From contig CAVQCT010000002.1 of the NCBI GenBank assembly GCA_963711085.1, positions 1,746,005-1,810,004 of the forward strand: a stretch of 64,000 nt of DNA. The letters are read 5' to 3'. Origin of the DNA: an uncultured candidate division Zixibacteria bacterium (GTDB lineage: Bacteria > Zixibacteria > MSB-5A5 > GN15 > FEB-12). A program made the translations under genes and the position numbers. Below the pieces are notes generated by a model. That model had not been told where the DNA came from and ran no database searches. It saw only the letters and a program-made list of their open reading frames with translations. Positions 1 to 64,000 of the stretch are shown piece after piece. How positions within the stretch are numbered: the first letter of the stretch is position 1; every line of letters starts with the position of its first letter.

Positions 1-13
1 TACTGGCCGAAGA

Positions 14-817
14 TCAGCCGTTGGGAGCGATGCTCCCTTTGGACACCGTGCCCGGTTGTCCGGGATTGTCTTTTTTCTTACTATGGCTTTTCGGGCGTTT
101 GGACGCCAACTTCTGGCCGCTACCGGTCGGCTTCGATGAATAGTCGTAGTAGCTGTAGTCGTAATAGTACGGCAGGCTGCCGGTCATGTTGTTGAGCACT
201 ACGCCAAGGATGCGATCCCGTTCGGAATTCAGGATCTCCACCGCCCGTTTGACCACTTCCTTCTGCGTCGCACCTGCCTTCACGACCACGAGGATGCCGT
301 CGACTTTCGACGCCAGCATCATTGGATCGGACACGGGCAACAACGGAGGGCAGTCCACCACGATCAGATCGTAATAGAACTTCAGTTCTTCGATCAAATT
401 CCCGATCGCATCGGCATCGAACACCTCGGTCGGGTTGCTGCACCGGCGACCGGAAGTGAGGACGTCGAGCTTGTCTATTGAAGTCTTCTGGATGGCGTCT
501 TTGTGGTTGTAACCATCGACAAGAATCTCGACCAGGCCGGGATCGGAGGTCATTTTGAAGAACCGATGAATCGAGGGTCTTCGAAGATCAGCGTCGATGA
601 GCAGGGTCTTGTATCCCTTTTTCTTCGCGGCCGTGATAGCCATAAACGAACAGACCGTGGACTTCCCTTCGGACAGCATGGCCGAAGTCATCATCAGCGA
701 TTTCAGTTCACGTTCCTGACCCCGGCCGAATACTTTGTAGAGGAGTCGCCGAAACTCGGTGACATAAGGGGATTCGAGGTCGTACAGTTCAATGATGGAG
801 TGTTCAGAACGAGCCAT
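14..817 (-). CDS. BY-kinase (CpsD/CapB/Wzc-C type protein-tyrosine autokinase)
   Basis: 267-aa ORF. Walker A SEGKST, A' LLIDADLRRP, Walker B IVVDCPP, C-terminal Tyr cluster YYYDYSYYDY. Last gene of the export operon. Confidence 0.85.
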   Translation of the reverse strand: MARSEHSIIELYDLESPYVTEFRRLLYKVFGRGQERELKSLMMTSAMLSEGKSTVCSFMAITAAKKKGYKTLLIDADLRRPSIHRFFKMTSDPGLVEILVDGYNHKDAIQKTSIDKLDVLTSGRRCSNPTEVFDADAIGNLIEELKFYYDLIVVDCPPLLPVSDPMMLASKVDGILVVVKAGATQKEVVKRAVEILNSERDRILGVVLNNMTGSLPYYYDYSYYDYSSKPTGSGQKLASKRPKSHSKKKDNPGQPGTVSKGSIAPNG

Positions 818-820
818 AGA

Positions 821-1942
821 TCAACCTTGCTCCGCGATCTTTTTGACCAGTCGGTTTGCCGATTCGTGCACCTTCTCGGCCTCATCGATATACGAGGTAA
901 GCCGGGTAAGGGCCGGATTGATTTCGAGAGTCTTCAGATATTGATCGATCCCCTTCTTCCAGAGGATTCTTCCCTGCTCCAGATAGCAGCGGGCCAGTTC
1001 CGCGTAGAGATCGACATAGGTCGGATTCTTGGCGATTTCGGATTGCAGAAAGCGGATTCTGTCCTGTACCGCCCGTTCGGTGGCCCACTGGGGATGAAGG
1101 GCATATTTCATGTAATAGGGGGAGAATTTCCGACGGTGCTGCTCTTTCTTGTCTTCGCGCACCTGCCTCAGCAGGGTGAACGCCCGCTTGAGATCCTGCG
1201 CCTTGAGCGCTTCGATTCCCGTCTCATAGATAGCCGACTTGTAATCCGGATTGATAAGAGTCGCCTTGGTGAAATAATCCTGCGACTTGGTGAGAAAATT
1301 AGTGAACAGCTCGGTGTCGTTCCGCTCCAGAGCGTTCAGTATTAGCGTGAGGCCGTAATTGAAGTAGGCATCGCTATAGTACAGATTTATGCCGATCGCT
1401 CGTTCAAACTCGAGGGTCGCCTTCTTGTACATCTTCGCCGCCATGAAAGCTTCGCCTAAGATATTGCGATAGTCCGCGTATTCCGCTCGAAAGCCGACGG
1501 CCGATTGCGACATTTTCAGCGCCGCCTCGACATTGCCGTAGACCAGCTCCACCTGAGCAAGATGGCTGTACGCCTCGTGATATTCCGGATTCGCCTGAAT
1601 GGCCTGCTCAAACAGGTCCTTGGCTTCGGCATAAAATCTCTTGTAGAAGAACGCCAGGCCGAGATGAAACATCATCTCCGGGCTGCCTTCAGCCTTCATG
1701 TGCCGATAGGCGTTCAGGAGCGTCTCAATCTCTTTCTTCTTCTCCCCGTGCGTCGACTTGACCATCGACAACACCTCTTCCGGCTTGATATGTTCCGGAT
1801 GCGGGAAGACGATCGTGTCGGCGAGGGCGCCGTTGATATAGACCTCGGACTCGACTGTCCCGAGGCTGACGTCGTTGGTGGTCTTGATGAGATATTCCTT
1901 TTCCTCATCCACCAGCTTGCTGTTCAAACGATAAGTTTCCAT
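821..1942 (-). CDS. TPR-repeat protein inside EPS export operon
   Basis: 373-aa ORF with repeated A/Y/F-rich 34-aa helical repeats (e.g. AYSHLAQVELVYGNVEAALKMSQSAV, AYFNYGLTLI). 3-6 nt gaps to both neighbours. Confidence 0.7.
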   Translation of the reverse strand: METYRLNSKLVDEEKEYLIKTTNDVSLGTVESEVYINGALADTIVFPHPEHIKPEEVLSMVKSTHGEKKKEIETLLNAYRHMKAEGSPEMMFHLGLAFFYKRFYAEAKDLFEQAIQANPEYHEAYSHLAQVELVYGNVEAALKMSQSAVGFRAEYADYRNILGEAFMAAKMYKKATLEFERAIGINLYYSDAYFNYGLTLILNALERNDTELFTNFLTKSQDYFTKATLINPDYKSAIYETGIEALKAQDLKRAFTLLRQVREDKKEQHRRKFSPYYMKYALHPQWATERAVQDRIRFLQSEIAKNPTYVDLYAELARCYLEQGRILWKKGIDQYLKTLEINPALTRLTSYIDEAEKVHESANRLVKKIAEQG

Positions 1943-1948
1943 CTGTCT

Positions 1949-3439
1949 TTACCTGCGAAGTTTCTCGATCTTCGGAATGGTCGCGATTACCGGGAGGTTC
2001 AACTCGTATTCGATGTCGTCGACCCGTTTGAACGAATTGTCCAGAATTTCAATCAGGAAGACGAATGCTCCGCCGAGCACCAGCCCCATCGCGAAACCTA
2101 TGATGATGATATTCCGCTTGTTCGGCCAATATGGAGCGAGCGGCACCTGGGCCGGTTCGATAACTTTGTACTTGGTCCGCTCCTTGGCCTGCTCGGACAA
2201 TATTCCAACTGTCGCCTCTTCCGACCTGAACGCGTCGCGGTACTTGCGGGCATCGGCGACCTTGTTCTCCAGCTCCGTTATCTGAGACTGCAGCCGTGGG
2301 ATCAAATTGATCCGGCCGGCGATTTCGTCAAGACTCTGCTGTAATCGCTGCTGCTTGGAATTGTCTATGTCAAGATTCTCTTCGAGGACAAAACTCCGCT
2401 GAAGCATCGCCAGTTGATTGGCCGGGTACGAAGAATACTGTTCGGCGGCGGAACTCGTCACCGCTTCTTCGAGATACTGCGTGTAGTTGTTGAGGCGGAT
2501 GTTCACATTGATGACGTTCTGATCATCCCAGGTGTACTTCTCCATCATGTTGGCATAGGTGGAGATCAGCTGGTCGATTGTCGTACGGAGCTCAACGATA
2601 GAGTCGTTGTATTTGAGTCGGGCTTTGCCGAGGTTGAAATCGGCCAGCTTCTGCTTGAGGGAATTGAGTTCGCGGGAATAGTCGTCGCGCTCCAGGCCGA
2701 TCTTGTCGATCGTCGATACGATGTTGAACCGGTTCGTTTCCGAGGCGATATTCTCCGGCAACTGCAATTTGGACAGCTTGCTCTGAGCGGAATTCAGGGA
2801 ATCAATCGCCTGCTGGTAGTAGAATTCTGTCTTCTGCAGCTGAACATCGGCAAACGACTGATTGTCGAGGATCTTCTCCATCTCGTACTTGGTCTTTTCC
2901 TGGTCGAGAATCTCGGTCAGCCGGTTGGCCATGTCGCGGGCCATGACCGGATCGGTATTGGTAACGGAAATCTTCACCTGATCGAGGCCATAGAACGAAA
3001 CGCCGATCTCTTTTCTCAGTTTGTCGACGAGCAGGTTGTACTTGATTTGATCGAGACTGTACTCGGGGGTCTCTTCGCGCGCTTTGGCCGCTTCGCGGGT
3101 AACATCCGGATCATCGTCAAGCTTCAGGTCCCGAATCAATTGGTACAGATACGGCTGCGAGGTAATCTCGGCCTGAAGAGCGAGCTGGCGGCTCTGCTGT
3201 TCGTCGCGGGTCTCCGGACGATTACCGCCGACAATACTTGCCAATTCGCGTGATGCATTCTCAGGCTTGTCAATCCAGATAATGGTTGTGGATTCGTACT
3301 TCGGCTTCAACAAGAATGTTCCGCCGTAAGCCATCGCCGTAATCACCACCAGAGGCCCGACAATCAGCCACTTCCGTTTCAGTATTATCGCAAAGATGTC
3401 TTTGAGATCGATTGATTTGACTTCTTTGGGCTGGAGCAT
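1949..3439 (-). CDS. Polysaccharide chain-length determinant (Wzz/GumC/PCP family)
   Basis: 496 aa. N-terminal TM (WLIVGPLVVITAMAYGG) after a KDIFAIILKRKW Wzz-type start, long coiled-coil periplasmic region, C-terminal TM (IIIGFAMGLVLGGAFVFLIEIL). Confidence 0.8.
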   Translation of the reverse strand: MLQPKEVKSIDLKDIFAIILKRKWLIVGPLVVITAMAYGGTFLLKPKYESTTIIWIDKPENASRELASIVGGNRPETRDEQQSRQLALQAEITSQPYLYQLIRDLKLDDDPDVTREAAKAREETPEYSLDQIKYNLLVDKLRKEIGVSFYGLDQVKISVTNTDPVMARDMANRLTEILDQEKTKYEMEKILDNQSFADVQLQKTEFYYQQAIDSLNSAQSKLSKLQLPENIASETNRFNIVSTIDKIGLERDDYSRELNSLKQKLADFNLGKARLKYNDSIVELRTTIDQLISTYANMMEKYTWDDQNVINVNIRLNNYTQYLEEAVTSSAAEQYSSYPANQLAMLQRSFVLEENLDIDNSKQQRLQQSLDEIAGRINLIPRLQSQITELENKVADARKYRDAFRSEEATVGILSEQAKERTKYKVIEPAQVPLAPYWPNKRNIIIIGFAMGLVLGGAFVFLIEILDNSFKRVDDIEYELNLPVIATIPKIEKLRR

Positions 3440-3451
3440 AAATGAAAGTCC

Positions 3452-4459
3452 CTAACGGGCAGTCGAGGTATTGTTGTTATTGTTATTATTGTTATTGTGA
3501 AGCGCCGTGTATATCAGCACGGCCGTCGAAATCACTCCCAGGGCCGTCCCGGCCGTTCCAAGTCCAACACCCAGGAAGCCTCCGCCGCTATGCGGCAGGA
3601 TGAAGGTATCCTCCCGGCGCATGATATATCTCGCCGGCGTACCGGTCTTGGAGTACTTGTCAAGATTCACTTCGATCGTCTGGGCGTAGTATCCGTCCTT
3701 CGTGATGATCCTCGCCTTTTTCAGGTTGGCATTCTCTGCCGGACCGCCGGCAAGAGCCAGCGCCTGAAGGATGTCGATATTGTCCTGGTATTGAATCGGA
3801 CCCGGATTGTTGACCGCGCCGATCACGTAGATTTCGTTTTTCTGCGAAGTCGGCGGACCGATCTCAGCCGACGGGAGCCCCGACGGTACTCGCGGAATGT
3901 CAATCGTGTCGCCCCGGCCGATTTTGGGCAGCTTGTCCAGCTGGCCGCTTTCGATCGCCTTGAGAACATTCACGATTTCGACTTTACCTGCATTGTCGCC
4001 GCCGCGGATAATCGTGACTCTGGAAAGGTCACCGAATTCAGTGATTCCTCCGGACTCGTTTATCACCGTCCACAGATCGGGGATTTCCTCGAATGTATGC
4101 TTCCCGGGGTTGTTAATCTGCCCTTTCAGAAAGACGTACTGGTATTGATAATCAACCACTCTTACCGTGGCCTGAGAGACCCTGGTATTCAAGCGGCTCA
4201 TCTGACGGATAATGTCGTTTTGGAGTTCGGTTGGGGTTTTCCCGGCCGCTTTGATCGATCCTACAATATCCAGGCTGATCATACCGTCATTGTCGACTCG
4301 AACCTGGGCATTCAAAGTCTCGTCCTGCCAGAACCTGACATCGAGCACGTCGCCCGGCCCGATTACATACTCAGCGGCCTGAATCAGGCCGGCCAGACAG
4401 AGGACGGCGAGTCCGGTTATGAATAGATACGCATATTTTTTCATGGCAAACTGTCTCAT
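3452..4459 (-). CDS. Polysaccharide export protein (Wza/Poly_export + SLBB) with poly-Asn tail
   Basis: 335 aa. Signal peptide, GPGDVLDVRFW Poly_export motif, SLBB-like repeats (VYVIGAVNNPG), C-terminal hydrophobic helix, then 9 consecutive Asn. Start may instead be ATG at 4444 (MKKYAYLF). Confidence 0.8.
   Translation of the reverse strand: MRQFAMKKYAYLFITGLAVLCLAGLIQAAEYVIGPGDVLDVRFWQDETLNAQVRVDNDGMISLDIVGSIKAAGKTPTELQNDIIRQMSRLNTRVSQATVRVVDYQYQYVFLKGQINNPGKHTFEEIPDLWTVINESGGITEFGDLSRVTIIRGGDNAGKVEIVNVLKAIESGQLDKLPKIGRGDTIDIPRVPSGLPSAEIGPPTSQKNEIYVIGAVNNPGPIQYQDNIDILQALALAGGPAENANLKKARIITKDGYYAQTIEVNLDKYSKTGTPARYIMRREDTFILPHSGGGFLGVGLGTAGTALGVISTAVLIYTALHNNNNNNNNNTSTAR
3470..3496 (-). repeat. 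Mixed AAT/AAC codon tract encoding N9 at the Wza-like C-terminus
   Basis: ttgttgttattgttattattgttattg on the plus strand. Confidence 0.9.
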
Positions 4460-4599
4460 CCCTGAGCCTCTCAGTTATACAATAATATCTAAAATCGGCA
4501 CATTTTGGGTTTACTTTTGGGCATAAATATAGATTTGGTCGGTAGCACTGTAAAGCATAAAACAAAATATCAGTCAACGGGTTTCAACGGATTGCCGGA

Positions 4600-6234
4600 T
4601 TACATGGCCGGCGTGTAAATAAGCGACTTATTACGTCCAGTTTCCTTGGCTTTCAAGAGGGCCATATCGGCGGCAAAGATCAGCTTTTTGGGGTCATCGG
4701 CATGATGGGGGAAAATCGCTCCGCCAATTGAGACCGTGCAGTGCAGAGGTTTTTCGATTCCGTCAACCGCGAACTCTTCCCGGCCGATTCGGTTCTTGAG
4801 GCGCTCCATAAATCGGACACAGGTTTCTTCGTCCGCCTCCGGCATAATGGCACAAAATTCGTCCCCTCCGTAGCGGGCGACAATATCGATAGTCCGAATC
4901 GAGGTTTTCAGAATATCCCCCATCCTACTCAGGAGAGCGTCCCCGGCCAGGTGGCCGTAGGTGTCGTTGGTGCACTTGAGATCGTCGAGATCGAACATGA
5001 TGAGAGCAAGATTGCGCTGATACCGTCGGGCGCGACTGACTTCTTCATCGAGACGCTTGAAAAAGTAGCGCTGATTGGCAAGACCGGTGAGATTGTCGGT
5101 GTACGACATTTCTTCGATTACTTCGAACGATTCGGCGTTTTCGACCAGTTCGATTGCCGAACTCTGGAACGACTTGAGCTTCTCCACCACCTGGTTTGCC
5201 TCGCCTCCTCCTGCCCAGGCAATCAGCCCGGGGCGGTCCTCTCTGAGCGGAAACGAAGCGGTGAATTTGAGTCCTCGGTCGTTCACGTAATTTATCCATT
5301 CCCGGGTTTCGGATTGGCCCTGTACGATCGAGCCAATTTCGGTATACTCCCGCCCCTGAATTTGGTCGAGGATCTCTTTGAGGGCCGCTATCGATGGTCC
5401 GGGAATCGGACTGGTAATTCCGCGCTGGACGAGAACCGTACCGCCGTTGTCGAGACGCGTGGCATACAAATAGACCAGCCGGTCGGCTCCCATGATTTCC
5501 TTCAAGGCATCCACAATTCCGGGTACGACAGTTTCGGTTCGTCGGTTGCGTACCAGCCTGAGAATCTTACTGACCGATTCCTCGCGCTCGCCTGTTCTGA
5601 CCGGAGGGGTCTTCCTCTCCTCCATTGATGTCAACAGGGTCTCATATTTGGCTTCGTGCCATTTGATATGGTAGGCGGCGGAGAGAGATTGGGCCAGACT
5701 TGCCAGCAGGAACAGAAAGGCCGGCGATTCGGTACTTGCAGTGCTTCGCACGAAATATACACCGTAGAGATTCTCTCGCCAGAAGATCGGGATATAGATA
5801 TCCATTCCGAACCGGGACAGGCTCTCTTTCAGCTTGTTCGGCAGGAGCTCGGCCAGCTCCGAGGTCGGGTGCGGGAAGAAGTCTTCGCGAAGCCGGCTGG
5901 CGAAAGGCTCGCTGTAGCGCATTCTGAAATCGTTTCGCTGGAATCCGTTGATACCGTGATAATAGTTCAGTTCGAGCGTCCCGCGTTTCTTTCGCAGGAA
6001 AACGATCCGTTCACATCCGAACGATTCAATCAGCAGGCTCGACACCTTCCGGGCGACCTCGACAATCGACCCCTTCAGACTGTTGGTGAGGAGAAATTCT
6101 GAGAAGTCGTTCTGCCGCATATTGCGGAACGCTTCACTCATGCGGCGCTCACGCCTGATTCTCAACAGGAGCAGCGCACTGAGGAGCAGGACCAGTCCGA
6201 CAAGTACGATTATTAGAATTGATTGCACCGACAT
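4600..6234 (-). CDS. Membrane-anchored diguanylate cyclase (TM + GAF-like regions + GGDEF)
   Basis: 544 aa. N-terminal TM ILIIVLVGLVLLLSALLLL, active-site RYGGDEFCAIM, RxxD I-site (RTID) 5 residues upstream of GGDEF. Confidence 0.85.
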   Translation of the reverse strand: MSVQSILIIVLVGLVLLLSALLLLRIRRERRMSEAFRNMRQNDFSEFLLTNSLKGSIVEVARKVSSLLIESFGCERIVFLRKKRGTLELNYYHGINGFQRNDFRMRYSEPFASRLREDFFPHPTSELAELLPNKLKESLSRFGMDIYIPIFWRENLYGVYFVRSTASTESPAFLFLLASLAQSLSAAYHIKWHEAKYETLLTSMEERKTPPVRTGEREESVSKILRLVRNRRTETVVPGIVDALKEIMGADRLVYLYATRLDNGGTVLVQRGITSPIPGPSIAALKEILDQIQGREYTEIGSIVQGQSETREWINYVNDRGLKFTASFPLREDRPGLIAWAGGGEANQVVEKLKSFQSSAIELVENAESFEVIEEMSYTDNLTGLANQRYFFKRLDEEVSRARRYQRNLALIMFDLDDLKCTNDTYGHLAGDALLSRMGDILKTSIRTIDIVARYGGDEFCAIMPEADEETCVRFMERLKNRIGREEFAVDGIEKPLHCTVSIGGAIFPHHADDPKKLIFAADMALLKAKETGRNKSLIYTPAM

Positions 6235-6311
6235 GAGCGCACCGATTTTGATCGTTATTTGTCTATAATAAATATAGAGTCTTGCCCCGCAGAATCAACC
6301 TAAAAGCAAGG

Positions 6312-6548
6312 TCATCGTGCCCGAAAGAGGCGGAACCTGGACCGCCGCGTCAGCAATTTCTTACGTTTGAGCAGGAAAAACAGCTCCCACCAGCCGACTT
6401 GCAGGGCATCTGACCTTACGTTGATCTCCTGCTTCATTTCACCGATTGACGAAAATGGATCTTCCCGGATAAGCTTGAGAACAGCCGTTTCGAGATCATC
6501 CTGATTGGTGATCTCGTCGCTGGCGAAAGTCACGGTCTGAGTGGACAT
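6312..6548 (-). CDS. Hypothetical 78-aa protein between the STAS and GGDEF genes
   Basis: ORF only. Acidic N-half, basic C-tail (KRKKLLTRRSRFRLFRAR). No recognisable motif. Confidence 0.35.
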   Translation of the reverse strand: MSTQTVTFASDEITNQDDLETAVLKLIREDPFSSIGEMKQEINVRSDALQVGWWELFFLLKRKKLLTRRSRFRLFRAR

Positions 6549-6595
6549 CGTCCGGGGCCGCGCCCCCGTTTGAGCGTCTTGAACGGTGAGTTTTG

Positions 6596-6985
6596 TTACA
6601 TCCCGGACTTTTTTTTTCCGTCGTCGGCCGGTACCTGCCCGAAAGCATCACGCGCGTCGTCCACCGTCGGGAAGACCTTCAGCACGTTGTCAAACTCAAG
6701 CAGTTCATAGATTTCGTATACGTTCGGGACCATGCTGGCCAGCTTGATATCGCCGCCGTTTGAACGAACATCTTTGATATGCGATATGAAAATCCCCCAG
6801 CCGGCGGACGAAATATACTCGACCCCGGCGAGGTCAATGATCAGGCGATAGCGCTCTCTTTTCAAAAGGGAATCAATCACCTCTTCGAGTTCGCCAGCCG
6901 TCAGCGTATCGATCACGCCGTCGACCCGGATCTCGGAGATTTCGTTCCGGCTGCCTTCCTGAAGAGATATTGAAATATTGTCCAT
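6596..6985 (-). CDS. STAS-domain anti-sigma-factor antagonist (SpoIIAA/RsbV/HsbA-like)
   Basis: 129 aa. Canonical phospho-Ser context DLAGVEYISSAGWG. Confidence 0.85.
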   Translation of the reverse strand: MDNISISLQEGSRNEISEIRVDGVIDTLTAGELEEVIDSLLKRERYRLIIDLAGVEYISSAGWGIFISHIKDVRSNGGDIKLASMVPNVYEIYELLEFDNVLKVFPTVDDARDAFGQVPADDGKKKSGM

Positions 6986-7073
6986 AGTATAAACTTATAA
7001 TGCGACTCGTATGGAAGTTCTAATCAGCGGTAATAATGCGACACCGGTCGGTCCGGGGCAAGGAAAATCTTTC

Positions 7074-9116
7074 TTACTGCTGAGATGGCCGATCCGAGAC
7101 GTTCCTGACGTCAACTGACGGCTGTATCGATCGGGCCACTGGCTGCTGGTGGGCCACGGCGGAGTGGCAACGAGACAGAATGAAGGTAATATCGTCGTGA
7201 GCTTTGACGAATCCGGTGAAGTCGTCGATATCGGCCGTAATTCGTTTCGATATCTCGGCCACGCCGACCTGCTCATCTTCGGCCAGGATCCGTTCAAGCA
7301 GCTCTTTGAGTCGAGGCATTCCATATACCTGTCCGTCGCGATCCTTCGCCTCCGTGATACCATCGGTAAAGATAAAGAACAAGTCGTCATCTTCGAGCTG
7401 CATCGTCACTTCTTCGAGAATACGTTCGAACGAAGTTCCCTCGGTTTCCGGAAGACCCAGCGGCATTCCTTTCGGATTGACCTGAAGCATCGCCTTCCTG
7501 CCGGCCCGGTAGAACAGCATCGGATTGTGCCCGGCCGAGACGAAATTGATCGATCGCGAAGTAGCGTCGTAAATGACCAACAGGACGGTCACAAACATGC
7601 CCGGCGGAATGTTGTCTTTCAAATAGTGATGGACCTTGATGAGGGTATGGCGCGCCGACTGGGCATCGGCCGAATAGATCTGAATGACCGTCCGGAGCAT
7701 CGACATAACCAGCGACGCCGGAACACCCTTACCGGATACATCAGCGACCACCAGGCAGTATCGATCCTCAGAGACTTTGAACAGATCGTACAGATCCCCG
7801 CCGACAATCGACGCTGCACGATAGAAAGCATCGATTTCGAGGTGTGGTATGGCAGGGAGGTCGTTCGGAAGCAGCGTCTTTTGTATCTGCGAGGCTACTT
7901 CGATTTCCTTGGCCATCTTCTCGCGCTCGATGATATTTCTGCGGTCCTGCGACAGACGGGTCATCATCTGGTTGAACGCTTTGGAGATTTCGAAGAACTC
8001 CTCGGCGCCCTCCAGCGGCATCTCCGTTTCGAGATCGCCGGACGTGAACCTTCGAATGCGATTGGTAATCTTATGAATTGGATTGACGAAATAGTTCGAG
8101 AGCAGATAGATGCCGAGGATTCCGAACATGACCAGGATTACCGTCAGGATGAGAATCCGCTGGCGGGCCTCTCGCAGCTTGTTATAGATGGCGGCCGAGG
8201 AATAGGTCACATGAACTTCGCCCAGCAACTTCTCCCCTGTCATGATCGGCATGTTCAGGTACTGCATGTTCTCGTTTTCATAGCGGAGCGGCTGCGGGAC
8301 TCCCTCAATGCTCGGGCTGACACCCGGAGGATCTTCGTACGGTTTCCGGATATTGTGAATATCATCTGAGTGCGCCCGGATTATTCCCTGATCATCGGTC
8401 AGCACGATCAACTTGAGTTCCGGGTTGGCCCGGCGATAACTCACGATCAACTCGTCGAATTCCACGTCGGATCGACGGTTGATGAAGTACCCGGCGGCCT
8501 GATCGGCAATTGTCTTGGCCAGCGATTTGACCGTCTCGTCTTTGTGAACGTACATCTGGCGGGAAGTTTGAAAATCGAAGTAGTAGATGGAGCCGCCGAT
8601 GATAATCGACATGATGATAAAAGTCCAGACCGAGAATTTCACCCGCAAGGTGAACATACGGCGCAGGAGTGAACGGCTGACCGGCGCGGTGTCACCGATT
8701 CGCTTGATCATGCGGAGTTCGTTGAATCCGGCAGTCGAGATGTATTCCACCGAATCCATGATCTTCTGGATCATGTAGAACCCGAGCCCGCCTTTGCGTC
8801 CCGATTCCACCAGCCGCTGGAGATCGAACGTTCCGCTGCCGCCCGGCTGGAACGACCGTCCGAAATCGATCAGCGAGAAGATGACGAGCTTCTTGTAAAT
8901 GACTACCCTGAGCCGGATAATTCCTTTTTCGTAGAGGTAGGCATGGCGGATGATATTGGTCGCCCCTTCTTCGATCGCCAGCATGACCGCGGCAATCTCC
9001 TTTTTGGACATGGAGGCGGCGATGCAGCTTTCCCGGACCGTGCGCTGGATGCCGTCGAGGTACTTTTCCTCGGCGATAAACTCGGCATTGATCTCTTTTA
9101 TGGGGCGGCGAAACAT
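7074..9116 (-). CDS. Fusion protein: RsbW/SpoIIAB-type Ser kinase + 2 TM sensor + HAMP + SpoIIE/PP2C phosphatase
   Basis: 680 aa. N-box EEGATNIIRHAY and GGLGFYMIQ at the N-terminus. TM helices at FSVWTFIIMSIIIGGSIYYF and LILTVILVMFGILGIYLLSNYF. HAMP region. PP2C motifs GGDLYD, VVADVSGKGVPASL, FTDGITEA. Confidence 0.8.
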   Translation of the reverse strand: MFRRPIKEINAEFIAEEKYLDGIQRTVRESCIAASMSKKEIAAVMLAIEEGATNIIRHAYLYEKGIIRLRVVIYKKLVIFSLIDFGRSFQPGGSGTFDLQRLVESGRKGGLGFYMIQKIMDSVEYISTAGFNELRMIKRIGDTAPVSRSLLRRMFTLRVKFSVWTFIIMSIIIGGSIYYFDFQTSRQMYVHKDETVKSLAKTIADQAAGYFINRRSDVEFDELIVSYRRANPELKLIVLTDDQGIIRAHSDDIHNIRKPYEDPPGVSPSIEGVPQPLRYENENMQYLNMPIMTGEKLLGEVHVTYSSAAIYNKLREARQRILILTVILVMFGILGIYLLSNYFVNPIHKITNRIRRFTSGDLETEMPLEGAEEFFEISKAFNQMMTRLSQDRRNIIEREKMAKEIEVASQIQKTLLPNDLPAIPHLEIDAFYRAASIVGGDLYDLFKVSEDRYCLVVADVSGKGVPASLVMSMLRTVIQIYSADAQSARHTLIKVHHYLKDNIPPGMFVTVLLVIYDATSRSINFVSAGHNPMLFYRAGRKAMLQVNPKGMPLGLPETEGTSFERILEEVTMQLEDDDLFFIFTDGITEAKDRDGQVYGMPRLKELLERILAEDEQVGVAEISKRITADIDDFTGFVKAHDDITFILSRCHSAVAHQQPVARSIQPSVDVRNVSDRPSQQ

Positions 9117-9175
9117 AGGTGCAACGTAGTAAAGAGTGAATGGTTCGTCTATTTAAAAAAGCCCGCCGGGCGAGT

Positions 9176-11005
9176 CTATTTCGACTGTTCGGATTTCAGG
9201 CGGAGTTTGGCTTGCTCGATATTGTTGAGCGTATTGATATTATTCGGGTACGCTTTCAACACCTGGTTCCAGGAATCGATCGCCTTCTGGTACTCATGGT
9301 TGCGCATGTACCGGAGCCCGTCGAGATAAAGCGCCCAGATATCCTTGTCCTGCTGCAGATCCTCGAGCGTGGTCGTCTTCTCCTCCGTGACGGCTATCCG
9401 TTTAAGATAGTCGAGCGCGACCGGATTGTTGCTGTCGACTGAAAGGACGGCCGAGAAGGTCGCCTTGGATTTGTCGTACAGTTCGTTGTTGTACTGCTCG
9501 ATTCCCTTGTTGATCTGCTGGGCGATATCGAGGTTCTTGGCAACCTTGCCGCGCAAGGCGAGCACTTCGGCATTCCCCGGATCGAGATCCAGAATCCGGT
9601 TATAGGCCTCGATCGCACTGATGTAATTCCCCTGTTTCTCGGCCTGTCTGGCGGTTTCCATCTCGACCGCGATATCCTTGGACATCGCATCGTCGATCTG
9701 CCGCTTCAGCTCGTTGGCCGCTTCGTGATTCGGGTTGATATCGAAAATCAGGTCAAGCATGTCGAGAGCCGCGCGATAGTATTTCTTGGCGAAGAAGTTC
9801 TCGGCCTGGGCAAGATACGCCTGGACTGATTTGTCGAGTTCGCGCTGCGCTTCTTCGATTCGTCTCTGTTCTTCCTGCTGGAAGTTGATCGAATTTTCGA
9901 TCGCCGCTATCGTCCCGATAATCTCAGCGTCGTGCTCCTTGAACGCCAGGGCCCGCTGATAGTAGGCCAGGGCGGAATCGAGCCGGAAGCGGTTGTAGAA
10001 TTCGTCCGCCTTGTCTTTGTAGAACTCGAACTGCTTGCGTCGCTCGTCTTCGAGCAATATAGATCCTTTCGCCTGCTCGGCCTTCTCCCGTTCCGCCAGC
10101 TGCTGATCGATCGATTTGCCGAGAAGGAAAGAAACCGAGAAGCGATGACTGTCTTCGATATAGCTGAGCATTTTGTAGGCGTAATCAAACCTGAAGCGTT
10201 CGAGCTGAACACCGGCCCCGAACGAGAGATTATCCCGGTCGTACCCGGCCCGCAACATGTAATTGTTGTACAAGGTGAATTCTACACCGGTGTGCACCTC
10301 GACCTCCTTGTTCTCGATCTTCTCCAGATCGAACGAGGCTGCCAGCCGGTCCGTTTTCGAAAGAGCCAGATCATGAACTGCCATTCCGCCGACGATCGAA
10401 ATGGGCGAAGTTTCCGATGAATTCTTGAGCGTTAACTCTGGCGGGACAAGATTCCTGAAGAGGAGACCGAAACTGACCTTCTTGCGGATATGAGCCATCA
10501 TGCCGATGTCGAATCCGAATCCGTAGTCGGAGAGATTATCGAGCGACTGATTTACGATCTTGAAACTCAGACCGGCGGAGACGCTTCCCTGAAGATTCTT
10601 ACCGTACGCCAGAATGACCTCGGAGTTGGAATAGCCGAACGTCCCCTCGTCGGTATAGTCGTTTCTTCGTACAATGTCATTCGTACCGATGCGCATGTAC
10701 CCGATGCCGATGCCGCCAAGTTTAAGATCGGGATAGACCCATCCGCCATAGTCAAAGATCGAGCCTTCGAACAGAGTCATATGCATGGCGGAAAATTCCT
10801 GCCACTGCAGCGAGGCCAGGCCGGCAGGATTGTAGTAGATCGCGCTGGCGTCGTTCGCCAGGGAGGTAAACCCGCCTCCCATACCGAGCGCCCGGGCGCC
10901 CACACCGACGGAGAAGGGTGTTTCCTGCCCAGCCTGATTGACGGCAGAAACCGACACCGTCAGACAGCCGAACAGCAGGGCCAAAAGAAATGCGCGCGTC
11001 TTCAT
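9176..11005 (-). CDS. Outer-membrane FadL/PorV-like beta-barrel fused to C-terminal TPR domain
   Basis: 609 aa. Signal peptide MKTRAFLLALLFGCLTVSVSA, FadL/PorV-type N-terminal signature ARALGMGGGFTSLANDASAIYYNPAGLA, alternating beta-strand pattern to about residue 300, then TPR repeats. Start overlaps the upstream stop (ATGA). Confidence 0.65.
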   Translation of the reverse strand: MKTRAFLLALLFGCLTVSVSAVNQAGQETPFSVGVGARALGMGGGFTSLANDASAIYYNPAGLASLQWQEFSAMHMTLFEGSIFDYGGWVYPDLKLGGIGIGYMRIGTNDIVRRNDYTDEGTFGYSNSEVILAYGKNLQGSVSAGLSFKIVNQSLDNLSDYGFGFDIGMMAHIRKKVSFGLLFRNLVPPELTLKNSSETSPISIVGGMAVHDLALSKTDRLAASFDLEKIENKEVEVHTGVEFTLYNNYMLRAGYDRDNLSFGAGVQLERFRFDYAYKMLSYIEDSHRFSVSFLLGKSIDQQLAEREKAEQAKGSILLEDERRKQFEFYKDKADEFYNRFRLDSALAYYQRALAFKEHDAEIIGTIAAIENSINFQQEEQRRIEEAQRELDKSVQAYLAQAENFFAKKYYRAALDMLDLIFDINPNHEAANELKRQIDDAMSKDIAVEMETARQAEKQGNYISAIEAYNRILDLDPGNAEVLALRGKVAKNLDIAQQINKGIEQYNNELYDKSKATFSAVLSVDSNNPVALDYLKRIAVTEEKTTTLEDLQQDKDIWALYLDGLRYMRNHEYQKAIDSWNQVLKAYPNNINTLNNIEQAKLRLKSEQSK

Positions 11006-14000
11006 TTGACCACCGCCAGTTTTAGACGAGCATGCTCATCGGTCGCAGCATCCCGTATAGACACGATATACACGCCGTTGAAGACCATGATGCCGTCATC
11101 GTTTCGACCATCCCAGTAGATGAAGTTCTCTCCGGATCGTCCGCCTTCACCGCCTGCGGTATAGTCTTTTGCGTAGACCATCTCCCCGGTAAGGGTAAAG
11201 ACGCGGAATTCGACCCTGGCATCGGCCGGCAACTCATAGCTAAATTCAAGGGGAGATTGGATCGGATCAGTTGGGTCAAACGGATTGCTCCTAACAAGGA
11301 ACGACGACTCTAGGCTCGCCCCTTTGATAGCCAGCGACTCATCCATGATCGAACTGCCCGGCTGATCGGATGTTATTACCGGCGCCTGGCCGGCGTTCGG
11401 TCCGGCTATGAACACGGCTTGAATCTGGTCCTTGGCCAGCTCCAGATTCAGCGTTTCCACTTTCGTGTCCTTCAGCTCGGCGACAAAATTCAAGGTTCTG
11501 GTCACACCGGCATCCAATTGGAAATGGTCGAAGGTAAAGACCAGCCGGTTATCACTGGCGGTGGTCATGGCGACTTTTATGCCGTTTTCGAAAAAGCCGG
11601 TGTTGCCGATATTGATCACACTGCGGACATCGACAGGTACACCTTTGCCGTCGCGTGCCAGGATTTCTATTGTGTTTATCAGGAGATCGGCAAGCGGCGA
11701 AGCGCCGCTGTTCGTCAGCTCGAGATCGAAGATCTTCTGGCTCCGGCCGGGAAGGATAAGGCTCGAACCTACCTGAGTGGCATTCACCACCAGCTGGCCC
11801 TCGGAGGAGATCACTCGAACTATGACCGTAAACGTAGTGTCGCCGATCCTGGCCCGGCCACCGAGATTTGCGTCGTTCGGAATACCTGTCAAAGCAAAAG
11901 CAAGGGTAATGGTCGTGTCAAAGCTCGGGGAAGCAAACGAAAAGCTTAGCGGCTTGTCCGCTGAAATGGTCCCGGTTGTGGTATCCGGTTTTATCCGATC
12001 AAAACCGCCTGCGATCATGCGGTAAGTTCCATCGGTAACATCGGCTTGTCCACTGTTTGACAGCACGACACTCAACTGGAAAGCGGTGTTGAAATCTACC
12101 ACCGATGAACTTGCTCCCAGGAGGCTGTACGAGAGGCTCAGATTGGCCGGCGTCTCGATCGTGATGAAGGCGATATTGTCTATAGGTGGAGCCTGGCCGA
12201 CGTCGGAAGAGATGATCTCCGCTCGGAAGACTTCTGCCTGTACCGATACATTGGCCGCCTGGATAGCAAAGAGCACTTCGGAAGTGTCATGGGCTCCTAT
12301 GTCATGAACAACCAGATCAGATTGGAAAATCGAACCGCCGTCGGACGTCAGGCGCACGATAACCGAATCGATCGGAGTCGAAGACGTGTTTGCGACCCGG
12401 CAAGACAACTGGAAGTTTTGCGACGTATTCACCCGGGGGGCATTTGGAGCTACGACGTCCAGGCTGAGTATTTGCGCCACCGGATGCTCCACGACATGGA
12501 TCGGGAAGCCCACCGTGTCAAATGGAACATAGTACAAAAGGGTGTCGGGAATTCCCGGAACGCAATAGTGGACCGAAGCGGCGGTGGAGAGATTATTCCC
12601 GGCTTGATTCTCCGGAATGAAGACGCTGATGCTCGTCAGCGTGTTAGTGCCGGGAATAAAGGTGTCATCGGGACTCTGGAAGAGGGTTGAAATATTGAAT
12701 GCGTCTCCTGAAAGCCGAAAATCAGTGTTCATCGGGCAATAGCTCAGCGGAACGGTGCTCTGCAGATCCAGATCAAAACTGAATGCGCTATTAGTTCCGG
12801 CGAAGACGGTCGACGGACCGAAACTTCCGCTCACATACGAGAAACTCACCGCGGGAATGACTACAATTGAATCGGGGTATTCGTTTTCAAGCGTAAACAG
12901 ATTACCGGAGCTGATTATGTGATAAGTCACCTTGACGAAATAGGTCGTCGGCGCCGCCAGTGTATCGTCGGTGTAAACAACGGGAAGGTCGCGATAGCTT
13001 ATAGTACCCGACCCGATCGAGGAGTAAGTCGGGGATCCGTCGAAAAGCGTGGCGAATGGCGTACCGCCGGAGTCAGGGGCAAGCTGAACCGACAGATGGA
13101 CGCTGTCTATCGACCCTTCGAAACCTTCTTCGAGAATATCCAGCGAAAGATTGAAACCATGTCCGGAGAGTATGGTGTCCGGCTTGAGAGAACCGTTGGC
13201 AACGCTCAAGACCGCTGGTCCGGTTACCACGATCGGGAGCGCAAGCGTATCGGCAACAGAGTAAGCCAGTCCATCGGCGGTGAAATGCGATGATAGCACA
13301 AAGACGAGGGTGTCGCTCGCCGGATAGGTCACGTGAACGGGAAGCTGCAGGGGGAGTGAGTCGACCTGACCTGAAGCGCTGCCGGTAAAACTTGTCTGAA
13401 CTGCTCCTCCTTCGCCGGATCTGAATCGGGCGGAAAGCGTCACCGGGGCATCGGGCTCCAGATTGCCGTTATTTTGTACCGGGACGGTGACGGAAATGTT
13501 GTGACCCGCGACAACGCTGGTAACTGTGCGTCCGGTAAGATCCAGGGCATCGTCAATATCGTAGCCGTTGAAGTGGACGGTAATCGTGTTTGAGTTTAAG
13601 CTGCCATTGGTGGCGTAGATTTGAGCCGCCGAAGTAGCGCCGAGATAGCGGACATTGGCCGACAGCACTCTCACAACTCCACCGATCTGCAAACTGTTGC
13701 TGCTGAGAATACTCGGCACCAGTTGCCCGTCGCTTGAAACCAACGTGATCGGGTTAGCCGCGAGATCGTAATCCTTCTTGAGGTTGTTGTAATGGTCATA
13801 CAGAATGATCGAAGCTGCGGAGCGAAGGACTTTGCCCACAAACTGGGTGTCGGCGACATTCAGCACCATCCGCTCCAGGTCGCCGGCTACAACCGTTATC
13901 TGGCCGGACCTTCCGGAGACGGCCCCTGATATCGCAACGACAACACCGGTACCGGCACGCGTCACAGTCAGCACCGAGTCGTTGAATATCCCGATGCAGT

Positions 14001-14709
14001 TGGTACAGGCTTCGAGTGTCCAGCCGAAAGTCAGGCCGGGAATCGGATTGCCGAATTCGTCATACCCGACAGCACTGAAAGTGATATTGCTGCCCGCTTT
14101 GACCGTGGTGTCATTGTGGGGTATCACGACAATCGAATCAAGAGCGGCCGGGTTTATCGCAAAAGCCAGCGAGAAACCAGGGTTGGGCCGCCCCGCTAAT
14201 TCAGGTTGAGGCTCTACCTCGACCGCGTAGCTGCCGGCTCTTTTCGGATTGATAATACCCGGGAGCTCAAACGATCCTTGTATCCGGTCCGGGTTCGTTG
14301 AGCCGGAACTTTGTGAGGCCGCGATTGCAACCGCAGTGAGTCTAAAATCAATCGATCGGTCTGCCGGGTTGATCTGGTCGATCGTACAGTCTGGGGAGCC
14401 TGACGCTCCGCTTGAATTCTGCGCACTTAGTTTCGAGAGGTCAAACCCTTCCGGCAGAATCAGACGGTAGACACTGCGAGTGTCGGGGACGCTGTCGGCC
14501 CGGATACTGTAAGTAATTTTCAGGCTGGTTTCTTGGCCGGCCACCCTGGAAAGCAGAGCGCAATTCAGGTCTTGAGGCGATGTGGAGTGAGGCTGATCGA
14601 TATCTTCCCGCGAAGCAGTGGTAATTTGCTCCGAAATCGGCTGGGACAGGACAGCGACAGGCAGGAGGAGTGCGAGTGTCAGAAGAAGAGCGTATTTACC
14701 CATTTGCAT
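11002..14709 (-). CDS. Large secreted adhesin-like protein (Big_2/CARDB-like repeats) with T9SS/FlgD-Ig-type C-terminal domain
   Basis: Track ORF runs to 14763. The likely start is MQMGKYALLLTLALLLPVAVLSQ (signal peptide) at 14709. Big_2-like ITFSAVGYDEFGNPIPG. CTD: SNPFDPT...VEFRVFTLTGEMV...YWDGRNDDG...GVYIVSIRD...KLAVVK. Confidence 0.75.
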   Translation of the reverse strand: MQMGKYALLLTLALLLPVAVLSQPISEQITTASREDIDQPHSTSPQDLNCALLSRVAGQETSLKITYSIRADSVPDTRSVYRLILPEGFDLSKLSAQNSSGASGSPDCTIDQINPADRSIDFRLTAVAIAASQSSGSTNPDRIQGSFELPGIINPKRAGSYAVEVEPQPELAGRPNPGFSLAFAINPAALDSIVVIPHNDTTVKAGSNITFSAVGYDEFGNPIPGLTFGWTLEACTNCIGIFNDSVLTVTRAGTGVVVAISGAVSGRSGQITVVAGDLERMVLNVADTQFVGKVLRSAASIILYDHYNNLKKDYDLAANPITLVSSDGQLVPSILSSNSLQIGGVVRVLSANVRYLGATSAAQIYATNGSLNSNTITVHFNGYDIDDALDLTGRTVTSVVAGHNISVTVPVQNNGNLEPDAPVTLSARFRSGEGGAVQTSFTGSASGQVDSLPLQLPVHVTYPASDTLVFVLSSHFTADGLAYSVADTLALPIVVTGPAVLSVANGSLKPDTILSGHGFNLSLDILEEGFEGSIDSVHLSVQLAPDSGGTPFATLFDGSPTYSSIGSGTISYRDLPVVYTDDTLAAPTTYFVKVTYHIISSGNLFTLENEYPDSIVVIPAVSFSYVSGSFGPSTVFAGTNSAFSFDLDLQSTVPLSYCPMNTDFRLSGDAFNISTLFQSPDDTFIPGTNTLTSISVFIPENQAGNNLSTAASVHYCVPGIPDTLLYYVPFDTVGFPIHVVEHPVAQILSLDVVAPNAPRVNTSQNFQLSCRVANTSSTPIDSVIVRLTSDGGSIFQSDLVVHDIGAHDTSEVLFAIQAANVSVQAEVFRAEIISSDVGQAPPIDNIAFITIETPANLSLSYSLLGASSSVVDFNTAFQLSVVLSNSGQADVTDGTYRMIAGGFDRIKPDTTTGTISADKPLSFSFASPSFDTTITLAFALTGIPNDANLGGRARIGDTTFTVIVRVISSEGQLVVNATQVGSSLILPGRSQKIFDLELTNSGASPLADLLINTIEILARDGKGVPVDVRSVINIGNTGFFENGIKVAMTTASDNRLVFTFDHFQLDAGVTRTLNFVAELKDTKVETLNLELAKDQIQAVFIAGPNAGQAPVITSDQPGSSIMDESLAIKGASLESSFLVRSNPFDPTDPIQSPLEFSYELPADARVEFRVFTLTGEMVYAKDYTAGGEGGRSGENFIYWDGRNDDGIMVFNGVYIVSIRDAATDEHARLKLAVVK

Positions 14710-15002
14710 CGATAGCGCGCCTACTATTTTTACCGTACGGAGTTTGATCAACAGATAGTACATAATATCTCAGCAAAGTCTATGCCTCAGAGGGCTTTGG
14801 ACGGCATTTTGCGCCGGAATAAATATCCTCCTTCGGACGAGATATCCACATCGGTAACCAATTAACACGCAAGTATTTAGGAAGTCAGGCAGGTCCCTCG
14901 TTGTCCATCACGTCAGAGACGCAAGCGAATAAGGCGAGAAGAGAAGCGATCGATATGTAAACAGTTGCACTTATGAACTAGCCGTTTGCAGTCAACAAGC
15001 TG

Positions 15003-15896
15003 TCAGCAAATCTTAGCTGAGGCAATGTTCTCGGCGGCAACAACGGTATTGGTCATAAGCATGGCGATTGTCATCGGTCCAACACCGCCCGGAACAGGGG
15101 TAATATACGAAGAAATTTCGGCGCATGCATCAAAATCAACGTCGCCGACCAGTCGGTACCCTTTCTCAGTCGAACTGTCTTCGACCCGGTTCACTCCGAC
15201 ATCGATGATAACTACACCTGGTCTTATCATATCGGCGGTAATGGTGTTGGGTCGACCGATGGCGGCGATGAGAATGTCGGCGCGACGAGTGATCTCGGGG
15301 AGGTTGCGGGAGCGGGAATGGGCCACCGTCACGGTGGCATTGGCATTCTTGGCCTTCTGAATGAGCATGGCGGCAACAGGTTTTCCAACTATGTTTGAGC
15401 GGCCAACGACAACGACTTCTTTCCCTTCGGTCGAGATCTGGTAATGTTCCAGAAGTTTGATAACACCATGCGGCGTACACGGAAGTAGACCGCCTCTTCC
15501 CAGCAGCATCATCCCAACGTTGTACGGGTGGAATCCGTCGACATCCTTTTCCGGATTTATTGTCAACGTCACCGCCAGTTCGTCCATATGCGGCGGAAGC
15601 GGTGATTGAACCAGGATGCCGTGAATTCGTTTGTCTTGATTGAGTCGCTGGACAATCTGCTCCAACTCTTTCTGAGGAATTGATGCATCTTTACGGATCA
15701 CCTCGGAATACATGCCGAGCTTATCGCAGGCTTTCGCCTTGCTCGATACATACGACTCCGACGCCGGATCATCGCCTACCAGGACCGTAGCCAGTCCCGG
15801 GGTTACTCCCCGTTCTTTGAGGGCTTCAATCCGGCTCTTGAGTCCGGTGCGAATCGCTTTGGCTACTTCTTTTCCGTCAATAAGTTGCGCTGCCAT
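15003..15896 (-). CDS. folD: Bifunctional methylene-THF dehydrogenase/methenyl-THF cyclohydrolase
   Basis: 297 aa. MAAQLIDGK start, GLATVLVGDDPAS, VVVGRSNIVGKP, PVPGGVGPMT. Confidence 0.95.
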   Translation of the reverse strand: MAAQLIDGKEVAKAIRTGLKSRIEALKERGVTPGLATVLVGDDPASESYVSSKAKACDKLGMYSEVIRKDASIPQKELEQIVQRLNQDKRIHGILVQSPLPPHMDELAVTLTINPEKDVDGFHPYNVGMMLLGRGGLLPCTPHGVIKLLEHYQISTEGKEVVVVGRSNIVGKPVAAMLIQKAKNANATVTVAHSRSRNLPEITRRADILIAAIGRPNTITADMIRPGVVIIDVGVNRVEDSSTEKGYRLVGDVDFDACAEISSYITPVPGGVGPMTIAMLMTNTVVAAENIASAKIC

Positions 15897-15904
15897 ATCT
15901 AAGC

Positions 15905-16738
15905 CTAAGCTTCATTATCTCCATCAGGACCGTTTCCCTGTACGGTGGAGATATCGAAGTTCTCACGAAACCGTTCGATGAGGAGTGCCTCGCCGTTGGA
16001 AGAATCGATCTTCACCACCACGCCCGAGATCTTGACGTCTTCGGACGCAGTCGAGAATCGAATCGGCAATCCAGTGAGAAATCGATCGACAGAAGGACGA
16101 ATCTGCATGCCGATGACCGATTCATGCGGGCCGGTCATCCCGGCATCGCTCAGATAAGCTGTCCCTCGCCGACTGATTGTCTCATCGGCCGTCTGCACAT
16201 GGGTGTGGGTGCCGATTATAGCTGAGACCGTTCCATCCAGAAAGTACCACATGGCCTGTTTTTCCGAGGTAGCCTCGGCATGGAAATCCACGAAGATGAT
16301 CTCTGTCTGCTCCCGCAAAGCTGCGACCTCACGTTCGGCCGTCCGGAAAGGGCAATCAATGTCTTTCATGTAGGTCCGGCCCATGAGATTCAGCACACCG
16401 ACCTTCACGCCGCCGACGGTATCGACGTAGGATCCGGTGCCCGGCACTCCTCGAGGGAAATTGGCCGGCCGGAGCAGACGGGGCTTTTCTTCGAAATACT
16501 TCAGAATATCCATCCGGTCCCAGATATGGTTGCCGGAGGTCTGCATGTCGACGCCGTAGCTGAAGAATTTGCGGGACATTTCAGGTGTGACCCCGAATCC
16601 ACCGGCGGCGTTCTCGACATTGGCGATCACGTAGTCGATCTCGTAGCGTTCCCGGAGCGGTTTGATCATGTGAGCAGCCGCCTGACGACCGGCCTTACCG
16701 CAAATGTCGGCGACAAAGAGAATATTAAACGATGACAT
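15905..16738 (-). CDS. ymdB: YmdB-family metallophosphoesterase (2',3'-cyclic-nucleotide phosphodiesterase)
   Basis: 277 aa. ILFVADICGKAGR, NVENAAGGFG, SGNHIWD, DFHAEATSEK. Lies downstream of rny as in Bacillus. Confidence 0.85.
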   Translation of the reverse strand: MSSFNILFVADICGKAGRQAAAHMIKPLRERYEIDYVIANVENAAGGFGVTPEMSRKFFSYGVDMQTSGNHIWDRMDILKYFEEKPRLLRPANFPRGVPGTGSYVDTVGGVKVGVLNLMGRTYMKDIDCPFRTAEREVAALREQTEIIFVDFHAEATSEKQAMWYFLDGTVSAIIGTHTHVQTADETISRRGTAYLSDAGMTGPHESVIGMQIRPSVDRFLTGLPIRFSTASEDVKISGVVVKIDSSNGEALLIERFRENFDISTVQGNGPDGDNEA

Positions 16739-16809
16739 CAGAAACAGTCTTTCTAAGCAGGGACGGCAGCGCCGTCCCTACGGAATCTATGTGATACAAA
16801 ACGAGCAGG

Positions 16810-18375
16810 CTACTTGGCGTATTCGGTTGCCCGTGTTTCCCGGATGACCGTCACCTTGATCTGACCGGGATACTGCATTTCTTTTTCGATTTTTTCGGCG
16901 ATATCGGTCGCCAGGATAGTTGTGCCGAGATCATCGAGATTTTCGTTTTCAACGATCACTCTAATCTCGCGCCCGGCCTGAATGGCGTAGGCCTTAGCGA
17001 CTCCCTTGAAACTGTCTGCCAGTTCTTCGAGCTGCTGCAGACGTTTCACGTAAGCCTCGAGCGGCTCGCGGCGGGCACCCGGACGGGCACCTGAGATCGC
17101 ATCGGCTGCTTGTACCAGCACCGGGTACGGACTGTTCATGGGAACATCACCATGATGCGATTCGATCGCGTTAATGACGTAGTCGCTTTCCTTAAAGCGA
17201 CGCATGAAGTCAGCGCCGATTTGTGTATGTGTCCCTTCGGTTTCACGGTCAATTGCCTTGCCGATATCATGAAGCAGACCGCATCGCTTGGCCACCTGAG
17301 CATCGAGTTCCAGCTCAGCCGCCATCAGGCCGCAGAGCATCGCCACTTCTTTTGAATGGGCCAGGACATTCTGACCGTACGAGGTACGGAAATTCAGTTT
17401 GCCCATCTGGTAGATAATCTCCGGATGCAGCCCGTGAATTCCGAGCTCGAAACAGGCCTGCTCGCCCGCTTCGCGCACGATCACTTCCATCTCCTTCTGG
17501 GCTTTTTCTACGACCTCTTCGATTCTGGTCGGGTGAATCCGTCCGTCGGCGATCAGCTTCTCGAGCGCCATACGGGCGATTTCACGGCGGACCGGGTCAT
17601 AGCCCGAAAGAATGACAGCCTCAGGGGTGTCGTCGACAATCACGTCGATTCCAGTGGCCGTTTCGAACGATCTGATATTGCGCCCTTCGCGACCGATGAT
17701 TCTCCCCTTCATTTCATCCGACGGGAGGTTGACCACGGACACGGTCGATTCGACCGTATGGTCGGCGGCACAGCGGTAGATAGCGGAGAGGATAATCTCT
17801 TTGACTTCCTTCTCAGCGTCTTGTTCCGCCTTCTCTTTAATCTCTTTTATGTGCGCGGCAGCCTCAGCCTTGGCGGCGTGAATCATGTTGTCCATCAGTT
17901 GCCGCTTGGCTTCCTCGGGGGTCATCTGTGCGATTTTCTGCAGCTTGTCGTTTTGAGCATCGATTATGTGGGTGAGTTCGTTCTCCCTCAGCTCGATTCC
18001 TTTTTCGCGGGCCAGCAGGTTCTTCTCACGGGTGGAAAATTCTTTGTCCCGGACTTCGAGAAAGTCGAGTTTCTTTTGAAGTCCTGCCTGCTGAGTGTCA
18101 AGCCGTTTCTCGAGATCCTCGAGCTGACGCCGCTTCTTCTCCGACTCGGTCTCGAACTCCGCTTTGAGTTTCAGCCACTCTTCGCGCGCTTCAAGGACCG
18201 CCTCTTTCTTCCGGATCTTGGCTTCATTTTCAGCTTCGTTAATTATCTTCTTCGCTGCGGCCTCGGCTTCGCTCAGTTTCGACGCGTTGGCCCGACGCGC
18301 GAGATAACCGAACAACAGGAACGAGGCAACACCCACAACCGCGGCGACCGCAACTAGGATTATGGTGTCAGTCAT
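16810..18375 (-). CDS. rny: Ribonuclease Y
   Basis: 521 aa. N-terminal TM, coiled coil, KH ([15 protein letters not shown]), HD (LLHDIGKA). Confidence 0.95.
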
Positions 18376-18476
18376 CAGGTCCTCCCGTCCGACACGGAAG
18401 CTGTCGAACGTTCAATCTATTCTGAGAAAAGTGGGAAGAAGAAATAGGATATGAAAAGCGAGTCTTTGCTAATGGC

Positions 18477-18770
18477 TCACGCTCTTCCGGCCAGCGCCCG
18501 GTCAAGCCGTTCGATCATCGAATCGATGTGATCGCCAAGTTGCTCCTGAGATTTATCCAACCGATCCCGGTTCTCATACAACTCGGAGGCTATCGACATC
18601 GCCGCCAGGATGGCAACTTTATCGCGCGCCGCAACTCTGCTGCTTTGCGCCGTCTCCTTCATCCTGGAATCGACAAAATCCGCAACTCTGGAAATATACG
18701 ATGGATCATTCCCCCCGACTATCGGGTACTCCTCGCCGTATATCTTCACCGTTACTTTATTTTCACTCAT
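18477..18770 (-). CDS. zapA: Cell-division protein ZapA
   Basis: 97 aa. VTVKIYGEEYPIVGG and ILAAMSIASEL are typical of ZapA. Confidence 0.85.
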   Translation of the reverse strand: MSENKVTVKIYGEEYPIVGGNDPSYISRVADFVDSRMKETAQSSRVAARDKVAILAAMSIASELYENRDRLDKSQEQLGDHIDSMIERLDRALAGRA

Positions 18771-18882
18771 ACAATCAGCGCAGGCCTATAAGCAAGTACT
18801 AACCTTCTATTCTCTTATCCCACCACTACATAGTTGAAATGGTACGAAAACGCTATAAATTAAGTCAAGTAAAAAAGAGGGA

Positions 18883-19123
18883 TCAGGCCAGGTTCTCGAG
18901 CTGATCCAACCGACCCAAGATGCTCGTCAGTTTGGTCCGGATCGCTTCGGACCGATCACTTTCTGTCGTGCGAAGGGAGTCGTAGTCCCGGCGAAGCTTC
19001 TGGATTTCCTCTTTCAACTGCTCGTTTTCCTGGTGCAGACCGAGATTCTGCTGCTTCAGTTGTTCATAGCTTTCGATAAACTGGTCGAGCCTGCTTGACA
19101 GTATATTCAGCTTTGTCTTCCAT
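18883..19123 (-). CDS. ZapB-like coiled-coil protein, apparent 1-nt frameshift after codon 4
   Basis: Not in the ORF track. ATG at 19123 lies 1 nt after the pheT stop (TAG T ATG) and gives MEDK. The long coiled-coil frame (LNILSSRLDQFIESYEQLKQQNLGLHQENEQLKEEIQKLRRDYDSL...LENLA*) runs 19110..18883 in the +1 frame and has no ATG/GTG/TTG near its start. Confidence 0.4.
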
Positions 19124-19124
19124 A

Positions 19125-21509
19125 CTATTTATCCCTAATTTGAGCGTTCAACTTATTCTTTAAGTAATCTATCACAATAGCTTGTTTTTCATCGACTTGC
19201 TCGCTAGAAAGATTCCCTTCCAACGACCGATAGGTAATCGCGATCGCAATCGATTTCTTGCCTTCTTCGATCGGCTTTCCTTTGTACAGATCAAAGATCT
19301 CTACTGATTCAGCCAGCGACCCGGCAGCCTGTTTAATCTGGTTCACGATCTCCCCCGCCTTCACCCCTTCATCGACAACGATCGCAAGATCGCGCGGAGC
19401 GGCCGGGTAGATCGGCAGCGGCTGGTATCGGGGCTTTCTTCCACTCAGGGTAATCAGGAGGTCGAGGTCCAGTTCGGCGATATGAACCTCCTGCTTGATG
19501 TCGAATTTGCGCGCCACCTCCGGCGTTACTTTGCCAACTCTGCCTACGTGAACATCTCCGGCCATCACAGCGAAAGCAATTTGATTATCGAAGTAGCTCA
19601 TGTTTTCCGGCTTGTAGGTAAGCTCCCCCCAGCCAAAATGCTCGGCCAGACGTGTTAGCGGACCGGCGATATCGTAGAAGTCGAAAGGCCTCGGTCGATC
19701 GCGCCAGGTGTGAGCAGTTTGTCCGGTCACTCCCACGGACAGACGGAGATTCTCTTTCCACTCCCCTTTGGCATCGGGAGGAAAGTACGCCTTGCCGATT
19801 TCGAACAGGCAAAGATCAAGGTTCCTATGCGCAATATTATGGCTGATCACGGTTAGCATCGTCTGGATCAGCGTATTACGCATGATATCCAGGTCTTCGG
19901 AAACCGGATTGACGATACCCAATCTCGGCAGTTCCGGGTTGAGCAGTCTGGCAAGTCGGCTGTCGGCGAGACCGTGACTGATCATTTCGTCGAATCCGGA
20001 ACCGATCAAAAGTCCCCGGATCTCCGCGCGAAACTTGTCGAGATAATGTATGGGGGTATAGAGGCGGCCGATATTTTCGATCGAGTCCGCAACTGCGGAG
20101 TATCCTTCGATCCTGCCTACTTCTTCGATCAGATCGATTTCTCTTTCAATATCCGGTCGGAAAGTCGGTACTTTAACTGTCAGTATCGAACCCGTTTTGA
20201 CGTCGAACTCCAGATGCTTCAGGATCTCGACCATCCGATCGACCGACAGGTTCAATCCGAGGATCGCATTGCAGCGCTCGGGGCGAAGCTTGATTTCCAA
20301 CGGTTCGATTTTTTTCGGATAGCAGTCAACGATTCCCGCCAGGACCTGACCTCCGCAGATTTCGTACAACAGCGAAGCGGCCCGGTTAATAGCGAATTCG
20401 ACTCCGTTGGGGTCGGCTCCCTTCTCGAAGCGGACCGAAGACTCGGTGACCAGACCGAGGAGTTTACGGCTCTTGCGAGTCATCGATGAATTGAAGTAGG
20501 CAGCTTCGAGCAGAATATTTCTGGTCTCTTCTTCCACCTCGGAATCCAGACCGCCCATCACGCCGCCGGCGGCGACGCCTTCCTTGCCATTGGTGATCAG
20601 CAATACATCGGGCGTGAGCTCGTGTTTCACGCCGTCGAGCGTCGTGAAGTTCTCTTTCGGTCTGGCCCGACGCACGACAACTTCGTTCGATCCGAAGCGA
20701 TCGAGATCGAAAGCATGAAGCGGGTGCCCTGTTTCCAGCATGACGAGATTGGTGATGTCCACTACATTGGAAATTGGCCGGATACCGGCCGTAAGGAGTT
20801 TCTTCTTAATCCACCAGGGGGAAGGTCCGATCTTGACATTTTCAATGACCCGGGCAGCGTACCTCGGGCAGGCGTCCGGATCTTCGATCGACACCTTCAC
20901 TTTCTCAGACGCTTTTCCGGCAACCTCTTTTACTTCCACTTTCGGCTTCTTGACCGTGCCGCGTGAAAGTGCCGCCAGGTCACGGGCTATGCCGATTGCG
21001 CACATTGAGTCGGGCCGGTTTGGCGTTAACTCAAACGTCATGACATAATCGTCGAGATCGAGCGCTCTGGCTATCGGCTCACCCGGCTCGAGGTCTTCGG
21101 GCAATACCATAATTCCGGCGTGATCTTCGGAAATTCCCAGCTCCCGTTCGGAGCAGATCATCGCGCGTGATTCGATTCCGCGGATTTTCGCTTTCTTGAT
21201 GACAATGTCCCCGGCCAGCTTCGCACCTTCGAGCGCAACCGGGACTTTCTGCCCGACCGCGACGTTGGGGGCGCCACAAACGACCTCGAGCTTCTCACTG
21301 CCAAGGTCAACGGTCGCGAGACGAATCTTGCTCGCCCCTTCGATCGGCTTAAGGTCCAGGACAAGGCCTACAACTACATTGTTGAGGTAGGTCGAAGTCG
21401 AATCGATGTACTCACAGGCGGTGCCGCACAAAGTCAGGCGGTCAGCCATTTCCTGAGCCGGCCAGCCCAATCCGCTAAGCTCTTTGAGCCAGTTGTACGA
21501 AATCTTCAT
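19125..21509 (-). CDS. pheT: Phenylalanine-tRNA ligase beta subunit
   Basis: 794 aa. MKISYNWLKE start, tRNA-binding, B3/4, B5 and FDX-ACB regions recognisable. Confidence 0.95.
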   Translation of the reverse strand: MKISYNWLKELSGLGWPAQEMADRLTLCGTACEYIDSTSTYLNNVVVGLVLDLKPIEGASKIRLATVDLGSEKLEVVCGAPNVAVGQKVPVALEGAKLAGDIVIKKAKIRGIESRAMICSERELGISEDHAGIMVLPEDLEPGEPIARALDLDDYVMTFELTPNRPDSMCAIGIARDLAALSRGTVKKPKVEVKEVAGKASEKVKVSIEDPDACPRYAARVIENVKIGPSPWWIKKKLLTAGIRPISNVVDITNLVMLETGHPLHAFDLDRFGSNEVVVRRARPKENFTTLDGVKHELTPDVLLITNGKEGVAAGGVMGGLDSEVEEETRNILLEAAYFNSSMTRKSRKLLGLVTESSVRFEKGADPNGVEFAINRAASLLYEICGGQVLAGIVDCYPKKIEPLEIKLRPERCNAILGLNLSVDRMVEILKHLEFDVKTGSILTVKVPTFRPDIEREIDLIEEVGRIEGYSAVADSIENIGRLYTPIHYLDKFRAEIRGLLIGSGFDEMISHGLADSRLARLLNPELPRLGIVNPVSEDLDIMRNTLIQTMLTVISHNIAHRNLDLCLFEIGKAYFPPDAKGEWKENLRLSVGVTGQTAHTWRDRPRPFDFYDIAGPLTRLAEHFGWGELTYKPENMSYFDNQIAFAVMAGDVHVGRVGKVTPEVARKFDIKQEVHIAELDLDLLITLSGRKPRYQPLPIYPAAPRDLAIVVDEGVKAGEIVNQIKQAAGSLAESVEIFDLYKGKPIEEGKKSIAIAITYRSLEGNLSSEQVDEKQAIVIDYLKNKLNAQIRDK

Positions 21510-21512
21510 AGC

Positions 21513-22526
21513 TTATCTGAACTGCCTGAGAAATCTAATGTCGTTATTGAAGAACAGGCGGATGTCGTTGATGCCGTATTTCTGCATTGCCGGCCGTTCG
21601 ACTCCCATACCGAATGCATAGCCGGTGTACTTCTCGGAATCGATCCCTGCCTTTTCCAGCACGTTTGGATCGATCATCCCGCAGCCGAGTATTTCCAGCC
21701 AGCCAGAATATTTGCACACCTGACAACCTTCGCCGCGACAGAGGAAGCAGGAGATATCGACTTCGGCCGAGGGTTCCGTGAAGGGGAAGTAGGACGGGCG
21801 GAAACGAATTTTGAGCCCTTCGCCAAAGAAGGCATGGGCGAACGCCACGATCGCACCCTTGAGATCCGCCATCGACACCCCTTCGTCAACGAGGAATCCA
21901 TCGACCTGATGGAATGCTACATGCGAGCGGGTCGAGATCGCTTCGTTCCGGTAGCACAATCCCGGCGTGATAATCTTGATCGGCGGCTTGTGACTCTCCA
22001 GGAATCTTGCCTGCACCGGAGTCGTGTGCGTGCGTAGGAGCCTTCCGTGCTCAACGAACATCGTGTCCTGCATATCCCGGGCGGGGTGATCGGGAGGGAA
22101 ATTGAGCGCCTCGAAATTATAGTAGTCGGTTTCGACGTCCGGTCCGCGGGCGATTTCGAACCCCATGCCGTGGAAGATGGTGCAGATTTCGTCGATGACT
22201 TGATAGACTACGTGGGGTACGCCGACCGATGAACCGGTTCCGGGCAGTGTGGGATCGAAAGAAGAATCGCCGGAGCCGCTATCGTGAGATGCTATGACTG
22301 AATTGATCAGTTGATCGAGTTCGACCCGCACGGCATTGGCGGCCGCACCGGTCTTTTTCTTCTCGTCGTCGGGGAGATCTTTGAGGCTCTTGAGAATGGA
22401 CGTAAGCTCTCCCTTACGCCCCAGATATTTGACCTGGAGTTCCCGAAGTATATCGAGCGAATCAGCCTTACTGATTCGCTCGGTAGCTTCTTCTTTTAGC
22501 CTGGCAACATCCTCCAGAAGTGACAT
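21513..22526 (-). CDS. pheS: Phenylalanine-tRNA ligase alpha subunit
   Basis: 337 aa. FPPDHPARDMQDT, class II motifs, GMGVERPAM. Confidence 0.95.
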   Translation of the reverse strand: MSLLEDVARLKEEATERISKADSLDILRELQVKYLGRKGELTSILKSLKDLPDDEKKKTGAAANAVRVELDQLINSVIASHDSGSGDSSFDPTLPGTGSSVGVPHVVYQVIDEICTIFHGMGFEIARGPDVETDYYNFEALNFPPDHPARDMQDTMFVEHGRLLRTHTTPVQARFLESHKPPIKIITPGLCYRNEAISTRSHVAFHQVDGFLVDEGVSMADLKGAIVAFAHAFFGEGLKIRFRPSYFPFTEPSAEVDISCFLCRGEGCQVCKYSGWLEILGCGMIDPNVLEKAGIDSEKYTGYAFGMGVERPAMQKYGINDIRLFFNNDIRFLRQFR

Positions 22527-22542
22527 CGGATATCACTCGGAG

Positions 22543-22893
22543 TTAGTTGCTGTTCGCCATATTCACGAGATTGGTGAAAGTCGCGGCATCCCGGGCGGCA
22601 ATATCGGCCAGCACTTTGCGATCGAGATTAACGCCGGCTTTCTTGAGCCCTGCGATAAATGTGGAATAATTTGTGCCATTCATCTGGGCCGCGGCGGAGA
22701 TACGGGCGATCCAGAGGGCACGGAAAATACGTTTCTTGGCGCGACGGTCACGATAGGCGTACTTGAGCCCTTTATGGACCGTCTCGAGCGCGGTGCGATA
22801 GAGTCGTCCGCGTCCGTTGAAGCCGCCTTTGGCCCGGTCGAGGACCTTCTTATGCCGCCGGTGAGCGGCGACGTTATTTTTTGCGCGTGGCAT
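22543..22893 (-). CDS. rplT: 50S ribosomal protein L20
   Basis: 116 aa. [18 protein letters not shown]. Confidence 0.95.
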
Positions 22894-22926
22894 ATCTCAT
22901 TGTCTCCTTCGTAATAATCGACCGAC

Positions 22927-23121
22927 CTAATACGGCAGCATGTGGTTAACGCGGTTGGTGTCGGCACTTGAAATCATCGTTGCTTTCCGCAGATTTCTTT
23001 TGCGCTTCTGGGTCTTTTTCGTCAGAATGTGCGTCTTGAACGCCTTCATTCGTTTGACCTTGCCGGAACCGGTTTTCTTGAACCGTTTGGCGGCACCTCT
23101 CTGGGTCTTGATCTTTGGCAT
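22927..23121 (-). CDS. rpmI: 50S ribosomal protein L35
   Basis: 64 aa. [21 protein letters not shown]. Confidence 0.95.
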
Positions 23122-23141
23122 CGCTCTTATATCCTCAACTA

Positions 23142-23798
23142 TTATGAATTGCCTTCTTCGGGCTGTGTGGCCGGCTCGGGACTTTCGTCAGGTCCGACCT
23201 CGTTTTCCTGTTTTTCCGGCATCTCGTGGTCCGAGTGCTCTTTCTCTACCTTCTTCGTTCCCTTGCTCTTGAGGACCTTAAGTACGTCCTGGTTGGGGGC
23301 AAGCACCATGATCATGTTGCGCCCTTCCTGTTTCGGCGGGAACTCTATAATGGCGACATCGGCTAATTCCTGGGCTACTCGTTCCAGCACCTTCTGTCCG
23401 AATTCGGTATGGGCCATCTCACGTCCGCGAAACATAACAAACGTCTTCACTTTACTTCCCGACTCGATAAACTCTCTCACGTGCCGGGTCTTGAAACTGA
23501 AATCGTGTTCGTCGATCTTCGGACGATAGCGCATCTCCTTCATCTGGAAGGCGTGCTGTTTCTTCTTTGCCAACTTGTCTTTCTTGGCTAGCTCGTATTT
23601 CAGTTTGCCGTAATCAAGGATACGGCAGACCGGCGGGCGGCTGGTCGGTGAGACCTCCACGAGATCGAGACCTTGTTCGCGCGCTCGTGCTAACGCTTCT
23701 TCCGTCGGAATGATCCCCAGCTGATCGCCTTCGGGGCCAATGAGCCTCACCGGCGAGATCCTGATCTGGTGATTAATCCGTAAGTCTTTGCTGGCTAT
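23142..23798 (-). CDS. infC: Translation initiation factor IF-3, probable ATA start, acidic C-terminal extension
   Basis: [23 protein letters not shown]. The track start (TTG 23834) would overlap thrS. GAGGAGGA SD at 23803..23810 sits 4 nt before an in-frame ATA at 23798. Confidence 0.85.
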
Positions 23799-23817
23799 AT
23801 AATCCTCCTCAACAAGT

Positions 23818-25749
23818 TTACGAGTTGGCCCCAAGGCCCCGTGAAGCGATTTCTTTCTCCAACATGACTATCGCCTCTTCGGTTCCTTCGGCACCCAGGT
23901 CTCCAGTACCGTGCTTGCGTACCGACACTTTGCCGGCTTCCGCTTCCTTGGCGCCGACAATAAACATGTACGGCACCTTGAACAGCTCGGCGTCACGAAT
24001 CTTGGCTCCGATCTTTTCCGACCGGTCATCGAGCACGACGCGCAAGCCGCGTTTCTTCATTTTATCGACGACAGACGCCGCGTACTCGTTAAAGCTGTCG
24101 GTGATAGGCAGTACTTTGACTTGAACCGGAGCCAGCCAGAGCGGGAAATTCCCCGCGTAATGTTCTATCAACACGCCAAAAAATCGTTCGATCGAACCCA
24201 GGAGGGCCCGATGGATCATGAACGGGCGCTTCTGCTGCCCATCCGAGTCAATATAATACAGGTCGAATCGTTCGGGCAAGTTAAAATCGAATTGGATGGT
24301 CGAACACTGCCAGGCCCGCCCAAGCGCGTCCTTGATCTTGATATCTATCTTCGGGCCATAGAAGGCACCGCCGCCGGCATCGATCGAGTACGGCAGCCCG
24401 GCCCGGACCAGCGTCTGGCGCAGCCCTTCTTCCGCCCGTTCCCAATCAGGAACCGCGCCGACTGAGTCTTCGGGACGGGTCGACAAAAATATCTCATACT
24501 CGGTGAACCCAAACGACTTCAGGATATGGATACAAAAATCGAGAATCCAGAACAGCTCTTCTTCCATTTTCTCCTGGGCGACAAAATGGTGGGCATCGTC
24601 CTGGGTAAACCCTCGTACCCGCATCAAACCGTGCAGCACGCCCGGTCGTTCGTACCGATAGACGGTTCCGAGTTCGGCCCAGCGAAGGGGCAGATCGCGG
24701 TATGACCAGAGGCGGGATTTATACATATTTATGTGGAACGGGCAGTTCATCGGCTTGAGCTGATACAGCCGCTCATCGACATCCATCGGCCCGTACATGT
24801 TCTCTTTATAAAAATCGGTATGGCCACTCTGATTCCAGAGGTCCCTGAGGGCGATATGCGGGGAGTAGACAAGATCGTATCCCCAGTCCAGATGCTCTTT
24901 GCGCCAGAAGTTTTCTATCTCATTGCGAATCCGGGCACCCTTGGGGAGCCAGAGAATCAGCCCGGCGCCGACATTTTCAGAGACACTGAACAGTTCGAGC
25001 TGCTTGCCGATCAGCCGGTGGTCGCGTTTCTTGGCTTCTTCGATTCGAGCCAGATACTCGTCCAGCATCGACTTCTTCGGGAACGAGATTCCGTAAATCC
25101 GCTGCAGCATTTGTTTGTGCTCGTCACCACGCCAATAGGCTCCGGAGGTCGAAGTCAGTTTGATCGCCTTGACGATCCCCGTGCGCGGAATGTGAGGTCC
25201 GCGGCAAAGATCCTCGAAACTCGACTGGTAGTAGAACGTGACGGTATCGTCCTCGATACCCTCAAGCAGTTCGACCTTATAATTGGCATCCTTCGATTTG
25301 AAATAATCGATCGATTCCCGGCGGTTCTTTACTTCGCAGCGAAAGACGGCATCTTCTTTTACGATCTCTTCCATTCGCTTTTCGATCCGTTCGAGATCCT
25401 CGGGCGAGAACGGCTGCTTCACTTCGAAATCGTAGTACCAGCCTTCGTCAATCGGCGGTCCGATCGCCAGCTTGGTTCCGGGAAACAGATCCAGCACGGC
25501 CTGGGCCATAATGTGGGAGCTGGAATGCCAGAATACGGTTCGTCCCTCGGGGTCGTCGAACGTCAGAATCTGAACTGGCGCATCTTTTGGGATGGGTGCG
25601 TTCAGATCCTTAACCTGACCGTCGATCTTAATCGCGATGGCTTCCTTCGCGAGCCGTGGCGAGATCGATTTGGCGACTTCGAAGCCGGTGGTACCGGAGT
25701 CGAATCCCTTGATCGAGCCATCGGGTAATGTCAATCTGACCTGTGCCAT
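23818..25749 (-). CDS. thrS: Threonine-tRNA ligase
   Basis: MAQVRLTLPDGS (TGS domain), HRALLGSIERF. The track's extra 16 codons (QGFVTRFCFFRYKRI) are a terminator hairpin and U-tract read as codons. Confidence 0.95.
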   Translation of the reverse strand: MAQVRLTLPDGSIKGFDSGTTGFEVAKSISPRLAKEAIAIKIDGQVKDLNAPIPKDAPVQILTFDDPEGRTVFWHSSSHIMAQAVLDLFPGTKLAIGPPIDEGWYYDFEVKQPFSPEDLERIEKRMEEIVKEDAVFRCEVKNRRESIDYFKSKDANYKVELLEGIEDDTVTFYYQSSFEDLCRGPHIPRTGIVKAIKLTSTSGAYWRGDEHKQMLQRIYGISFPKKSMLDEYLARIEEAKKRDHRLIGKQLELFSVSENVGAGLILWLPKGARIRNEIENFWRKEHLDWGYDLVYSPHIALRDLWNQSGHTDFYKENMYGPMDVDERLYQLKPMNCPFHINMYKSRLWSYRDLPLRWAELGTVYRYERPGVLHGLMRVRGFTQDDAHHFVAQEKMEEELFWILDFCIHILKSFGFTEYEIFLSTRPEDSVGAVPDWERAEEGLRQTLVRAGLPYSIDAGGGAFYGPKIDIKIKDALGRAWQCSTIQFDFNLPERFDLYYIDSDGQQKRPFMIHRALLGSIERFFGVLIEHYAGNFPLWLAPVQVKVLPITDSFNEYAASVVDKMKKRGLRVVLDDRSEKIGAKIRDAELFKVPYMFIVGAKEAEAGKVSVRKHGTGDLGAEGTEEAIVMLEKEIASRGLGANS

Positions 25750-25764
25750 AATCCTCTTGTACCG

Positions 25765-25800
25765 AAAAAAGCAAAAGCGGGTTACAAAACCTTGCAACCC
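25765..25800 (-). terminator. Rho-independent terminator/attenuator between tRNA-Val and thrS
   Basis: Minus-strand GGGUUGCAA-GGUU-UUGUAACCC followed by GCUUUUGCUUUUUU. Ends about 15 nt before the thrS ATG. Confidence 0.55.
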
Positions 25801-25831
25801 ACCGCCGTTACGGTGAACCTATGAACCTATA

Positions 25832-25908
25832 TGGTGGGCGATACTGGAATCGAACCAGTGACCCCTTGCATGTCAAGCAAGTACTCTAACCATCTGAGCT
25901 AATCGCCC
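25832..25908 (-). tRNA. tRNA-Val (anticodon GAC), CCA encoded
   Basis: GGGCGAT acceptor pairs with ATCGCCC. Anticodon arm CTTGC-TTGACAT-GCAAG. T-arm ACTGG-TTCGATT-CCAGT. 3' ACCA. Confidence 0.9.
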
Positions 25909-25952
25909 GTCACCAACACTTCTAAGCCTAAGTATTCCAAGGCAGTTGTATA

Positions 25953-25980
25953 TTAATACACGAAAGCGACCCAAAGTCAA
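25953..25980 (-). promoter_or_regulatory. Sigma70-like promoter upstream of tRNA-Val
   Basis: Minus strand TTGACT-N16-TATTAA, about 45 nt upstream of the tRNA 5' end. Confidence 0.4.
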
Positions 25981-26082
25981 GGCTTATTTTCGGTCGTTTA
26001 CGGGGTAAAAGAGGTTGCGTTAGAATAAGTTAAAGTGACCGGAGAGGGCTGCCGGAGATGTCCGAATACAACAGGAAACGGC

Positions 26083-26970
26083 CTATTTCAAACCGACCAT
26101 CTGCATGAAGGTCTCGGCCTTGTTGTACTCATCCTTGAGCAGTTCACCGAACGACTCGATCTCGCTTTCCTGAACACCCAGAACTTCGGAAACCATCGGG
26201 TCGAGCGGGCCGACCAGGTATTGATCGATTCGGTCGTAATACGTACGTTTGGCCACATAGTTGGCCAGGTGGACGAGTCCGGCGATCGGTTCTTCCCCCT
26301 GATCGAGGGCCGGTTGGTGATGGAATTCAATGGCCTCCTTGAGGCGATGAGGAATCTTCCACTGCTCGGCGAGGAATCCGCCGATTTGCGCGTGGTGATA
26401 GCCAAATATTTTCTCTTCGATCTGATAATCGAGCGACTCCCGATCCCTTGCCCGCTCAGCGGCAAACTGAGCGTATTCTTCCGGGAGATAACAACAGATA
26501 ATCAACTTACCGACATCGTGAAGCAGCCCGGCCGAGAAAGCGGCATCGGGGTCGATCACCGCTCGGTCACGGAGCTTGCGGGCAAGCAGTCGGCAGCCGA
26601 AGGCGGTCGAAAGAGAGTGGCGCCAGAATTTCTCCTGGTACTCTTCATCTATATTTTTTCCCTTGAACATGTCGAGCACCGAAGCTGACAGGACAAGGTT
26701 CTTGATAGCTTCGAACCCGATAATTACCACCGCCTGGCGGACCGATTCGATTTCACGGGCCAGGCCGTAGAAGGCTGAATTGGTCATCTTGAGAACCTTG
26801 ACGGACATGGCCGGGTCCTCGGCGAGGATCGACGCGACCTGGGCAGCGTTCACATTGGGATCGTTGATCACTTTCTGAATCTGGTGAAAAACGATGGGAG
26901 GGGTAGGCAGATTCCGTATGTTGGAGACGACCCGCTTTACCTTATTGTCGATGGTAGTATCTGTTGTCAT
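26083..26970 (-). CDS. HDOD-domain signalling protein
   Basis: 295 aa. LPTPPIVFHQIQKVINDP, LLHDVGKL, HH...A pattern of HDOD. Start overlaps the flgM stop (ATGA). Confidence 0.85.
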   Translation of the reverse strand: MTTDTTIDNKVKRVVSNIRNLPTPPIVFHQIQKVINDPNVNAAQVASILAEDPAMSVKVLKMTNSAFYGLAREIESVRQAVVIIGFEAIKNLVLSASVLDMFKGKNIDEEYQEKFWRHSLSTAFGCRLLARKLRDRAVIDPDAAFSAGLLHDVGKLIICCYLPEEYAQFAAERARDRESLDYQIEEKIFGYHHAQIGGFLAEQWKIPHRLKEAIEFHHQPALDQGEEPIAGLVHLANYVAKRTYYDRIDQYLVGPLDPMVSEVLGVQESEIESFGELLKDEYNKAETFMQMVGLK

Positions 26971-27299
26971 TGGTCCATTTCGTTCGGTTGTATCGAGCCG
27001 ATCTGCATCATCACCGCGTCGCTGAGGCGGCGGACAATCCGCTGCTGGACTTCGGGAATGTCATAATAACCGGCATCCACCTTTTGTTTTATCTGTTCGA
27101 GCCTATAAGTGGCGGTGTCAGGTCCGAGCGAAACCGGCTCATTCAATCTGGCGTCAGCCCGCTCGGCGAGCTGCTTCCGCCCACCATCTGAAATTTCCAC
27201 ACTGTCCGGTTGTCTCGTCGCGCTATCGCGCACACTCTCTTTTGTTTTGCTGCCGTCGGTCCGTTCCGGTACTGACGGTTTGCAGCCGATTTGCATCAA
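26967..27299 (-). CDS. flgM: Anti-sigma-28 factor FlgM
   Basis: 110 aa. C-terminal LEQIKQKVDAGYYDIPEVQQRIVRRL is typical FlgM. The start is uncertain (TTG or ATG without an SD). Confidence 0.75.
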   Translation of the reverse strand: MMQIGCKPSVPERTDGSKTKESVRDSATRQPDSVEISDGGRKQLAERADARLNEPVSLGPDTATYRLEQIKQKVDAGYYDIPEVQQRIVRRLSDAVMMQIGSIQPNEMDQ

Positions 27300-27383
27300 C
27301 TTTCATGAGCGCACCTTTCTTCCTTCCGATGTAAGGCACAAACGGCGCGGATTACCATCCAATTTCCGCGGCCCGTTGATCTG

Positions 27384-27845
27384 CTAACTCTTGCCGTCGA
27401 CAAACTGCGGCGACGGTTGTTCCGAACGGACGTACTGGAGGATCTTCTCGCTGTGCTTCAATTCACCGAGTTCCTCTTTCAGTCGTTCGTAACGCGAGCT
27501 CAGGTATTCTTCGTTGTCGCTGACCACGCTTATACTTTTCTTCACGAGCGTGATAATGCCGTTGAGGACCTTCCGGACATCCGGTGAGATCGTCGCCAGC
27601 TTGAAGAGCTTCGGATTCTTCTCCCGTAACGCGGTAATCTTTTCTTCTGATTTCTTGATCCGCATATGGCACCGCTCGATCTCAGCGAAGAGGTCCAGAA
27701 GTTTTTCGTCCTTATTGAAGCGGATCAGATCTTTCTGTTTGTCCAGCAGGACATAGAGTGATTGATAGAATGTGTATTCTTCTTTCAGAATGAGGAGCAG
27801 TTCTCTTTCGAGTTGAGAAATTGCGTTCTGGTTCATTGCTTCCAT
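27384..27845 (-). CDS. FlgN/FliT-like flagellar export chaperone (second copy)
   Basis: 153 aa, helical. LLLILKEEYTFYQSLYVLLDKQKDLI resembles the FlgN family. Sits in the position after fliS usually held by fliT. Confidence 0.5.
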   Translation of the reverse strand: MEAMNQNAISQLERELLLILKEEYTFYQSLYVLLDKQKDLIRFNKDEKLLDLFAEIERCHMRIKKSEEKITALREKNPKLFKLATISPDVRKVLNGIITLVKKSISVVSDNEEYLSSRYERLKEELGELKHSEKILQYVRSEQPSPQFVDGKS

Positions 27846-27857
27846 CTATCACCCTCG

Positions 27858-28292
27858 TTACGCGGAGACCGTCAGCTGTTGGGCGGCCGTCGTCGCGGCT
27901 ATATCCGCTTTTCTGGCTTCGGCCGTCTGGCTGTTACGAAGGGTCACCCAGCCGGTCCGAAGATTTTTCAGTATATTGACATTATCGTCAATCAGGCGCA
28001 TTTCTTTGGTCGCTTCGATAATGTGGGTCTGAGAAATTACGAAAGCGTAAAGACGGCTCAAATTGCCGGCGATCTCCCCCCCTCGTTCCATATCAAGCGT
28101 CGTGTACAAATGAGTGAGGAATTTCCGGGTTCGTTCGAGCTGATCCCGCGAGGCACTGAAGTCTTCCTTGCGGATGGCGTCCCCCGCTTTTTCCAGAGCG
28201 CCGATCGCTCCGTCGTATACCTGGATTACCAGATCAAGGGGTGTTTTGCCGAGAATGCTCGATTGCTGATACGCGCCGACTTTTCCATCCAT
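27858..28292 (-). CDS. fliS: Flagellin chaperone FliS
   Basis: 144 aa. TPLDLVIQVYDGAIGALEKA. Confidence 0.9.
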   Translation of the reverse strand: MDGKVGAYQQSSILGKTPLDLVIQVYDGAIGALEKAGDAIRKEDFSASRDQLERTRKFLTHLYTTLDMERGGEIAGNLSRLYAFVISQTHIIEATKEMRLIDDNVNILKNLRTGWVTLRNSQTAEARKADIAATTAAQQLTVSA

Positions 28293-28320
28293 GGTTTGCC
28301 TCTCCGAGTTGCGTGGGTTA

Positions 28321-30648
28321 TCATCTGCCCCAATTGGTATTGAGACCGGCCAGCTGGCCTGTCAAATATGAGCCTTGTGATTGCAGCTGGCTGAGGGTGG
28401 TTTCCATCTGCTGAAATTGTGCTTCGAGCGTCTGGCGACGAATAGCCAGTCGGGCGTCGATGTCGCTCACCTGTTTTGCCATGTCATCGATCTGCTTCTG
28501 ATACGAGGTGATTCTCCGATCCAGCAGACCGTCCGAACTCTTCGAGATATCATCAACCTTCTGGGCCAGGCGCGAGGCGATTCCTTTGGCGATGGTTATC
28601 GTCCCTTCGTTGCCGTCGGTCACCTGGTCGGCCGTGAGCGAGATCTTCAGCTTCAGCCCGTCGGTAGTCTTGTTGCCGTCATTGCCGCTCAGGATCTGTC
28701 CTCGGCCGGTGGCAGCTTCGCCGTTAATGGTCCCGGCGACATCCTGGCCGAGAACGACCGTACCGGTGTTGAGCCCGAGCACGGAGTACGCAGCGTTGCC
28801 GATTGATTTGTCGAGTTCGATCTTGGACGTGCTCCCGTAGCTTGAGCTGCTGAACGTCAGGTGGCCGTAGCCATTCCCTTCGTCAACCCAGGCCACTTTG
28901 ACGCCACGGTTGCCAATCTTTGCGTCGTTATTGATTCGGGTCTGCAGTTCCGAAATAAGCTCGTCGGGGGTCTGGTATATTTTCGGCGTGAGCGTAATTT
29001 CGTCCGAAACCAGACCATCAACCTTCAGCTTGATGGTGTCAGTGGTGTCGGTGATATTCAGTGGATTGGTCAGAGGAGAAATCATGGAATCTCCGGTGAA
29101 TCCGCCTTTAGTTGCCGCCTGGGTGATATTGACGTTAAACGGCGTGCTGTCTTTGGTCGATGAGGTCGAGGACAGAAACTCGATACCGGTATTGCTGGAG
29201 TTGCCCGAATCGGTAAACAGTTTGATGACGTCATCAGGATTATTTCTGATCGCGTCTTCAAGCCGGTTGGTATCGGTAATGGCAACAACGCCGCTGCCGG
29301 TGGTGCGAATGCCGATCGAATATAACTGATTGAATTTGGAGGTAATGCCCGGAACAATTGAACCGACTGCACTCTGGAGCGAGTTCTGAATCGTCCAGAC
29401 CGTCATATCGCCGAACAGAGTCGGTGCGCTGGTATCTCCCTCGGTGTACTTGTTCTGATCGTCGATGTAGCTGGTTACCTGGTTGTAGGCATCGAGAAAT
29501 GCCTTGATATTCGCCTCGACCGCCTTCACGTCGACATCGGTCGTCAAGTGGATGGTTGATCCGGGATCGGTGACCGCCTTGGCCGTCAGGGTAACCCCGC
29601 CGATGACGTCTTTAAAATCGTTGGTCTGCGAGGTGACCGTGATAGGCGAGCCGTCTCCCCCGTTCGATCCGAGAGAAATTTTTGCGTCGGCGGCTTTCTG
29701 GAGAAGCGGGGCGAAGGTGGAGACGTTGAAAGTATCGCCTTCGCTGAGGGTACCGGCCGAAAATGAAAGGGTCAGACCGTCGGAGCCGGCCCCGACCAAT
29801 TCAACTTCACTGTCTGCCTGGGTGACCACGACCGAACCGGAGTTGGTACCGTCGGTCCAGTTCAATACAATATTATCCGAGCCCACCGTCTGAGCGCCGG
29901 TACCGGCGACCGTGAAGGTGTACGTCTTGTTCTGGGTACCGGTGAAAGCGGCGCTCATGCCAAGAGTCATTTTCGAAGTTGTGGACGAGTCCACGGAAAT
30001 TTGTTCCGGCGTATCGAAAGTAGCCGTGGTGTAATTCAGGTTCTGGCCGCCGGTCAGTTCTGAGTCGATCGTAATTTTGTTTGCCGCGCCGGTTTTGTCC
30101 GCGGAGATGACGAGCCGATACGGATGCGCAGTCGATCCGTCGTTCACGATAGAGGCCGTCACACCTACCTTGGCTGGATTAACGGCGTCCCTGATTCCCT
30201 GCAGTGAGTTGTTCGAACTGTCGATCGTAACCGTCCGCACCGATCCATCACCCACCTTGATCTGAATCGTCCCGGTTCCCATAATGGAGCTGTCACTGGC
30301 TTCGAATCCCTGGCTGGCGATCTGATGGTTCCGGGCAAGAGCCAGGATCTGGAGATCGTAGGCGCCGGCGCCTACCCGTCCGGTCGAAGTTGCCGAGAGG
30401 GCATCGGTGTTGGAGATGTTAATCGTCGATTTGTCGAAATTACTGGCATTCTGGAGAGTTGCCAGCGAAGAGCTGAGCCCGAGTACCTTGGCCTGCAGCG
30501 ACTGATACGCGGTGATGATTGCTTTCTTTTGTGCTTCTTCGGATTCGAGCAGATCGGCGTTGGTACGCTCCGATTTTATGATCGCGTCGATAATGGCGGT
30601 CGTATCGAGGCCCGAAGTTATCCCGGTGATGGAATTTGAGCCGGCCAT
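28321..30648 (-). CDS. fliD: Flagellar filament cap FliD (enlarged, 775 aa)
   Basis: N-terminal ITGITSGLDTTAIIDAIIKSE. C-terminal RRQTLEAQFQQMETTLSQLQSQGSYL. Confidence 0.9.
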   Translation of the reverse strand: MAGSNSITGITSGLDTTAIIDAIIKSERTNADLLESEEAQKKAIITAYQSLQAKVLGLSSSLATLQNASNFDKSTINISNTDALSATSTGRVGAGAYDLQILALARNHQIASQGFEASDSSIMGTGTIQIKVGDGSVRTVTIDSSNNSLQGIRDAVNPAKVGVTASIVNDGSTAHPYRLVISADKTGAANKITIDSELTGGQNLNYTTATFDTPEQISVDSSTTSKMTLGMSAAFTGTQNKTYTFTVAGTGAQTVGSDNIVLNWTDGTNSGSVVVTQADSEVELVGAGSDGLTLSFSAGTLSEGDTFNVSTFAPLLQKAADAKISLGSNGGDGSPITVTSQTNDFKDVIGGVTLTAKAVTDPGSTIHLTTDVDVKAVEANIKAFLDAYNQVTSYIDDQNKYTEGDTSAPTLFGDMTVWTIQNSLQSAVGSIVPGITSKFNQLYSIGIRTTGSGVVAITDTNRLEDAIRNNPDDVIKLFTDSGNSSNTGIEFLSSTSSTKDSTPFNVNITQAATKGGFTGDSMISPLTNPLNITDTTDTIKLKVDGLVSDEITLTPKIYQTPDELISELQTRINNDAKIGNRGVKVAWVDEGNGYGHLTFSSSSYGSTSKIELDKSIGNAAYSVLGLNTGTVVLGQDVAGTINGEAATGRGQILSGNDGNKTTDGLKLKISLTADQVTDGNEGTITIAKGIASRLAQKVDDISKSSDGLLDRRITSYQKQIDDMAKQVSDIDARLAIRRQTLEAQFQQMETTLSQLQSQGSYLTGQLAGLNTNWGR

Positions 30649-30694
30649 CCTAAACTCCTGTTTGTTGCGACTTCACTGTCTCATCTATTTGAGA

Positions 30695-30724
30695 GTTTGG
30701 AGGAGGGATAAACCTCCTCCAAAC
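30695..30724 (-). terminator. Perfect 12-bp hairpin between flagellin and fliD (no U-tract)
   Basis: gtttggaggagg-gataaa-cctcctccaaac, starting 17 nt after the flagellin stop. Confidence 0.45.
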
Positions 30725-30740
30725 CTTGTTGTAGCATCTA

Positions 30741-32915
30741 CTATCTGAAGAGCGAGAGAATCACTTGCGGAACCTGATTGGCCTGGGCAAGCATGGAGGT
30801 ACCGGCCTGGACCAGAATCTGGTTCTTCGTGAACTCTGACATCTCAGCGGCCATATCCGTGTCACGGATCTGGGACTCAGAGGCTGTCAGGTTCTGTGAC
30901 GCGATCTGCAGGTTTCTCAGGTTGGATTCCAGAGTGTTCTTCTGGAAGCTGCCGAGCGTACCGCGGGTCGTCGATACTTCGTTAATGGAGGCATCAATGA
31001 TGGACTGAGCGTCCTGCGCACCCTGTACGGTGGTGACGTCGATCTGGGCGAGCGACCGGAACATGTTGCCGGCCAGGTTGGTACCCAGTGACGAAGCCGC
31101 CAGGTTACGCAGACCGATGTTGGCGGTCTGACCGACGTTGGCGCCAATCTGGAAGACGAGCGAACGGTCGGTGTCGTTAATGGTTTCCGAACCACCCTGA
31201 GAGGTCAGGCTGTACTTCAGAATGAGCGACTCGCTCCGGTCGGCATTGTACACGGTGGCAGATTCGCCGGCCGTGACTGAAGTCGCCGGACCGCCGTCGA
31301 GGCGCACGTCGAACTTGGCAGCCTGGACGTCGAGCAGCAGATTGCCCACGTTGATACCGTTAAGGGCCTTGGCAACCTTCATATCAACCGTGCCCTGATT
31401 GCTCTTGCCGTCGGCGGCGCTCTTCAGGGTAACGTTGTTCGTGGTGCCATAATTGACCTTAGTAATCGTATTGGTGTAGTTGTCGAACGCAACCAACGCA
31501 TCGGTACCGGTATTGGCCAGCGTGTCGGTAGTCAGACCGAGCACGTTGCGCAGGTTACCGGTGATGTCGTTACCGGCGTTCAACTTGAGCGAATAGTCCG
31601 AACCCTCGTCGCGGGTGGCAAATTCGATCTGGTTGGTGTTAACCAGGGTAGCAGCCAGATCGCTGACGGCCGTGTCGCCGGAGACCTTACCAAACGCCGT
31701 GTCAAGCGCCGTGTTGATGGCGGTGACCAGGGAGCTCAGTGAGGTGTATGTGCCGGCGCCGACTGTGACGTTGGCGCTGACGTTGCTGTTGGTAGCAGTG
31801 TTAGCGGTGAAGTTCAGGATGTTGGCGGAGACACCACGCGAACTGCCGGCCGTAAATGAGAACGCAGCCTGGGCAGCGTCGGTCGAGGTGGCTTCGGTCT
31901 TCACTGAATACTGAGCGCCTTCGTTGGCGGCCCAGATACGCAGAGCGCCCGCGGCGGTACCGGTCACGGTGATCTTACCGGCCAGAGCGGCGTTCAGGTT
32001 GATCTGCGTCTGCAACTTGGTCGCGATGGTAGCAGTCGTGTCGCCGAGCGCGACGTCGACGTTCAGAGACTGGTTACCGGTCGGGGACTCACCGTTCTCC
32101 TGATAGTTCAGAACGAACGTGTAAGTACCGACGTTGGAGGCGGTCGCCGCAGCGATGACGGCAGCCGAAGAAACGAGCGCAGCCGATTCACTGCCGCTGG
32201 CGGCGATGGTCAGGTTGTTACCGAACGCATCGGCCAGGGTGATCGAATCGGAAACTTTCTTCGCGACGTCGGAGGCCTGGACCACGTCGAGATTGTAAAC
32301 TTTCTCAGCGAGGTTGGTCGGATCGCCGTCGGTGTTGCTCAAAGACAGACCGAGGGAGGTCGTGTTCAACGTTGCACTCGAATCGGCGGTCTTGGTGGCC
32401 GTGATCGAGTGGGTGCCGTTCTTGAGCTGGGAGGTTTTCACCTGGACGCCGGAACCGTTGGAGGAAGTGATCGTCGCGACGTTGTCGTTCGTACCATCCA
32501 GCAGTTTCTTCGTACCGAACTGGGTATTGGCGGCAATACGATCGATCGTCTTGATCGCATTGGCAATTTCAGCCTGGTCGGCTGCCAGCTGATCGGCATC
32601 ATTGAAACCTTCGTTGGCCGCATGAATGGCCAGTTCTCTCATCGAGGTCAACAGATTGTTGATTTCGCTGAGTGAACCTTCAGCGGTCTGCACCATGTTG
32701 ATGGATCCCTGCGAATTCTCGATCGCCTGATTCAATCCGGCAATCTGAGCGCGGAACTGCTCGGAAATCACCAGACCGGCCGGGTTGTCGGAACCCTGGT
32801 TAATACGATAACCAGACGACAGCCGCTGCATTGACGCATTCAATGCATCGGTGGTGTTCAACAAATTCCTGTGCGCGTTCAACGCGGCCAGGTTGTGGTT
32901 GATTTGAAGTGCCAT
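30741..32915 (-). CDS. fliC: Flagellin with very large Ser/Thr-rich central domain (724 aa)
   Basis: N-terminal MALQINHNLAALNAHRNL...RLSSGYRIN. C-terminal NQILVQAGTSMLAQANQVPQVILSLFR. Confidence 0.95.
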   Translation of the reverse strand: MALQINHNLAALNAHRNLLNTTDALNASMQRLSSGYRINQGSDNPAGLVISEQFRAQIAGLNQAIENSQGSINMVQTAEGSLSEINNLLTSMRELAIHAANEGFNDADQLAADQAEIANAIKTIDRIAANTQFGTKKLLDGTNDNVATITSSNGSGVQVKTSQLKNGTHSITATKTADSSATLNTTSLGLSLSNTDGDPTNLAEKVYNLDVVQASDVAKKVSDSITLADAFGNNLTIAASGSESAALVSSAAVIAAATASNVGTYTFVLNYQENGESPTGNQSLNVDVALGDTTATIATKLQTQINLNAALAGKITVTGTAAGALRIWAANEGAQYSVKTEATSTDAAQAAFSFTAGSSRGVSANILNFTANTATNSNVSANVTVGAGTYTSLSSLVTAINTALDTAFGKVSGDTAVSDLAATLVNTNQIEFATRDEGSDYSLKLNAGNDITGNLRNVLGLTTDTLANTGTDALVAFDNYTNTITKVNYGTTNNVTLKSAADGKSNQGTVDMKVAKALNGINVGNLLLDVQAAKFDVRLDGGPATSVTAGESATVYNADRSESLILKYSLTSQGGSETINDTDRSLVFQIGANVGQTANIGLRNLAASSLGTNLAGNMFRSLAQIDVTTVQGAQDAQSIIDASINEVSTTRGTLGSFQKNTLESNLRNLQIASQNLTASESQIRDTDMAAEMSEFTKNQILVQAGTSMLAQANQVPQVILSLFR

Positions 32916-32922
32916 GTGTCAA

Positions 32923-32956
32923 TTCCTCCTTGAAGGATTTGGGGTATCCGTACCCC
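32923..32956 (-). promoter_or_regulatory. Candidate CsrA sites at the flagellin SD: hairpin with GGA loop plus AAGGAGGA SD
   Basis: mRNA sense GGGGUA-CGGA-UACCCC (32941..32956), then CAAGGAGGAA (32923..32932) 7 nt before the ATG. Confidence 0.45.
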
Positions 32957-33064
32957 GTTTTCTATTTCATTGGTTTAGTGTTCGACACAATACTGCACAT
33001 CCGATGTTTCAATGATGAAGACAGAGTTGACTTCCCATGACTCTGTCGAAAGATCAATTTCGCT

Positions 33065-33074
33065 CTCCTCCTTT
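33065..33074 (-). promoter_or_regulatory. Distal AAGGAGGA element in flagellin leader (candidate CsrA site)
   Basis: mRNA sense AAAGGAGGAG about 150 nt upstream of the ATG. Same 8-mer as at the SD, and no ORF follows it. Confidence 0.35.
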
Positions 33075-33131
33075 ACTGTAGTGCCTGGACTTCGTTGACA
33101 TTAAGTCGTTCCCTTTTTTGTCGTATTGTTT

Positions 33132-33158
33132 ACTTCGGCAAAAATCCCCACACCTTAA
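33132..33158 (-). promoter_or_regulatory. Sigma28 (FliA)-like promoter for flagellin
   Basis: Minus strand TTAA-N15-GCCGAAGT against consensus TAAA-N15-GCCGATAA. About 215 nt upstream of the flagellin ATG. Confidence 0.45.
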
Positions 33159-33210
33159 CAGCTTGAGTCGGGACCGGGAAAATTAATTCTGGGCTAATTG
33201 GTCCGTGATC

Positions 33211-35919
33211 TCAGGCCCTGACCGCGGCGCCGGAAAGCTGATTGAGGCGCTGACGGGCAGGCTCGAAGTCGGGGTCAATCCGAAGAACCCGCTGATACCC
33301 CAAAATAGCCGAATCCGCATGTCCCATATTGAGATAGCAATCGGAAAGGCCGAATAACGCAAGGGCGTCCTCGGGGTTAGCCTTCAAAGTTCGTTCGTAA
33401 AAGTTAATTGCCTCCGTAAATCGCCCAAGGCGCGCGTACAGGTCGCCCACTACCTGCACAACCGCCTGATCTTTGGGACTTGAATCGGCATATCGGGCCA
33501 GATGCTTAACGGCCTCGTCATATTTTCCTTGCCTGACCTGCGTCAATCCAAGATTTCTTAAGGTGACCAGCGGCGGATTAGGGGTCTTCATGCCCTTCAG
33601 ATACCAGTTCTCCGCTTCCCCGAACTCCCCCATCTTGAAGTAGCAGTTGCCAAGATCGTTCAGATGTTCAGCTGGCAGTGCAATTCGGCTTTCGAGATCG
33701 GCGTACAAAGCCGCCGCCTGCTGGTAGTATCCGAGCCTCAGGCAGGTCGATGCTAGATCGCTCAACGCCTGAGTGGACCCCTGATGGTTTGTCAACATAC
33801 GATTGACCAGCGTGGCTATCTCCGCGGCCTTTCCCTCCCTGGCGCAGTGCTCGACGTAGGCGACGAGGACCTCGGAGTCATCGTCATGAAGCTCGAGGGC
33901 CCGCCCCAACGTCTCCCCGGCCTCATCGGATTGATCGTTCTTTTCGTATCCTCTGGCAAGCTCAAGGAGATAATCTTTGTTATCTGGAGTTAGTCTGAGC
34001 TGAGCAGAAAGTTGACTTATCGCTTCTTCGATTTTCCCATCCGACAGATAGAGCCGGCCGAGCATTCCATTCGCTTCCAGATATTCCGGATTAAGCTCCA
34101 GCGTCTTCTGATAATAGCCGACCGCTGCCGCCCGGTCATTTTGTAGTTCGGCAAGCATAGCCAGACCGTAATATGCGGTCGCCCGGCTGTCAGGATGCAC
34201 CAATATAATATTGTCGATTTCGGCCGCCGGATCGAACGCGGCCTGAATTTTCAGATACTGAAGGTAGGCGTCGCTCGCTTCACGGTACATTCGCTTCTTA
34301 CCATATATATGGCCCCGGAGCATAAGCGGATCAAGGTATTCCGGTTTAATCTTGAGCGCCCGATCGGCGTATTCGAGAGCGAGATCGCTGTTTCCGAGAT
34401 AGAAATGCGTCCAGGCAATCTGGTCAAGACACATAAGGTGGGTGTGGCGATGCATGATGTTCTTCGAATCGGTCAGTTCGACAGCCCGACCTGCCGCCTT
34501 GAGAATCTGCGGTGCGTTTTTGCGTTGGAAGTCGCTGCCCTCCCCTCGGAGCAATTGCGCATAGTTGAACAGGGCAAAAACATTGTCAGGATTTTCGGCT
34601 AGCTGCTTCTCCAGAAGCGCTTTGGAGCGAAGGAACTTGCGATGCATCTCTTCGGGAGAAAGATCATACCCGTGATGTTTGATCCGAACCGGCGTTCTCA
34701 CCACCGGAACGTCGGGAGGAAGCTCCAGACGGTTGTGTACGATCCCTTCGTACCGGAGGTCCAGATCGCGGCGGAAAAGACGAATCGAAGGCAGAAAAGT
34801 AGTGGTCTCTTCTTTCTCCCCGTACACATTAAAGACATTAAGTGAGATAATCTGGTGTTTTGCCTCGCCGAGAATTTGTTTCATTCGGGCAACGTCTTCC
34901 CTGACAAATCGTTCATCGGCATCGATAATCAGGATCCAGTCACCGGTGGCCTGCTCCAATGAGTGGTTGCGGGCAGCCGAGAAATCCCCCGTCCACTTCT
35001 TATGAAATAACCTGGCGCCATATTCCCGGGCGATATCGGTTGTGCGGTCGGTCGAACCGGTATCCACTATGATGATCTCATCGACCCAGTCACGAATAGA
35101 ATCCAGGCAACCAGGCAGCATCTTCTCTTCGTCCTTCACGATCATACATGCGCTGACGGTAAATGATTTTTCGAGGGTCTGCGCGAGCATACGAAGTTCC
35201 TGGACGTCGCGGCAGTTCTTGAGACCACGCTTGATCCATTGGGTCGCCGCACTGGCATCTCCGACTGAGATCAACATTGTTACCAGATTGAGGTACGGAA
35301 GATGGTTCGACGGATCGGCCTTAACCGACTTTTCATACCAGTTTCGGGCCGACTCGACGTCGCGCAATTCACGATATGCATTGGCCACAAAATTCCGTAC
35401 CTGTGACCGGTGGGCCTCAGTGATCGCAAAATATCTTCCTGCCGTCTTGTCTTTCAAGGCATCGACAGCCTGTTCATATCGCTCACCCACTTCAACCGTG
35501 CGCGGATAATCTTTCAAATGCAATCTGAGATAAGCCAGGATATACAGGAGATCCGGGCTTTGCGGGTCTTCCGCGAGACCGTCATCGAGAATCTGTTCCG
35601 CTTCGATGAATCTATTGGTGATCGCATAGGCATACGACAGCAACGCGTTGAACATACTTCGCTGAGCGCTCGACAACGCCCCGGTCTGCGTTTTCCTCGG
35701 CTCCAGCAGGTCGGCTATCTTTGATTCCTGGCTGTGACGTCGGTAGTAATCGGCCAACGTGATAGCCGTTTCAATGTCGTCGGGGTTCGTCCTGAGAACC
35801 GAGAGCAGCTCACTAAGATTCGGTTCCGGCCTGGTTGCACTTTGCTGCTTCCGAACCTTTGCCGTCGACGCCCCGCGAGATGCCTTCTGGGCGACTTTTT
35901 TCCGGTTGGCCCTGGTCAT
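33211..35919 (-). CDS. TPR - family-2 glycosyltransferase - TPR protein (902 aa)
   Basis: GT2 core SACMIVKDEEKMLPGCLDSI...IIIVDTGSTDRT...ILIIDADE, flanked by many TPR repeats. Start overlaps the upstream stop (ATGA). Confidence 0.8.
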   Translation of the reverse strand: MTRANRKKVAQKASRGASTAKVRKQQSATRPEPNLSELLSVLRTNPDDIETAITLADYYRRHSQESKIADLLEPRKTQTGALSSAQRSMFNALLSYAYAITNRFIEAEQILDDGLAEDPQSPDLLYILAYLRLHLKDYPRTVEVGERYEQAVDALKDKTAGRYFAITEAHRSQVRNFVANAYRELRDVESARNWYEKSVKADPSNHLPYLNLVTMLISVGDASAATQWIKRGLKNCRDVQELRMLAQTLEKSFTVSACMIVKDEEKMLPGCLDSIRDWVDEIIIVDTGSTDRTTDIAREYGARLFHKKWTGDFSAARNHSLEQATGDWILIIDADERFVREDVARMKQILGEAKHQIISLNVFNVYGEKEETTTFLPSIRLFRRDLDLRYEGIVHNRLELPPDVPVVRTPVRIKHHGYDLSPEEMHRKFLRSKALLEKQLAENPDNVFALFNYAQLLRGEGSDFQRKNAPQILKAAGRAVELTDSKNIMHRHTHLMCLDQIAWTHFYLGNSDLALEYADRALKIKPEYLDPLMLRGHIYGKKRMYREASDAYLQYLKIQAAFDPAAEIDNIILVHPDSRATAYYGLAMLAELQNDRAAAVGYYQKTLELNPEYLEANGMLGRLYLSDGKIEEAISQLSAQLRLTPDNKDYLLELARGYEKNDQSDEAGETLGRALELHDDDSEVLVAYVEHCAREGKAAEIATLVNRMLTNHQGSTQALSDLASTCLRLGYYQQAAALYADLESRIALPAEHLNDLGNCYFKMGEFGEAENWYLKGMKTPNPPLVTLRNLGLTQVRQGKYDEAVKHLARYADSSPKDQAVVQVVGDLYARLGRFTEAINFYERTLKANPEDALALFGLSDCYLNMGHADSAILGYQRVLRIDPDFEPARQRLNQLSGAAVRA

Positions 35920-37574
35920 GACCGTGCCCCTGCCATGCTCCGGGAACTGCTTTGATTCGTACGTATTACCGCTTTGATCGCCCGGTCGATTTCTTCGAGC
36001 TTGTCTTTACGGTGATATCTGTGCTGGATGAATTCTCGGTTGGACTCGGCCAGTTTGATCCGATCTTCGCGCTCCAGCTTAAGCAAAAGCTCCAGGCAAT
36101 TGTCCGGATCGTTGAACAGGAATTCTTTCGGATACAAATTCGCTGCGCCGTACCAGTTGTGAATTAGCGGCATCAGTCCGCACGACATGCCCTCGGCGAT
36201 CGAATAGTGGAATGACTCGAACAGTGATGTCGAGATGACAAAGTCCTTGTCAGCGTACCATCGGGGCATATCGTCGACCCAGCCATCGAAATAGATCGGT
36301 AGCGGATTCTCCTTGAGGAAATGTTCGAAATAGACCTGTATGCGCGGGTCCTGGTGCTCCCCCGCGATATGCAGGGTGTAATTTGAATCGTACTCATGGA
36401 TCTTCTTGAAGCAATAAAGCAGCAAGGCAGGATTCTTCTTATAATTGATATACCCCACCGATGCTATCCTCCGGCCGATCTTCTTCTGGCGCGGAATGAC
36501 AAACTTGTCGGTATCGACGGCGTTATGAATCACGATGCTTGAGACGGGGGTCTTGACCTGTCGCTCGAACAACTCCTTGACCGATCGATTGACGAATATC
36601 AAAAGATCGACCTTGCTCCAATCGACCTTTGAGGGCATATCGGTGAAGGCCTCGTAGCTATGCAGCCGGCAGATGATCGGGCAGGTCTTGGGGAGCTTCG
36701 TTGCTTCGATCAAATATTGGTCGCACCATTCGAACCAGGCGAGATCGGCCTGGCGAAGCATCTGCTGCATATCTTCGACTGATTGACCGGTAAACCTGGT
36801 AATTTCATTCTGCCCGGTGAGATAATCGGCGATATCTTTGAAGAAGGTATCGATACTGGCAAACAGGGCGATTGAAAGTCCGCGTTTATGCGGCGGCCGT
36901 GCCGGTGTAGTGCCCGCGTGTTCCGGGCTGGAAGTTTCCGGTATGGCGGCATGGTTCTCGGGATTGATTTCAGCTTTCCACGCCTGAATGTCTGCGAGGG
37001 ATTCGGCGGTGACTCCGGCATGATGCTCGTTGAGTTCAAGCAACCGGGCGGCCTGAGCAGGCATCTTGTTTTTCAGGAGGATCTCAACGGCATTCTTACG
37101 GGCAAGGCCCAGGTTGGGATCCTTCCTCAGCGCCTGAGACCAATAGTCAACGGCGGCGCCGAGATTACCCGCCTCCGCCTGGATAACTGCCAGGTCACTG
37201 AGAAGACTGGCGTTATCGGGGTTCCGCTTAAGCAGTTTCTTGAGGGCGGCAATCGCCTGTTCCTGCTTTCCATCGGAGACCAGCGCCAGGGCGAGGTTGT
37301 AGGCGGCATCATAATGCCCCGGATTCTTGCTGAGGGCTTTCTCGAAATATGTAATAGCTTCCGGCCGCCGCTTGAGGGTAAGCGCGACCAGTCCGGCTGT
37401 CACAGAGGTATCGGCGTCATCGGGTCTGGCTTCGGCCAGAAAGGCAATGCACGCGAAGGCATCTTCGAGCCGGTTCTCGGCGAGATGAGAGTTGGCTGTC
37501 CGGGTGATATCTTCGAGGGTCAGCTGACCCGACGTGACCTGATCGCGAATCTGTTCGACTGTATTGCAAGTCAT
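35916..37574 (-). CDS. TPR - GT-B (GT4-like) glycosyltransferase (552 aa)
   Basis: N-terminal TPRs (about 190 aa). C-terminal E-x7-E motif ESFHYSIAEGMSCGLMPL. Confidence 0.8.
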   Translation of the reverse strand: MTCNTVEQIRDQVTSGQLTLEDITRTANSHLAENRLEDAFACIAFLAEARPDDADTSVTAGLVALTLKRRPEAITYFEKALSKNPGHYDAAYNLALALVSDGKQEQAIAALKKLLKRNPDNASLLSDLAVIQAEAGNLGAAVDYWSQALRKDPNLGLARKNAVEILLKNKMPAQAARLLELNEHHAGVTAESLADIQAWKAEINPENHAAIPETSSPEHAGTTPARPPHKRGLSIALFASIDTFFKDIADYLTGQNEITRFTGQSVEDMQQMLRQADLAWFEWCDQYLIEATKLPKTCPIICRLHSYEAFTDMPSKVDWSKVDLLIFVNRSVKELFERQVKTPVSSIVIHNAVDTDKFVIPRQKKIGRRIASVGYINYKKNPALLLYCFKKIHEYDSNYTLHIAGEHQDPRIQVYFEHFLKENPLPIYFDGWVDDMPRWYADKDFVISTSLFESFHYSIAEGMSCGLMPLIHNWYGAANLYPKEFLFNDPDNCLELLLKLEREDRIKLAESNREFIQHRYHRKDKLEEIDRAIKAVIRTNQSSSRSMAGARS

Positions 37575-37637
37575 AATGATCTCCTATATCTGTTCCCCAA
37601 ATGGGAGGACCGGCATCGTGCAGGTCCGTTGCTTCGA

Positions 37638-38117
37638 TCACACGCCGACCGGCTGCCGTGACTGACGTTCCGCGCGAACCGTCTCGCCCGACATAATGTC
37701 CATGATATGATGGCGGACCTGGTAGGTCGAGTTGACCAGTACAAGCTGCTTGGCACGATTGTTCGCAGTGTTGATCAGTATCGGCCCTTGCAGATTGACG
37801 GAGATATCCCGGGGATTCTCCGGGATGGTCACGATGACGTAGGTCTCGACCGTCCGGGTATCCTGGATATTCAGTTCAGCAATCTCCTTCGGGTTAACCT
37901 CGATCCGGTAATCCGGAAAGAACACCCGGGGATTGACCACAAGAAACGTTACGGCCGGATCCTCAGATGAGACCAGCCACATGAAAGGAAACAGGTCCTG
38001 AGTCTCGACCAGGCAGAATCTTGCCAGGTGCTCAAATCCTAAAACCGGCTTCTCCATGAAGATAATCTTGTCATCCGGGACTTCCAGTTGCCCGAGTCTC
38101 AGGCTGTTGACAATCAT
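37638..38117 (-). CDS. fliW: Flagellar assembly factor FliW
   Basis: 159 aa. IIFMEKPVLGFEHLARFCLV...FMWLVSSEDPAVTFLVVNP. Confidence 0.9.
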   Translation of the reverse strand: MIVNSLRLGQLEVPDDKIIFMEKPVLGFEHLARFCLVETQDLFPFMWLVSSEDPAVTFLVVNPRVFFPDYRIEVNPKEIAELNIQDTRTVETYVIVTIPENPRDISVNLQGPILINTANNRAKQLVLVNSTYQVRHHIMDIMSGETVRAERQSRQPVGV

Positions 38118-38134
38118 AGTTCCTATCCTTGCTT

Positions 38135-40057
38135 CTATTGCAAAAAGTTCAATAATGACGGTTGAATGATCTTGGACGCCGCCAGCAGCGCCGCCTGATA
38201 GTTATTCTCGTAGGTCGAGAGCTGCGTAATGAGCGAGGTCATATCGGCGTCTTCCACCTCGGTCAGACGCTGCGTGAAGGTAAGCTGACGGTCGGTCAGC
38301 CGACTGTCCGTCCCCTGTAAACGAATGCCTTTGGCACCGTTCGAAGCGCGCCAGTTCAACAGGTTCTGGATGCTGTCATCGAGATTCTGCAGCAGCATTC
38401 CGGTGCCCGTCTGATCGTTGTTGTTCAGCGCATTTACCAAAACCAGCATCGACCCCATCATGTCGCTTGATCCGAAGACCCCCATGTCCTTGGCGGTGGT
38501 ACCGTTGCTGACATCTTCGATCGTCAGGGAGCGAGTCGGATCGTTGTTTACGATTTGAATTCCGGTGCCATCGGCATTGATCGAGGCGGTGATGTCAAGG
38601 CCCGAGTTATTTATCGTATCGAGCAAATCCTGGACCGTGGCAATCGACGGACTTCCCAAATCCAGGGTCCGGGTGGCATCCCCCTGCCAGATGACGATAC
38701 TGGACAGGTTGAATCCGGTACCATTGTTGAGGTCCGTCATATTCGAGGTAGCCAGCAGTACCGGGTTGAGATCTGCGCCTGCCTTGTCGCTGGAGATTTC
38801 TCCTTTGATTCCGAGATCGGCGGCGGTCGTGCCCGCTCCGGCCTCATCAATATTGAAGGCCACCTGCGGGTCGAGTGCCCGGCCGGTCAGTTGCGCACCG
38901 ACGTTGCCGGCGATTCCGAGATCACTGGCAATGCTGCTTACCGAGTCGATATCGGAAATCTGAAGTCCGAGCGGGGTACCGTTCGTATCGACGATCTCCA
39001 ATCCGGTGCCGGCGGCGTTGAGCTGCATGGTGACGTTGCTCACGCCGGCTGCCGCGACCTGGGTGTTGAATTTGGTGATAATGTCACCGACATTGGTTGA
39101 ACCGGAGAAATCGACATTAAAGTCAATGGCTCCGCCGTCCGAGACACGAACCTTTCCGGTTGACATATCAATACCGGCGCCGACGTTCAGCTTGTCGATA
39201 GAAGTCACGGCGCTGATCAGGCCGTTGGCTGTGGTATCCAGAAGAAGATTGTTCCCCTCTCCACCGAGTCCAACGGTCATATTGGTAATGCCGTCGGCTG
39301 CCAGTTGGGTATTGATCGTGGTGATCACATCGTCCAGCGTAGTGGCGCCGCTCAGATCTACGGTCGAAGTTATTCCCAGATTCTGATCGGTTATCGTGAT
39401 CGTTCCGGGTACCTGGCTTACTCCCTGTCCACTGTGTAGGTTGGCAAGTTCGGTCGCCGCAGTTACTCCCACATTGAGATCGGCATGTTCTCCGAGGATA
39501 GAGAGCTGTTTCAGGAAGACGTTCGAGCCCACCAGGTTGACTTGCATGTTGGTTGAAGTGTCGATCTCGAAGTTGAGCTGACCGGTATCGCCGTAGTAGC
39601 GCACCCCGTTGGCCGATGCTTTCAGGGCTTCGGTGCTCGTCTTGAACCCGGAGAAGAGATACTTATTTTGCTGCTGTGAATTTGCGAGCTGCATCATCTG
39701 ATCGAACAACGATTTGACTTCGTTGGCCGAAGCCTCCCGTGCCGCACTGTCGTAGGTACCGTTCGACATCGAGATAGCAATCTCTTTGGCACTGGAAACC
39801 ATGTTCTTGAGATCCGCGAGGACGGTATCATAGGTCTGATTCCAGCTCTGGCCCTGCGCGATATTCTTTCGATATTGGTCGGTTTTGGCAAGTTCCGTCC
39901 GGTAACCCAGATCACGGAGGATGCCGAGCGGGTCATCGGAGGGTGCATCGATCCGCCGTCCCGACGACATCTGGGTCTGCATGTCGAGGAACCGTTGTAA
40001 GGCCAGCTGGGCGTTGGTAGTCACCCGGTCGGCCATCATGTTATTAGTTACGCGCAT
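38135..40057 (-). CDS. flgL: Hook-filament junction protein FlgL (640 aa, about twice the usual size)
   Basis: N-terminal MRVTNNMMADRV...SSGRRIDAPSDDPLG. C-terminal flagellin-like helix. Three internal flagellin-IN-like repeats. Confidence 0.85.
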   Translation of the reverse strand: MRVTNNMMADRVTTNAQLALQRFLDMQTQMSSGRRIDAPSDDPLGILRDLGYRTELAKTDQYRKNIAQGQSWNQTYDTVLADLKNMVSSAKEIAISMSNGTYDSAAREASANEVKSLFDQMMQLANSQQQNKYLFSGFKTSTEALKASANGVRYYGDTGQLNFEIDTSTNMQVNLVGSNVFLKQLSILGEHADLNVGVTAATELANLHSGQGVSQVPGTITITDQNLGITSTVDLSGATTLDDVITTINTQLAADGITNMTVGLGGEGNNLLLDTTANGLISAVTSIDKLNVGAGIDMSTGKVRVSDGGAIDFNVDFSGSTNVGDIITKFNTQVAAAGVSNVTMQLNAAGTGLEIVDTNGTPLGLQISDIDSVSSIASDLGIAGNVGAQLTGRALDPQVAFNIDEAGAGTTAADLGIKGEISSDKAGADLNPVLLATSNMTDLNNGTGFNLSSIVIWQGDATRTLDLGSPSIATVQDLLDTINNSGLDITASINADGTGIQIVNNDPTRSLTIEDVSNGTTAKDMGVFGSSDMMGSMLVLVNALNNNDQTGTGMLLQNLDDSIQNLLNWRASNGAKGIRLQGTDSRLTDRQLTFTQRLTEVEDADMTSLITQLSTYENNYQAALLAASKIIQPSLLNFLQ

Positions 40058-40089
40058 AGCTCAGTCCTTCGATCACCCTTGAGTTCTGT

Positions 40090-40413
40090 TCATTCATTCG
40101 TCCGGTTCTGGTTCGGTCGCCGGTTCGGCGGAGTTTTTTCCTTGTAGTCGATTTCGGGCGGCTGACCCTTCCCCTTTCCGGTAATCTTATCTTTGAGGAG
40201 TTCCACCATACCTTTGAGATCTCCAGTGATAGACTTCGAAGCCTTGCGGTTTTCCTCCTGGATCTTGACGTAGATCTCTTCCCGGTGGACAACCACGTTC
40301 ATTGGCGCCTCGATGCCTATTCGTACCTGTCGGCCATGGATCCCCAGCACCGAGACTTTGATATTGTCTCCGATATTGATGGACTCACCCAACTTCCTTG
40401 TCAAAATAAGCAC
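40090..40413 (-). CDS. csrA: Carbon storage regulator CsrA with ~50-aa C-terminal extension
   Basis: GTG start. [48 protein letters not shown], then a Lys/Pro/Asn-rich tail. AAGGAGGG SD. Confidence 0.9.
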
Positions 40414-40454
40414 GTAACCCTCCTTGGCGTTTTCATGCTCGTCGTTTCAGATGT

Positions 40455-41852
40455 TTATCGACCAACGATTCCCATGCCGGAGATTACCGTATCGAGGGCC
40501 TGATCCATGGCCGTAATCACCCGCGCCGCTGCGTCGTACGCATGCTGGTACTTAATCATGTTGGTCATTTCCTCGTCCAGAGATACACCCTGAACGGACT
40601 GTCTTGCGTAGTCAATTTGCTGCACCAGCAGATCGGAGTTGGCCGAGACCGTCTGGGCCTCGTTGCTCTCGACGCCCAAGGCGCCGACGACTGAGTTGTA
40701 GTAGTCATTCATGCTGGTGGTGTTGTTATCCATTACTCCCTGGCTGCGCAGGGCGCCGATGGCCAGGGCAATGGTGTTGTCACCCTGTTCGCCCGAGGCC
40801 GAAGCCACGACTTTCGAGGGATCGTTTTCGATTTCATTGTTGACTTCGATATTGGCGGCATCGGTCAAAGTCGGATTGAAGAAATCGACACCGGTCGTGC
40901 CGTTTAGCCCGTAGCCGCTTTGATGCAAACTGTTAACCTGAGACACGAAGGTCGAAGCGAGATTGTTCAGCTTATCGAGATAGCCCGGAATGATCTTGTC
41001 GCGTGCTTCCATGAGACCTGCAAGCTGCCCCCCGGAATTCTTGAGCGAAATATCGGTACCCTGCCACACGAGACTGTGGATAGCAGCGCCGTCAACATTG
41101 CTCACTTTCGAATCGATTTTAATAGTATCGTTGCCGTTTACCAGCGACATCGATCCGATATATACCGTTACTTCGCCGTTGGGCTGCTCTTTGGAGTTCA
41201 CGTCGATAATCTTGGACAGATCGTCCAGGAGCAGATCGCGGCTGTCGCGGAGATCGTTGGCTTTGGCGTTTCCGAGTTCAAGCGATTTGATCTGCTGATT
41301 GATCGACGCAATTTGCGAGGTGATCCGATTGACCTCCTGAACCAGGTTGGTCATGTCGGCGTCAATCGAACTGCGCAGGCTGTTCAGCTGGGTGGCCATC
41401 TGGTGGAATCCGTTGGTCAGCAGTTTGGCCTGCTCGACAATTTGAGCCCGACTGCTGGCCGAATCGGGGCTGGTCGAAAGGTCTGACCAGGAATCCCAGA
41501 ATTTGTTCATGAGATCTGACAGGGTGTTGTCATTCGGTTCGTTGAAGAGCGACTCCACCTCTGAAAAGACTTTTTCTTTGTACTGCCACTGCCCGAGCGA
41601 CTTGTTCTGCTGACGGTACTGTTGGCCGAGGAACAGATCTCTGGCCTGCTGGATATCACTGACGGTGACACCGGAGCCGAGAATACCAATGGCCGACACT
41701 TCGGGCAGAGTGGTGGTTATGTTGACCCTCTGGCGTGAATAACCGGGCGTATTTACGTTGGCGATGTTATTGCTGATCGTCTGAAGCGCCAGCTGATGGG
41801 TTAGCAGAGCGCTCCGTCCTATTTCCAATCCCTGGAACAAACCCGGCATCAT
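40455..41852 (-). CDS. flgK: Hook-associated protein FlgK
   Basis: 465 aa. GLEIGRSALLTHQLALQTISNNIANVNTPGYSRQ. C-terminal EEMTNMIKYQHAYDAAARV. Confidence 0.9.
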   Translation of the reverse strand: MMPGLFQGLEIGRSALLTHQLALQTISNNIANVNTPGYSRQRVNITTTLPEVSAIGILGSGVTVSDIQQARDLFLGQQYRQQNKSLGQWQYKEKVFSEVESLFNEPNDNTLSDLMNKFWDSWSDLSTSPDSASSRAQIVEQAKLLTNGFHQMATQLNSLRSSIDADMTNLVQEVNRITSQIASINQQIKSLELGNAKANDLRDSRDLLLDDLSKIIDVNSKEQPNGEVTVYIGSMSLVNGNDTIKIDSKVSNVDGAAIHSLVWQGTDISLKNSGGQLAGLMEARDKIIPGYLDKLNNLASTFVSQVNSLHQSGYGLNGTTGVDFFNPTLTDAANIEVNNEIENDPSKVVASASGEQGDNTIALAIGALRSQGVMDNNTTSMNDYYNSVVGALGVESNEAQTVSANSDLLVQQIDYARQSVQGVSLDEEMTNMIKYQHAYDAAARVITAMDQALDTVISGMGIVGR

Positions 41853-42334
41853 GCCCTCCTGTCTACCGCGACGGTCCGGCTGTCTTCTTTTTGACTTCCG
41901 GACGCGGAGTATGTTGCCGGCGTCCCCTGAATGCGCGAAAGCATTTCCATCGTCTTCATGATGTATTCGCGCGACCGGTTCAGCAGCATCGCGTTCTGGT
42001 TGCGGGTGTTATTGATCTGTTCGCTCAGATCGAGAATGATCTTTTGAAGGCGCTGAAGGCGGTCGGCCTGCGACTGGTCCACGATGTCGAGCAGCCGGGT
42101 CACATTCAGGTCTCCCTCGATATGGTTGGCGGTCTTTATCGCCTCCACCAGTTCGAGACGCTTCTTATTAAGAAGCTGGCTCTGAATCAGCTTCTCGCGC
42201 TGCAGATCGGTGACGCGGGTGAGACCGTCAACGTCGTTCTCAACCAGCATCCGTTTCTGCTGCTCCAAGAGTTCAAGGAAGGATTCGAAAAGAGCGGCTT
42301 CCTTGCCGATGATGTCAATTAGAGTGTTGACCAT
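41849..42334 (-). CDS. flgN: FlgK/FlgL chaperone FlgN
   Basis: 161 aa. LFESFLELLEQQKRMLVENDVDGL. 4-nt overlap with flgK. Confidence 0.75.
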   Translation of the reverse strand: MVNTLIDIIGKEAALFESFLELLEQQKRMLVENDVDGLTRVTDLQREKLIQSQLLNKKRLELVEAIKTANHIEGDLNVTRLLDIVDQSQADRLQRLQKIILDLSEQINNTRNQNAMLLNRSREYIMKTMEMLSRIQGTPATYSASGSQKEDSRTVAVDRRA

Positions 42335-42365
42335 ATCCTATACTTCTTGATAGATGTTTCCAACA

Positions 42366-43324
42366 TTAGTTATCGGTTGTTTCAAAATGGACTTTAGCCG
42401 GGTCGGCCGGAGTTCCGGCAGCGATCGTCTTGAGCGTGTCCAAGACTTTGTTGACATAGTCGGTCGTTTCCTTAAACGGAGGGACGCCGCCGTACTTCTC
42501 CACATTCCCCGGTCCCGCATTGTAAGCGGCCAATCCGAGCTTGACCGAGCCGAAGCGATCGATCAGGTTGCGAAGATATTTGCTGCCGGCAGTGATGTTC
42601 TCCCCTGGGTCGAAAACCTGCTTCACGCCGTAATCGGTGGCGGTCGAATCGGAAAGCTGCATCAATCCCTTCGCGCCGGCGGCCGAAACGGCCTGGGGAT
42701 TGCCCGATGATTCCGCCTGGATGACCGAAATAATCAGCGCCGGATCGAGCGATGACCGTTTGGCTGCTTCATCGATATGCTGGCCGAATTTTGAAAGAAT
42801 CGTGTCACCGGCCACTGACCTCGGGCGGCTCGGGGCAGGAAGGAATTTGGTCGGATTGGCGTCGATCTTGATCTGCTTCTCCGGTTTGGTCAACTGCTGA
42901 AAGTCGTTCTTCCGAAGCTCGATCGGTCCCGTTTTCTCCGGTTTGAGCGGCTTTATGTCAAGCGGCTTATTCACTCCCCCTTCCTGTGCCACCAGCACCT
43001 TTTCCATCGATTTATAGAGCATCTCAGAAATGGAGTTGCGGCCACCGGTCGCCATCTTGTCGGACATCTGCATGTCGAACATTTGCGTGAAGATGTCCTT
43101 CCCCATACCACCAGAGAACAGGCCGTCCTTCTCGGTCTGGGAGTCGGGGATGGTCTCGCGCATTGTCTTCAGCATCTGGTACATGAAGAATGACTCGAAC
43201 GCTTTGTCGCCTTCTTGAGTCTCGCCTTCTCCCCTTCGAGAGTAGTGGGCTTTTCCTCTTTAAGCCGCTCGACATCGCCAAGCGATGGAGCCGCAATACT
43301 GGCTGTGGCCGAACTAATATCCAT
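42366..43324 (-). CDS. flgJ: FlgJ: rod-binding domain fused to SLT lytic transglycosylase, apparent 1-nt frameshift near 43203
   Basis: ATG at 43324 overlaps the flgI stop (TGATG) and gives MDISSATASIAAPSLGDVERLKEEKPTTLEGEKARLKKATK. The downstream frame continues (A)FESFFMYQMLKTMRE. SLT motifs AESSGNP, GLMQL, AYNAGPGNV. Confidence 0.75.
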
Positions 43325-44460
43325 CAGAGAATGATCAGCTCCGATCTGAGCGCTCCCGCTTGCTTCAGGGCCTGGAAGATGGCGATAATGTCGCGCGGGG
43401 TGGCGCCGATTTTGTTCAGAGCATTGGCGATGTCTGACAGCTCCACCGACCGGTCAAGATTCACCACGTGGGCAACCTCATCCTGCACATTGATCCGCGA
43501 GTCCTGCGTCACCACCGTCTGACCCTGGCTGAAGGCCTCGGGTTGAGAGATGACCGGGGTCGACTGGATATTGACCGTAATAGTGCCGTGAGCAATGGCC
43601 ACCGGCTCGATTGTCACATGTTCGCCGGCAACGATTGTGCCGGTTTTTTCGTTAATTACCACTCTGGCCGGATTGTCCGGAGTAACGGTCAACTGGCCAA
43701 CATCGGAAATGAATCGGGCCCGGTAGTTGGTTTCGTTTAAGGAATCCGGCAGCTCGAGCTTAACCGTACCGGCATCGATCGCATAAGCGGTCGTTCCGTA
43801 GGTGTTATTGACCTGCTGAGCAATTCTGTTGGCGGTAGTGAAGTCGGGATCTCTCAGGGCAAGGAAAATTTCCTTTTCACTGCCGGCCGGTGCTTCGACC
43901 CCCGCGGTTATTTTCCCTCCGTTAGGGACTCTTCCGACCAACGTGTAGTTGTTGACGATCTTGTTGGCGTCATCGACCTTGACGTTGAATCCGCCGATCG
44001 AGACCGGGCCCTGAGCGATGGCCCGGACTTTCCCTTCCTCATCGGCAAGCGGCGTCAGCAGGAGGGTTCCTCCCTGCAATGACGAAGCGTCGCCAACGGA
44101 CGAGACGGTGATATCGAAATAGGTCCCGTCTTTCTGAAAACTGTTGATCTTGCCGGTTATCATGACGGCGGCGACATTCTTGACTTTGACCTTGGTCGGG
44201 TCGACCGTCAGGCCCATCCGCTCCATCATGTTGGTGAGCGCCTGGGTGGTAAACTGGGTTCCGTTACCGTCGCCGGATCCGTCGAGACCGATAACGAGGC
44301 CATAGCCGATCAGATCGGATTCCTGCTTATTCTGAAAATCGCAGATATCTTTGATCCGGACTTTGGAGGCTTGGGCCGGAGTGCAGAAAGTCACCAGGAG
44401 CAGCAAGACAAACGACAATCCGGCCGGCGAAGCCAGTCGATTCAGTGCAAGTGGCATCAT
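43324..44460 (-). CDS. flgI: Flagellar P-ring protein FlgI
   Basis: 378 aa. Signal peptide, RIKDICDFQ, LIGYGLVIGLDGSGD, GGTLL.TPL. Confidence 0.95.
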   Translation of the reverse strand: MMPLALNRLASPAGLSFVLLLLVTFCTPAQASKVRIKDICDFQNKQESDLIGYGLVIGLDGSGDGNGTQFTTQALTNMMERMGLTVDPTKVKVKNVAAVMITGKINSFQKDGTYFDITVSSVGDASSLQGGTLLLTPLADEEGKVRAIAQGPVSIGGFNVKVDDANKIVNNYTLVGRVPNGGKITAGVEAPAGSEKEIFLALRDPDFTTANRIAQQVNNTYGTTAYAIDAGTVKLELPDSLNETNYRARFISDVGQLTVTPDNPARVVINEKTGTIVAGEHVTIEPVAIAHGTITVNIQSTPVISQPEAFSQGQTVVTQDSRINVQDEVAHVVNLDRSVELSDIANALNKIGATPRDIIAIFQALKQAGALRSELIIL

Positions 44461-44468
44461 GGCTCCTC

Positions 44469-45051
44469 CTAGAATATCCAGTTAAATAGTCGGGTGAAGA
44501 AGCCGGGGCGGGCTCCGGTCGAAGCAGCTCCCTTGCCGTTGTAATGAATCTCGGCATCGGCGATCAGATAGGAATCTATCGTGTTGTCGGGCGTGATATC
44601 TTTTTGGCGCACCACTCCGCTCAGCATGCAGCGTCTCCTTGTCATTGGAGATCCCGAGAGTACGTGAGCCCTCGATCACCAGGTCGCCGTTGTCTTTGAC
44701 AGCTACTACCGTCACCGACATCTTGGCGCGGAGCGATCCGTCGCGGGTGTTCTGCCCCTTGCCGTCGAACGTATTACTGTTGGCGCCGTCGGCGCTGAAC
44801 AACGGGATAAAATCGAGCGGTCCTACACCCGGGCCGCCGGATACCGAGGACTTGGTCGATTTTTCGGTTTTCGTTTCGACATTGCTCGATGCTTTGTTCT
44901 GCTCGTAAATGAGCACGGTGAGGATGTCTCCCACTTTGTTCGCCTTGATGTCAGAATACAGCGAACGAGCCTGCCCGAAATCGCCGCCGTAGATCTTGAT
45001 GGCGAACGGCAGGAGCAGGAGCAAAATCAGAATTGCGAGAAATTTCTTCAT
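44469..45051 (-). CDS. flgH: Flagellar L-ring protein FlgH, apparent 1-nt frameshift near 44628
   Basis: Frame A (track 44482..45051) is FlgH-like up to LVIEGSRTLGISNDKETL, then turns to junk. The +1 frame gives MLSGVVRQKDITPDNTIDSYLIADAEIHYNGKGAASTGARPGFFTRLFNWIF*, ending at 44469. Confidence 0.85.
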
Positions 45052-45074
45052 TGGTTTACACCTTTGTTAGGGTC

Positions 45075-45767
45075 CTATGGCGTGACGGCGACTTCCTTGT
45101 CGTCGATAATCTTTCCGGTAATCACCTTATTGGTTGATTTGTTTTTGATCCTTACGTAATCCCCTCTGATCCCTTCCTGCATGGCGATACCGGGAGCGGT
45201 GACGCGACAGAGTCCGTCATCGTACACGATCAGAACTTCCCGTCCGATCTGGATGTCGGGAACCTGCTCGAACGCCGGCAGCGTGAGAATCATCCCCTTG
45301 CGGATGTTGCGTTTCGCCCAGGTCCCGGTCACTTCATCGAGATTCGTCACCGCCTGCTCCCGCAGATTGGTGACATCCATTCTCTGGATCGTGAGACGGT
45401 CGGGTGAAAGGCGGTCATGTCGCTTGAATGTGTCGGTCGTAACCGCAACATCGGCATACTTGGTGATCCGGGTGCGGACTTCGCCTGTTTCGACTGACTC
45501 TCCTTTCACGGAGAGGGTCGCGAGTACGGTGAACAGACCGACCGGATCGCTCAGGGTGAGTGGTTTGATCGAGAGATCCTCGGGACGGATATCTTTCGAC
45601 TGGAGCCGGTTTGAGAGAATCTCGATCTGATATGACGAACTGTCGAGCGAATAGGTGGTCATGATTCGGTCGATTATCGCCTGGTCGCACGATTCAGCCA
45701 GGACGGCGGACACAAGAAGGCTCATCACGATCAGGATGAGTATGAGAATTCTGATAATTGTCTTCAT
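45075..45767 (-). CDS. flgA: P-ring assembly chaperone FlgA
   Basis: 230 aa. Signal peptide, SAF-like C-terminal region (AKRNIRKGMILT...GIRGDYVRIKN..TNKVITGKI). Confidence 0.8.
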   Translation of the reverse strand: MKTIIRILILILIVMSLLVSAVLAESCDQAIIDRIMTTYSLDSSSYQIEILSNRLQSKDIRPEDLSIKPLTLSDPVGLFTVLATLSVKGESVETGEVRTRITKYADVAVTTDTFKRHDRLSPDRLTIQRMDVTNLREQAVTNLDEVTGTWAKRNIRKGMILTLPAFEQVPDIQIGREVLIVYDDGLCRVTAPGIAMQEGIRGDYVRIKNKSTNKVITGKIIDDKEVAVTP

Positions 45768-45769
45768 GG

Positions 45770-46561
45770 CTATGCCCTCTTCAGGCTGTTGGCGATCTGG
45801 GCCATGTCATCGGCCGTCTGTATCGCCTTGGAGTTCATCTCATAGGCGCGCTGGGCGACAATCATGTTGACCATCTCGTCAACCACCTTGACGTTGGACA
45901 TTTCGAGATATCCCTGATTGAGCTGACCGAGGCCGCTCTGGGTCGGGAGATCGGTGATCGGCTCTCCGGAAGCCACGGTCTTGACCAGCAGGTTGCGTCC
46001 GATTGCCGAGAGACCGGCCGGATTGATAAAGCGGGCCAGTTCGATCTGTCCAAGCTGAACCGGGGTGTCGTTACCAACCTGCTTCACTTCGACCGTGCCG
46101 TCGGTACCGACCGAAATCGATTCGGCGTCGGTAGGAATGGTGATTTCAGGGAGCATCGGATATCCCTCGGACGTGACGATTCTTCCGTCGCCGGAGATTT
46201 TGAACGTTCCGTCACGGGTGTAGGCGGTGGTGCCGTCCGGATACTGGATCTGATAGAACCCGTCGCCTTCGATGGCGATATCAAGCGGGTTGCCCGTCGA
46301 TGTCAAATCCCCTTCGGTGAATTCCCGGTTGGTGGACACCGCTTTGGTGCCGTAGCCGATCGCCAGCTCCGTCGGAGCTTCGGATCCAACCGCCGTCACG
46401 GTTCCCGCCTTGCGGAAGTTTTGGTAGAGGACATCCTGGAACTCCACCTTGCTTTTCTTGAAGCCGGTGGTGTTAACGTTGGCAAGATTGTTAGCGATGT
46501 TGTCGACGTTCATCTGCTGGGCGATCATTCCGGTCGCCGCGGTACGCATCGCTTTGATCAT
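45770..46561 (-). CDS. flgG: Distal rod protein FlgG
   Basis: 263 aa. MIKAMRTAATGMIAQQMNVDNIANNLANVNTTGFKK. C-terminal GYLEMSNVKVVDEMVNMIVAQRAYE. Confidence 0.95.
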   Translation of the reverse strand: MIKAMRTAATGMIAQQMNVDNIANNLANVNTTGFKKSKVEFQDVLYQNFRKAGTVTAVGSEAPTELAIGYGTKAVSTNREFTEGDLTSTGNPLDIAIEGDGFYQIQYPDGTTAYTRDGTFKISGDGRIVTSEGYPMLPEITIPTDAESISVGTDGTVEVKQVGNDTPVQLGQIELARFINPAGLSAIGRNLLVKTVASGEPITDLPTQSGLGQLNQGYLEMSNVKVVDEMVNMIVAQRAYEMNSKAIQTADDMAQIANSLKRA

Positions 46562-46591
46562 CTCAACCTCCTATGTTTATTCTCTTATGTG

Positions 46592-47326
46592 CTAACTTTT
46601 TGGCGCTACCCGGTTGAACAGATTGTCCAGGGTCTGATCCTGCACCTGCACCGATTTGGAATCGGATTCGTAATTCCGGAAGGAGATGATCATATCGATC
46701 ATCTCGCGCACGATATCGACATTGGATTCTTCCAGGAATCCCTGTTGAATGCGAGAGTGCGTTACTGCTTGCGGCTCCACCCCGTTCGGGACGGCGAAGA
46801 CTGAGCTGCCGACTTTCTCAAGTTGACTGACATCGGGAACCGATACCGGCACGATCTTGCCGACAATATTGTCGTTCACCTGCACCGTTCCGTCCTGACC
46901 GATCAGGATATCTCCACCCTGTCCGACTTCAATAGGTCCGCCCTCGCCCATAAGCAGGGCGCCTCCCGGAAATTCAATCTGACCCTGAGCGTTTACAGAA
47001 AATGTCCCCGCCCGAGTCAGACCGACAGATCCGTCCGGGAGCTGAAGGCGAAAGAACCCGTCGCCGTCGATTGCCAGATCGAGCTGGTTGCCGGTCCGAT
47101 CGAATACCCCGGGAGCGAAATTGGTGTACACTTCGTCCACCATCGGCTGCTCCCAATCGGACTTCGTTGCAACCCGCTTCTTCTCGGCACGGGACAACTC
47201 TTTCGTAAAGAGGGTGTCTTTCTTGTAGCCTGGAGTTGAAGCGTTAGCCAGGTTGTTGGCCGTCAACTCCTGCTTTTTTATCCGCGGAATCATCGCGGAC
47301 GCTGATGTATAGATTCCTTTAATCAT
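46592..47326 (-). CDS. flgF: Proximal rod protein FlgF
   Basis: Start at MIKGIYTSASAM (GGAG SD). The track's 13-codon extension covers the sigma54 promoter. C-terminal GFLEESNVDIVREMIDMIISFRNYE. Confidence 0.85.
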   Translation of the reverse strand: MIKGIYTSASAMIPRIKKQELTANNLANASTPGYKKDTLFTKELSRAEKKRVATKSDWEQPMVDEVYTNFAPGVFDRTGNQLDLAIDGDGFFRLQLPDGSVGLTRAGTFSVNAQGQIEFPGGALLMGEGGPIEVGQGGDILIGQDGTVQVNDNIVGKIVPVSVPDVSQLEKVGSSVFAVPNGVEPQAVTHSRIQQGFLEESNVDIVREMIDMIISFRNYESDSKSVQVQDQTLDNLFNRVAPKS

Positions 47327-47349
47327 AGTATACTCCGGGGATACGTAAA

Positions 47350-47364
47350 GCAGAGCCCGTGCCA
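47350..47364 (-). promoter_or_regulatory. Sigma54 (-24/-12) promoter upstream of flgF
   Basis: Minus strand TGGCAC-GGGCT-CTGC. The GG and GC dinucleotides are at the canonical spacing, about 24 nt before the flgF ATG. Confidence 0.55.
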
Positions 47365-47509
47365 AGCTTAATCCATTGCGATAACCGTTTATTGTACAGT
47401 CGGTTACTTATGTTGACTTCGGGGTCTCAGGCTTGGAAATCGGAAGTCATGACTTGATGTGAAGGGAAAAATTTTCCGCTGAAGGCTGCCGGGAGATGAA
47501 TCGGAGAGG

Positions 47510-47782
47510 CTATTTGGCTAAGTCTTGATATTTGGCGATCGTCTTGTTGATGAGCCTGTTCATCGACACGTTAAAGGAGTCTTCATCGAGCTGCTCACCA
47601 TTGGATTTCCGATAGAGGGCACAGTCGGTTTTGTATCCAAAGCACTTCAATTCTTCGGCAAGAAAGCAGACTTTGAGATAGGCGCAGCGTTCGGCCTTCT
47701 TGATCAGATCCGGTTTGTTGTTCATATCGTGAATATCGACGGGATTGGAGGAAACCTTAGAACGATGTTGGGTAACCCGCAA
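47510..47782 (-). CDS. Hypothetical small Cys-rich protein (CX5C...CX6C)
   Basis: 90-aa ORF with a TTG start (alternative ATG at 47725 gives MNNKPDL). CAYLKVC and CFGYKTDC. No family recognised. Confidence 0.35.
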   Translation of the reverse strand: MRVTQHRSKVSSNPVDIHDMNNKPDLIKKAERCAYLKVCFLAEELKCFGYKTDCALYRKSNGEQLDEDSFNVSMNRLINKTIAKYQDLAK

Positions 47783-48020
47783 ACAACTCTACCTTCACAC
47801 TAATTTAGGAAGCAGCTTGCATAGGTCTCGGGGTCGGCGAAAAACGAGTTGCAAAAATCAACCTTCTCCCCTATATTTACATCGTTCAAGCCGTTTAGAA
47901 TTCAAGTACTTACAAACAGATACGGACCAGCTATACAGCATTTTATCGATAACGAAATTACCTTCACCAGACTGCACCGATTTTGCTTTGAGTAGCGCGT
48001 GTAAGAAAAGAGGATAGTAT

Positions 48021-48788
48021 ATGCATGTGCAAACGAGGAAATTCGTTATCGGATTTGTTTTTGCCCTTATCCTGGCGGCGGTATGCTCCACTCCGGCAGC
48101 AGCCCAGGATCCGGGCATAAGAGACACTGTGTATGTGGACTCGGTCGGAGCCACTTCGTTCAACGGAGTCTCCATTCCGATCTATGTCTACAACGATGAA
48201 CCGCTCGCTGGCCTTGAAGTGACGCTCAGTTATGATTCCCCCGATGTCATGATAGACTCTTTCTCTTTCGTGGGAGGGAAAGTCGCAGGAGTACCCAACA
48301 AAGGATTTCAGCAGCTCACCGCAACATCCATTGACATCTACTGCGTGCCAATCGGCGTTGATCCAATCCCCACCGGTTCCGACTATTTGGGGAGCCTCTA
48401 CCTATCGTTCATACCGGGCCTTTCCCCTCAAGTCGTCAAAATCGACAGCATCACTCTCCTGGTAGGAGGAAGAACACTTTCGACTTCGTTTTCGACTGAA
48501 TTGAACACGTATTTTACGCCAAGTTTCGTGCCCGGTTATGTGGATATCAAGCTGGGATCCTGTTGTCTGGGGGACCGCGGGAATATCGACAACAGCCCCG
48601 ATGACGTCGCCGATATCACCGATCTGATCTATCTGGTTGATTACATGTTTGGTGGTGGCCCCGGGCCGGTCTGCGAGGAAGAAGCGAACGTGGATGGAAG
48701 CGTGGATGGCGTGGTTGATATATCGGACGTGATCTATTTCGTCGATTGGATGTTTGGCAGCGGTCCGCCTCCCCCCTCCTGCCCATAG
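48021..48788 (+). CDS. Secreted cohesin-like + dockerin-like protein (only plus-strand gene)
   Basis: 255 aa. AAGAGGA SD, signal peptide ...STPAAAQ, beta-rich domain (IPIYVYNDEPLAGLEVTLSYDSPDV). Two Ca-binding dockerin-type repeats: GNIDNSPDDVADITDLIYLVDYMF and ANVDGSVDGVVDISDVIYFVDWMF. Confidence 0.7.
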   Translation: MHVQTRKFVIGFVFALILAAVCSTPAAAQDPGIRDTVYVDSVGATSFNGVSIPIYVYNDEPLAGLEVTLSYDSPDVMIDSFSFVGGKVAGVPNKGFQQLTATSIDIYCVPIGVDPIPTGSDYLGSLYLSFIPGLSPQVVKIDSITLLVGGRTLSTSFSTELNTYFTPSFVPGYVDIKLGSCCLGDRGNIDNSPDDVADITDLIYLVDYMFGGGPGPVCEEEANVDGSVDGVVDISDVIYFVDWMFGSGPPPPSCP

Positions 48789-48812
48789 ACTGAATTCTCA
48801 ACGAGTTCTTTA

Positions 48813-49262
48813 TCAGCCTTTTCTTTTGTAGCGGAAAGTGGTGATAGCGATTTCATCACTTTCTTTCGCTGCTGCCTTTTCGAATTCTTTCATGAAGCGG
48901 TCGCGCTGCCGTTCTTTCAGCTTCTCGTACTTTTTTCGCTCCCGTGCAGCTTCAAGCAGTTGTTTTCGCTTCGCCTCTTCGTCTTTCCTGAGCACCTTCA
49001 GCATCTCCTGTCCCACCAGCGTTTCGCGTTTAAGCTTCTGAAGGTATCGTGAGACCACCAGCATTTCGGCGACTGAAAAAGGCCGCAGGGAACGGGCTCG
49101 CTGATCGTCCATCGTGGCCAGCCGATGCTGATCTATCTGGGTGAGTTCTTTGCTCTGATCGAGTACTTTCTGCGTGGAGATGGCGAGTTGTTTCTGCCGT
49201 TCCCGCTCGATATGTTCCCTGACCTTGAGCAGGGCCTCAAGTCTGTAACGAAAATTCTTCAT
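48813..49262 (-). CDS. fliJ: Flagellar export stalk protein FliJ
   Basis: 149 aa, coiled coil. FRYRLEALLKVREHIERERQKQL. Confidence 0.8.
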   Translation of the reverse strand: MKNFRYRLEALLKVREHIERERQKQLAISTQKVLDQSKELTQIDQHRLATMDDQRARSLRPFSVAEMLVVSRYLQKLKRETLVGQEMLKVLRKDEEAKRKQLLEAARERKKYEKLKERQRDRFMKEFEKAAAKESDEIAITTFRYKRKG

Positions 49263-49269
49263 CGTTCAG

Positions 49270-50586
49270 TCAGTCCTGAAGAATCGCGCTCAACTGTTGG
49301 TAAGATTCGTCGTGATCGACCAGCTCGAATATCCCCTGTTTAAAGAAGTCATTCAGGCGGTCCATTTTGGAGATGGCCAGATCTATCTTCGGGTTCGATC
49401 CTTTGACGTAGGCCCCTATGTTGATGAGGTCCTCAGCTTCACGATACACCGACATCAACTCTCTCACCTGACCGGCAACTTTGATTTCCTGCTCGGTGGA
49501 GACATCTTTCATCAGGCGGCTTATCGATTCGAGGATGTCGACTGCCGGATACTGATTTCTCGAAGCCAGTCGGCGCGAGAGCGCCACGTGACCGTCGATA
49601 ATCGAGCGGACAGCGTCGCTTACCGGTTCGTTGAAATCGTCCCCTTCGACCAGGACCGTATACAGTCCGGTGATCGATCCATGCTCTTTCTGTCCGGCTC
49701 GTTCGAGGAGCTGCGGAAGCAGCGCGAAGACGGAAGGAGTATATCCCTTGGTCGTGGGTGGCTCACCGATAGCGATACCGATTTCACGCTGGGCCATGGC
49801 GATTCGTGTCAGTGAATCCATAAGCAACAAGACGTCTTTTCCCTGATCCCGGAAATATTCGGCTATGGCGGTGGCAACGAATGCCCCTTTGATTCGAATA
49901 AGCGCAGGTTGATCCGAGGTTACGGCGACCACGACAGTATTCTTCATTCCTTCTTTGCCGAGGTCGTTCTCGATAAATTCGCGTACTTCGCGTCCGCGTT
50001 CGCCGACGAGCGCGACGACATTGACCTCGGCCGAGGTCCCCCGGGCCATCATGCCGAGCATGACTGATTTGCCAACTCCGGAGCCGGCAAATACGCCCAT
50101 GCGCTGACCTTTGCCCACCGCGTTCATCAGGTCGATGGCCTTGATTCCGGTGCGGAGAGGCTCGGTGATACGGCGACGTTTGAGCGCCGGGATCGGCTCA
50201 GAGTGAATGGAGCGAGTGGTAACCGCCTTAAGCATCCCCTTGCCGTCGATAGGCTGTCCGAGACCTCCAACCACTCTACCGATTAGCTCGTTACCCACAG
50301 GGATACGGAGCTGCTCGGAAGTCGAGGTAACGATGGCTCCGGGAGTGATTCCGGTGATCGGTCCCAGCGGCATGAGCAACAGACGATTATCCCTGAAGCC
50401 GACTACTTCGGCCGGGATTCGCGCACCGTTGTCACGGTTCTCGATCGAGCAGATTCGTCCGATTGAAATGGCCGGTCCTGCGGATTCGATCACCAGACCG
50501 ACGACCTGGGTGACTTTCCCGAAATGTCTGACGGTGCGGGCAGTTGCTATCCGGTCAGCATATGTTTCGTACGGTATGAAGCTCAC
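49270..50586 (-). CDS. fliI: Flagellum-specific ATPase FliI
   Basis: 438 aa. Walker A GVFAGSGVGKS, Walker B DVLLLMDSLTR. Confidence 0.95.
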   Translation of the reverse strand: MSFIPYETYADRIATARTVRHFGKVTQVVGLVIESAGPAISIGRICSIENRDNGARIPAEVVGFRDNRLLLMPLGPITGITPGAIVTSTSEQLRIPVGNELIGRVVGGLGQPIDGKGMLKAVTTRSIHSEPIPALKRRRITEPLRTGIKAIDLMNAVGKGQRMGVFAGSGVGKSVMLGMMARGTSAEVNVVALVGERGREVREFIENDLGKEGMKNTVVVAVTSDQPALIRIKGAFVATAIAEYFRDQGKDVLLLMDSLTRIAMAQREIGIAIGEPPTTKGYTPSVFALLPQLLERAGQKEHGSITGLYTVLVEGDDFNEPVSDAVRSIIDGHVALSRRLASRNQYPAVDILESISRLMKDVSTEQEIKVAGQVRELMSVYREAEDLINIGAYVKGSNPKIDLAISKMDRLNDFFKQGIFELVDHDESYQQLSAILQD

Positions 50587-51284
50587 ACCTGTTCATCCCC
50601 ACGTTTCAGCACTTCGTCGATCACTTCGAACTGCGACTCCAATCGGGCGTCAATATCCCCGGTCGGCGTTTCGATGAAACAACCTCCGTAGTTGACACGA
50701 GGGTCCGGCTCTACGGTAATCTCTTTGATCGAGGTTGAGCCTTTGAGGAATCGGTTGATATTTTGTTCCACTATGGGCAGATGATTGGGATTGACTTTGA
50801 TTTTCAGCCGGGAGCGATCGATGAGTGTATTGATAACCCCGTTGATTATCTCCAGGGTCACGTCCGGGTCGATTTCGACCGCTCCGAACGTCACCTTGCG
50901 ACTGATTTGCGTGACCAGATCAAGTACCTGATCGCGCGATTCATTGAAGAGCGCTTCTCGCTGCTCAATTGTATCTCTGATCGCCCTGTCGAATTCTTTG
51001 AGGATCTTGGAAGCTTCTTCCGCCCCTTTGTGCAGACCGGCTTCGTGCCCTTGCCGATATCCCTCTTCGCGAGCCTTCTTGACCTCCTCACGGACCAGGT
51101 GATCGATCTTGAAGATTTCCTGAATGGGTATCAACCGGGAACCGTTGGCATCGGTCGCCACCGCGACAATCGGGAACAGCTGAGCCAACCGCTCTTCCGC
51201 CCTCGCTTCGATCGTCGAATCGAGCTGACGCTCGCCGATAAAGACGCTCGGCGCTTCGGTAGTATAGCGAATAAGTTTAGACAA
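50583..51284 (-). CDS. fliH: Flagellar export ATPase regulator FliH
   Basis: Probable TTG start at 51284 (AGAGGA SD 5 nt upstream), overlapping the fliG stop. The track start at 51383 would overlap 35 fliG codons. C-terminal GGCFIETPTGDIDARLESQ. Confidence 0.75.
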   Translation of the reverse strand: MSKLIRYTTEAPSVFIGERQLDSTIEARAEERLAQLFPIVAVATDANGSRLIPIQEIFKIDHLVREEVKKAREEGYRQGHEAGLHKGAEEASKILKEFDRAIRDTIEQREALFNESRDQVLDLVTQISRKVTFGAVEIDPDVTLEIINGVINTLIDRSRLKIKVNPNHLPIVEQNINRFLKGSTSIKEITVEPDPRVNYGGCFIETPTGDIDARLESQFEVIDEVLKRGDEQV

Positions 51285-52290
51285 TGATTTCCTCTTTGCC
51301 GCCGCGGCCGGAAATGATGATCTGGCCTTCTTCTTCGAGTCCGCGCACGACTTCGACAATTCTCGACTGCGCAGCTTCGACATCGGACAGCCTCGTCGGT
51401 CCCATAAATTCCATTTCTTCTTTGATCATGACGGCCACGCGTTCCGACACATTGGAGAAGATCTTGTTGCGGACTTCGTCGGTAGTCGCCTTGAGGGCAA
51501 TCGCGATATCCTTGGTTTCCACCTCTTTGAGCAGACGCTGGATGGAGCGGTCATCGAGCAGGATGATATCGTCAAAGACGAACATCATATTCTTGATTTC
51601 CGCCGCCAGATCCGGGTCTTCGGCTTCAAGCGACTGGAGAATATTCTTCTCAGCGGTAGCGTCGATGAGGTTCAGAATCTCGGCGATAGCTTTGGCGCCA
51701 CCGGAGGCCGACATTTCGCCGCCGGCGGTCTGTTCAAAATGCCCTTCGAGAGTCTGTTCGATCTCCTTCAGAATCTCAGGCGCGATTTTCTCCATTAGGG
51801 CGATACGAAGAGAGACTTCGGCCTGAAGTTCCGGTGAGAGTTCTGAAAGCACACCGGCTGCATGCTGCGGGTTCAACTGAGTCAGAATAAGCGAGATCGT
51901 TTGCGGGTGTTCATTTTGAAGGAACCCGGTGAGCTGTTTTGGATCGATATCTTTCAACAGAGAGAAGCCGCGGGACTTAATCGAGGACTCGAGGCGATGG
52001 AGGATTTCCTTAGCCTTGTGACTGCCCACCGCTTTTTCCAGAATGGTCTGTGCGAAATCAATGCCGCCCTGTGAGATGTATTGCCGGGCCATGAAGATCT
52101 GGTGACACTCTTCGATCACCTTCTCTTCGATCTCCGGAGGAACGTCGCGGAGGTTCGCGATCTCGACCGTGATTGACTCGAGATCCTGCTCTTTCATTCC
52201 TTTGAGAACGAGAGCTGAGACTTCAGGGCCGAAGGCTACCAGGGCAACGGCTGCCTTTTGAATCGGACTCAACTTTGCAAAATCAAGCAT
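51277..52290 (-). CDS. fliG: Flagellar rotor/switch protein FliG
   Basis: 337 aa. QKAAVALVAFGPEVSA, MFVFDDI, RVAVMIKEEMEFMGP. Confidence 0.95.
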   Translation of the reverse strand: MLDFAKLSPIQKAAVALVAFGPEVSALVLKGMKEQDLESITVEIANLRDVPPEIEEKVIEECHQIFMARQYISQGGIDFAQTILEKAVGSHKAKEILHRLESSIKSRGFSLLKDIDPKQLTGFLQNEHPQTISLILTQLNPQHAAGVLSELSPELQAEVSLRIALMEKIAPEILKEIEQTLEGHFEQTAGGEMSASGGAKAIAEILNLIDATAEKNILQSLEAEDPDLAAEIKNMMFVFDDIILLDDRSIQRLLKEVETKDIAIALKATTDEVRNKIFSNVSERVAVMIKEEMEFMGPTRLSDVEAAQSRIVEVVRGLEEEGQIIISGRGGKEEIIV

Positions 52291-52297
52291 CGCGCAC

Positions 52298-53857
52298 CTA
52301 CTCGATCATCATGGTTTTAATTACGCGGGCGATCTCTTCAGGCTGCTCTTTGGCCGCCTGCTGCATCTTATCGACAAGTCTCGGCTTCCGTTTCTCCGCG
52401 ACCACCGGCATCTCCTCTTCCGGCTGGATCGGAGCCTGCATCGGAGTCGGGGCCTGCACCACAATCGGTCTTGGCGGAGGCGCGAGTCTGGAAAGGGCAC
52501 GGAACAGCTTCTTGGATTTACGTTTGAACCAGAGGAAAGCAAACAGGATCAGCACGCCCAGGCCGACCTTCTTGCCTACCTCCCAGTAGAAGTCTTCTTT
52601 GTACATATTATCGAGATAGTTCTGGTCGTCCTCCAGATGATCCCGATCGAACGGCATATTGACCATTTCGATCTGATCGTTCCGCTGCTGGTCGAACCCG
52701 ACCGCATTCTTCACGATTGCGGAAAGGCGATCCAGTTCCTCCTGAGAGCGCGGCTGGTAGACCGGAGCAGCGTTGGCCTCACCACCTTCGGCCGGGACAT
52801 ACTTGCCGTCGACCATCACCGCAATCGAGAGGCGGTCGATATTACCGACGGAGTTTATAATATGCTCAACCGTCTTGTTGAGTTCGTAATTAGTGACCGT
52901 CGATTCATTGCTTTCATCGTTCTTGTTTTCAGCGCTGTCGGCAGACTTATCCGAAGTTGTCGTGCTACTTTTGGTATGCTCCTCGCTTCGGACCGACGGC
53001 TGGTTCGGATCGTATTGCTCGGAAGTCTTTTCGATTTGCTGGAAATTCAGATCGGCGGTGACCCGAATTACCGACTTGCCGGCTCCAAGCACGCCGTCCA
53101 TCATAGATTGAGCTTTATCCTGCAGATATTGCTCGACCTGTTTGCGAACTTCGAGCTGCGATGAGGACAGCCCGGCGAGCGGATCGGATTCGGTATTGGA
53201 AGAGAGAAGGTTTCCGTCATAATCGATAATTGAGATATTGCTCGGTTTGAGTCCTTCGACTGACGAGGCCACCAGGTGCGTAATTCCCTGAATCTGCTGT
53301 TTGTTGATACCGGTTGATCCCTTGAATTTCAGGACGACCGAAGCAGTCGCTTCCTGCTGGTCCTTCTTGAACAGACGGTCTTTCGGCATCACGATATGTA
53401 CTCGGGCTGCCTTGATCTCGTTGAGCTGCATAATCGTCTTGGTCAACTCGCCTTCGAGCGCCCGGCGGTAGTTCAAATTCTGGAGGAAGTCGGTCATGCC
53501 GAGATTGTTCTTGTCGAATATGGCATAGCCGATATTCCCGGAACTGGGCAGCCCCTTGGAAGCGAGCGCAATGCGCATCTTGTAGACGTCGCCGGTCGGA
53601 ACTTCGATTGTCCGGCCACCGGCCGCCAGTTGGTAGGGGATATTCTGGTCACCGAGATACGACGTGATCTCCCCCGCTTCCGATTCATCGAGATCGGTAT
53701 AAAGCGGAGCATAGGTCACGCTGTGGAGCCAGCCCACCAGGAAGATGATACCGACAACCGAGCCGGCCACAACACCGAGAAGCATCATGACCTGGCTCGG
53801 GGTCATTCTGCTCACGTAATCCATCAGATTCTTGAAATATTCCTTAATCGCATCCAT
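52298..53857 (-). CDS. fliF: Flagellar MS-ring protein FliF
   Basis: 519 aa. N-terminal TM, LASKGLPSSG, ARVHIVMP, second TM near the C-terminus. Confidence 0.95.
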   Translation of the reverse strand: MDAIKEYFKNLMDYVSRMTPSQVMMLLGVVAGSVVGIIFLVGWLHSVTYAPLYTDLDESEAGEITSYLGDQNIPYQLAAGGRTIEVPTGDVYKMRIALASKGLPSSGNIGYAIFDKNNLGMTDFLQNLNYRRALEGELTKTIMQLNEIKAARVHIVMPKDRLFKKDQQEATASVVLKFKGSTGINKQQIQGITHLVASSVEGLKPSNISIIDYDGNLLSSNTESDPLAGLSSSQLEVRKQVEQYLQDKAQSMMDGVLGAGKSVIRVTADLNFQQIEKTSEQYDPNQPSVRSEEHTKSSTTTSDKSADSAENKNDESNESTVTNYELNKTVEHIINSVGNIDRLSIAVMVDGKYVPAEGGEANAAPVYQPRSQEELDRLSAIVKNAVGFDQQRNDQIEMVNMPFDRDHLEDDQNYLDNMYKEDFYWEVGKKVGLGVLILFAFLWFKRKSKKLFRALSRLAPPPRPIVVQAPTPMQAPIQPEEEMPVVAEKRKPRLVDKMQQAAKEQPEEIARVIKTMMIE

Positions 53858-53925
53858 CGTAAATCCTATTTATCCTGTCATGAGTTCAGCCATCCATGGC
53901 CGACAGTGCATGAAGAGATCTATAT

Positions 53926-54246
53926 CTATAGTGGCATTTGCATAATTTGCGTATAGGCATTCAGTAGTTTGTTCCTCACTTCGAGCAGGAGATCCATAGC
54001 CAGACCGGCCTCCTGGGCTTTGATCATGACATCGTGAAGCTCCACCGGCTCTCCGTTCATAAACGATTCCTGGATTTTGGCAGCATCCTTTTGCAGGCCA
54101 TCGACCGAATTAAGCATGTTCGTGAAAACTTCGGAGAAGTTTCCCTGCGCCTGCTTGTCTGACCCGCCTGATTCGGCCTGATTCGGGTTGAGTTTTTCGA
54201 TCAGTCCCGGTACGAGCCGATTGATTGTGCCGATGCCGCTGCTCAC
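53926..54246 (-). CDS. fliE: Flagellar hook-basal body protein FliE
   Basis: 106 aa. GEPVELHDVMIKAQEAGLAMDLLLEVRNKLLNAYTQIMQMPL. Confidence 0.85.
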   Translation of the reverse strand: MSSGIGTINRLVPGLIEKLNPNQAESGGSDKQAQGNFSEVFTNMLNSVDGLQKDAAKIQESFMNGEPVELHDVMIKAQEAGLAMDLLLEVRNKLLNAYTQIMQMPL

Positions 54247-54250
54247 GTGG

Positions 54251-54574
54251 TCATACCTTTACATCAATAAGTTTACCGAGTGTACCGGAATCAGCCGCTG
54301 TTTCGTTTTCGGCGTAGCCCGGACCGAACTTTTCGGCGTTCTGGAATCGCGCAAAAATGAGATCCAGGGCATTCTTTTCTTCGGGGGAAAGATACTGCGC
54401 GTAACTTCCACTGCTTGCTTTCACCGCGACTTTCGAAGGCGCCAAATCCTGTGGCTCAATCGACACTGCCTGCGGTTGATTTTGCGAAGCGCTCTCAGAT
54501 GACTTGGTCCTGGCGTTGTCCTCGCGGACGTTGACTTGCTGATACGACTGAATTCCTACCGGATTGATATTCAT
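54251..54574 (-). CDS. Hypothetical 107-aa protein inserted between flgC and fliE (FlgM-like N-terminus)
   Basis: MNINPVGIQSYQQVN resembles the MKINQFGTQS-type FlgM start. The rest is low-complexity, then LSPEEKNALDLIFARF. 4-nt and 17-nt gaps to its neighbours. Confidence 0.45.
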   Translation of the reverse strand: MNINPVGIQSYQQVNVREDNARTKSSESASQNQPQAVSIEPQDLAPSKVAVKASSGSYAQYLSPEEKNALDLIFARFQNAEKFGPGYAENETAADSGTLGKLIDVKV

Positions 54575-54591
54575 CTTATATTCCTTACTCT

Positions 54592-55092
54592 TTATATATC
54601 GAGAGAATCCTGGGCCATTTTCTTGGCGGCCGATATAGCCACCGTGTTAGCTTCGTAGGCGCGAGACGCCGACATCATGTCGACCATCTCGTTGACTACT
54701 TCTATATCGGGGTACTTGACGTATCCATCGGAGTTGGCATCCGGATGTGACGGATCGTACACCAGCTTGTAGCTGCTGTCCGGGTCATCAACTACTTTCC
54801 CTTCGACATCAGGAAGTTTGACCTTCTCGGTCCCCTGCTGGATACGATTGTACATATGTTTGCCGTTCGTCCGGGCAAGGTTCATATCGGCGCCCTTCAG
54901 GTACGATGAGAACGTCCCTTCGGTTGGATCTTCCTTGACCACGACCCGCTCGCGGCGATACGGTCCGCCCTTTTCGGTCTCGGTCGTTTCTGCATTGGCG
55001 ATATTCTTCGCCGTCGTGTTCATTTTCATCCGCTCGATACTCAAACCGCGGGCGGATATGTCGAATGCGCTGAAAATGCCTGCCATTATCAC
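54592..55092 (-). CDS. flgC: Proximal rod protein FlgC
   Basis: 166 aa. FDISARGLSIERMKMNTTAKNIANAETT. C-terminal VVNEMVDMMSASRAYEANT. Confidence 0.9.
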   Translation of the reverse strand: MIMAGIFSAFDISARGLSIERMKMNTTAKNIANAETTETEKGGPYRRERVVVKEDPTEGTFSSYLKGADMNLARTNGKHMYNRIQQGTEKVKLPDVEGKVVDDPDSSYKLVYDPSHPDANSDGYVKYPDIEVVNEMVDMMSASRAYEANTVAISAAKKMAQDSLDI

Positions 55093-55097
55093 AGCTC

Positions 55098-55511
55098 CTA
55101 TTTGCTGGTGATCGCTTTCTTGATAGCGTCGAACTTCAACTGAAGCAGTTTCGCACCGACCGTGAACATCAGTTCGTTCTTGGCCAGATTCGGGATTTCT
55201 TTGTCAATATCCACTGAGTTGAGTTCGTCCACTTTCACTTTGTCCTGATCGACTGTCGGAGGCTTTTCGGGGCTGTTGCCGATCGGAAGATGGTTCGGGT
55301 TGGTTATCATCCCGTCCACATGGTCCGACTGGTTGGTCAGCCGTTTGTACTCGGACTCGAAATCAATTTCCTTCGCCCGGTACCCCGGCGTCGAAGCGTT
55401 CGCGATATTGCCGCTAATCAGCTTGTGCCGGAACGAGGCCAAATCCAGGTACTTCTGGTTTTTTGGCACTCCGGTACCGTCGAACAGGAACTGTGCTATC
55501 TTATTGTTCAT
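55098..55511 (-). CDS. flgB: Proximal rod protein FlgB
   Basis: 137 aa. SGNIANASTPGYRAKEIDFE. Confidence 0.9.
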   Translation of the reverse strand: MNNKIAQFLFDGTGVPKNQKYLDLASFRHKLISGNIANASTPGYRAKEIDFESEYKRLTNQSDHVDGMITNPNHLPIGNSPEKPPTVDQDKVKVDELNSVDIDKEIPNLAKNELMFTVGAKLLQLKFDAIKKAITSK

Positions 55512-55548
55512 ATCATCAGCCAGTTAGAGTTTCTCGTGTTATCGCAAA

Positions 55549-55563
55549 GCAAGGGCTGTGCCA
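55549..55563 (-). promoter_or_regulatory. Sigma54 (-24/-12) promoter upstream of flgB
   Basis: Minus strand TGGCAC-AGCCC-TTGC, an exact match to TGGCAC-N5-TTGC, 38 nt before the flgB ATG. Confidence 0.7.
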
Positions 55564-55682
55564 ACGGGCCAATGCGATAGCTATTGGATTGTATGACAAG
55601 GGATTAGTCAGATACGACAGCCGATTGTCCGGCCCTACACCGAATGTGATCAGGAAAATTTTTCCGAGCAGGCGTGAAGGGA

Positions 55683-56489
55683 TTATTCAGACTGGCTGAA
55701 CTTTTGACTCCGATTGGTCTGAGGCGCGGCGTGCGAACTGTCCGTACTGTCCCCGTTTCCGACGTAGTACAAATCCGAGCCCGGTTCCTTCTCGGAGAGA
55801 TCCATGGTCAGGATCACGATATCCACCCGACGGTTCTTGGCCCGGTTCTCGATCGAGTTGTTGGCGCGGATCGGCCGGTACTCACCGTAACCGAGAGCGG
55901 AGAGCTTATCCGGCGGGAAATTGAACTTGTCGATGAAGTATCGAACTACTTCCGTGGCCCGAGCGGTCGACAACTCCCAGTTTGACGGAAAGAGCGACGT
56001 GTTGATCGGTCGGTCGTCGGTATGCCCCTCGACCCGCACATGATTCGGTATCCCCTTGATCTGTTCATAAACAATGTCGAGCACATCTTTGGCTTTGGGC
56101 TCCAGGGTGGCCGAACCTACTTTGAAGAGAGCCGATTCCATAATGTGCACCACCAGGCCACGCTCGGTAATCTCGGTCTGGACGACATCCTCTCGACCCA
56201 GCTTATTGAATCGTTTCTCGATTTGCTTCTGAATCATGTTCAAATCGCCGAGTTGAAGCAGGCCGTGCCCTTTTTGGCTCTCAGAATTCTGCTTGTTTAT
56301 AACGGTGGTTCCACCCTTGAGAACGCCGTTGAGGGCTTCGGCCATTTTCCCGAATCGCTTGGCATCAACGCGGGACATCGAGTACATAACGATAAAGAAC
56401 GCGAGCAAAAGAGTGATCAGATCAGAGTAGGTAAGCAGCCAGCGCTCGAGATTCTCGTGCTGGTTGTCTTGTTTGCGACGGCGCCGCAT
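55683..56489 (-). CDS. motB: Stator protein MotB
   Basis: 268 aa. WLLTYSDLITLLLAFFIVMY with the plug/Asp region. OmpA-like C-terminal region (NWELSTARA, NRRVDI). Confidence 0.9.
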   Translation of the reverse strand: MRRRRKQDNQHENLERWLLTYSDLITLLLAFFIVMYSMSRVDAKRFGKMAEALNGVLKGGTTVINKQNSESQKGHGLLQLGDLNMIQKQIEKRFNKLGREDVVQTEITERGLVVHIMESALFKVGSATLEPKAKDVLDIVYEQIKGIPNHVRVEGHTDDRPINTSLFPSNWELSTARATEVVRYFIDKFNFPPDKLSALGYGEYRPIRANNSIENRAKNRRVDIVILTMDLSEKEPGSDLYYVGNGDSTDSSHAAPQTNRSQKFSQSE

Positions 56490-56491
56490 AA

Positions 56492-57256
56492 TCAGACCTC
56501 GGCGTGACGGTAATGGGGGGCGATGAATGAGAGCAGCCGGGTGCGGATATTGCGCGGATTGTCACCGGACTGAAGCGCGATCACCCCTTCCATGATAAGC
56601 TCCAGATGGGCGATTTCTTCTTCATGGCGGAGTTTCAGCTTGTCTGAGACCGGAAGGAAGAACAAGTTCGCGAGACCGACTCCCCAGAGGGTGGCGATAA
56701 AGGCGGCGGCGATGGCTGTCGCCATCTTGGCGGCATCCGAAGTATTCCCCAGGGTGTGGATCAGGCCGAGCACGGTACCCAGGATACCCATAGTAGGGGC
56801 GAAACCGCCTGCTTTCTGAAAGAAGCTGATTCCCTTCTTGTGCCGCTCTTCGATATACGCGATTTCCGTCTCCAGCACTTCCCGAAGCACGGTCACTTCG
56901 GTGCCATCGATCACGAGTTGCACAGCCTTGCGGAAGAACGGCTCGGAGATATCTTTAAGGTTGGATTCGAGACCGAGAATTCCTTCCCGTCTTGCTTTTT
57001 CGGAGAGCTTCACCAGTTCATCGATGGTGTCCTGCACTTTCCGTTCCCGACCGGAGAAGGCCAGGCGCAGATACGTGGGGACGCGCAGTACAGTCTGCAT
57101 CGAAGTAGTGACCATGGTGGCTCCGAGGGTTCCACCAATTACAATCGTCATCGGTCCGAGCAGGAAGACTGAATCAAGCTGTCCGCCCTCCATGACAAAT
57201 GAACTGGTGATGGCGCCAACCGCTACCAGCAGGCCAAGTATGGTTGCAAAATCCAT
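56492..57256 (-). CDS. motA: Stator protein MotA
   Basis: 254 aa, 4 TM. FAPTMGILGTVLGLI, ATLWGVGLANLFFLP. Confidence 0.9.
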   Translation of the reverse strand: MDFATILGLLVAVGAITSSFVMEGGQLDSVFLLGPMTIVIGGTLGATMVTTSMQTVLRVPTYLRLAFSGRERKVQDTIDELVKLSEKARREGILGLESNLKDISEPFFRKAVQLVIDGTEVTVLREVLETEIAYIEERHKKGISFFQKAGGFAPTMGILGTVLGLIHTLGNTSDAAKMATAIAAAFIATLWGVGLANLFFLPVSDKLKLRHEEEIAHLELIMEGVIALQSGDNPRNIRTRLLSFIAPHYRHAEV

Positions 57257-57398
57257 GTTTGTCTATCCGCGCATCGCGTTGAGGTTCGGTAATTTCGTTC
57301 CGTTGTGCTACAATACTTCCGTTGCCTTATGTATCGGCACATTCGTGACGAAATGAAGTTTTTTTGAACAGTTGTCCGTGCGCGGCGCGGAAAGCATG

Positions 57399-57424
57399 AA
57401 AAAGGGCGGATACGAAGTCCGCCC
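57399..57424 (-). terminator. Rho-independent terminator after the response-regulator gene
   Basis: Minus strand GGGCGGA-CUUCGUA-UCCGCCC followed by UUUUU, 26 nt after the stop at 57451. Confidence 0.7.
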
Positions 57425-57450
57425 TCAACGATAACTCGATGGCAAATGGC

Positions 57451-58803
57451 TCAGTTGGGTTCGCCGATATTGTACTCGGCGAGCTTGTTCCGAATGGTGC
57501 GGGTGGTGATCCCGAGCGCCTCGGCAGCTTTGGTCTTATTGCCGTTGAACTTTTCTAAGGTTTTGAGTATCAGATACTTACTCCCCTCTTCCAACTTCAT
57601 CGGTACTTTTAGTCCGTGGAGATTTTCGCCAATTGGCCCGAGCACCAGATCAACCGGGAAATCATCTTCGGTAAGCGTGGGTCCACCGGCGGTGACCACG
57701 GCCCGTTCGATGAGATTTTCAAGTTCGCGGACATTTCCCGGCCAGTGATATTTCATCAGCATATTGAGCGCGCCCTGATCGATCCCCATCACTTGCTTGC
57801 CGTTTTCCCTGTTGTACTTCTCGATAAAATGCTCCACCAGCAACGGGACGTCTTCGATCCGCTCGCGAAGCGGGCAAAGATGGATCGGGATGACGTTCAA
57901 GCGATAGAACAGATCCTCGCGGAAATTGCCTTCGGCGATATATTCTTTCAAGTTCCGGTTCGATGTCGCAATGATCCGGACGTCGATTGAAATCGTGGTA
58001 CTTGATCCGATTCGCTCAAACTCTCTTTCCTGGATGACGCGGAGCAGTTTGGACTGCAGATTGAGGGGCATCTCGGAGATTTCATCGAGCAGGAGTGTCC
58101 CACCGTCGGCCAGTTCGAACCTTCCGCGATTGGTCTTCTTAGCGTCGGTGAATGCACCCTTTTCGTATCCGAACAGTTCAGCCTCGACCAGATTCTCCGG
58201 CAAAGCGGCGCAGTTCAACTTGATAAAGGGACCTTCCTTGCGATTCGAACTGTAATGGACCGCTCGCGCAACCAGCTCTTTGCCCGTCCCGGATCCGCCG
58301 GTAATCATGACCGTGGACCGGGCATCGGCGACTGTTTGGATCCGTTCGAAGACCGTCTTCATCGCTTTGGATTTACCGACGATATTCTGGAATTTGTCCG
58401 CCAGATCCCGCCGCATGGCCTCGTTCTCCGCCCGGAGGTCGAGGAATTCAGTCACGCGCTTCAGTATGTGTTCGATCGTCTCGGGCAGAACCGGTTTGAG
58501 CAGAAAATCATAAGCTCCCAGCTTCACCGCTTTCACCGCCGTCTCGACCGTCCCGTAAGCGGTCATGATGATATACACGGTGTCGGCATTGATATTTTTC
58601 ACGTGTTGGAGAAGCTGAATGCCATCGATCTCTTTCATCTTGAGATCGGCGAGCACGATATCGAATTGCTTTTGCTTGATCAGAGCCAACGCTTCTTCGC
58701 CGGAGTAGACCGGCTGGCACTGGTATCCTGCTCGGACCAGTGTCTCGACGATATATTCGTTGACCAGCTTGTCGTCGTCTACCACCAATACCGAATACTT
58801 CAT
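57451..58803 (-). CDS. Sigma54-dependent response regulator (REC-AAA+-Fis HTH; FlbD/FleR/FlrC-like)
   Basis: Start MKYSVLVVDDD at 58803 overlaps the kinase stop (ATGA). Walker A GGSGTGKE, GAFTGA-variant EKGAFTDA, C-terminal HTH AAEALGITTRTIRNKL. Confidence 0.9.
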   Translation of the reverse strand: MKYSVLVVDDDKLVNEYIVETLVRAGYQCQPVYSGEEALALIKQKQFDIVLADLKMKEIDGIQLLQHVKNINADTVYIIMTAYGTVETAVKAVKLGAYDFLLKPVLPETIEHILKRVTEFLDLRAENEAMRRDLADKFQNIVGKSKAMKTVFERIQTVADARSTVMITGGSGTGKELVARAVHYSSNRKEGPFIKLNCAALPENLVEAELFGYEKGAFTDAKKTNRGRFELADGGTLLLDEISEMPLNLQSKLLRVIQEREFERIGSSTTISIDVRIIATSNRNLKEYIAEGNFREDLFYRLNVIPIHLCPLRERIEDVPLLVEHFIEKYNRENGKQVMGIDQGALNMLMKYHWPGNVRELENLIERAVVTAGGPTLTEDDFPVDLVLGPIGENLHGLKVPMKLEEGSKYLILKTLEKFNGNKTKAAEALGITTRTIRNKLAEYNIGEPN

Positions 58804-60146
58804 ATCTGTTGCTCCGCACATACAGTGTTTACGGGAATGGGCAGCAGCAGGTAGAACGCAGCTCCTGTACCCTCTGAGACATTCTCGACCTTGATTTCTC
58901 CGCCGTGGGCCTTCATGATCTTCCACGCTACCGCCAGTCCGAGGCCGGTGCCTTCACGTCGTGTGGTGTAGAACGGCGAGAAGATATGGTTGATGTGTTC
59001 GGCGTCGACTCCCGGACCGTTGTCGGTAATGACCGTTTCCATCACCGTTTCGTCCACGCCAAGCATCATTCGTTCGCCGTATTTCGCCAGCGCGGCCGCA
59101 CGAGGAAGCGTCCTCGTTTCGACAGTCACCGTACCCTCTTCCTTACAGGCATCCACAGCATTGGTCAGTATATTGAAGAAGATTTGTCTGAATAGCATCC
59201 GGTCGACGGAGATCTTCCCGCAAGATTCCGCGCCGGTCACATCATTGCCGAACTGAATCTCGAACCGGGCGAGTCGGGAAGCATTGTCGGTCTTGAACTG
59301 TTCGATGGTCGATTTGACGAAAGCTCGATAGTCGACATCGGAGCGGCTGATTTCTTCGGTGCGAGTATAGCTCAGCAGCGTCTCGACAGTATCATTGAGG
59401 CTCTTTACCCCTTTGATCATTTTGCCGACCAGCTCCTTCTTGCGGTCTCCCTCTTCGAGATCCCGATCGAGCAGTGAAGCAAACCCTCCGATCGCAGCGA
59501 GCGGATTGCGCACCTGATGGGCGATCGTTGCGGCCATCTCCCCCAGCGCCGCCAGGGTATTGAGTCGGGTAAGTTCCTTCTCCATCTTCTTCATCTTGGT
59601 CAGGTCGTGAAAGACTTCAACTGCACCGATAGAGATGCCCTCATGATCCTTGATGATGGCTGTCGAGACCGACAAATGCAGCCAACTACCGTCGTCAAGC
59701 TCGACCTTCTTCTCGACCGCATCGAATGATCGGCCGGTCTCTACCGACCGGAGCGCATTGGCATCCGACGGCTCGCCGGGGAGAATTACGTCCCGATAGT
59801 GCTTGCCCAACGGTTCCTGACGGGAGATTCCAAGAATGAGGGATGCGGCAGGATTGAAATGTGTGATCCGTCCGTTGCTGTCTACCGCGATGACTCCTGC
59901 GGTGATGGATTCCAGGACGCCGTTGAGAAATTCCGTTGCCTGGATGTTTTGAGCGGTGAGTGATACCAGCTTTCGATTGGCCCGAACGAGTTCTTCGTTT
60001 TGGGCGGAAAATTCGTCCTTGAGCTCTATGTATTTGCGCTGGAGCGAGTTGATGATACGGTTAAAGGACGCATAGGAGTCGGCGAATCTGCCGACTTCGG
60101 ACGTGCTTTCCTCTAACTCTGTAATAACTTTGCTATTGTCATCCAT
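58800..60146 (-). CDS. Cytoplasmic PAS sensor histidine kinase (FleS/FlrB-like)
   Basis: 448 aa, no TM. Coiled coil + PAS (GVIAVDSNGRITHFNPAA), H-box IAHQVRNPL, N/G boxes ITDNGPGV and GTGLGLAV. Confidence 0.85.
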   Translation of the reverse strand: MDDNSKVITELEESTSEVGRFADSYASFNRIINSLQRKYIELKDEFSAQNEELVRANRKLVSLTAQNIQATEFLNGVLESITAGVIAVDSNGRITHFNPAASLILGISRQEPLGKHYRDVILPGEPSDANALRSVETGRSFDAVEKKVELDDGSWLHLSVSTAIIKDHEGISIGAVEVFHDLTKMKKMEKELTRLNTLAALGEMAATIAHQVRNPLAAIGGFASLLDRDLEEGDRKKELVGKMIKGVKSLNDTVETLLSYTRTEEISRSDVDYRAFVKSTIEQFKTDNASRLARFEIQFGNDVTGAESCGKISVDRMLFRQIFFNILTNAVDACKEEGTVTVETRTLPRAAALAKYGERMMLGVDETVMETVITDNGPGVDAEHINHIFSPFYTTRREGTGLGLAVAWKIMKAHGGEIKVENVSEGTGAAFYLLLPIPVNTVCAEQQI

Positions 60147-60217
60147 GACATAAACCTTCAGTCCAATTGAAGGATTTTAGGACTAAGGGGGGTATAATTC
60201 AACAAAAACTTTTGGAG

Positions 60218-61330
60218 CTAGAAATAGCTGACGATTTCAGCGTAAATATCACCGATTGGTGAGATGTGATCGGCAATTTTGGCTTCCACGACCGCGCGGG
60301 GCATGCCGTAGACGACACAGGTCTCTTCGCTCTGGGCAATTATCACGCCACCCTTCTGTTTGAGCAGCTTAAGCCCTTCGGCGCCGTCACTACCCATCCC
60401 GGTGAGGATTACCCCAATCGTGGCGCCACCGAATTCGTTGGCAACTGAGGTCATCATAGCGTTCACGGACGGCTTGTACAAGGAATCGCGGGGTTCGTCG
60501 GTAATAACAATACGCCCCTTGCCAGCGTACTTCTTCGCAAGCATATGTCTTCCGCCGGGGGCAACATAGACCGTCCCCGCTTCGATCGGTTCGCCATCGT
60601 CCGCTTCTTTGACGGAGACCTGCGACAGGCCGTTCAACCGATCGGAGAGTGATTTGGTAAACATCGGCGGCATATGCTGTGCGACCAGCATGCCGACCGG
60701 AAGGTTGCGCGGAAGTTTGGGAATAATCGCCTGAAGGGCGGGCGGTCCGCCGGTCGAGCAGCCCAAGGCGATCAAACTTACGATGTGGTGCCGCTTGTGG
60801 ATAATTTTCGATGGAGCCTCGAACTCCTGGGCCTGCTTGACTACCTCGCGCGGGCGGATTCCGTCTTTGATCTGTGCGAACGTGCGGGTCCGGTACCGGG
60901 CCATCAACGTACTTTTCCTCCGGGCGATCTCCTTGATTTTGGCCAGAAGGTCATCTTTGATTTTGACGATATCCAGGCTGACGTAGGAAAGCTGCTTGGG
61001 GATGAAATCGACGGCACCGAGCTCAAGGGCGTCGAGCGTCGCTGTGGCCCCGTCGGTAGTCAATGAGGAAATCATCATGACCGGCACCGGGTTGGTGGTC
61101 ATGATCTGTCTGAGAGCCGCCAGGCCGTCCATCCGGGGCATCTCGATGTCCATCGTAACGAGATCCGGCTTCAGTCGGCGGACTTTCTCTACCCCCTCTT
61201 CGCCATCGCGGGCGGTGCCAATGACCTTGATTTGCGGGTCCGACTCAAGCATCATCGTCAGCGCTTTGCGCATGAAGGCGGAGTCGTCCACCACCAGCAC
61301 TCTTATCTGATCGGCAGGTTTGTCAACCAT
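60218..61330 (-). CDS. cheB: Chemotaxis methylesterase CheB
   Basis: 370 aa. REC (RVLVVDDSAFMR, DIEMPRMDG) + esterase (GCSTGGP, AQHMPP, GMGSDG). Confidence 0.95.
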   Translation of the reverse strand: MVDKPADQIRVLVVDDSAFMRKALTMMLESDPQIKVIGTARDGEEGVEKVRRLKPDLVTMDIEMPRMDGLAALRQIMTTNPVPVMMISSLTTDGATATLDALELGAVDFIPKQLSYVSLDIVKIKDDLLAKIKEIARRKSTLMARYRTRTFAQIKDGIRPREVVKQAQEFEAPSKIIHKRHHIVSLIALGCSTGGPPALQAIIPKLPRNLPVGMLVAQHMPPMFTKSLSDRLNGLSQVSVKEADDGEPIEAGTVYVAPGGRHMLAKKYAGKGRIVITDEPRDSLYKPSVNAMMTSVANEFGGATIGVILTGMGSDGAEGLKLLKQKGGVIIAQSEETCVVYGMPRAVVEAKIADHISPIGDIYAEIVSYF

Positions 61331-61346
61331 CTCTGTCCTATCCCGG

Positions 61347-63164
61347 TCAACTGATCCGTTTAGCGATACTGAATAATCCGATGAGGTCGACGATCAGGCG
61401 AATTCGTCCGTCTCCGAGAATCGTGGCGCCGGCGATACCCTCGGTGTTTCCAAGGTAGCTGCCCAGGGACTTGATCACGACTTCTTCCTGACCCAGGAAG
61501 CGATCGATCACCAGGCCAAGCTTCTTTTCGGCAAGGCCAATTACTACGATATACGGTTTCTCGGTAAGCACGAACCCACCCTGGTTCTGCCGGAGAATTT
61601 TGTTCAAATTTATCACCGGTATGATCTCATCACGGAGCCTGAAGACCGGTCGCTTGTTCAGGTAGTAGACGTCGGAGTGATCGGTTCTCACAGTCTCGTG
61701 TACTGATGAAAGCGGCAGTACGAAGACTTCATCATCGGACTCCACCAGCAGACCTTGAATTATCGCAAGAGTCAGCGGGAGTTTGATGCTGATGGAAGTC
61801 CCCTGTCCTCGTTCGGACTCCAGTTCGATCATTCCGTTCAGTTTCTCGATATTGGTCCGGACGACATCCATTCCCACACCGCGACCGGAGACATCGGTCA
61901 CGACTTTGGCCGTGGAAAATCCGGCTTCGAAAATGTAGTGATACACGTCTTTATCGGGCATCCGGTCAATTTCGGCTTTGGAAACCAGTCCACGCTCGAC
62001 TGCCTTGGCGCGAATCGCCTCGACATCGAACCCTCTTCCGTCATCCTCGATCAGGATGACGATGTTCGATCCCTCCTGACTCGCGGTCAGGCGAACGGTA
62101 CCGGATTCAGGCTTCCCGGCCGCCCGGCGTTGTTCGGGTGATTCGATGCCATGATCGCAGGAATTCCTGATAATATGAACCAGCGGATCGCCGATTTCTT
62201 CGATAACCGACTTATCGAGTTCGGTCGTTTCACCGGAGATCTCCAGTTCGATTTTTTTGCGGGCGTCACGGGCCAGATCCCGGACGAGACGAGGGAATTT
62301 GTTAAACACCTTGCCGATCGGCTGCATCCGCATCTTCATGACAGCGGTCTGCAGTTCGGTGGTGATCAAATTAACGGAATTGGCCGCCCGTCCGAGATCT
62401 TCGAGCTCAAACTGCCCTTCATGTTCCGTGACCAGCTTGTTTACCGTCTGCAGCAGGCTATTTCGGCCAAGGACCAGTTCGCCCATCATGTTCATGAGGG
62501 TGTCAAGCCGCTCAACATCGACACGAATCGTTTGATCGCCGGTCGGCTTTTTTGCTTTGGTCGCATTCCCCTTCGCTCCGGGATCCGATTCTGCTTTGGA
62601 GGCTGAGTCCGAAGCCGTGACGGCGACTTCCGTCACGGTCAGTTCGACCGCTTCTTCCTCTTCTATCGTCTCGTCTTCGATCGGTTTGACCCCGACCGGC
62701 TCGGGAGGCGCTTCGGCCGCCATACTTGCCTTGGGAGCCTCAGGAACCGCGCCGTCTCCTTCGAGTACAGCCGTCAGGCTGGCGATGATTTCCGTCAAAT
62801 CGGTCTCGGCGTCGGCGTGCGTGTCCCGTACGATTCCAAGCATCTCCTTCAGGATATCAAGTGATCTGAGCAGCAGATCCATGATATCGGCGGTCACCAC
62901 CATTTCCGCCTTGCGGAGTTTGTTGAGGATGTCTTCCATCCGGTGCGTAAGCGTAGTGATGTGCTCGAATCCGAGGAAGCTCGAAGTCCCCTTGATCGTA
63001 TGGGCAGCGCGGAAGATCTCGTTCAACAGATTAAGATCACCCGGGGTGGTCTCCAGTTTCACGAGATTGGTATCCAGCGAATTTATCAATTCATCCGATT
63101 CGACCAGGAAATCGTCGACGATTTCCTGCATTTCATCCAGTTCGAAATCTGCGTCGTTGCTCAT
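61347..63164 (-). CDS. cheA: Chemotaxis histidine kinase CheA
   Basis: 605 aa. Hpt FRAAHTIKGTS, HATPase (DDGRGFD, GRGVGMDVV), C-terminal CheW-like domain. Confidence 0.95.
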   Translation of the reverse strand: MSNDADFELDEMQEIVDDFLVESDELINSLDTNLVKLETTPGDLNLLNEIFRAAHTIKGTSSFLGFEHITTLTHRMEDILNKLRKAEMVVTADIMDLLLRSLDILKEMLGIVRDTHADAETDLTEIIASLTAVLEGDGAVPEAPKASMAAEAPPEPVGVKPIEDETIEEEEAVELTVTEVAVTASDSASKAESDPGAKGNATKAKKPTGDQTIRVDVERLDTLMNMMGELVLGRNSLLQTVNKLVTEHEGQFELEDLGRAANSVNLITTELQTAVMKMRMQPIGKVFNKFPRLVRDLARDARKKIELEISGETTELDKSVIEEIGDPLVHIIRNSCDHGIESPEQRRAAGKPESGTVRLTASQEGSNIVILIEDDGRGFDVEAIRAKAVERGLVSKAEIDRMPDKDVYHYIFEAGFSTAKVVTDVSGRGVGMDVVRTNIEKLNGMIELESERGQGTSISIKLPLTLAIIQGLLVESDDEVFVLPLSSVHETVRTDHSDVYYLNKRPVFRLRDEIIPVINLNKILRQNQGGFVLTEKPYIVVIGLAEKKLGLVIDRFLGQEEVVIKSLGSYLGNTEGIAGATILGDGRIRLIVDLIGLFSIAKRIS

Positions 63165-63189
63165 ATGTTTACAATTCCGGTGATGACCG

Positions 63190-63771
63190 TTATTTCTTGG
63201 AGAACAGGCTGTCTATATCCGATTGCTCCGTTTTCTTCTCGTACATGTCGGCGTGTGGATCAAAGGCCCGTTTCTTGCGCTTGGTCGTTGTCTCGGCCGG
63301 CTGCGCCCCGTGCAGATCGGTGAGGACCTTGGACAGCTTTGAATCCAGCTCCTCCAACAGGCTCATGGCATGGCTGATTTGCTGGGAAGTAATGTCCTGG
63401 AACTGCAGCGCATCCATAATCGTGTAGGCGTCGTTGCAGGTGGTGTTGGCTTTTTCGATCAAATCGTCGACCGTCTTCACGACTTCCGTCATATCGCCGG
63501 CCGTCACGTTTGCTTTGATGACACCAAGACCGTCGATAACTGCCTGCTCCCGCTGAGTGATTTGTTCCACGAGATCGAGCATCTGCTGCGTCGCAGCTTC
63601 GGTCTGCTCGCTGATCTTGTCGAGCTGACGGGTTGCTATCGGTACGTTCTGCTGCGACTCGATGAGGGGATTGCGGAGCCTCTTGTATCCTTCCACGATC
63701 TCGGTTATCGAGGCAGAGAGCTCAAGAATCTCCTTCTTGATCTTGTTCTGAATGATATCGCTTCCAGCCAT
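63190..63771 (-). CDS. cheZ: CheZ-like CheY-P phosphatase
   Basis: 193 aa, helical. MDALQFQDITSQQISHA matches the CheZ catalytic D-x3-Q box (E. coli QDFQDLTGQ). Confidence 0.65.
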   Translation of the reverse strand: MAGSDIIQNKIKKEILELSASITEIVEGYKRLRNPLIESQQNVPIATRQLDKISEQTEAATQQMLDLVEQITQREQAVIDGLGVIKANVTAGDMTEVVKTVDDLIEKANTTCNDAYTIMDALQFQDITSQQISHAMSLLEELDSKLSKVLTDLHGAQPAETTTKRKKRAFDPHADMYEKKTEQSDIDSLFSKK

Positions 63772-63793
63772 TTTATCTACTCCTTTAGACAGC

Positions 63794-64000
63794 TCAGCTG
63801 CCGAGAATTTGTTCGATTTTCTGTTTCAGCGTGTCCGGGGTGAATGGTTTGACGATGTAGTTGTTCACCCCGGCTTTCATGGCTTCGAGAATGTCGTCCT
63901 TCACCGAACGAGTCGTGACCATCAGGATCGGCATGTTCTTGAATTCGTCCGAGGATCTGAGGGTGGTCACCAGGGCCAGGCCGTCCATTTCCGGCATGTT
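63794..64000 (-). CDS. cheY: CheY-like response regulator (3' part; continues past the window end)
   Basis: MPEMDGLALV...MPILMVTT...NYIVKPFTP is REC beta3-alpha5. The ORF is open at 64000. Confidence 0.85.
   Translation of the reverse strand, partial: NMPEMDGLALVTTLRSSDEFKNMPILMVTTRSVKDDILEAMKAGVNNYIVKPFTPDTLKQKIEQILGS

Follow-up and report, generated by a model that had tools for sequence, protein, structure and literature searches.

Gene order and conservation of the locus

The window analysed here, a 64-kb stretch of DNA whose host genome belongs to the Zixibacteria, carries four minus-strand ORFs where a preliminary description of this DNA had placed them, within the order PorV/TPR – (RsbW-type kinase–TM–sCache–TM–HAMP–PP2C) – STAS – 'orf78' – TM/GGDEF cyclase – Wza. 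In a synteny survey of 80 species-level genomes, all of them metagenome assemblies and some with closed chromosomes, this overall order was kept phylum-wide (59–66 of 62–70 species-level genomes): PorV/TPR was in place in 68/68, the STAS gene directly followed the sensor gene in 66/70 (4/70 carry other genes downstream of the sensor), the HTH ORF was in place in 63/67, the GGDEF cyclase gene lay downstream in 59/62 and Wza was in place in 53/57. Pfam and NCBIfam matches confirm that all of the domains claimed beforehand are real and, together with the content of the cluster, bear out the proposal of a phospho-switch of kinase, PP2C and STAS with no sigma factor nearby; neither a sigma nor a free anti-sigma gene was found in the conserved 19-kb cluster of the 80 genomes. 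Judged from gene content and order, a predicted partner-switch-type serine phospho-relay is a core feature of Zixibacteria.

The module had also been said to lie between EPS-export and adhesin genes. The first part stands, with Wza, Wzz and a BY-kinase present downstream; the adhesin label is unverified, because one upstream gene encodes a PorV/PorQ-family and TPR protein and the product of the other, 1253 aa long, has no family assignment.

A bifunctional membrane sensor

The sensor gene (7074..9116, minus strand, like all features of the module given below) encodes a predicted bifunctional membrane protein of 680 aa (Pfam, NCBIfam) which comprises, from the N to the C terminus, an RsbW-type Ser kinase, TM1, a periplasmic sCache domain, TM2, HAMP and a PP2C (SpoIIE) phosphatase. 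The HATPase_c_2 (RsbW/SpoIIAB-type) Ser kinase domain, sought within residues 1–140, was matched at aa 15–138 (8703..9074; Pfam E 6.8e-18); among solved structures, RsbW is the closest relative (6M36_A, E 3.5e-7), and N-box residues E49/E50..N54, D84xG86 and G109-G-L-G-F are invariant in the orthologue alignment. A hydrophobicity scan places TM1 at aa 155–180 (8577..8654) and TM2 at aa 316–345 (8082..8171), hydrophobic segments that enclose a predicted periplasmic domain of ~135 aa. Here a single-Cache-like sensor domain (aa ~190–318, 8163..8549) scores 26.4 bits against sCache_3_2, slightly less than the gathering threshold, which orthologues and paralogues surpass (34–45 bits in paralogues P0249 and P0254). 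A HAMP domain (aa 338–389, 7950..8105; Pfam E 3.4e-10) and a PP2C/SpoIIE phosphatase domain (aa 450–650, 7167..7769; Pfam E 3e-42) follow, the latter with metal-binding residues D441, D459, D585 and D641/D642 invariant in the orthologue alignment and with Rv1364c, RssB and SiaA (6K4E) as closest solved relatives. The predicted catalytic residues of both the kinase and the PP2C domain are intact. No characterised member has this exact layout, as had been supposed, but the architecture is not unique: it is common to >120 clusters at ≥60% identity, and the full 1–650 layout is shared, at 27–45% identity, by ~95 of the best 150 clusters (50% identity clustering).

The STAS protein and the invariant A-run

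The product of the zero-frame ORF at 6596..6985 (129 aa, the short isoform of our proposal) consists of a single STAS domain (PF01740, E 4.5e-19; TIGR00377 above cut-off), and its fold model superposes on SpoIIAA (1TH8_B) with a TM-score of 0.88. Ser60 (codon 6806..6808), the predicted phospho-acceptor, aligns in HMMER with two phosphorylated serines, Ser58 of SpoIIAA and that of TM1442, and the motif Y-[IV]-S-S-A-G-W-G that includes it is invariant in 67/67 orthologues.

Near the end of this ORF lies an A9 homopolymer (6609..6617; zero-frame GGA AAA AAA AAG, encoding KKK), the sole A9 run within the window and the proposed recoding site, in the context of which a slippery heptamer A_AAA_AAG occupies 6608..6614. 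From this run onward the -1 frame is open (6312..6608), continuing through a linker (VRDVTKLTVQD...) into an HTH-like domain, and the ORF of 78 aa that is listed as a separate gene (6312..6548) is the 3' part of that continuation. An A9–A11 run is present at the STAS–HTH junction in all ~66–67 related loci, and the two frames always meet there: the HTH is fused in frame with STAS in 23 genomes, lies in the -1 frame relative to STAS in 40, including the window, and is shifted by +1 in 4. The fused gene lies in the same gene context as the split loci, and the conceptual 224-aa shifted product of the window aligns over residues 1–224, at 60% identity, with the fused protein P0157. STAS and HTH are also coupled in paralogue P0261, a fusion of the sensor, an HTH and three STAS domains that carry the same YISSAGWG motif.

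The evidence that the small domain is HTH-like is weak but convergent. Three helices are predicted (AF2), followed by a basic tail, RRSRFR; the best Pfam match has an E of 5e-4, and hhalign gives a probability of 59%. A fold search with the HTH returned no match below E 0.8, and a comparison of the domain with PDB sequences returned none.

The '78-aa orphan' as a predicted part of the STAS gene

The simplest description of the split arrangement would be two conventional, independently translated genes, one for STAS and one for a 78-aa HTH protein starting from ATG 6548, with the A-run serving as a Lys-rich tail and the fusions being secondary. A separate ORF with an ATG is indeed called in the window and close relatives (P0121–P0123), and a 47-nt gap separates the ORFs. 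Against this, ATG, GTG and TTG are all absent upstream of the HTH core in at least 10 split loci, and the conserved linker motif precedes any start codon in 32/43. Moreover, the linker evolves as coding sequence in the HTH frame: across ~43 codons, that frame contains 0 stops in every split locus (43/43; ~3 in either alternative frame) and carries the linker motif in 28/43 (other frames, 0/43), and the codon-position entropies of 1.15/0.68/1.77 bits (positions 1/2/3) show a substitution pattern biased to the third position. The uninterrupted run in 67/67 loci also goes beyond codon usage, given that 52% of Lys codons are AAA and that A9 occurs in only 2/27 other KKK triplets. We find the two-gene account scarcely credible. 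On these sequence comparisons, the '78-aa orphan' of the preliminary description is not an independent gene; natural fusions and the conserved slippery A-run assign 6312..6548 to the STAS gene, as the predicted 3' part of a STAS–linker–HTH frame displaced by -1 at the A9 run.

A frame break located always and exactly at a 9–11-base homopolymer, a classic site of indel errors, raises the question of an assembly or sequencing artefact, such that the true gene would be an in-frame STAS–HTH everywhere and miscalls would have split ~2/3 of the assemblies, including the window, where one extra A would restore the NNA-A9-G pattern of fused loci. This would require miscalls of one and the same gene in 43/66 genomes from many projects, closed chromosomes included, with 39 loci needing +1 and 4 needing -1, yet sister genomes agree with each other. 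Errors would not make stops, and a zero-frame stop lies ≤9 codons past the run in 43/43 split loci. The junction accounts for 65/73 A/T runs of ≥9 in 1.285 Mb; with just 8 other long A/T runs present, nothing suggests that homopolymer noise is widespread. We therefore regard an artefact as very improbable.

Proposed programmed slippage and possible phase variation

Since the A-run is invariant at the frame junction and the linker is stop-free, often start-less and coding in its substitution pattern, the comparison indicates that programmed slippage at the run may give both STAS and STAS–HTH isoforms. A runs of ≥9 allow efficient transcriptional slippage, for example in Thermus dnaX and mxiE (PMC1088944, PMC3711429). 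A stimulatory RNA structure 3' of the run was not found (mean z ~0), nor was an Rfam element at the recoding site, and a classical hairpin-stimulated -1 frameshift is for these reasons unsupported.

Alternatively, the A-run may be a contingency locus, at which replication slippage toggles the population between fused (HTH on) and split (HTH off) alleles, the assemblies reporting the majority allele, and neither RNA polymerase nor the ribosome slips in a programmed way. DNA polymerase also slips on poly-A/T tracts (PMC1088944, PMC3711429), runs of 9, 10 and 11 are all represented, the tree requires at least about 11 changes between the fused and split states, and toggling would also hold an out-of-frame HTH under selection. 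Homopolymers being hypermutable in DNA, phase variation or neutral toggling would account for these changes just as well. However, close relatives are alike in state and run length (window/L001/L002, L019/L020, L040/L041/L051, L062/L063), so that switching is not fast at that scale, and a survey found that phase variation typically affects proteins exposed at the surface, not cytoplasmic regulators (PMC3711429). Furthermore, prompt stops in both off-frames (66/66 and 51/66 loci) suggest that selection acts on the short product as well; an off-frame stop ≤9 codons past the run is found in 66/66 loci, versus a background of 35%. Considering both sides, we judge phase variation as the whole explanation to be unlikely. 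Phase variation and programmed slippage can co-exist.

The diguanylate cyclase and possible targets of the switch

The cyclase gene (4600..6234; 544 aa; Pfam, NCBIfam) encodes a predicted membrane-anchored protein with a TM helix (6148..6234), a weak GAF-like module (about 5674..6063; E 0.0047, 5/53 members), a module without assignment and a GGDEF domain (4627..5103; E 1.5e-44). As described beforehand, both the GGDEF motif (residues 456–460, 4855..4869) and, five residues before it, the I-site RxxD (residues 447–450, 4885..4896) are present, and each is ≥95% conserved among 60 orthologues; the protein is thus an active-looking, I-site-bearing cyclase. No STAS–GGDEF fusion was seen, and conserved adjacency is the one observation by which STAS and cyclase would be linked.

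Alternatively, the kinase domain or the STAS protein may act, as in a classical sigma-factor partner switch or an HsbA-like FlgM switch, on a sigma or anti-sigma factor encoded elsewhere, for example the FlgM-like ORF at 26967..27299, with the cyclase independent. RsbW/RsbV and SpoIIAB/SpoIIAA are the nearest matches of the kinase and STAS domains, FlgM is a binding partner of HsbA in P. aeruginosa (PMC5085249), and a large flagellar cluster is present in the window. In addition, the cyclase gene is apparently transcribed from a promoter of its own: a consensus scan gave a sigma-70-like candidate, TTGATT-N16-TATATT (6271..6298, minus strand, a pattern match), and the intergenic regions upstream of the cyclase contain GTTGACA in 29/61, TCTATATT in 14/61 and CTATATT in 18/61 cases. 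Weighing against such a target are the lack of sigma and anti-sigma genes in the conserved cluster noted above, a kinase that is membrane-tethered and fused to an opposing phosphatase as in SypE (PMC10120452), and the HTH domain as the conserved fusion partner of STAS. The FlgM-like ORF itself matches Pfam under the cut-off (E 6e-4) and has no NCBIfam match, and nothing ties this weak candidate, 20 kb off, to the module, so that its earlier nomination as a target is unsupported. We consider this alternative improbable. The FlgM-like ORF sits at the edge of a genuine flagellar cluster.

Relationship to known systems and a proposed mechanism

A partner-switch-type module adjoining a cyclase was proposed in the preliminary description, as an HsbR/HsbA/HsbD-like switch. 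The adjoining phospho-switch stands; the closest designs are those of SypE/SypA and SiaA. In SypE of Vibrio fischeri, encoded in a polysaccharide locus, an N-terminal kinase, a central input and a C-terminal PP2C domain are arranged in the same order as in the Zixibacteria sensor, and the STAS protein SypA is the downstream effector (PMC10120452). SiaA, whose input is of the TM-HAMP-PP2C type, controls a cyclase via a phospho-switch protein (PMC8457831, PMC7647112); SiaC/SiaD and HsbA/HsbD are STAS-type switches on cyclases (PMC8457831, PMC5085249). The predicted STAS–HTH output resembles CapK/CapS, CapS being a STAS-wHTH repressor under STAS phosphorylation control (PMC13373217). By our analysis of design, SypE/SypA, SiaABCD and CapK/CapS, and not HsbR/A/D alone, are the characterised systems nearest to the module, and the STAS–HTH fusions and slippery run point to a CapS-like output, besides or instead of cyclase control.

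We suggest that a periplasmic signal passes via HAMP and tilts the phosphatase/kinase balance, which would set the phosphorylation of Ser60, as SypE does on SypA and SiaA/SiaB on SiaC. Slippage on the A-run, most likely by RNA polymerase and, as a second possible route, by ribosomes that slip by -1 or slide at A_AAA_AAG, would yield two isoforms in every species, STAS (~129 aa) and STAS–linker–HTH (~224 aa), and the genomic frame (0, -1 or +1 by species; -1 in the window) would decide the default isoform. The long isoform may act as a phosphorylation-controlled, CapS-like DNA-binding regulator, and the short or either isoform may target another protein, for which the adjoining membrane-anchored GGDEF cyclase is the best candidate, a step modelled on SiaC–SiaD and HsbA–HsbD. 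Together, the two outputs would make c-di-GMP and the expression of neighbouring EPS-export and surface-protein genes responsive to an envelope signal, one gene probably providing two regulators of surface-polysaccharide/biofilm behaviour. To this proposal as a whole, i.e. a partner-switch relay, a recoded STAS/STAS–HTH gene and c-di-GMP/EPS coupling, we assign a probability of about 0.6.

Finally, pattern matches on the minus strand suggest further signals at the borders of the module. A consensus scan gave a sigma-70-like promoter candidate for the Wza/EPS-export operon, TTTACA-N17-TATATT (4526..4554), after which a conserved TGCCGATTT leader element is found (4492..4500). In the PorV/TPR–sensor intergenic region, which is T-rich in many loci, a terminator-like GC hairpin with a T-run lies at 9162..9174.

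The STAS gene and its downstream frame

The four ORFs named in the preliminary description are confirmed on the minus strand (4600..9116 of the window) and comprise a membrane sensor (7074..9116), a STAS protein (6596..6985), a 78-aa ORF (orf78; 6312..6548) and a GGDEF cyclase (4600..6234). The third of these, for which neither Pfam nor NCBIfam holds a family match, had been taken for an orphan; instead it belongs to an apparently recoded STAS–HTH gene, 23 of 66 genomes having STAS and orf78 as one ORF of 223–236 aa (here called fused; in split loci the HTH frame lies at −1 or +1). The neighbours of the fused gene are the same as those of the split gene, and a neighbour-joining tree built from sensor sequences implies at least about 11 changes between the fused and split states.

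The STAS gene of the window ends in GGA AAA AAA AAG TCC GGG ATG TAA, in which the A9 (6609..6617, minus strand) is the sole A9 within the 64-kb window. From this A-run the −1 frame is open into orf78 and reads KKK-VRDVTKLTVQD…, the counterpart of the linker KKK-DREVTRLTVxD in proteins that are fused by nature; upstream of the ATG at 6548 this frame encodes LTVQDAQTGARPR and VRDVTK. The conceptual product has 224 aa, the same for a −1 ribosomal shift or a transcript with +1 A, and its residues 1–224 align across the junction with residues 1–225 of the fused homologue P0157 (60 % identity).

A census of frame registers at 66 loci and the window placed the HTH frame in frame 0 (fused) at 23 loci (A10 in 22, A11 in one), at −1 in 39 loci and the window (A9 in 12, window included, A10 in 26, A11 in one) and at +1 in four loci (A9 in two, A10 in two). 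Both the uninterrupted A9–A11 run at the STAS/HTH junction and an HTH frame open back to that run are found in 67/67. Within the 1.285 Mb of fetched loci, 65 of the 73 A/T runs of at least nine are this junction run, while lysine codons of the neighbouring genes are 52 % AAA and 48 % AAG, and other KKK triplets are written as A9 in only 2/27. By these codon-usage and census controls the A-run is conserved beyond coding need. The other A/T runs of this length in the fetched loci lie at L017:14304, L030:4053 and 12696, L044:18230, L063:2696, L066:12041, L071:13647 and L080:12778.

The downstream frame itself carries the marks of a translated sequence. Over the ~43 codons between A-run and HTH core, the HTH frame has no stop in 43/43 split loci, against means of 3.0 and 2.8 stops in the other two frames; at least 10 split loci have no ATG, GTG or TTG before the HTH core, and in 32/43 the conserved linker motif lies 5′ of the first possible start. 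The HTH frame contains T-x-[LV]-[TSR]-[VIL] in 28/43 split loci, the other two frames in 0/43. In split loci the nucleotide entropy of the HTH frame is 1.15 bits at codon position 1, 0.68 at position 2 and 1.77 at position 3, a pattern that holds also outside the anchoring motif. To judge from these comparisons, the downstream frame is stop-free, often without a start of its own and probably under protein-level selection, and in-frame orthologues exist.

The frame adjacent to the HTH frame stops within nine codons of the A-run in 66/66 loci (background 35 %), and the third frame within 10 codons in 51/66 (background 38 %). These off-frame stops bear on two other accounts of the split gene, DNA-level phase variation, in which the run itself would change length in the genome, and assembly error, in which the split would be an artefact of the run. 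Both stay in play as rivals, but less strongly in view of the agreement among sister genomes and the engineered look of the off-frame stops.

Candidate mechanisms at the A-run

The zero frame of the −1 loci reads A_AAA_AAG or A_AAA_AAA, both of which are classical −1 heptamers (PMC3711429), and this would suit programmed −1 ribosomal frameshifting (PRF). Hairpin-stimulated −1 PRF is nevertheless rejected as the main mechanism, given that the 70 nt 3′ of the A-run, scanned for stimulatory RNA structure, had a mean z of ~0 in every frame class and that an Rfam search gave no family match. An upstream SD-like motif is present in only 11/39 loci.

We favour transcriptional slippage, because four loci need a +1 change, which is beyond −1 PRF, and because the fused loci retain a perfect A10 without needing any shift. 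Runs of at least nine A are an established substrate for RNA-polymerase slippage: the A9 of Thermus dnaX yields ~50 % of the alternative product, and the longer product of Shigella mxiE requires slippage (PMC1088944). Poly-A is also a tract on which ribosomes slide (PMC4363877). Only transcriptional slippage, possibly with ribosomal help, accounts for all three frame registers.

The STAS A-run shares with Thermus thermophilus dnaX (A9), Shigella mxiE, E. coli dnaX and IS3-family orfAB a homopolymer of at least nine or A_AAA_AAG at the frame junction, a short and a long product from one locus (proposed here from the sequence) and a downstream part that lies in different frames by species (PMC1088944, PMC3711429). 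Unlike PRF genes with a stimulatory hairpin, none was found downstream of it.

We suggest that comparison across genomes gives this signalling gene a clean signature of programmed slippage. The slippage hypothesis is directly testable, since the orthologues represent all three frame registers, and, if confirmed, it would add a cellular, non-IS, non-dnaX case of utilized A-run slippage. To our knowledge, A-run slippage has not been described for any STAS or anti-sigma-antagonist gene, and we found no description of slippage or recoding at an A-run of such a gene in the literature searched. In present annotation the gene is split, with its second half ‘hypothetical’, in two thirds of genomes.

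The HTH-like domain

The orf78 family has the conserved core DPFxSIxE…(G/S)WWxvFxiLrkxxLLxRRSRFRxaR. A word-index search with orf78 alone found only three near-identical proteins, the fused relatives being reached through the STAS search. In the AlphaFold2 model of one of these, P0176, the STAS domain (pLDDT 80–93) is followed by a disordered linker of ~40 aa and a three-helix C-terminal module (pLDDT 84–90), and the 78-aa protein of the window, modelled alone, forms three helices as in that module.

Foldseek with the 78-aa model gave nothing significant (no match at E <0.8); the top matches, insignificant as they are, were almost all winged-HTH or HTH DNA-binding domains (FapR, Lrp/AsnC, Fur, MecI/BlaI, PadR, the Pax paired domain and SETMAR). 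Weak Pfam matches to HTH_Tnp_Tc3_2 occur in 16 of 32 family members (best E 5e-4), and hhalign aligns the domain over 57 columns with the second helical module after PP2C in the sensor paralogues P0249, P0254 and P0261 (E 9e-5, probability 59 %). A profile of the domain matched none of the PDB sequences. We call the domain ‘HTH-like’ with low to moderate confidence, a tentative label because the PDB profile search was empty and no fold matched at E <0.8. We show that STAS is physically linked to this HTH-like domain, and the gene fusions thereby name a STAS-domain partner, a small HTH-like module.

The sensor and the predicted STAS phospho-acceptor

The 680-aa sensor (7074..9116, minus strand) has the Pfam domain order kinase–TM–sCache–TM–HAMP–PP2C. 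The kinase expected at its N-terminus was found as HATPase_c_2 (PF13581; residues 15–138, E 6.8e-18), followed by sCache_3_2 (residues 190–318; 26.4 bits, just under the gathering score), HAMP (residues 338–389) and SpoIIE/PP2C (PF07228; residues 450–650, E 3e-42). From the hydrophobic segments at 155–180 and 316–345 it follows that the Cache-like domain would be extracellular and both enzymatic domains intracellular. In an alignment of 14 diverse orthologues the kinase residues (N-box E49/E50..N54, D84xG86 and G109-GLGF) and the metal-binding residues of PP2C (D441, D459, D585 and D641/D642) are invariant. The best PDB match of the kinase domain is RsbW (6M36), and those of the PP2C part include SiaA (6K4E).

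The substrate candidate (6596..6985, minus strand) is a single STAS domain (PF01740, E 4.5e-19; TIGR00377 above cut-off), the Ser60 of which aligns with SpoIIAA Ser58 (HMMER). The motif Y-[IV]-S-S-A-G-W-G does not vary among the sequences compared (67/67), and the conservation of the predicted phospho-acceptor, which the preliminary description had singled out as decisive, likewise holds in 67/67. The closest solved structures of the kinase and STAS domains are RsbW, SpoIIAA and TM1442. We show that, as far as sequence can tell, kinase, phosphatase and STAS acceptor are all intact.

Orthologues of the sensor comprise more than 120 cluster representatives at ≥60 % identity (Zixibacteria/GN15 where named), all with the same four domains. 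A HMMER search of 1.84 billion representatives recovered the full layout (residues 1 to ~650) in ~95 of the best 150 clusters at 27–45 % identity, these distant clusters having in common the N-terminal kinase, two TM segments, sensor, HAMP and PP2C; the architecture is a family rather than a singleton. Of ten distant full-architecture relatives looked at, the one that bears an organism name is again from Zixibacteria and therefore a paralogue. Many distant relatives are 800–2250 aa long, with C-terminal extensions of three kinds: HTH_28/HTH_23 domains directly C-terminal to PP2C (P0249, P0254); an HTH and then three STAS domains bearing the YISSAGWG signature, as in the Zixibacteria STAS (P0261); and long TPR arrays, in proteins of up to 2253 aa (P0257, P0271, P0293, P0339). 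Proteins of ~500 aa that match sensor residues 150–647 are SiaA-like forms without the kinase.

Gene order and the cyclase

Conservation of the neighbourhood, another point on which the preliminary description was prepared to stand or fall, was assessed by tblastn with the window proteins against one genome per species (80 loci), with presence counted only at loci with sufficient flanking DNA. The order RNase Y–YmdB–FolD–large surface protein–PorV/TPR–sensor–STAS–orf78–GGDEF–Wza–(Wzz)–TPR–BY-kinase is kept: PorV/TPR lies upstream of the sensor in 68/68, and downstream of it STAS is present in 66/70, orf78 in 63/67, GGDEF in 59/62 and Wza in 53/57. At L004, L009, L050 and L080 synteny breaks immediately 3′ of the sensor gene, where unrelated ORFs are found. 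We thus show strict synteny of the module with exopolysaccharide (EPS) export genes. Neither the conserved neighbours nor the scanned ORFs of the window include a sigma factor, in line with the original reading of the operon.

In the window the module is followed by Wza (Poly_export/SLBB), Wzz/GNVR, a TPR protein and a BY-kinase ATPase. Upstream of it lie a protein of 1253 aa and a PorV/PorQ-family barrel to which TPR repeats are fused. The flanks had been described as EPS export and adhesin genes, of which the former stands through Wza, Wzz and BY-kinase and the latter is a putative label, the 1253-aa ‘adhesin’ matching neither a T9SS sorting domain nor any other family in NCBIfam.

The cyclase (4600..6234) combines a TM helix at its N-terminus with a GGDEF domain (E 1.5e-44), with the GGDEF motif at residues 456–460 and the I-site RxxD at 447–450. 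Among 60 orthologues, conservation is at least 95 % for the motif and for both I-site residues, Arg and Asp, and we regard the protein as an active-looking cyclase with an I-site. The 340-aa stretch between the TM helix and GGDEF is poorly conserved; the N-terminal region has only a weak GAF match, in 5 of 53 members (Pfam), and its profile found no relative in the PDB.

Two side observations concern the genes upstream. The 1253-aa protein, encoded within 9176..14763 (minus strand), is secreted-looking, with a weak FlgD_ig-like C-terminus and a 4-nt gene overlap with PorV/PorQ-TPR; the pair lies upstream of the sensor in 68/68 genomes and may represent a T9SS-like cargo and its outer-membrane partner. 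Further, RNase Y, YmdB and FolD (15003..18375, minus strand) occur in the same order directly upstream of the surface-protein/sensor cluster phylum-wide (L001–L080), an unusually stable junction of housekeeping and envelope genes.

Relation to known partner switches

Partner switches that act on non-sigma targets (SypA, SiaC, HsbA, CapS and All4160) are an active topic, with several targets unknown. The locus described here is a phylum-wide, strictly syntenic non-sigma switch in uncultivated Zixibacteria, the sensor of which merges the SypE and SiaA designs. With SypE/SypA of Vibrio fischeri it shares an N-terminal RsbW-like Ser kinase, a central input and a C-terminal PP2C in one polypeptide (PMC10120452), a single-domain STAS with a conserved Ser as the (here presumed) substrate, and a place in a polysaccharide/biofilm locus (Wza, Wzz and BY-kinase downstream here, and at locus L081 also a polysaccharide deacetylase). 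The STAS protein SypA is a downstream effector of unknown target, and no sigma factor is involved (PMC10120452, PMC4517449). The input is TM–sCache–TM–HAMP in Zixibacteria, whereas SypE has a cytoplasmic, phosphorelay-controlled REC; SypA has neither an HTH extension nor a slippery run, and an adjacent cyclase is not described for SypE/SypA. Orthology between SypE/SypA and the Zixibacteria module was not detected.

The C-terminal two thirds of the sensor have the layout of SiaA from Pseudomonas aeruginosa, a TM–HAMP–PP2C sensor phosphatase opposed by the kinase SiaB (PMC8457831, PMC7647112). Unphosphorylated SiaC activates the adjacent GGDEF cyclase SiaD (PMC8457831), and aggregation and biofilm depend on SiaABCD (PMC8457831, PMC7647112). 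The best partial NCBIfam match of the PP2C part is SiaA (NF038263), at 68 bits against a cut-off of 700, so that the sensor is not a SiaA equivalog, and that of the GGDEF part is SiaD (NF038266; 141.7 bits against a cut-off of 290, GGDEF domain only). Unlike SiaA/SiaB, the Zixibacteria kinase and phosphatase form one polypeptide; a canonical PF01740 STAS with Ser takes the place of SiaC, which is phosphorylated on Thr68; the cyclase N-terminus is a TM helix and a weak GAF-like module rather than the SiaC-binding helical stalk of SiaD; and an HTH isoform is proposed here.

Likeness to HsbR/HsbA/HsbD, the model originally put forward, stands in that a partner switch adjoins a cyclase, and HsbR likewise holds kinase and PP2C in one protein (PMC5085249). 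Which partners HsbA binds, a GGDEF cyclase among them, depends on its phospho-state, phospho-HsbA binding HsbD (PMC5085249). HsbR is, however, a soluble, HptB-fed REC–PP2C–kinase, whereas the Zixibacteria sensor lacks REC, has a transmembrane input and carries its domains in reverse order; we regard HsbR/HsbA/HsbD as one of several comparators and not the closest. HsbA also binds FlgM, to which no link was found here.

CapS is a STAS–wHTH repressor in which phosphorylation of the STAS Ser by an anti-sigma-type kinase breaks both the dimer and DNA binding (PMC13373217). The Zixibacteria gene would be CapS-like in placing STAS before a putative HTH in one polypeptide, with 23 natural fusions, a frame-shifted continuation in 43 loci and a weakly supported HTH fold. 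We treat CapS as an analogue and not a relative because neither sequence nor fold searches retrieved it. CapK is a soluble, ssDNA-activated HTH–STAS–GHKL protein, and CapK/CapS have no dedicated PP2C; unlike in CapS, a disordered ~40-aa linker and a slippery run separate STAS from HTH in Zixibacteria, and the context is EPS and c-di-GMP rather than anti-phage immune operons.

The three catalytic or substrate domain families are those of RsbU/RsbV/RsbW and SpoIIE/SpoIIAA/SpoIIAB, from which the module differs in that kinase and phosphatase are fused and membrane-anchored and no sigma factor target was found. In Anabaena, partner switches are reported to act directly on EPS synthesis (bioRxiv 10.64898/2026.04.08.717354). 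What is new is the combination of a SypE/SiaA-type sensor, a CapS-type STAS–HTH and proposed dnaX/mxiE-type slippage.

Possible function

By analogy, the sensor would set the phospho-state of Ser60, as SypE does for SypA Ser56 and SiaA/SiaB for SiaC (PMC10120452, PMC4517449, PMC7647112); the long isoform would work like CapS (PMC13373217), and the neighbouring cyclase may be a target of the short isoform or of both (cf. SiaC–SiaD and phospho-HsbA–HsbD). We suggest, with a probability of roughly three in ten, that slippage at the A9–A11 run yields both free STAS, acting on protein partners such as the cyclase, and STAS–HTH, acting on DNA, and that the encoded frame tunes the ratio of the isoforms. 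With free STAS on proteins and STAS–HTH on DNA, a single periplasmic signal, sensed by the fused kinase/phosphatase protein, would govern both c-di-GMP synthesis and surface-polysaccharide transcription. Were this so, the gene would be the first recoded component of a partner switch and a new way of branching such a pathway, one phospho-switch leading to a protein-binding and a DNA-binding output. The literature searched makes no mention of c-di-GMP signalling in Zixibacteria.

Recurrent sigma-70-like patterns (GTTGACA or CTTTACA, then TCTATATT) precede the cyclase gene and the Wza operon. The Wza leader also contains TGCCGATTT(TA) at 4492..4500 (minus strand), an element of the GGDEF–Wza intergenic region in 29–35 of 59 genomes, which lies downstream of the recurrent promoter-like pair CTTTACA…TCTATATT and could be an operator or leader element; the −10-like box TCTATATT also precedes the cyclase gene. 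Both the promoter-like patterns and TGCCGATTT are candidate targets of the HTH isoform. Against shuffles, scans for sigma-70 promoters (12 vs 7.6±2.9) and terminators (17 vs 12±3.9) showed no enrichment, and we list such sites only because the k-mers recur across genomes.

Motility genes in the window

FlgM (26967..27299) had been put forward as a second target of the STAS protein, a proposal for which we find no support: the ORF has a sub-threshold Pfam FlgM match and no NCBIfam match, and lies 20 kb from the module with nothing connecting them. It sits at the end of a large flagellar/motility cluster (26000..57300, minus strand) and overlaps by 4 nt the gene of an HDOD-domain protein (26083..26970, minus strand; E 1.4e-64). 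HDOD proteins are often tied to motility and c-di-GMP circuits.

The cluster includes FliD (28321..30648) and flagellin-like genes (30741..32915 and 38135..40057), all on the minus strand, and further FliW, FlgK, FlgN, an FlgJ-like protein, FlgI, FliI, FliH, FliG, FliF and MotA/MotB. Two genes for TPR–glycosyltransferase proteins (33211..35919 and 35916..37574, minus strand) sit between the flagellin genes, which suggests flagellin glycosylation. Adjoining the motility genes (57451..63164, minus strand) are a sigma-54-dependent response regulator (REC–AAA–HTH_8), a PAS histidine kinase and a CheA-like kinase.

Follow-up and report, generated by a model that had tools for sequence, protein, structure and literature searches.

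The overlapping genes P0001 and P0002 make up the outer-membrane part of a conserved cassette of greater extent, which continues with a sensor kinase/phosphatase, a STAS protein, a GGDEF cyclase and EPS export genes in the window (the whole analysed stretch of 64,000 nucleotides). P0001 is a multidomain protein with a predicted signal segment and a C-terminal sorting domain (CTD), and P0002 combines a predicted PorV/PorQ-family barrel with a TPR tail. With a rough probability of 0.5, P0002 is proposed to be a dedicated carrier or anchor for its cognate surface fibril, with the TPR arm talking to the partner-switching sensor; the anchoring half of this proposal has good support, and the signalling half is inferred. 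The features of the gene pair are as follows.

11002..14763, minus strand: cargo gene P0001 (ORF and translation; 1253 aa)
11005..11292, minus strand: CTD of P0001, residues ~1158-1253 (divergent type-A-like subtype)
11002..11005, minus strand: ATGA overlap of the P0001 stop and the P0002 start, seen directly in the sequence
9176..11005, minus strand: barrel-TPR gene P0002 (ORF; 609 aa)
10115..10933, minus strand: PorV/PorQ-family outer-membrane beta-barrel of P0002, residues ~25-297 (HMM and AF2)
9182..10111, minus strand: TPR/helical-repeat tail of P0002, residues 299-608 (Pfam and AF2)

The coordinates, strand and ATGA overlap given for the pair by the original prediction are exact, the junction reading ...GTC AAA TGA with ATG inside the overlap. 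Conservation of the pairing was examined in 45 related loci, comprising 25 of class 1, to which this locus belongs, and 20 of a paralogous class 2. The -4 overlap between cargo and barrel is present in most of them, extending the predicted pairing across the phylum, and in 45/45 loci the barrel-TPR gene has a CTD-bearing gene coupled to it on the upstream side, each barrel class having its own CTD subtype throughout. A full-length class-1 orthologue occurs in ~85 of 121 sampled Zixibacteria genomes and is missing in ~36, and the class-1 barrel-TPR protein is single-copy with a constant length of 600-611 aa. Gene linkage and the class-specific CTD subtypes suggest that P0002 serves P0001 alone, and its barrel putatively binds the P0001 CTD.

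By sequence profile and predicted fold, P0002 is a member of the PorV/PorQ family, which sharpens its earlier description as a FadL/PorV-like barrel. It matches the NCBIfam model PorV_fam NF033709 with 114.8 bits over residues 32-293 (profile positions 8-324 of 326), exceeding the curated cut-off of 90 bits. The scores against the PorV equivalog NF033710 (21.5 bits, cut-off 250) and the PorQ equivalog NF033711 (69.1 bits, cut-off 220) are both below threshold, indicating a family member and no orthologue of PorV or PorQ. The FadL/PorV signature noticed initially is present as GARALGMGGGFTSLANDASAIYYNPAGLAS at residues 36-65, and the barrel includes the N-terminal GARALGMGG...YYNPAGL motif. The AF2 model (pLDDT 85.9) displays a barrel at residues 69-295, with about 15 strand segments by an approximate DSSP count, and is all-helical at residues 299-608. 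Foldseek ranked two PorV chains highest, 8gl6_F and 6h3i_F (E = 5e-11 and 4e-10; target-normalised TM 0.62 and 0.66), both representing PorV in the SprA translocon and one with a CTD substrate bound. The PorP/SprF family (TIGR03519) was rejected at 30.2 bits against a cut-off of 90.55.

The tail of P0002 matches Pfam TPR_1 (44.1 bits) and TPR_2 (43.6 bits), each over its cut-off, and is conserved at full length in >300 homologues. The predicted division into ~300 aa of barrel and ~300 aa of TPR is hence refined to residues ~25-297 and 299-608 (~310 aa). General outer-membrane barrel topology would place this tail in the periplasm.

It is very improbable that the barrel is unrelated to the T9SS, functioning instead as a FadL-type uptake channel or as a TPR-scaffold export porin (PgaA, BcsC, PelB or Slam type) for the EPS genes, with the upstream protein a mere neighbour. 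In the fold search with P0002, FadL and TodX rank next after the PorV chains, and the FadL/TodX model (PF03349) reaches 20.5 bits on the N-terminal motif only, below its gathering threshold of 29.7, whereas PorV_fam is over its cut-off. Such a role would fit the weak Toluene_X and TPR_Slam hits in Pfam and the Wza/Wzz EPS genes nearby; class-2 loci, however, show no Wza or Wzz match and have a histidine kinase as the recognised gene past the STAS pair, and the invariable coupling of an upstream CTD gene also argues against it. Slam1/2, PgaA and BcsC likewise combine a periplasmic TPR scaffold and an outer-membrane barrel in one polypeptide, and Slam genes adjoin the surface proteins handled by Slam. 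PgaA, BcsC and Slam carry the TPR region at the N-terminus, however, so that the domain order of P0002 is reversed; its barrel belongs to another family, and the homology seen is limited to generic TPR.

P0001, annotated as a hypothetical protein in the sources, probably starts at M19 or M21 (14709/14703). A hydrophobic segment at residues 20-45 follows as the predicted signal, in agreement with the ~1235 aa originally proposed for the secreted protein. The AF2 model is all-beta (pLDDT 84.9) and presents ~11 Ig-like beta-sandwich domains strung together between the signal peptide and the C-terminal sorting domain; these replace the Big_2/CARDB-like repeats suggested previously, as Pfam Big_2 is absent and CARDB matches only at E = 0.15. 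The Foldseek matches were all of a generic multi-Ig/MG-domain kind, at TM about 0.1. Orthologues share 33-69% identity, and the passenger evolves fast, ranging from 848 to about 2000 aa among the related loci, a combination typical of surface-exposed adhesins.

The CTD is the best-conserved part of P0001. The tail motifs recognised at the outset are all present (NPFDPT...VEFRVFTLTGEMV...YWDGRNDDG...GVYIVSIRD...KLAVVK). Profile comparison by hhalign aligns the P0001-family tail with the 56 canonical type-A CTDs of the same genome up to the last residue (98.7% probability, E = 3e-16), which supports its homology to T9SS type-A CTDs. The curated models, in contrast, missed it: TIGR04183 gave no match to P0001 in hmmscan or in the genome scan at E <= 0.01, and FlgD_ig (PF13860) reached 21.9 bits, under its GA of 27.

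The genome search for T9SS genes recommended by the original prediction was successful in part. SprA was identified with 425.9 + 116.5 bits in one 1998-aa frame (547 bits total quoted), PorU with 698.5 bits against a cut-off of 420, and 56 proteins carry a TIGR04183 CTD, the count of CTD proteins in the genome being about 57. The gene next after PorU encodes a PorV-like barrel of 927 aa (165 bits), a better PorV candidate than P0002. GldL and GldM gave no match in the genome, with control genomes equally silent, from which no absence can be concluded, and GldK scored 17 bits in a search without a working positive control, so that the energising part of a canonical T9SS is at most hypothetical here. 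Inside the window, as anticipated, no SprA, PorU, other PorV-family or canonical-CTD match was found, and flagellar genes (flagellin, FliD and FlgK) are present. None of the three outcomes regarded as adverse to the original prediction, namely an unrelated barrel family, a genome devoid of T9SS components with a generic Ig fold as the CTD, or an unconserved pairing, was encountered.

Gene linkage in this genome extends beyond the pair. PorV-family barrels directly follow 5 of 27 genes with divergent CTDs and 0 of 45 with canonical CTDs (Fisher p = 0.006). The PorU-PorV pair is one of these five, and three other PorV-family barrels also follow divergent-CTD genes, making P0001/P0002 one case of a general rule in the genome. 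The other cargo-linked PorV-like barrels lack a TPR tail, and no PP2C sensor gene was seen after them.

The pair is near-universal and single-copy across the phylum, with a constant length of the barrel-TPR protein, which is housekeeping-like and would suit a lineage-specific core part of the Zixibacteria T9SS, analogous to PorZ-PorQ or PorP-PorE, in which the beta-sandwich protein belongs to the secretion or attachment apparatus. The P0001 tail also matches the PorU and PorZ CTDs weakly (E = 0.007 and 0.014), and a system in which canonical GldK/L/M went undetected, with controls for GldL/M silent, may use unfamiliar parts. Such a role is nevertheless unlikely, given the fast-evolving passenger of variable length and the ~36/121 genomes missing a full-length class-1 orthologue. 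The canonical CTDs of the genome, moreover, match the PorU-CTD region better than the P0001 tail does, and the genome has an alternative candidate for a PorZ/PorQ-like pair in a propeller-like protein of 863 aa that bears a CTD and precedes two plain barrels.

P0002 shares family NF033709 and fold with PorV (LptO) of the Bacteroidota T9SS (F. johnsoniae, 6H3I/8GL6), and the succession of P0001 and P0002 resembles that of PorU and its PorV-like barrel here. In the PorV-PorU and PorQ-PorZ attachment pairs of P. gingivalis, PorV holds PorU, and PorQ holds PorZ, at the cell surface. P0002 differs in scoring below both equivalog cut-offs, in the ~310 aa of TPR at its C-terminus and in being found beyond the Bacteroidota, in a genome with GldK/L/M undetected (controls for GldL/M silent). 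While all type-A CTDs of F. johnsoniae use one PorV (PMC12618676), P0002 is linked genetically to a single cargo whose CTD is of a separate subtype. In PorP/SprF shuttles, the barrel gene lies beside its own type-B CTD cargo, the barrel retains the cargo on the surface, and PorE, a periplasmic TPR protein, is attached (PMC9143113, PMC12618676). P0002 adjoins its own CTD cargo as in SprF-SprB and PorP-PorE-PG1035, but differs in barrel family (TIGR03519 30 bits vs 90.55), in a cargo CTD that is type-A-like and not type B, and in the fusion of the TPR region to the barrel, PorE being a separate lipoprotein.

Downstream of the barrel gene, the window contains the remaining members of the cassette.

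7074..9116, minus strand: membrane sensor kinase/phosphatase with HATPase_c_2, TM, sCache-like, TM, HAMP and SpoIIE/PP2C (Pfam, TM prediction)
6596..6985, minus strand: STAS (anti-sigma-antagonist-type) protein (Pfam STAS 68.6 bits; position conserved)
4600..6234, minus strand: membrane GGDEF diguanylate cyclase (Pfam GGDEF 152 bits; N-terminal TM predicted)
14..4459, minus strand: EPS export genes (Pfam; downstream in most class-1 loci)
3452-4459, minus strand: Wza-like (Pfam)
1949-3439, minus strand: Wzz-like (Pfam)
821-1942, minus strand: TPR protein of the EPS block (Pfam)
14-817, minus strand: ParA/AAA_31-type BY-kinase-like protein (Pfam)

The 680-aa sensor matches SpoIIE with 145 bits and HATPase_c_2, an anti-sigma-type kinase, with 65 bits; its TM segments at ~155-180 and ~316-345 enclose a ~130-aa periplasmic domain matching sCache_3_2, and Pfam detected no Response_reg. 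The STAS protein is the presumed substrate of this kinase/phosphatase. The arrangement shares with HsbR/HsbA/HsbD (P. aeruginosa) and SypE/SypA (V. fischeri) a protein uniting kinase and phosphatase, a STAS substrate and adjacent GGDEF and polysaccharide genes (PMC5085249), but its input is a periplasmic Cache-like domain with HAMP, without a receiver domain, and the genes for a T9SS cargo and a PorV-TPR barrel invariably stand before the module.

In 24/25 class-1 and 20/20 class-2 loci (44/45), the first gene downstream of the barrel-TPR gene encodes a membrane SpoIIE/PP2C protein, the exception, the class-1 locus L044, being without phosphatase; STAS/HATPase_c_2 partners come after this gene in both classes, with the full PP2C, HATPase_c_2 kinase and STAS arrangement in 24/25 class-1 loci. 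Class 1 continues with the GGDEF cyclase, whose position is conserved in most loci, and Wza/Wzz export genes. The class-2 cassette is also represented in this genome by a paralogue whose barrel scores 89.7 bits against PorV_fam, just under the cut-off of 90. Phosphatases of both classes exhibit the order TM, ~130-aa periplasmic domain, TM and PP2C, and their periplasmic domains are homologous (hhalign 95.4%, E = 2e-8). In the tree, the barrels with a fused TPR region are separated as one group from the plain PorV-like ones (support 94/93), and within the tree class 2 forms a clade (100/100). Together with the homologous sensors, this topology indicates that cargo CTD, barrel-TPR protein and sensor were duplicated and retained together while downstream outputs differ. 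In close relatives, class-1 synteny spans housekeeping genes, and its conservation is therefore partly plain gene-order inertia.

P0002 could also be a dedicated carrier or anchor only, a possible though rather doubtful reading in which the TPR arm has its role in secretion or anchoring, and might dock to the translocon, a periplasmic chaperone or peptidoglycan, like PorE and PorW/SprE. The partner-switch, GGDEF and EPS genes would then belong to the same biofilm regulon, possibly controlling adhesin expression, without contacting the barrel. PorV-family identity and cargo linkage fit this equally, and TPR proteins are known structural T9SS parts, including PorE (PMC9143113) and SprE in the extended translocon (PMC10994853). 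A weak terminator-like hairpin with a T-run after the P0002 stop in the window, itself not conserved, means that barrel and sensor genes could be transcribed separately. Adhesin, c-di-GMP and EPS genes frequently cluster for regulatory reasons. Against a carrier-only function stands the duplication of cargo, barrel-TPR protein and periplasmic-domain PP2C as a unit, adjacent in 44/45 loci of two old paralogous classes despite differing outputs. In class 2, moreover, no intergenic space separates the phosphatase gene from the barrel gene, which it adjoins or overlaps, and the TPR-less cargo-linked barrels of the genome, as far as seen, have no PP2C sensor gene after them.

In the proposed carrier that also signals, P0001 would be a rod-like surface protein that depends on Sec and the T9SS and leaves through SprA by means of its divergent type-A-like CTD, with P0002 made in fixed proportion through ATGA coupling. 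The extracellular loops of P0002 would bind the CTD subtype of P0001, as substrate CTDs bind PorV extracellular loops (PMC10994853), and P0002 would shuttle P0001 from the translocon or, more likely, hold it permanently on the surface, in line with the binding of SprF to SprB and with the PorP-PorE-PG1035 complex of barrel, periplasmic TPR protein and CTD surface protein (PMC9143113). The ~310-aa TPR arm, presumably periplasmic, may contact the ~130-aa periplasmic domain of the adjoining sensor, both this contact and the direction of signalling being inferred. Small molecules, and not proteins, are the usual ligands of Cache-type periplasmic domains, which counts against this contact. Whether the surface protein is present, loaded or lost would determine STAS phosphorylation, and the STAS protein would then control the GGDEF cyclase and Wza/Wzz polysaccharide export, resembling the PP2C/kinase, STAS and GGDEF circuit of HsbR/HsbA/HsbD (PMC5085249).

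No published description of a cassette of cargo, PorV-TPR barrel and sensor was found in the literature. If the proposed reading is true, the cassette suggests an undescribed link from a surface protein to a phosphorylation/c-di-GMP switch.

The gene pair originally predicted, a secreted surface protein followed by an outer-membrane barrel, is real: it joins a cargo ending in a sorting domain (CTD) to its cognate PorV-family barrel-TPR fusion. The pair is best understood as one half, at the outer membrane, of an undescribed and conserved surface-protein/partner-switch cassette. Both reading frames had been placed at their exact coordinates, all the sequence motifs named in the two proteins were found, and the ATGA overlap is present, with the cargo stop TGA and the barrel-gene ATG sharing bases.

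11002-14763, minus strand: P0001, the cargo, 1253 aa
9176-11005, minus strand: P0002, the barrel-TPR protein, 609 aa

P0001 is labelled 'hypothetical protein' in public sources, and orthologue alignment with hydropathy indicates a real start at M19 or M21, with a signal peptide after it. Modelled with AlphaFold, residues 55-1253 (pLDDT 84.9) are all beta, with Ig-like sandwiches in a chain; the proteins they match in structure are generic, of the multi-Ig or MG-domain kind, at a TM of about 0.1. The Big_2/CARDB repeats proposed earlier gain no support from Pfam, which returned sub-threshold matches only (FlgD_ig, 21.9 bits vs 27; CARDB, E = 0.15), the fold being one of generic Ig-like sandwiches. 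No enzyme domain was found in the protein. Its best-conserved region is the CTD tail, at residues ~1158-1253, on which TIGR04183 was not detected. A profile built from the final 100 residues of six P0001 orthologues, compared by hhalign with a profile of 56 canonical CTDs of the same genome, aligned end to end (98.7% probability, E = 3e-16), indicating a divergent type-A-like CTD. The T9SS-type CTD of the original prediction is upheld by profile homology to type-A domains, with no TIGR04183 match and FlgD_ig below its cut-off.

P0002 passed the NCBIfam model PorV_fam (NF033709) with 114.8 bits over residues 32-293, against a cut-off of 90 bits, and its C-terminal half passed several Pfam TPR models. 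Its AlphaFold model, computed with 41 homologues as input (mean pLDDT 85.9), has residues 69-295 folded as a beta-barrel and residues 299-608 as a tail made wholly of helices. A Foldseek search against the PDB placed two PorV chains first and second, namely 8gl6_F, from the substrate-bound SprA-PorV complex, and 6h3i_F (E = 5e-11 and 4e-10; target-normalised TM 0.62 and 0.66), with FadL and TodX ranking after them. These results agree with the proposed PorV-like barrel fused to a TPR domain; FadL and PorP/SprF, the other families considered for the barrel, scored below cut-off, as did the PorV, PorQ and 'PorV2' equivalog models. Since barrels of this outer-membrane class have both termini in the periplasm, the TPR tail should be periplasmic.

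What is understood of T9SS comes almost wholly from Bacteroidota, and full-text searches of the literature yielded no paper on T9SS in Zixibacteria. Judged from sequence, the source genome encodes a T9SS, at least its outer-membrane part. SprA/Sov, one of the genes named for checking the original prediction, is present as a single 1998-aa frame (547 bits summed in the genome profile search), together with PorU (698.5 bits), about a dozen PorV-family barrels, 56 CTDs above the TIGR04183 cut-off and 72 C-terminal CTDs by a purpose-built CTD profile. The best GldK score was 17 bits, and GldM and GldL gave no match, which is no proof of absence, control genomes being silent as well for GldM and GldL. 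Flagellar genes lie within the window. Immediately upstream of the flagellin gene (30741-32915) sit two large TPR-glycosyltransferase fusions (33211-37574, minus strand; 902 aa with GT2, 552 aa with GT1), candidate flagellin-glycosylating proteins.

Homologues of P0002 number more than 300; they measure about 595-629 aa (most 600-611), share 47-86% identity with it and are named 'PorV/PorQ family protein' by NCBI. Of 121 genomes searched across the phylum, about 85 carry a full-length orthologue, at identities down to 26%; a second, paralogous class of barrel-TPR proteins (class 2, 668-710 aa) is widespread too. Homologue names assign the source organism to Zixibacteria. Organism-labelled matches in two large protein searches belong to Zixibacteria, plus a few loosely labelled MAGs, with the two nearest genomes carrying loose 'Ignavibacteriales' MAG labels. 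Forty-five loci were fetched, 25 of the P0001/P0002 type (class 1) and 20 of class 2, and annotated with profiles from source-genome proteins. A CTD-bearing ORF stands immediately upstream of the barrel-TPR gene in all 45, with a 4-base overlap in most, the CTD signature being ...NGVY...TGE..LKxAVVK in class 1 and ...PGTYFCRI..SGR.E..RKIAVxR in class 2. Synteny among close relatives reaches the housekeeping genes RNase Y, YmdB and FolD; distant class-1 loci have these upstream neighbours replaced and the cassette retained.

Linkage of this kind recurs in the source genome, where PorV-family barrels directly 3' of a CTD-ending gene number five, the CTD being divergent in every case:

Contig C2, 1059260-1065988, outside the window: PorU (1308 aa), an 18-nt gap, then a 927-aa PorV-family protein
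Contig C2: 920-aa divergent-CTD protein, then a 334-aa barrel
Contig C2, 2158953-2163458, outside the window: 863-aa propeller-like divergent-CTD protein, then two tandem plain PorV-like barrels (332 and 300 aa)
The window: P0001, then P0002, the cargo-barrel pair with ATGA overlap
Contig C6: 3100-aa CTD protein, then a 675-aa barrel with TPR, ATGA overlap

Barrels follow 5 of the 27 divergent CTD genes vs none of the 45 canonical ones (Fisher p = 0.006). The pattern matches the published CTD proteins retained on a barrel: PorU-PorV, PorZ-PorQ, SprB-SprF and PG1035-PorP (PMC9143113). PorV serves every type-A CTD of F. johnsoniae, and type-B CTDs rely on cognate PorP/SprF shuttles encoded beside them (PMC12618676). 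Cognate pairing, hitherto a matter of PorP/SprF shuttles and type-B CTDs (PMC12618676), is here extended to PorV-family barrels and type-A-like CTDs.

Several further observations concern these loci. The PorU-adjacent 927-aa protein holds an insert of about 590 residues between its N-terminal PorV motif (19-67) and its barrel (662-925), with repeated, propeller-blade-like G-x-x-x-Y/F-D-G-x-x-W motifs. The 863-aa protein with its two barrels may be a PorZ/PorQ-like attachment pair, with NCBIfam making no PorZ call for it; for P0001/P0002 such an identity was weighed and rated unlikely. A 1061-aa divergent-CTD protein runs past the start of contig C3 (1-3184, minus strand) and a 332-aa PorV-like barrel starts 33 nt into contig C5 (33-1031, plus strand). 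Since both resemble the 920-aa/334-aa pair, these ends may adjoin in the genome, forming a sixth cargo-barrel pair. Four paralogues of about 856-881 aa stand in tandem at C2:1578056-1589024, outside the window, with further copies elsewhere; they share their own CTD subtype (...SGLYYW.VE....G.TQIGK.V.IM), and no barrel adjoins them.

The larger cassette beyond the pair is the feature overlooked in the first reading. The gene 3' of the barrel-TPR gene encodes, in 24 of 25 class-1 loci, a sensor of the order HATPase_c_2 kinase, TM, Cache-like periplasmic domain, TM, HAMP and SpoIIE/PP2C, the exception being locus L044 without the phosphatase. In the window, 7074-9116 encodes this sensor, with the periplasmic domain at about residues 181-315. 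Behind the sensor gene lie genes for a STAS protein and a GGDEF cyclase, then Wza/Wzz export genes. In all 20 class-2 loci the corresponding gene encodes a 525-633-aa membrane SpoIIE phosphatase, succeeded by a STAS+HATPase_c_2 protein, a STAS protein and, in one domain-checked copy, a histidine kinase. The source genome itself carries a class-2 copy:

Contig C6, 616305-631986, outside the window: paralogous class-2 cassette

Past its 675-aa barrel, encoded at C6:625604-627631, come a 542-aa membrane SpoIIE phosphatase, a 257-aa STAS+HATPase_c_2 protein, a 120-aa STAS protein and a GAF/HisKA/HATPase histidine kinase of 552 aa. Both phosphatase classes have two TM segments around a periplasmic domain of about 126-147 aa, and these domains are homologous between the classes (hhalign, 95.4%, E = 2e-8). 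In the barrel-domain tree, TPR-fused barrels group apart from the plain PorV-like barrels of the genome (support 94/93), with class 2 forming a clade (100/100). Together with locus order, this homology and tree indicate that the triad of cargo CTD, barrel-TPR protein and periplasm-sensing PP2C had a single origin, was later duplicated whole and has kept its genes side by side, with the downstream outputs diverging. The STAS gene after the sensor exists in short and extended forms, encoding 128-140 aa in the window (6596-6985) and close relatives and 214-270 aa in many other class-1 loci (L032, L037, L039-L053).

An intrinsic terminator, and with it an operon boundary, between the barrel and sensor genes was considered on account of one element:

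9162-9174, minus strand: hairpin with 5-bp GC stem and TTTTTT, directly past the P0002 stop

Six relatives keep the T-run unchanged, and class-2 loci show a zero intergenic gap between the barrel-TPR and phosphatase genes. Any hairpin at or below -5 precedes a T-run in only 6 of 46 loci. The element is not taken as an operon boundary, the hairpin being weak (-5.1 kcal/mol) and its stem not conserved.

An anchoring role of P0002 for P0001 is probable, and a signalling link from the pair to the partner switch may reasonably be inferred. The TPR arm and the sensor's periplasmic domain, as the cassette's two clearly periplasm-facing modules, are proposed to interact. The cassette might then be a trans-envelope surface-sensing device, a tentative reading given a probability of roughly 0.3. 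A T9SS-exported fibril would be held by its CTD, plugged into the dedicated PorV-family barrel; its occupancy, load or loss would be relayed by the TPR arm of the barrel, in the periplasm, to the kinase/phosphatase sensor's periplasmic domain. That sensor would flip the STAS switch and so control c-di-GMP synthesis and polysaccharide export. Individual parts have published counterparts: PorV binds CTDs on its extracellular loops (PMC10994853), the PorP barrel assembles with a periplasmic TPR-domain protein, PorE, and a surface protein bearing a CTD, PG1035 (PMC9143113), and the HsbR/HsbA/HsbD circuit comprises PP2C/kinase, STAS and GGDEF proteins (PMC5085249). Partner switching tied to T9SS in such a cassette was not found in full-text searches of the literature, co-mentions in the papers listed being confined to the body text, under titles on unrelated topics.

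In the Bacteroidota T9SS a single PorV handles every type-A cargo, and cargo specificity is confined to PorP/SprF barrels, whereas here, in a candidate phylum without known cultured members, PorV-family barrels are themselves cargo-linked. One lineage has gained a TPR arm, presumably periplasmic, and a periplasm-sensing phosphatase adjoins it in 24/25 and 20/20 loci. The occurrence of SprA, PorU, PorV and about 57-72 CTD proteins in a flagellated genome with GldK/L/M undetected is relevant to the question of what powers T9SS-like export outside Bacteroidota. If the proposed device is real, PorV-family barrels outside Bacteroidota would have diversified into cargo-specific anchors, and secretion-system parts would serve in signalling as a protein-based 'touch or wear' sensor. 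A real physical link between arm and sensor would supply a partner-switching/c-di-GMP circuit with a protein input, and bacteria with a new way of informing the cytoplasm about the condition of a surface structure.
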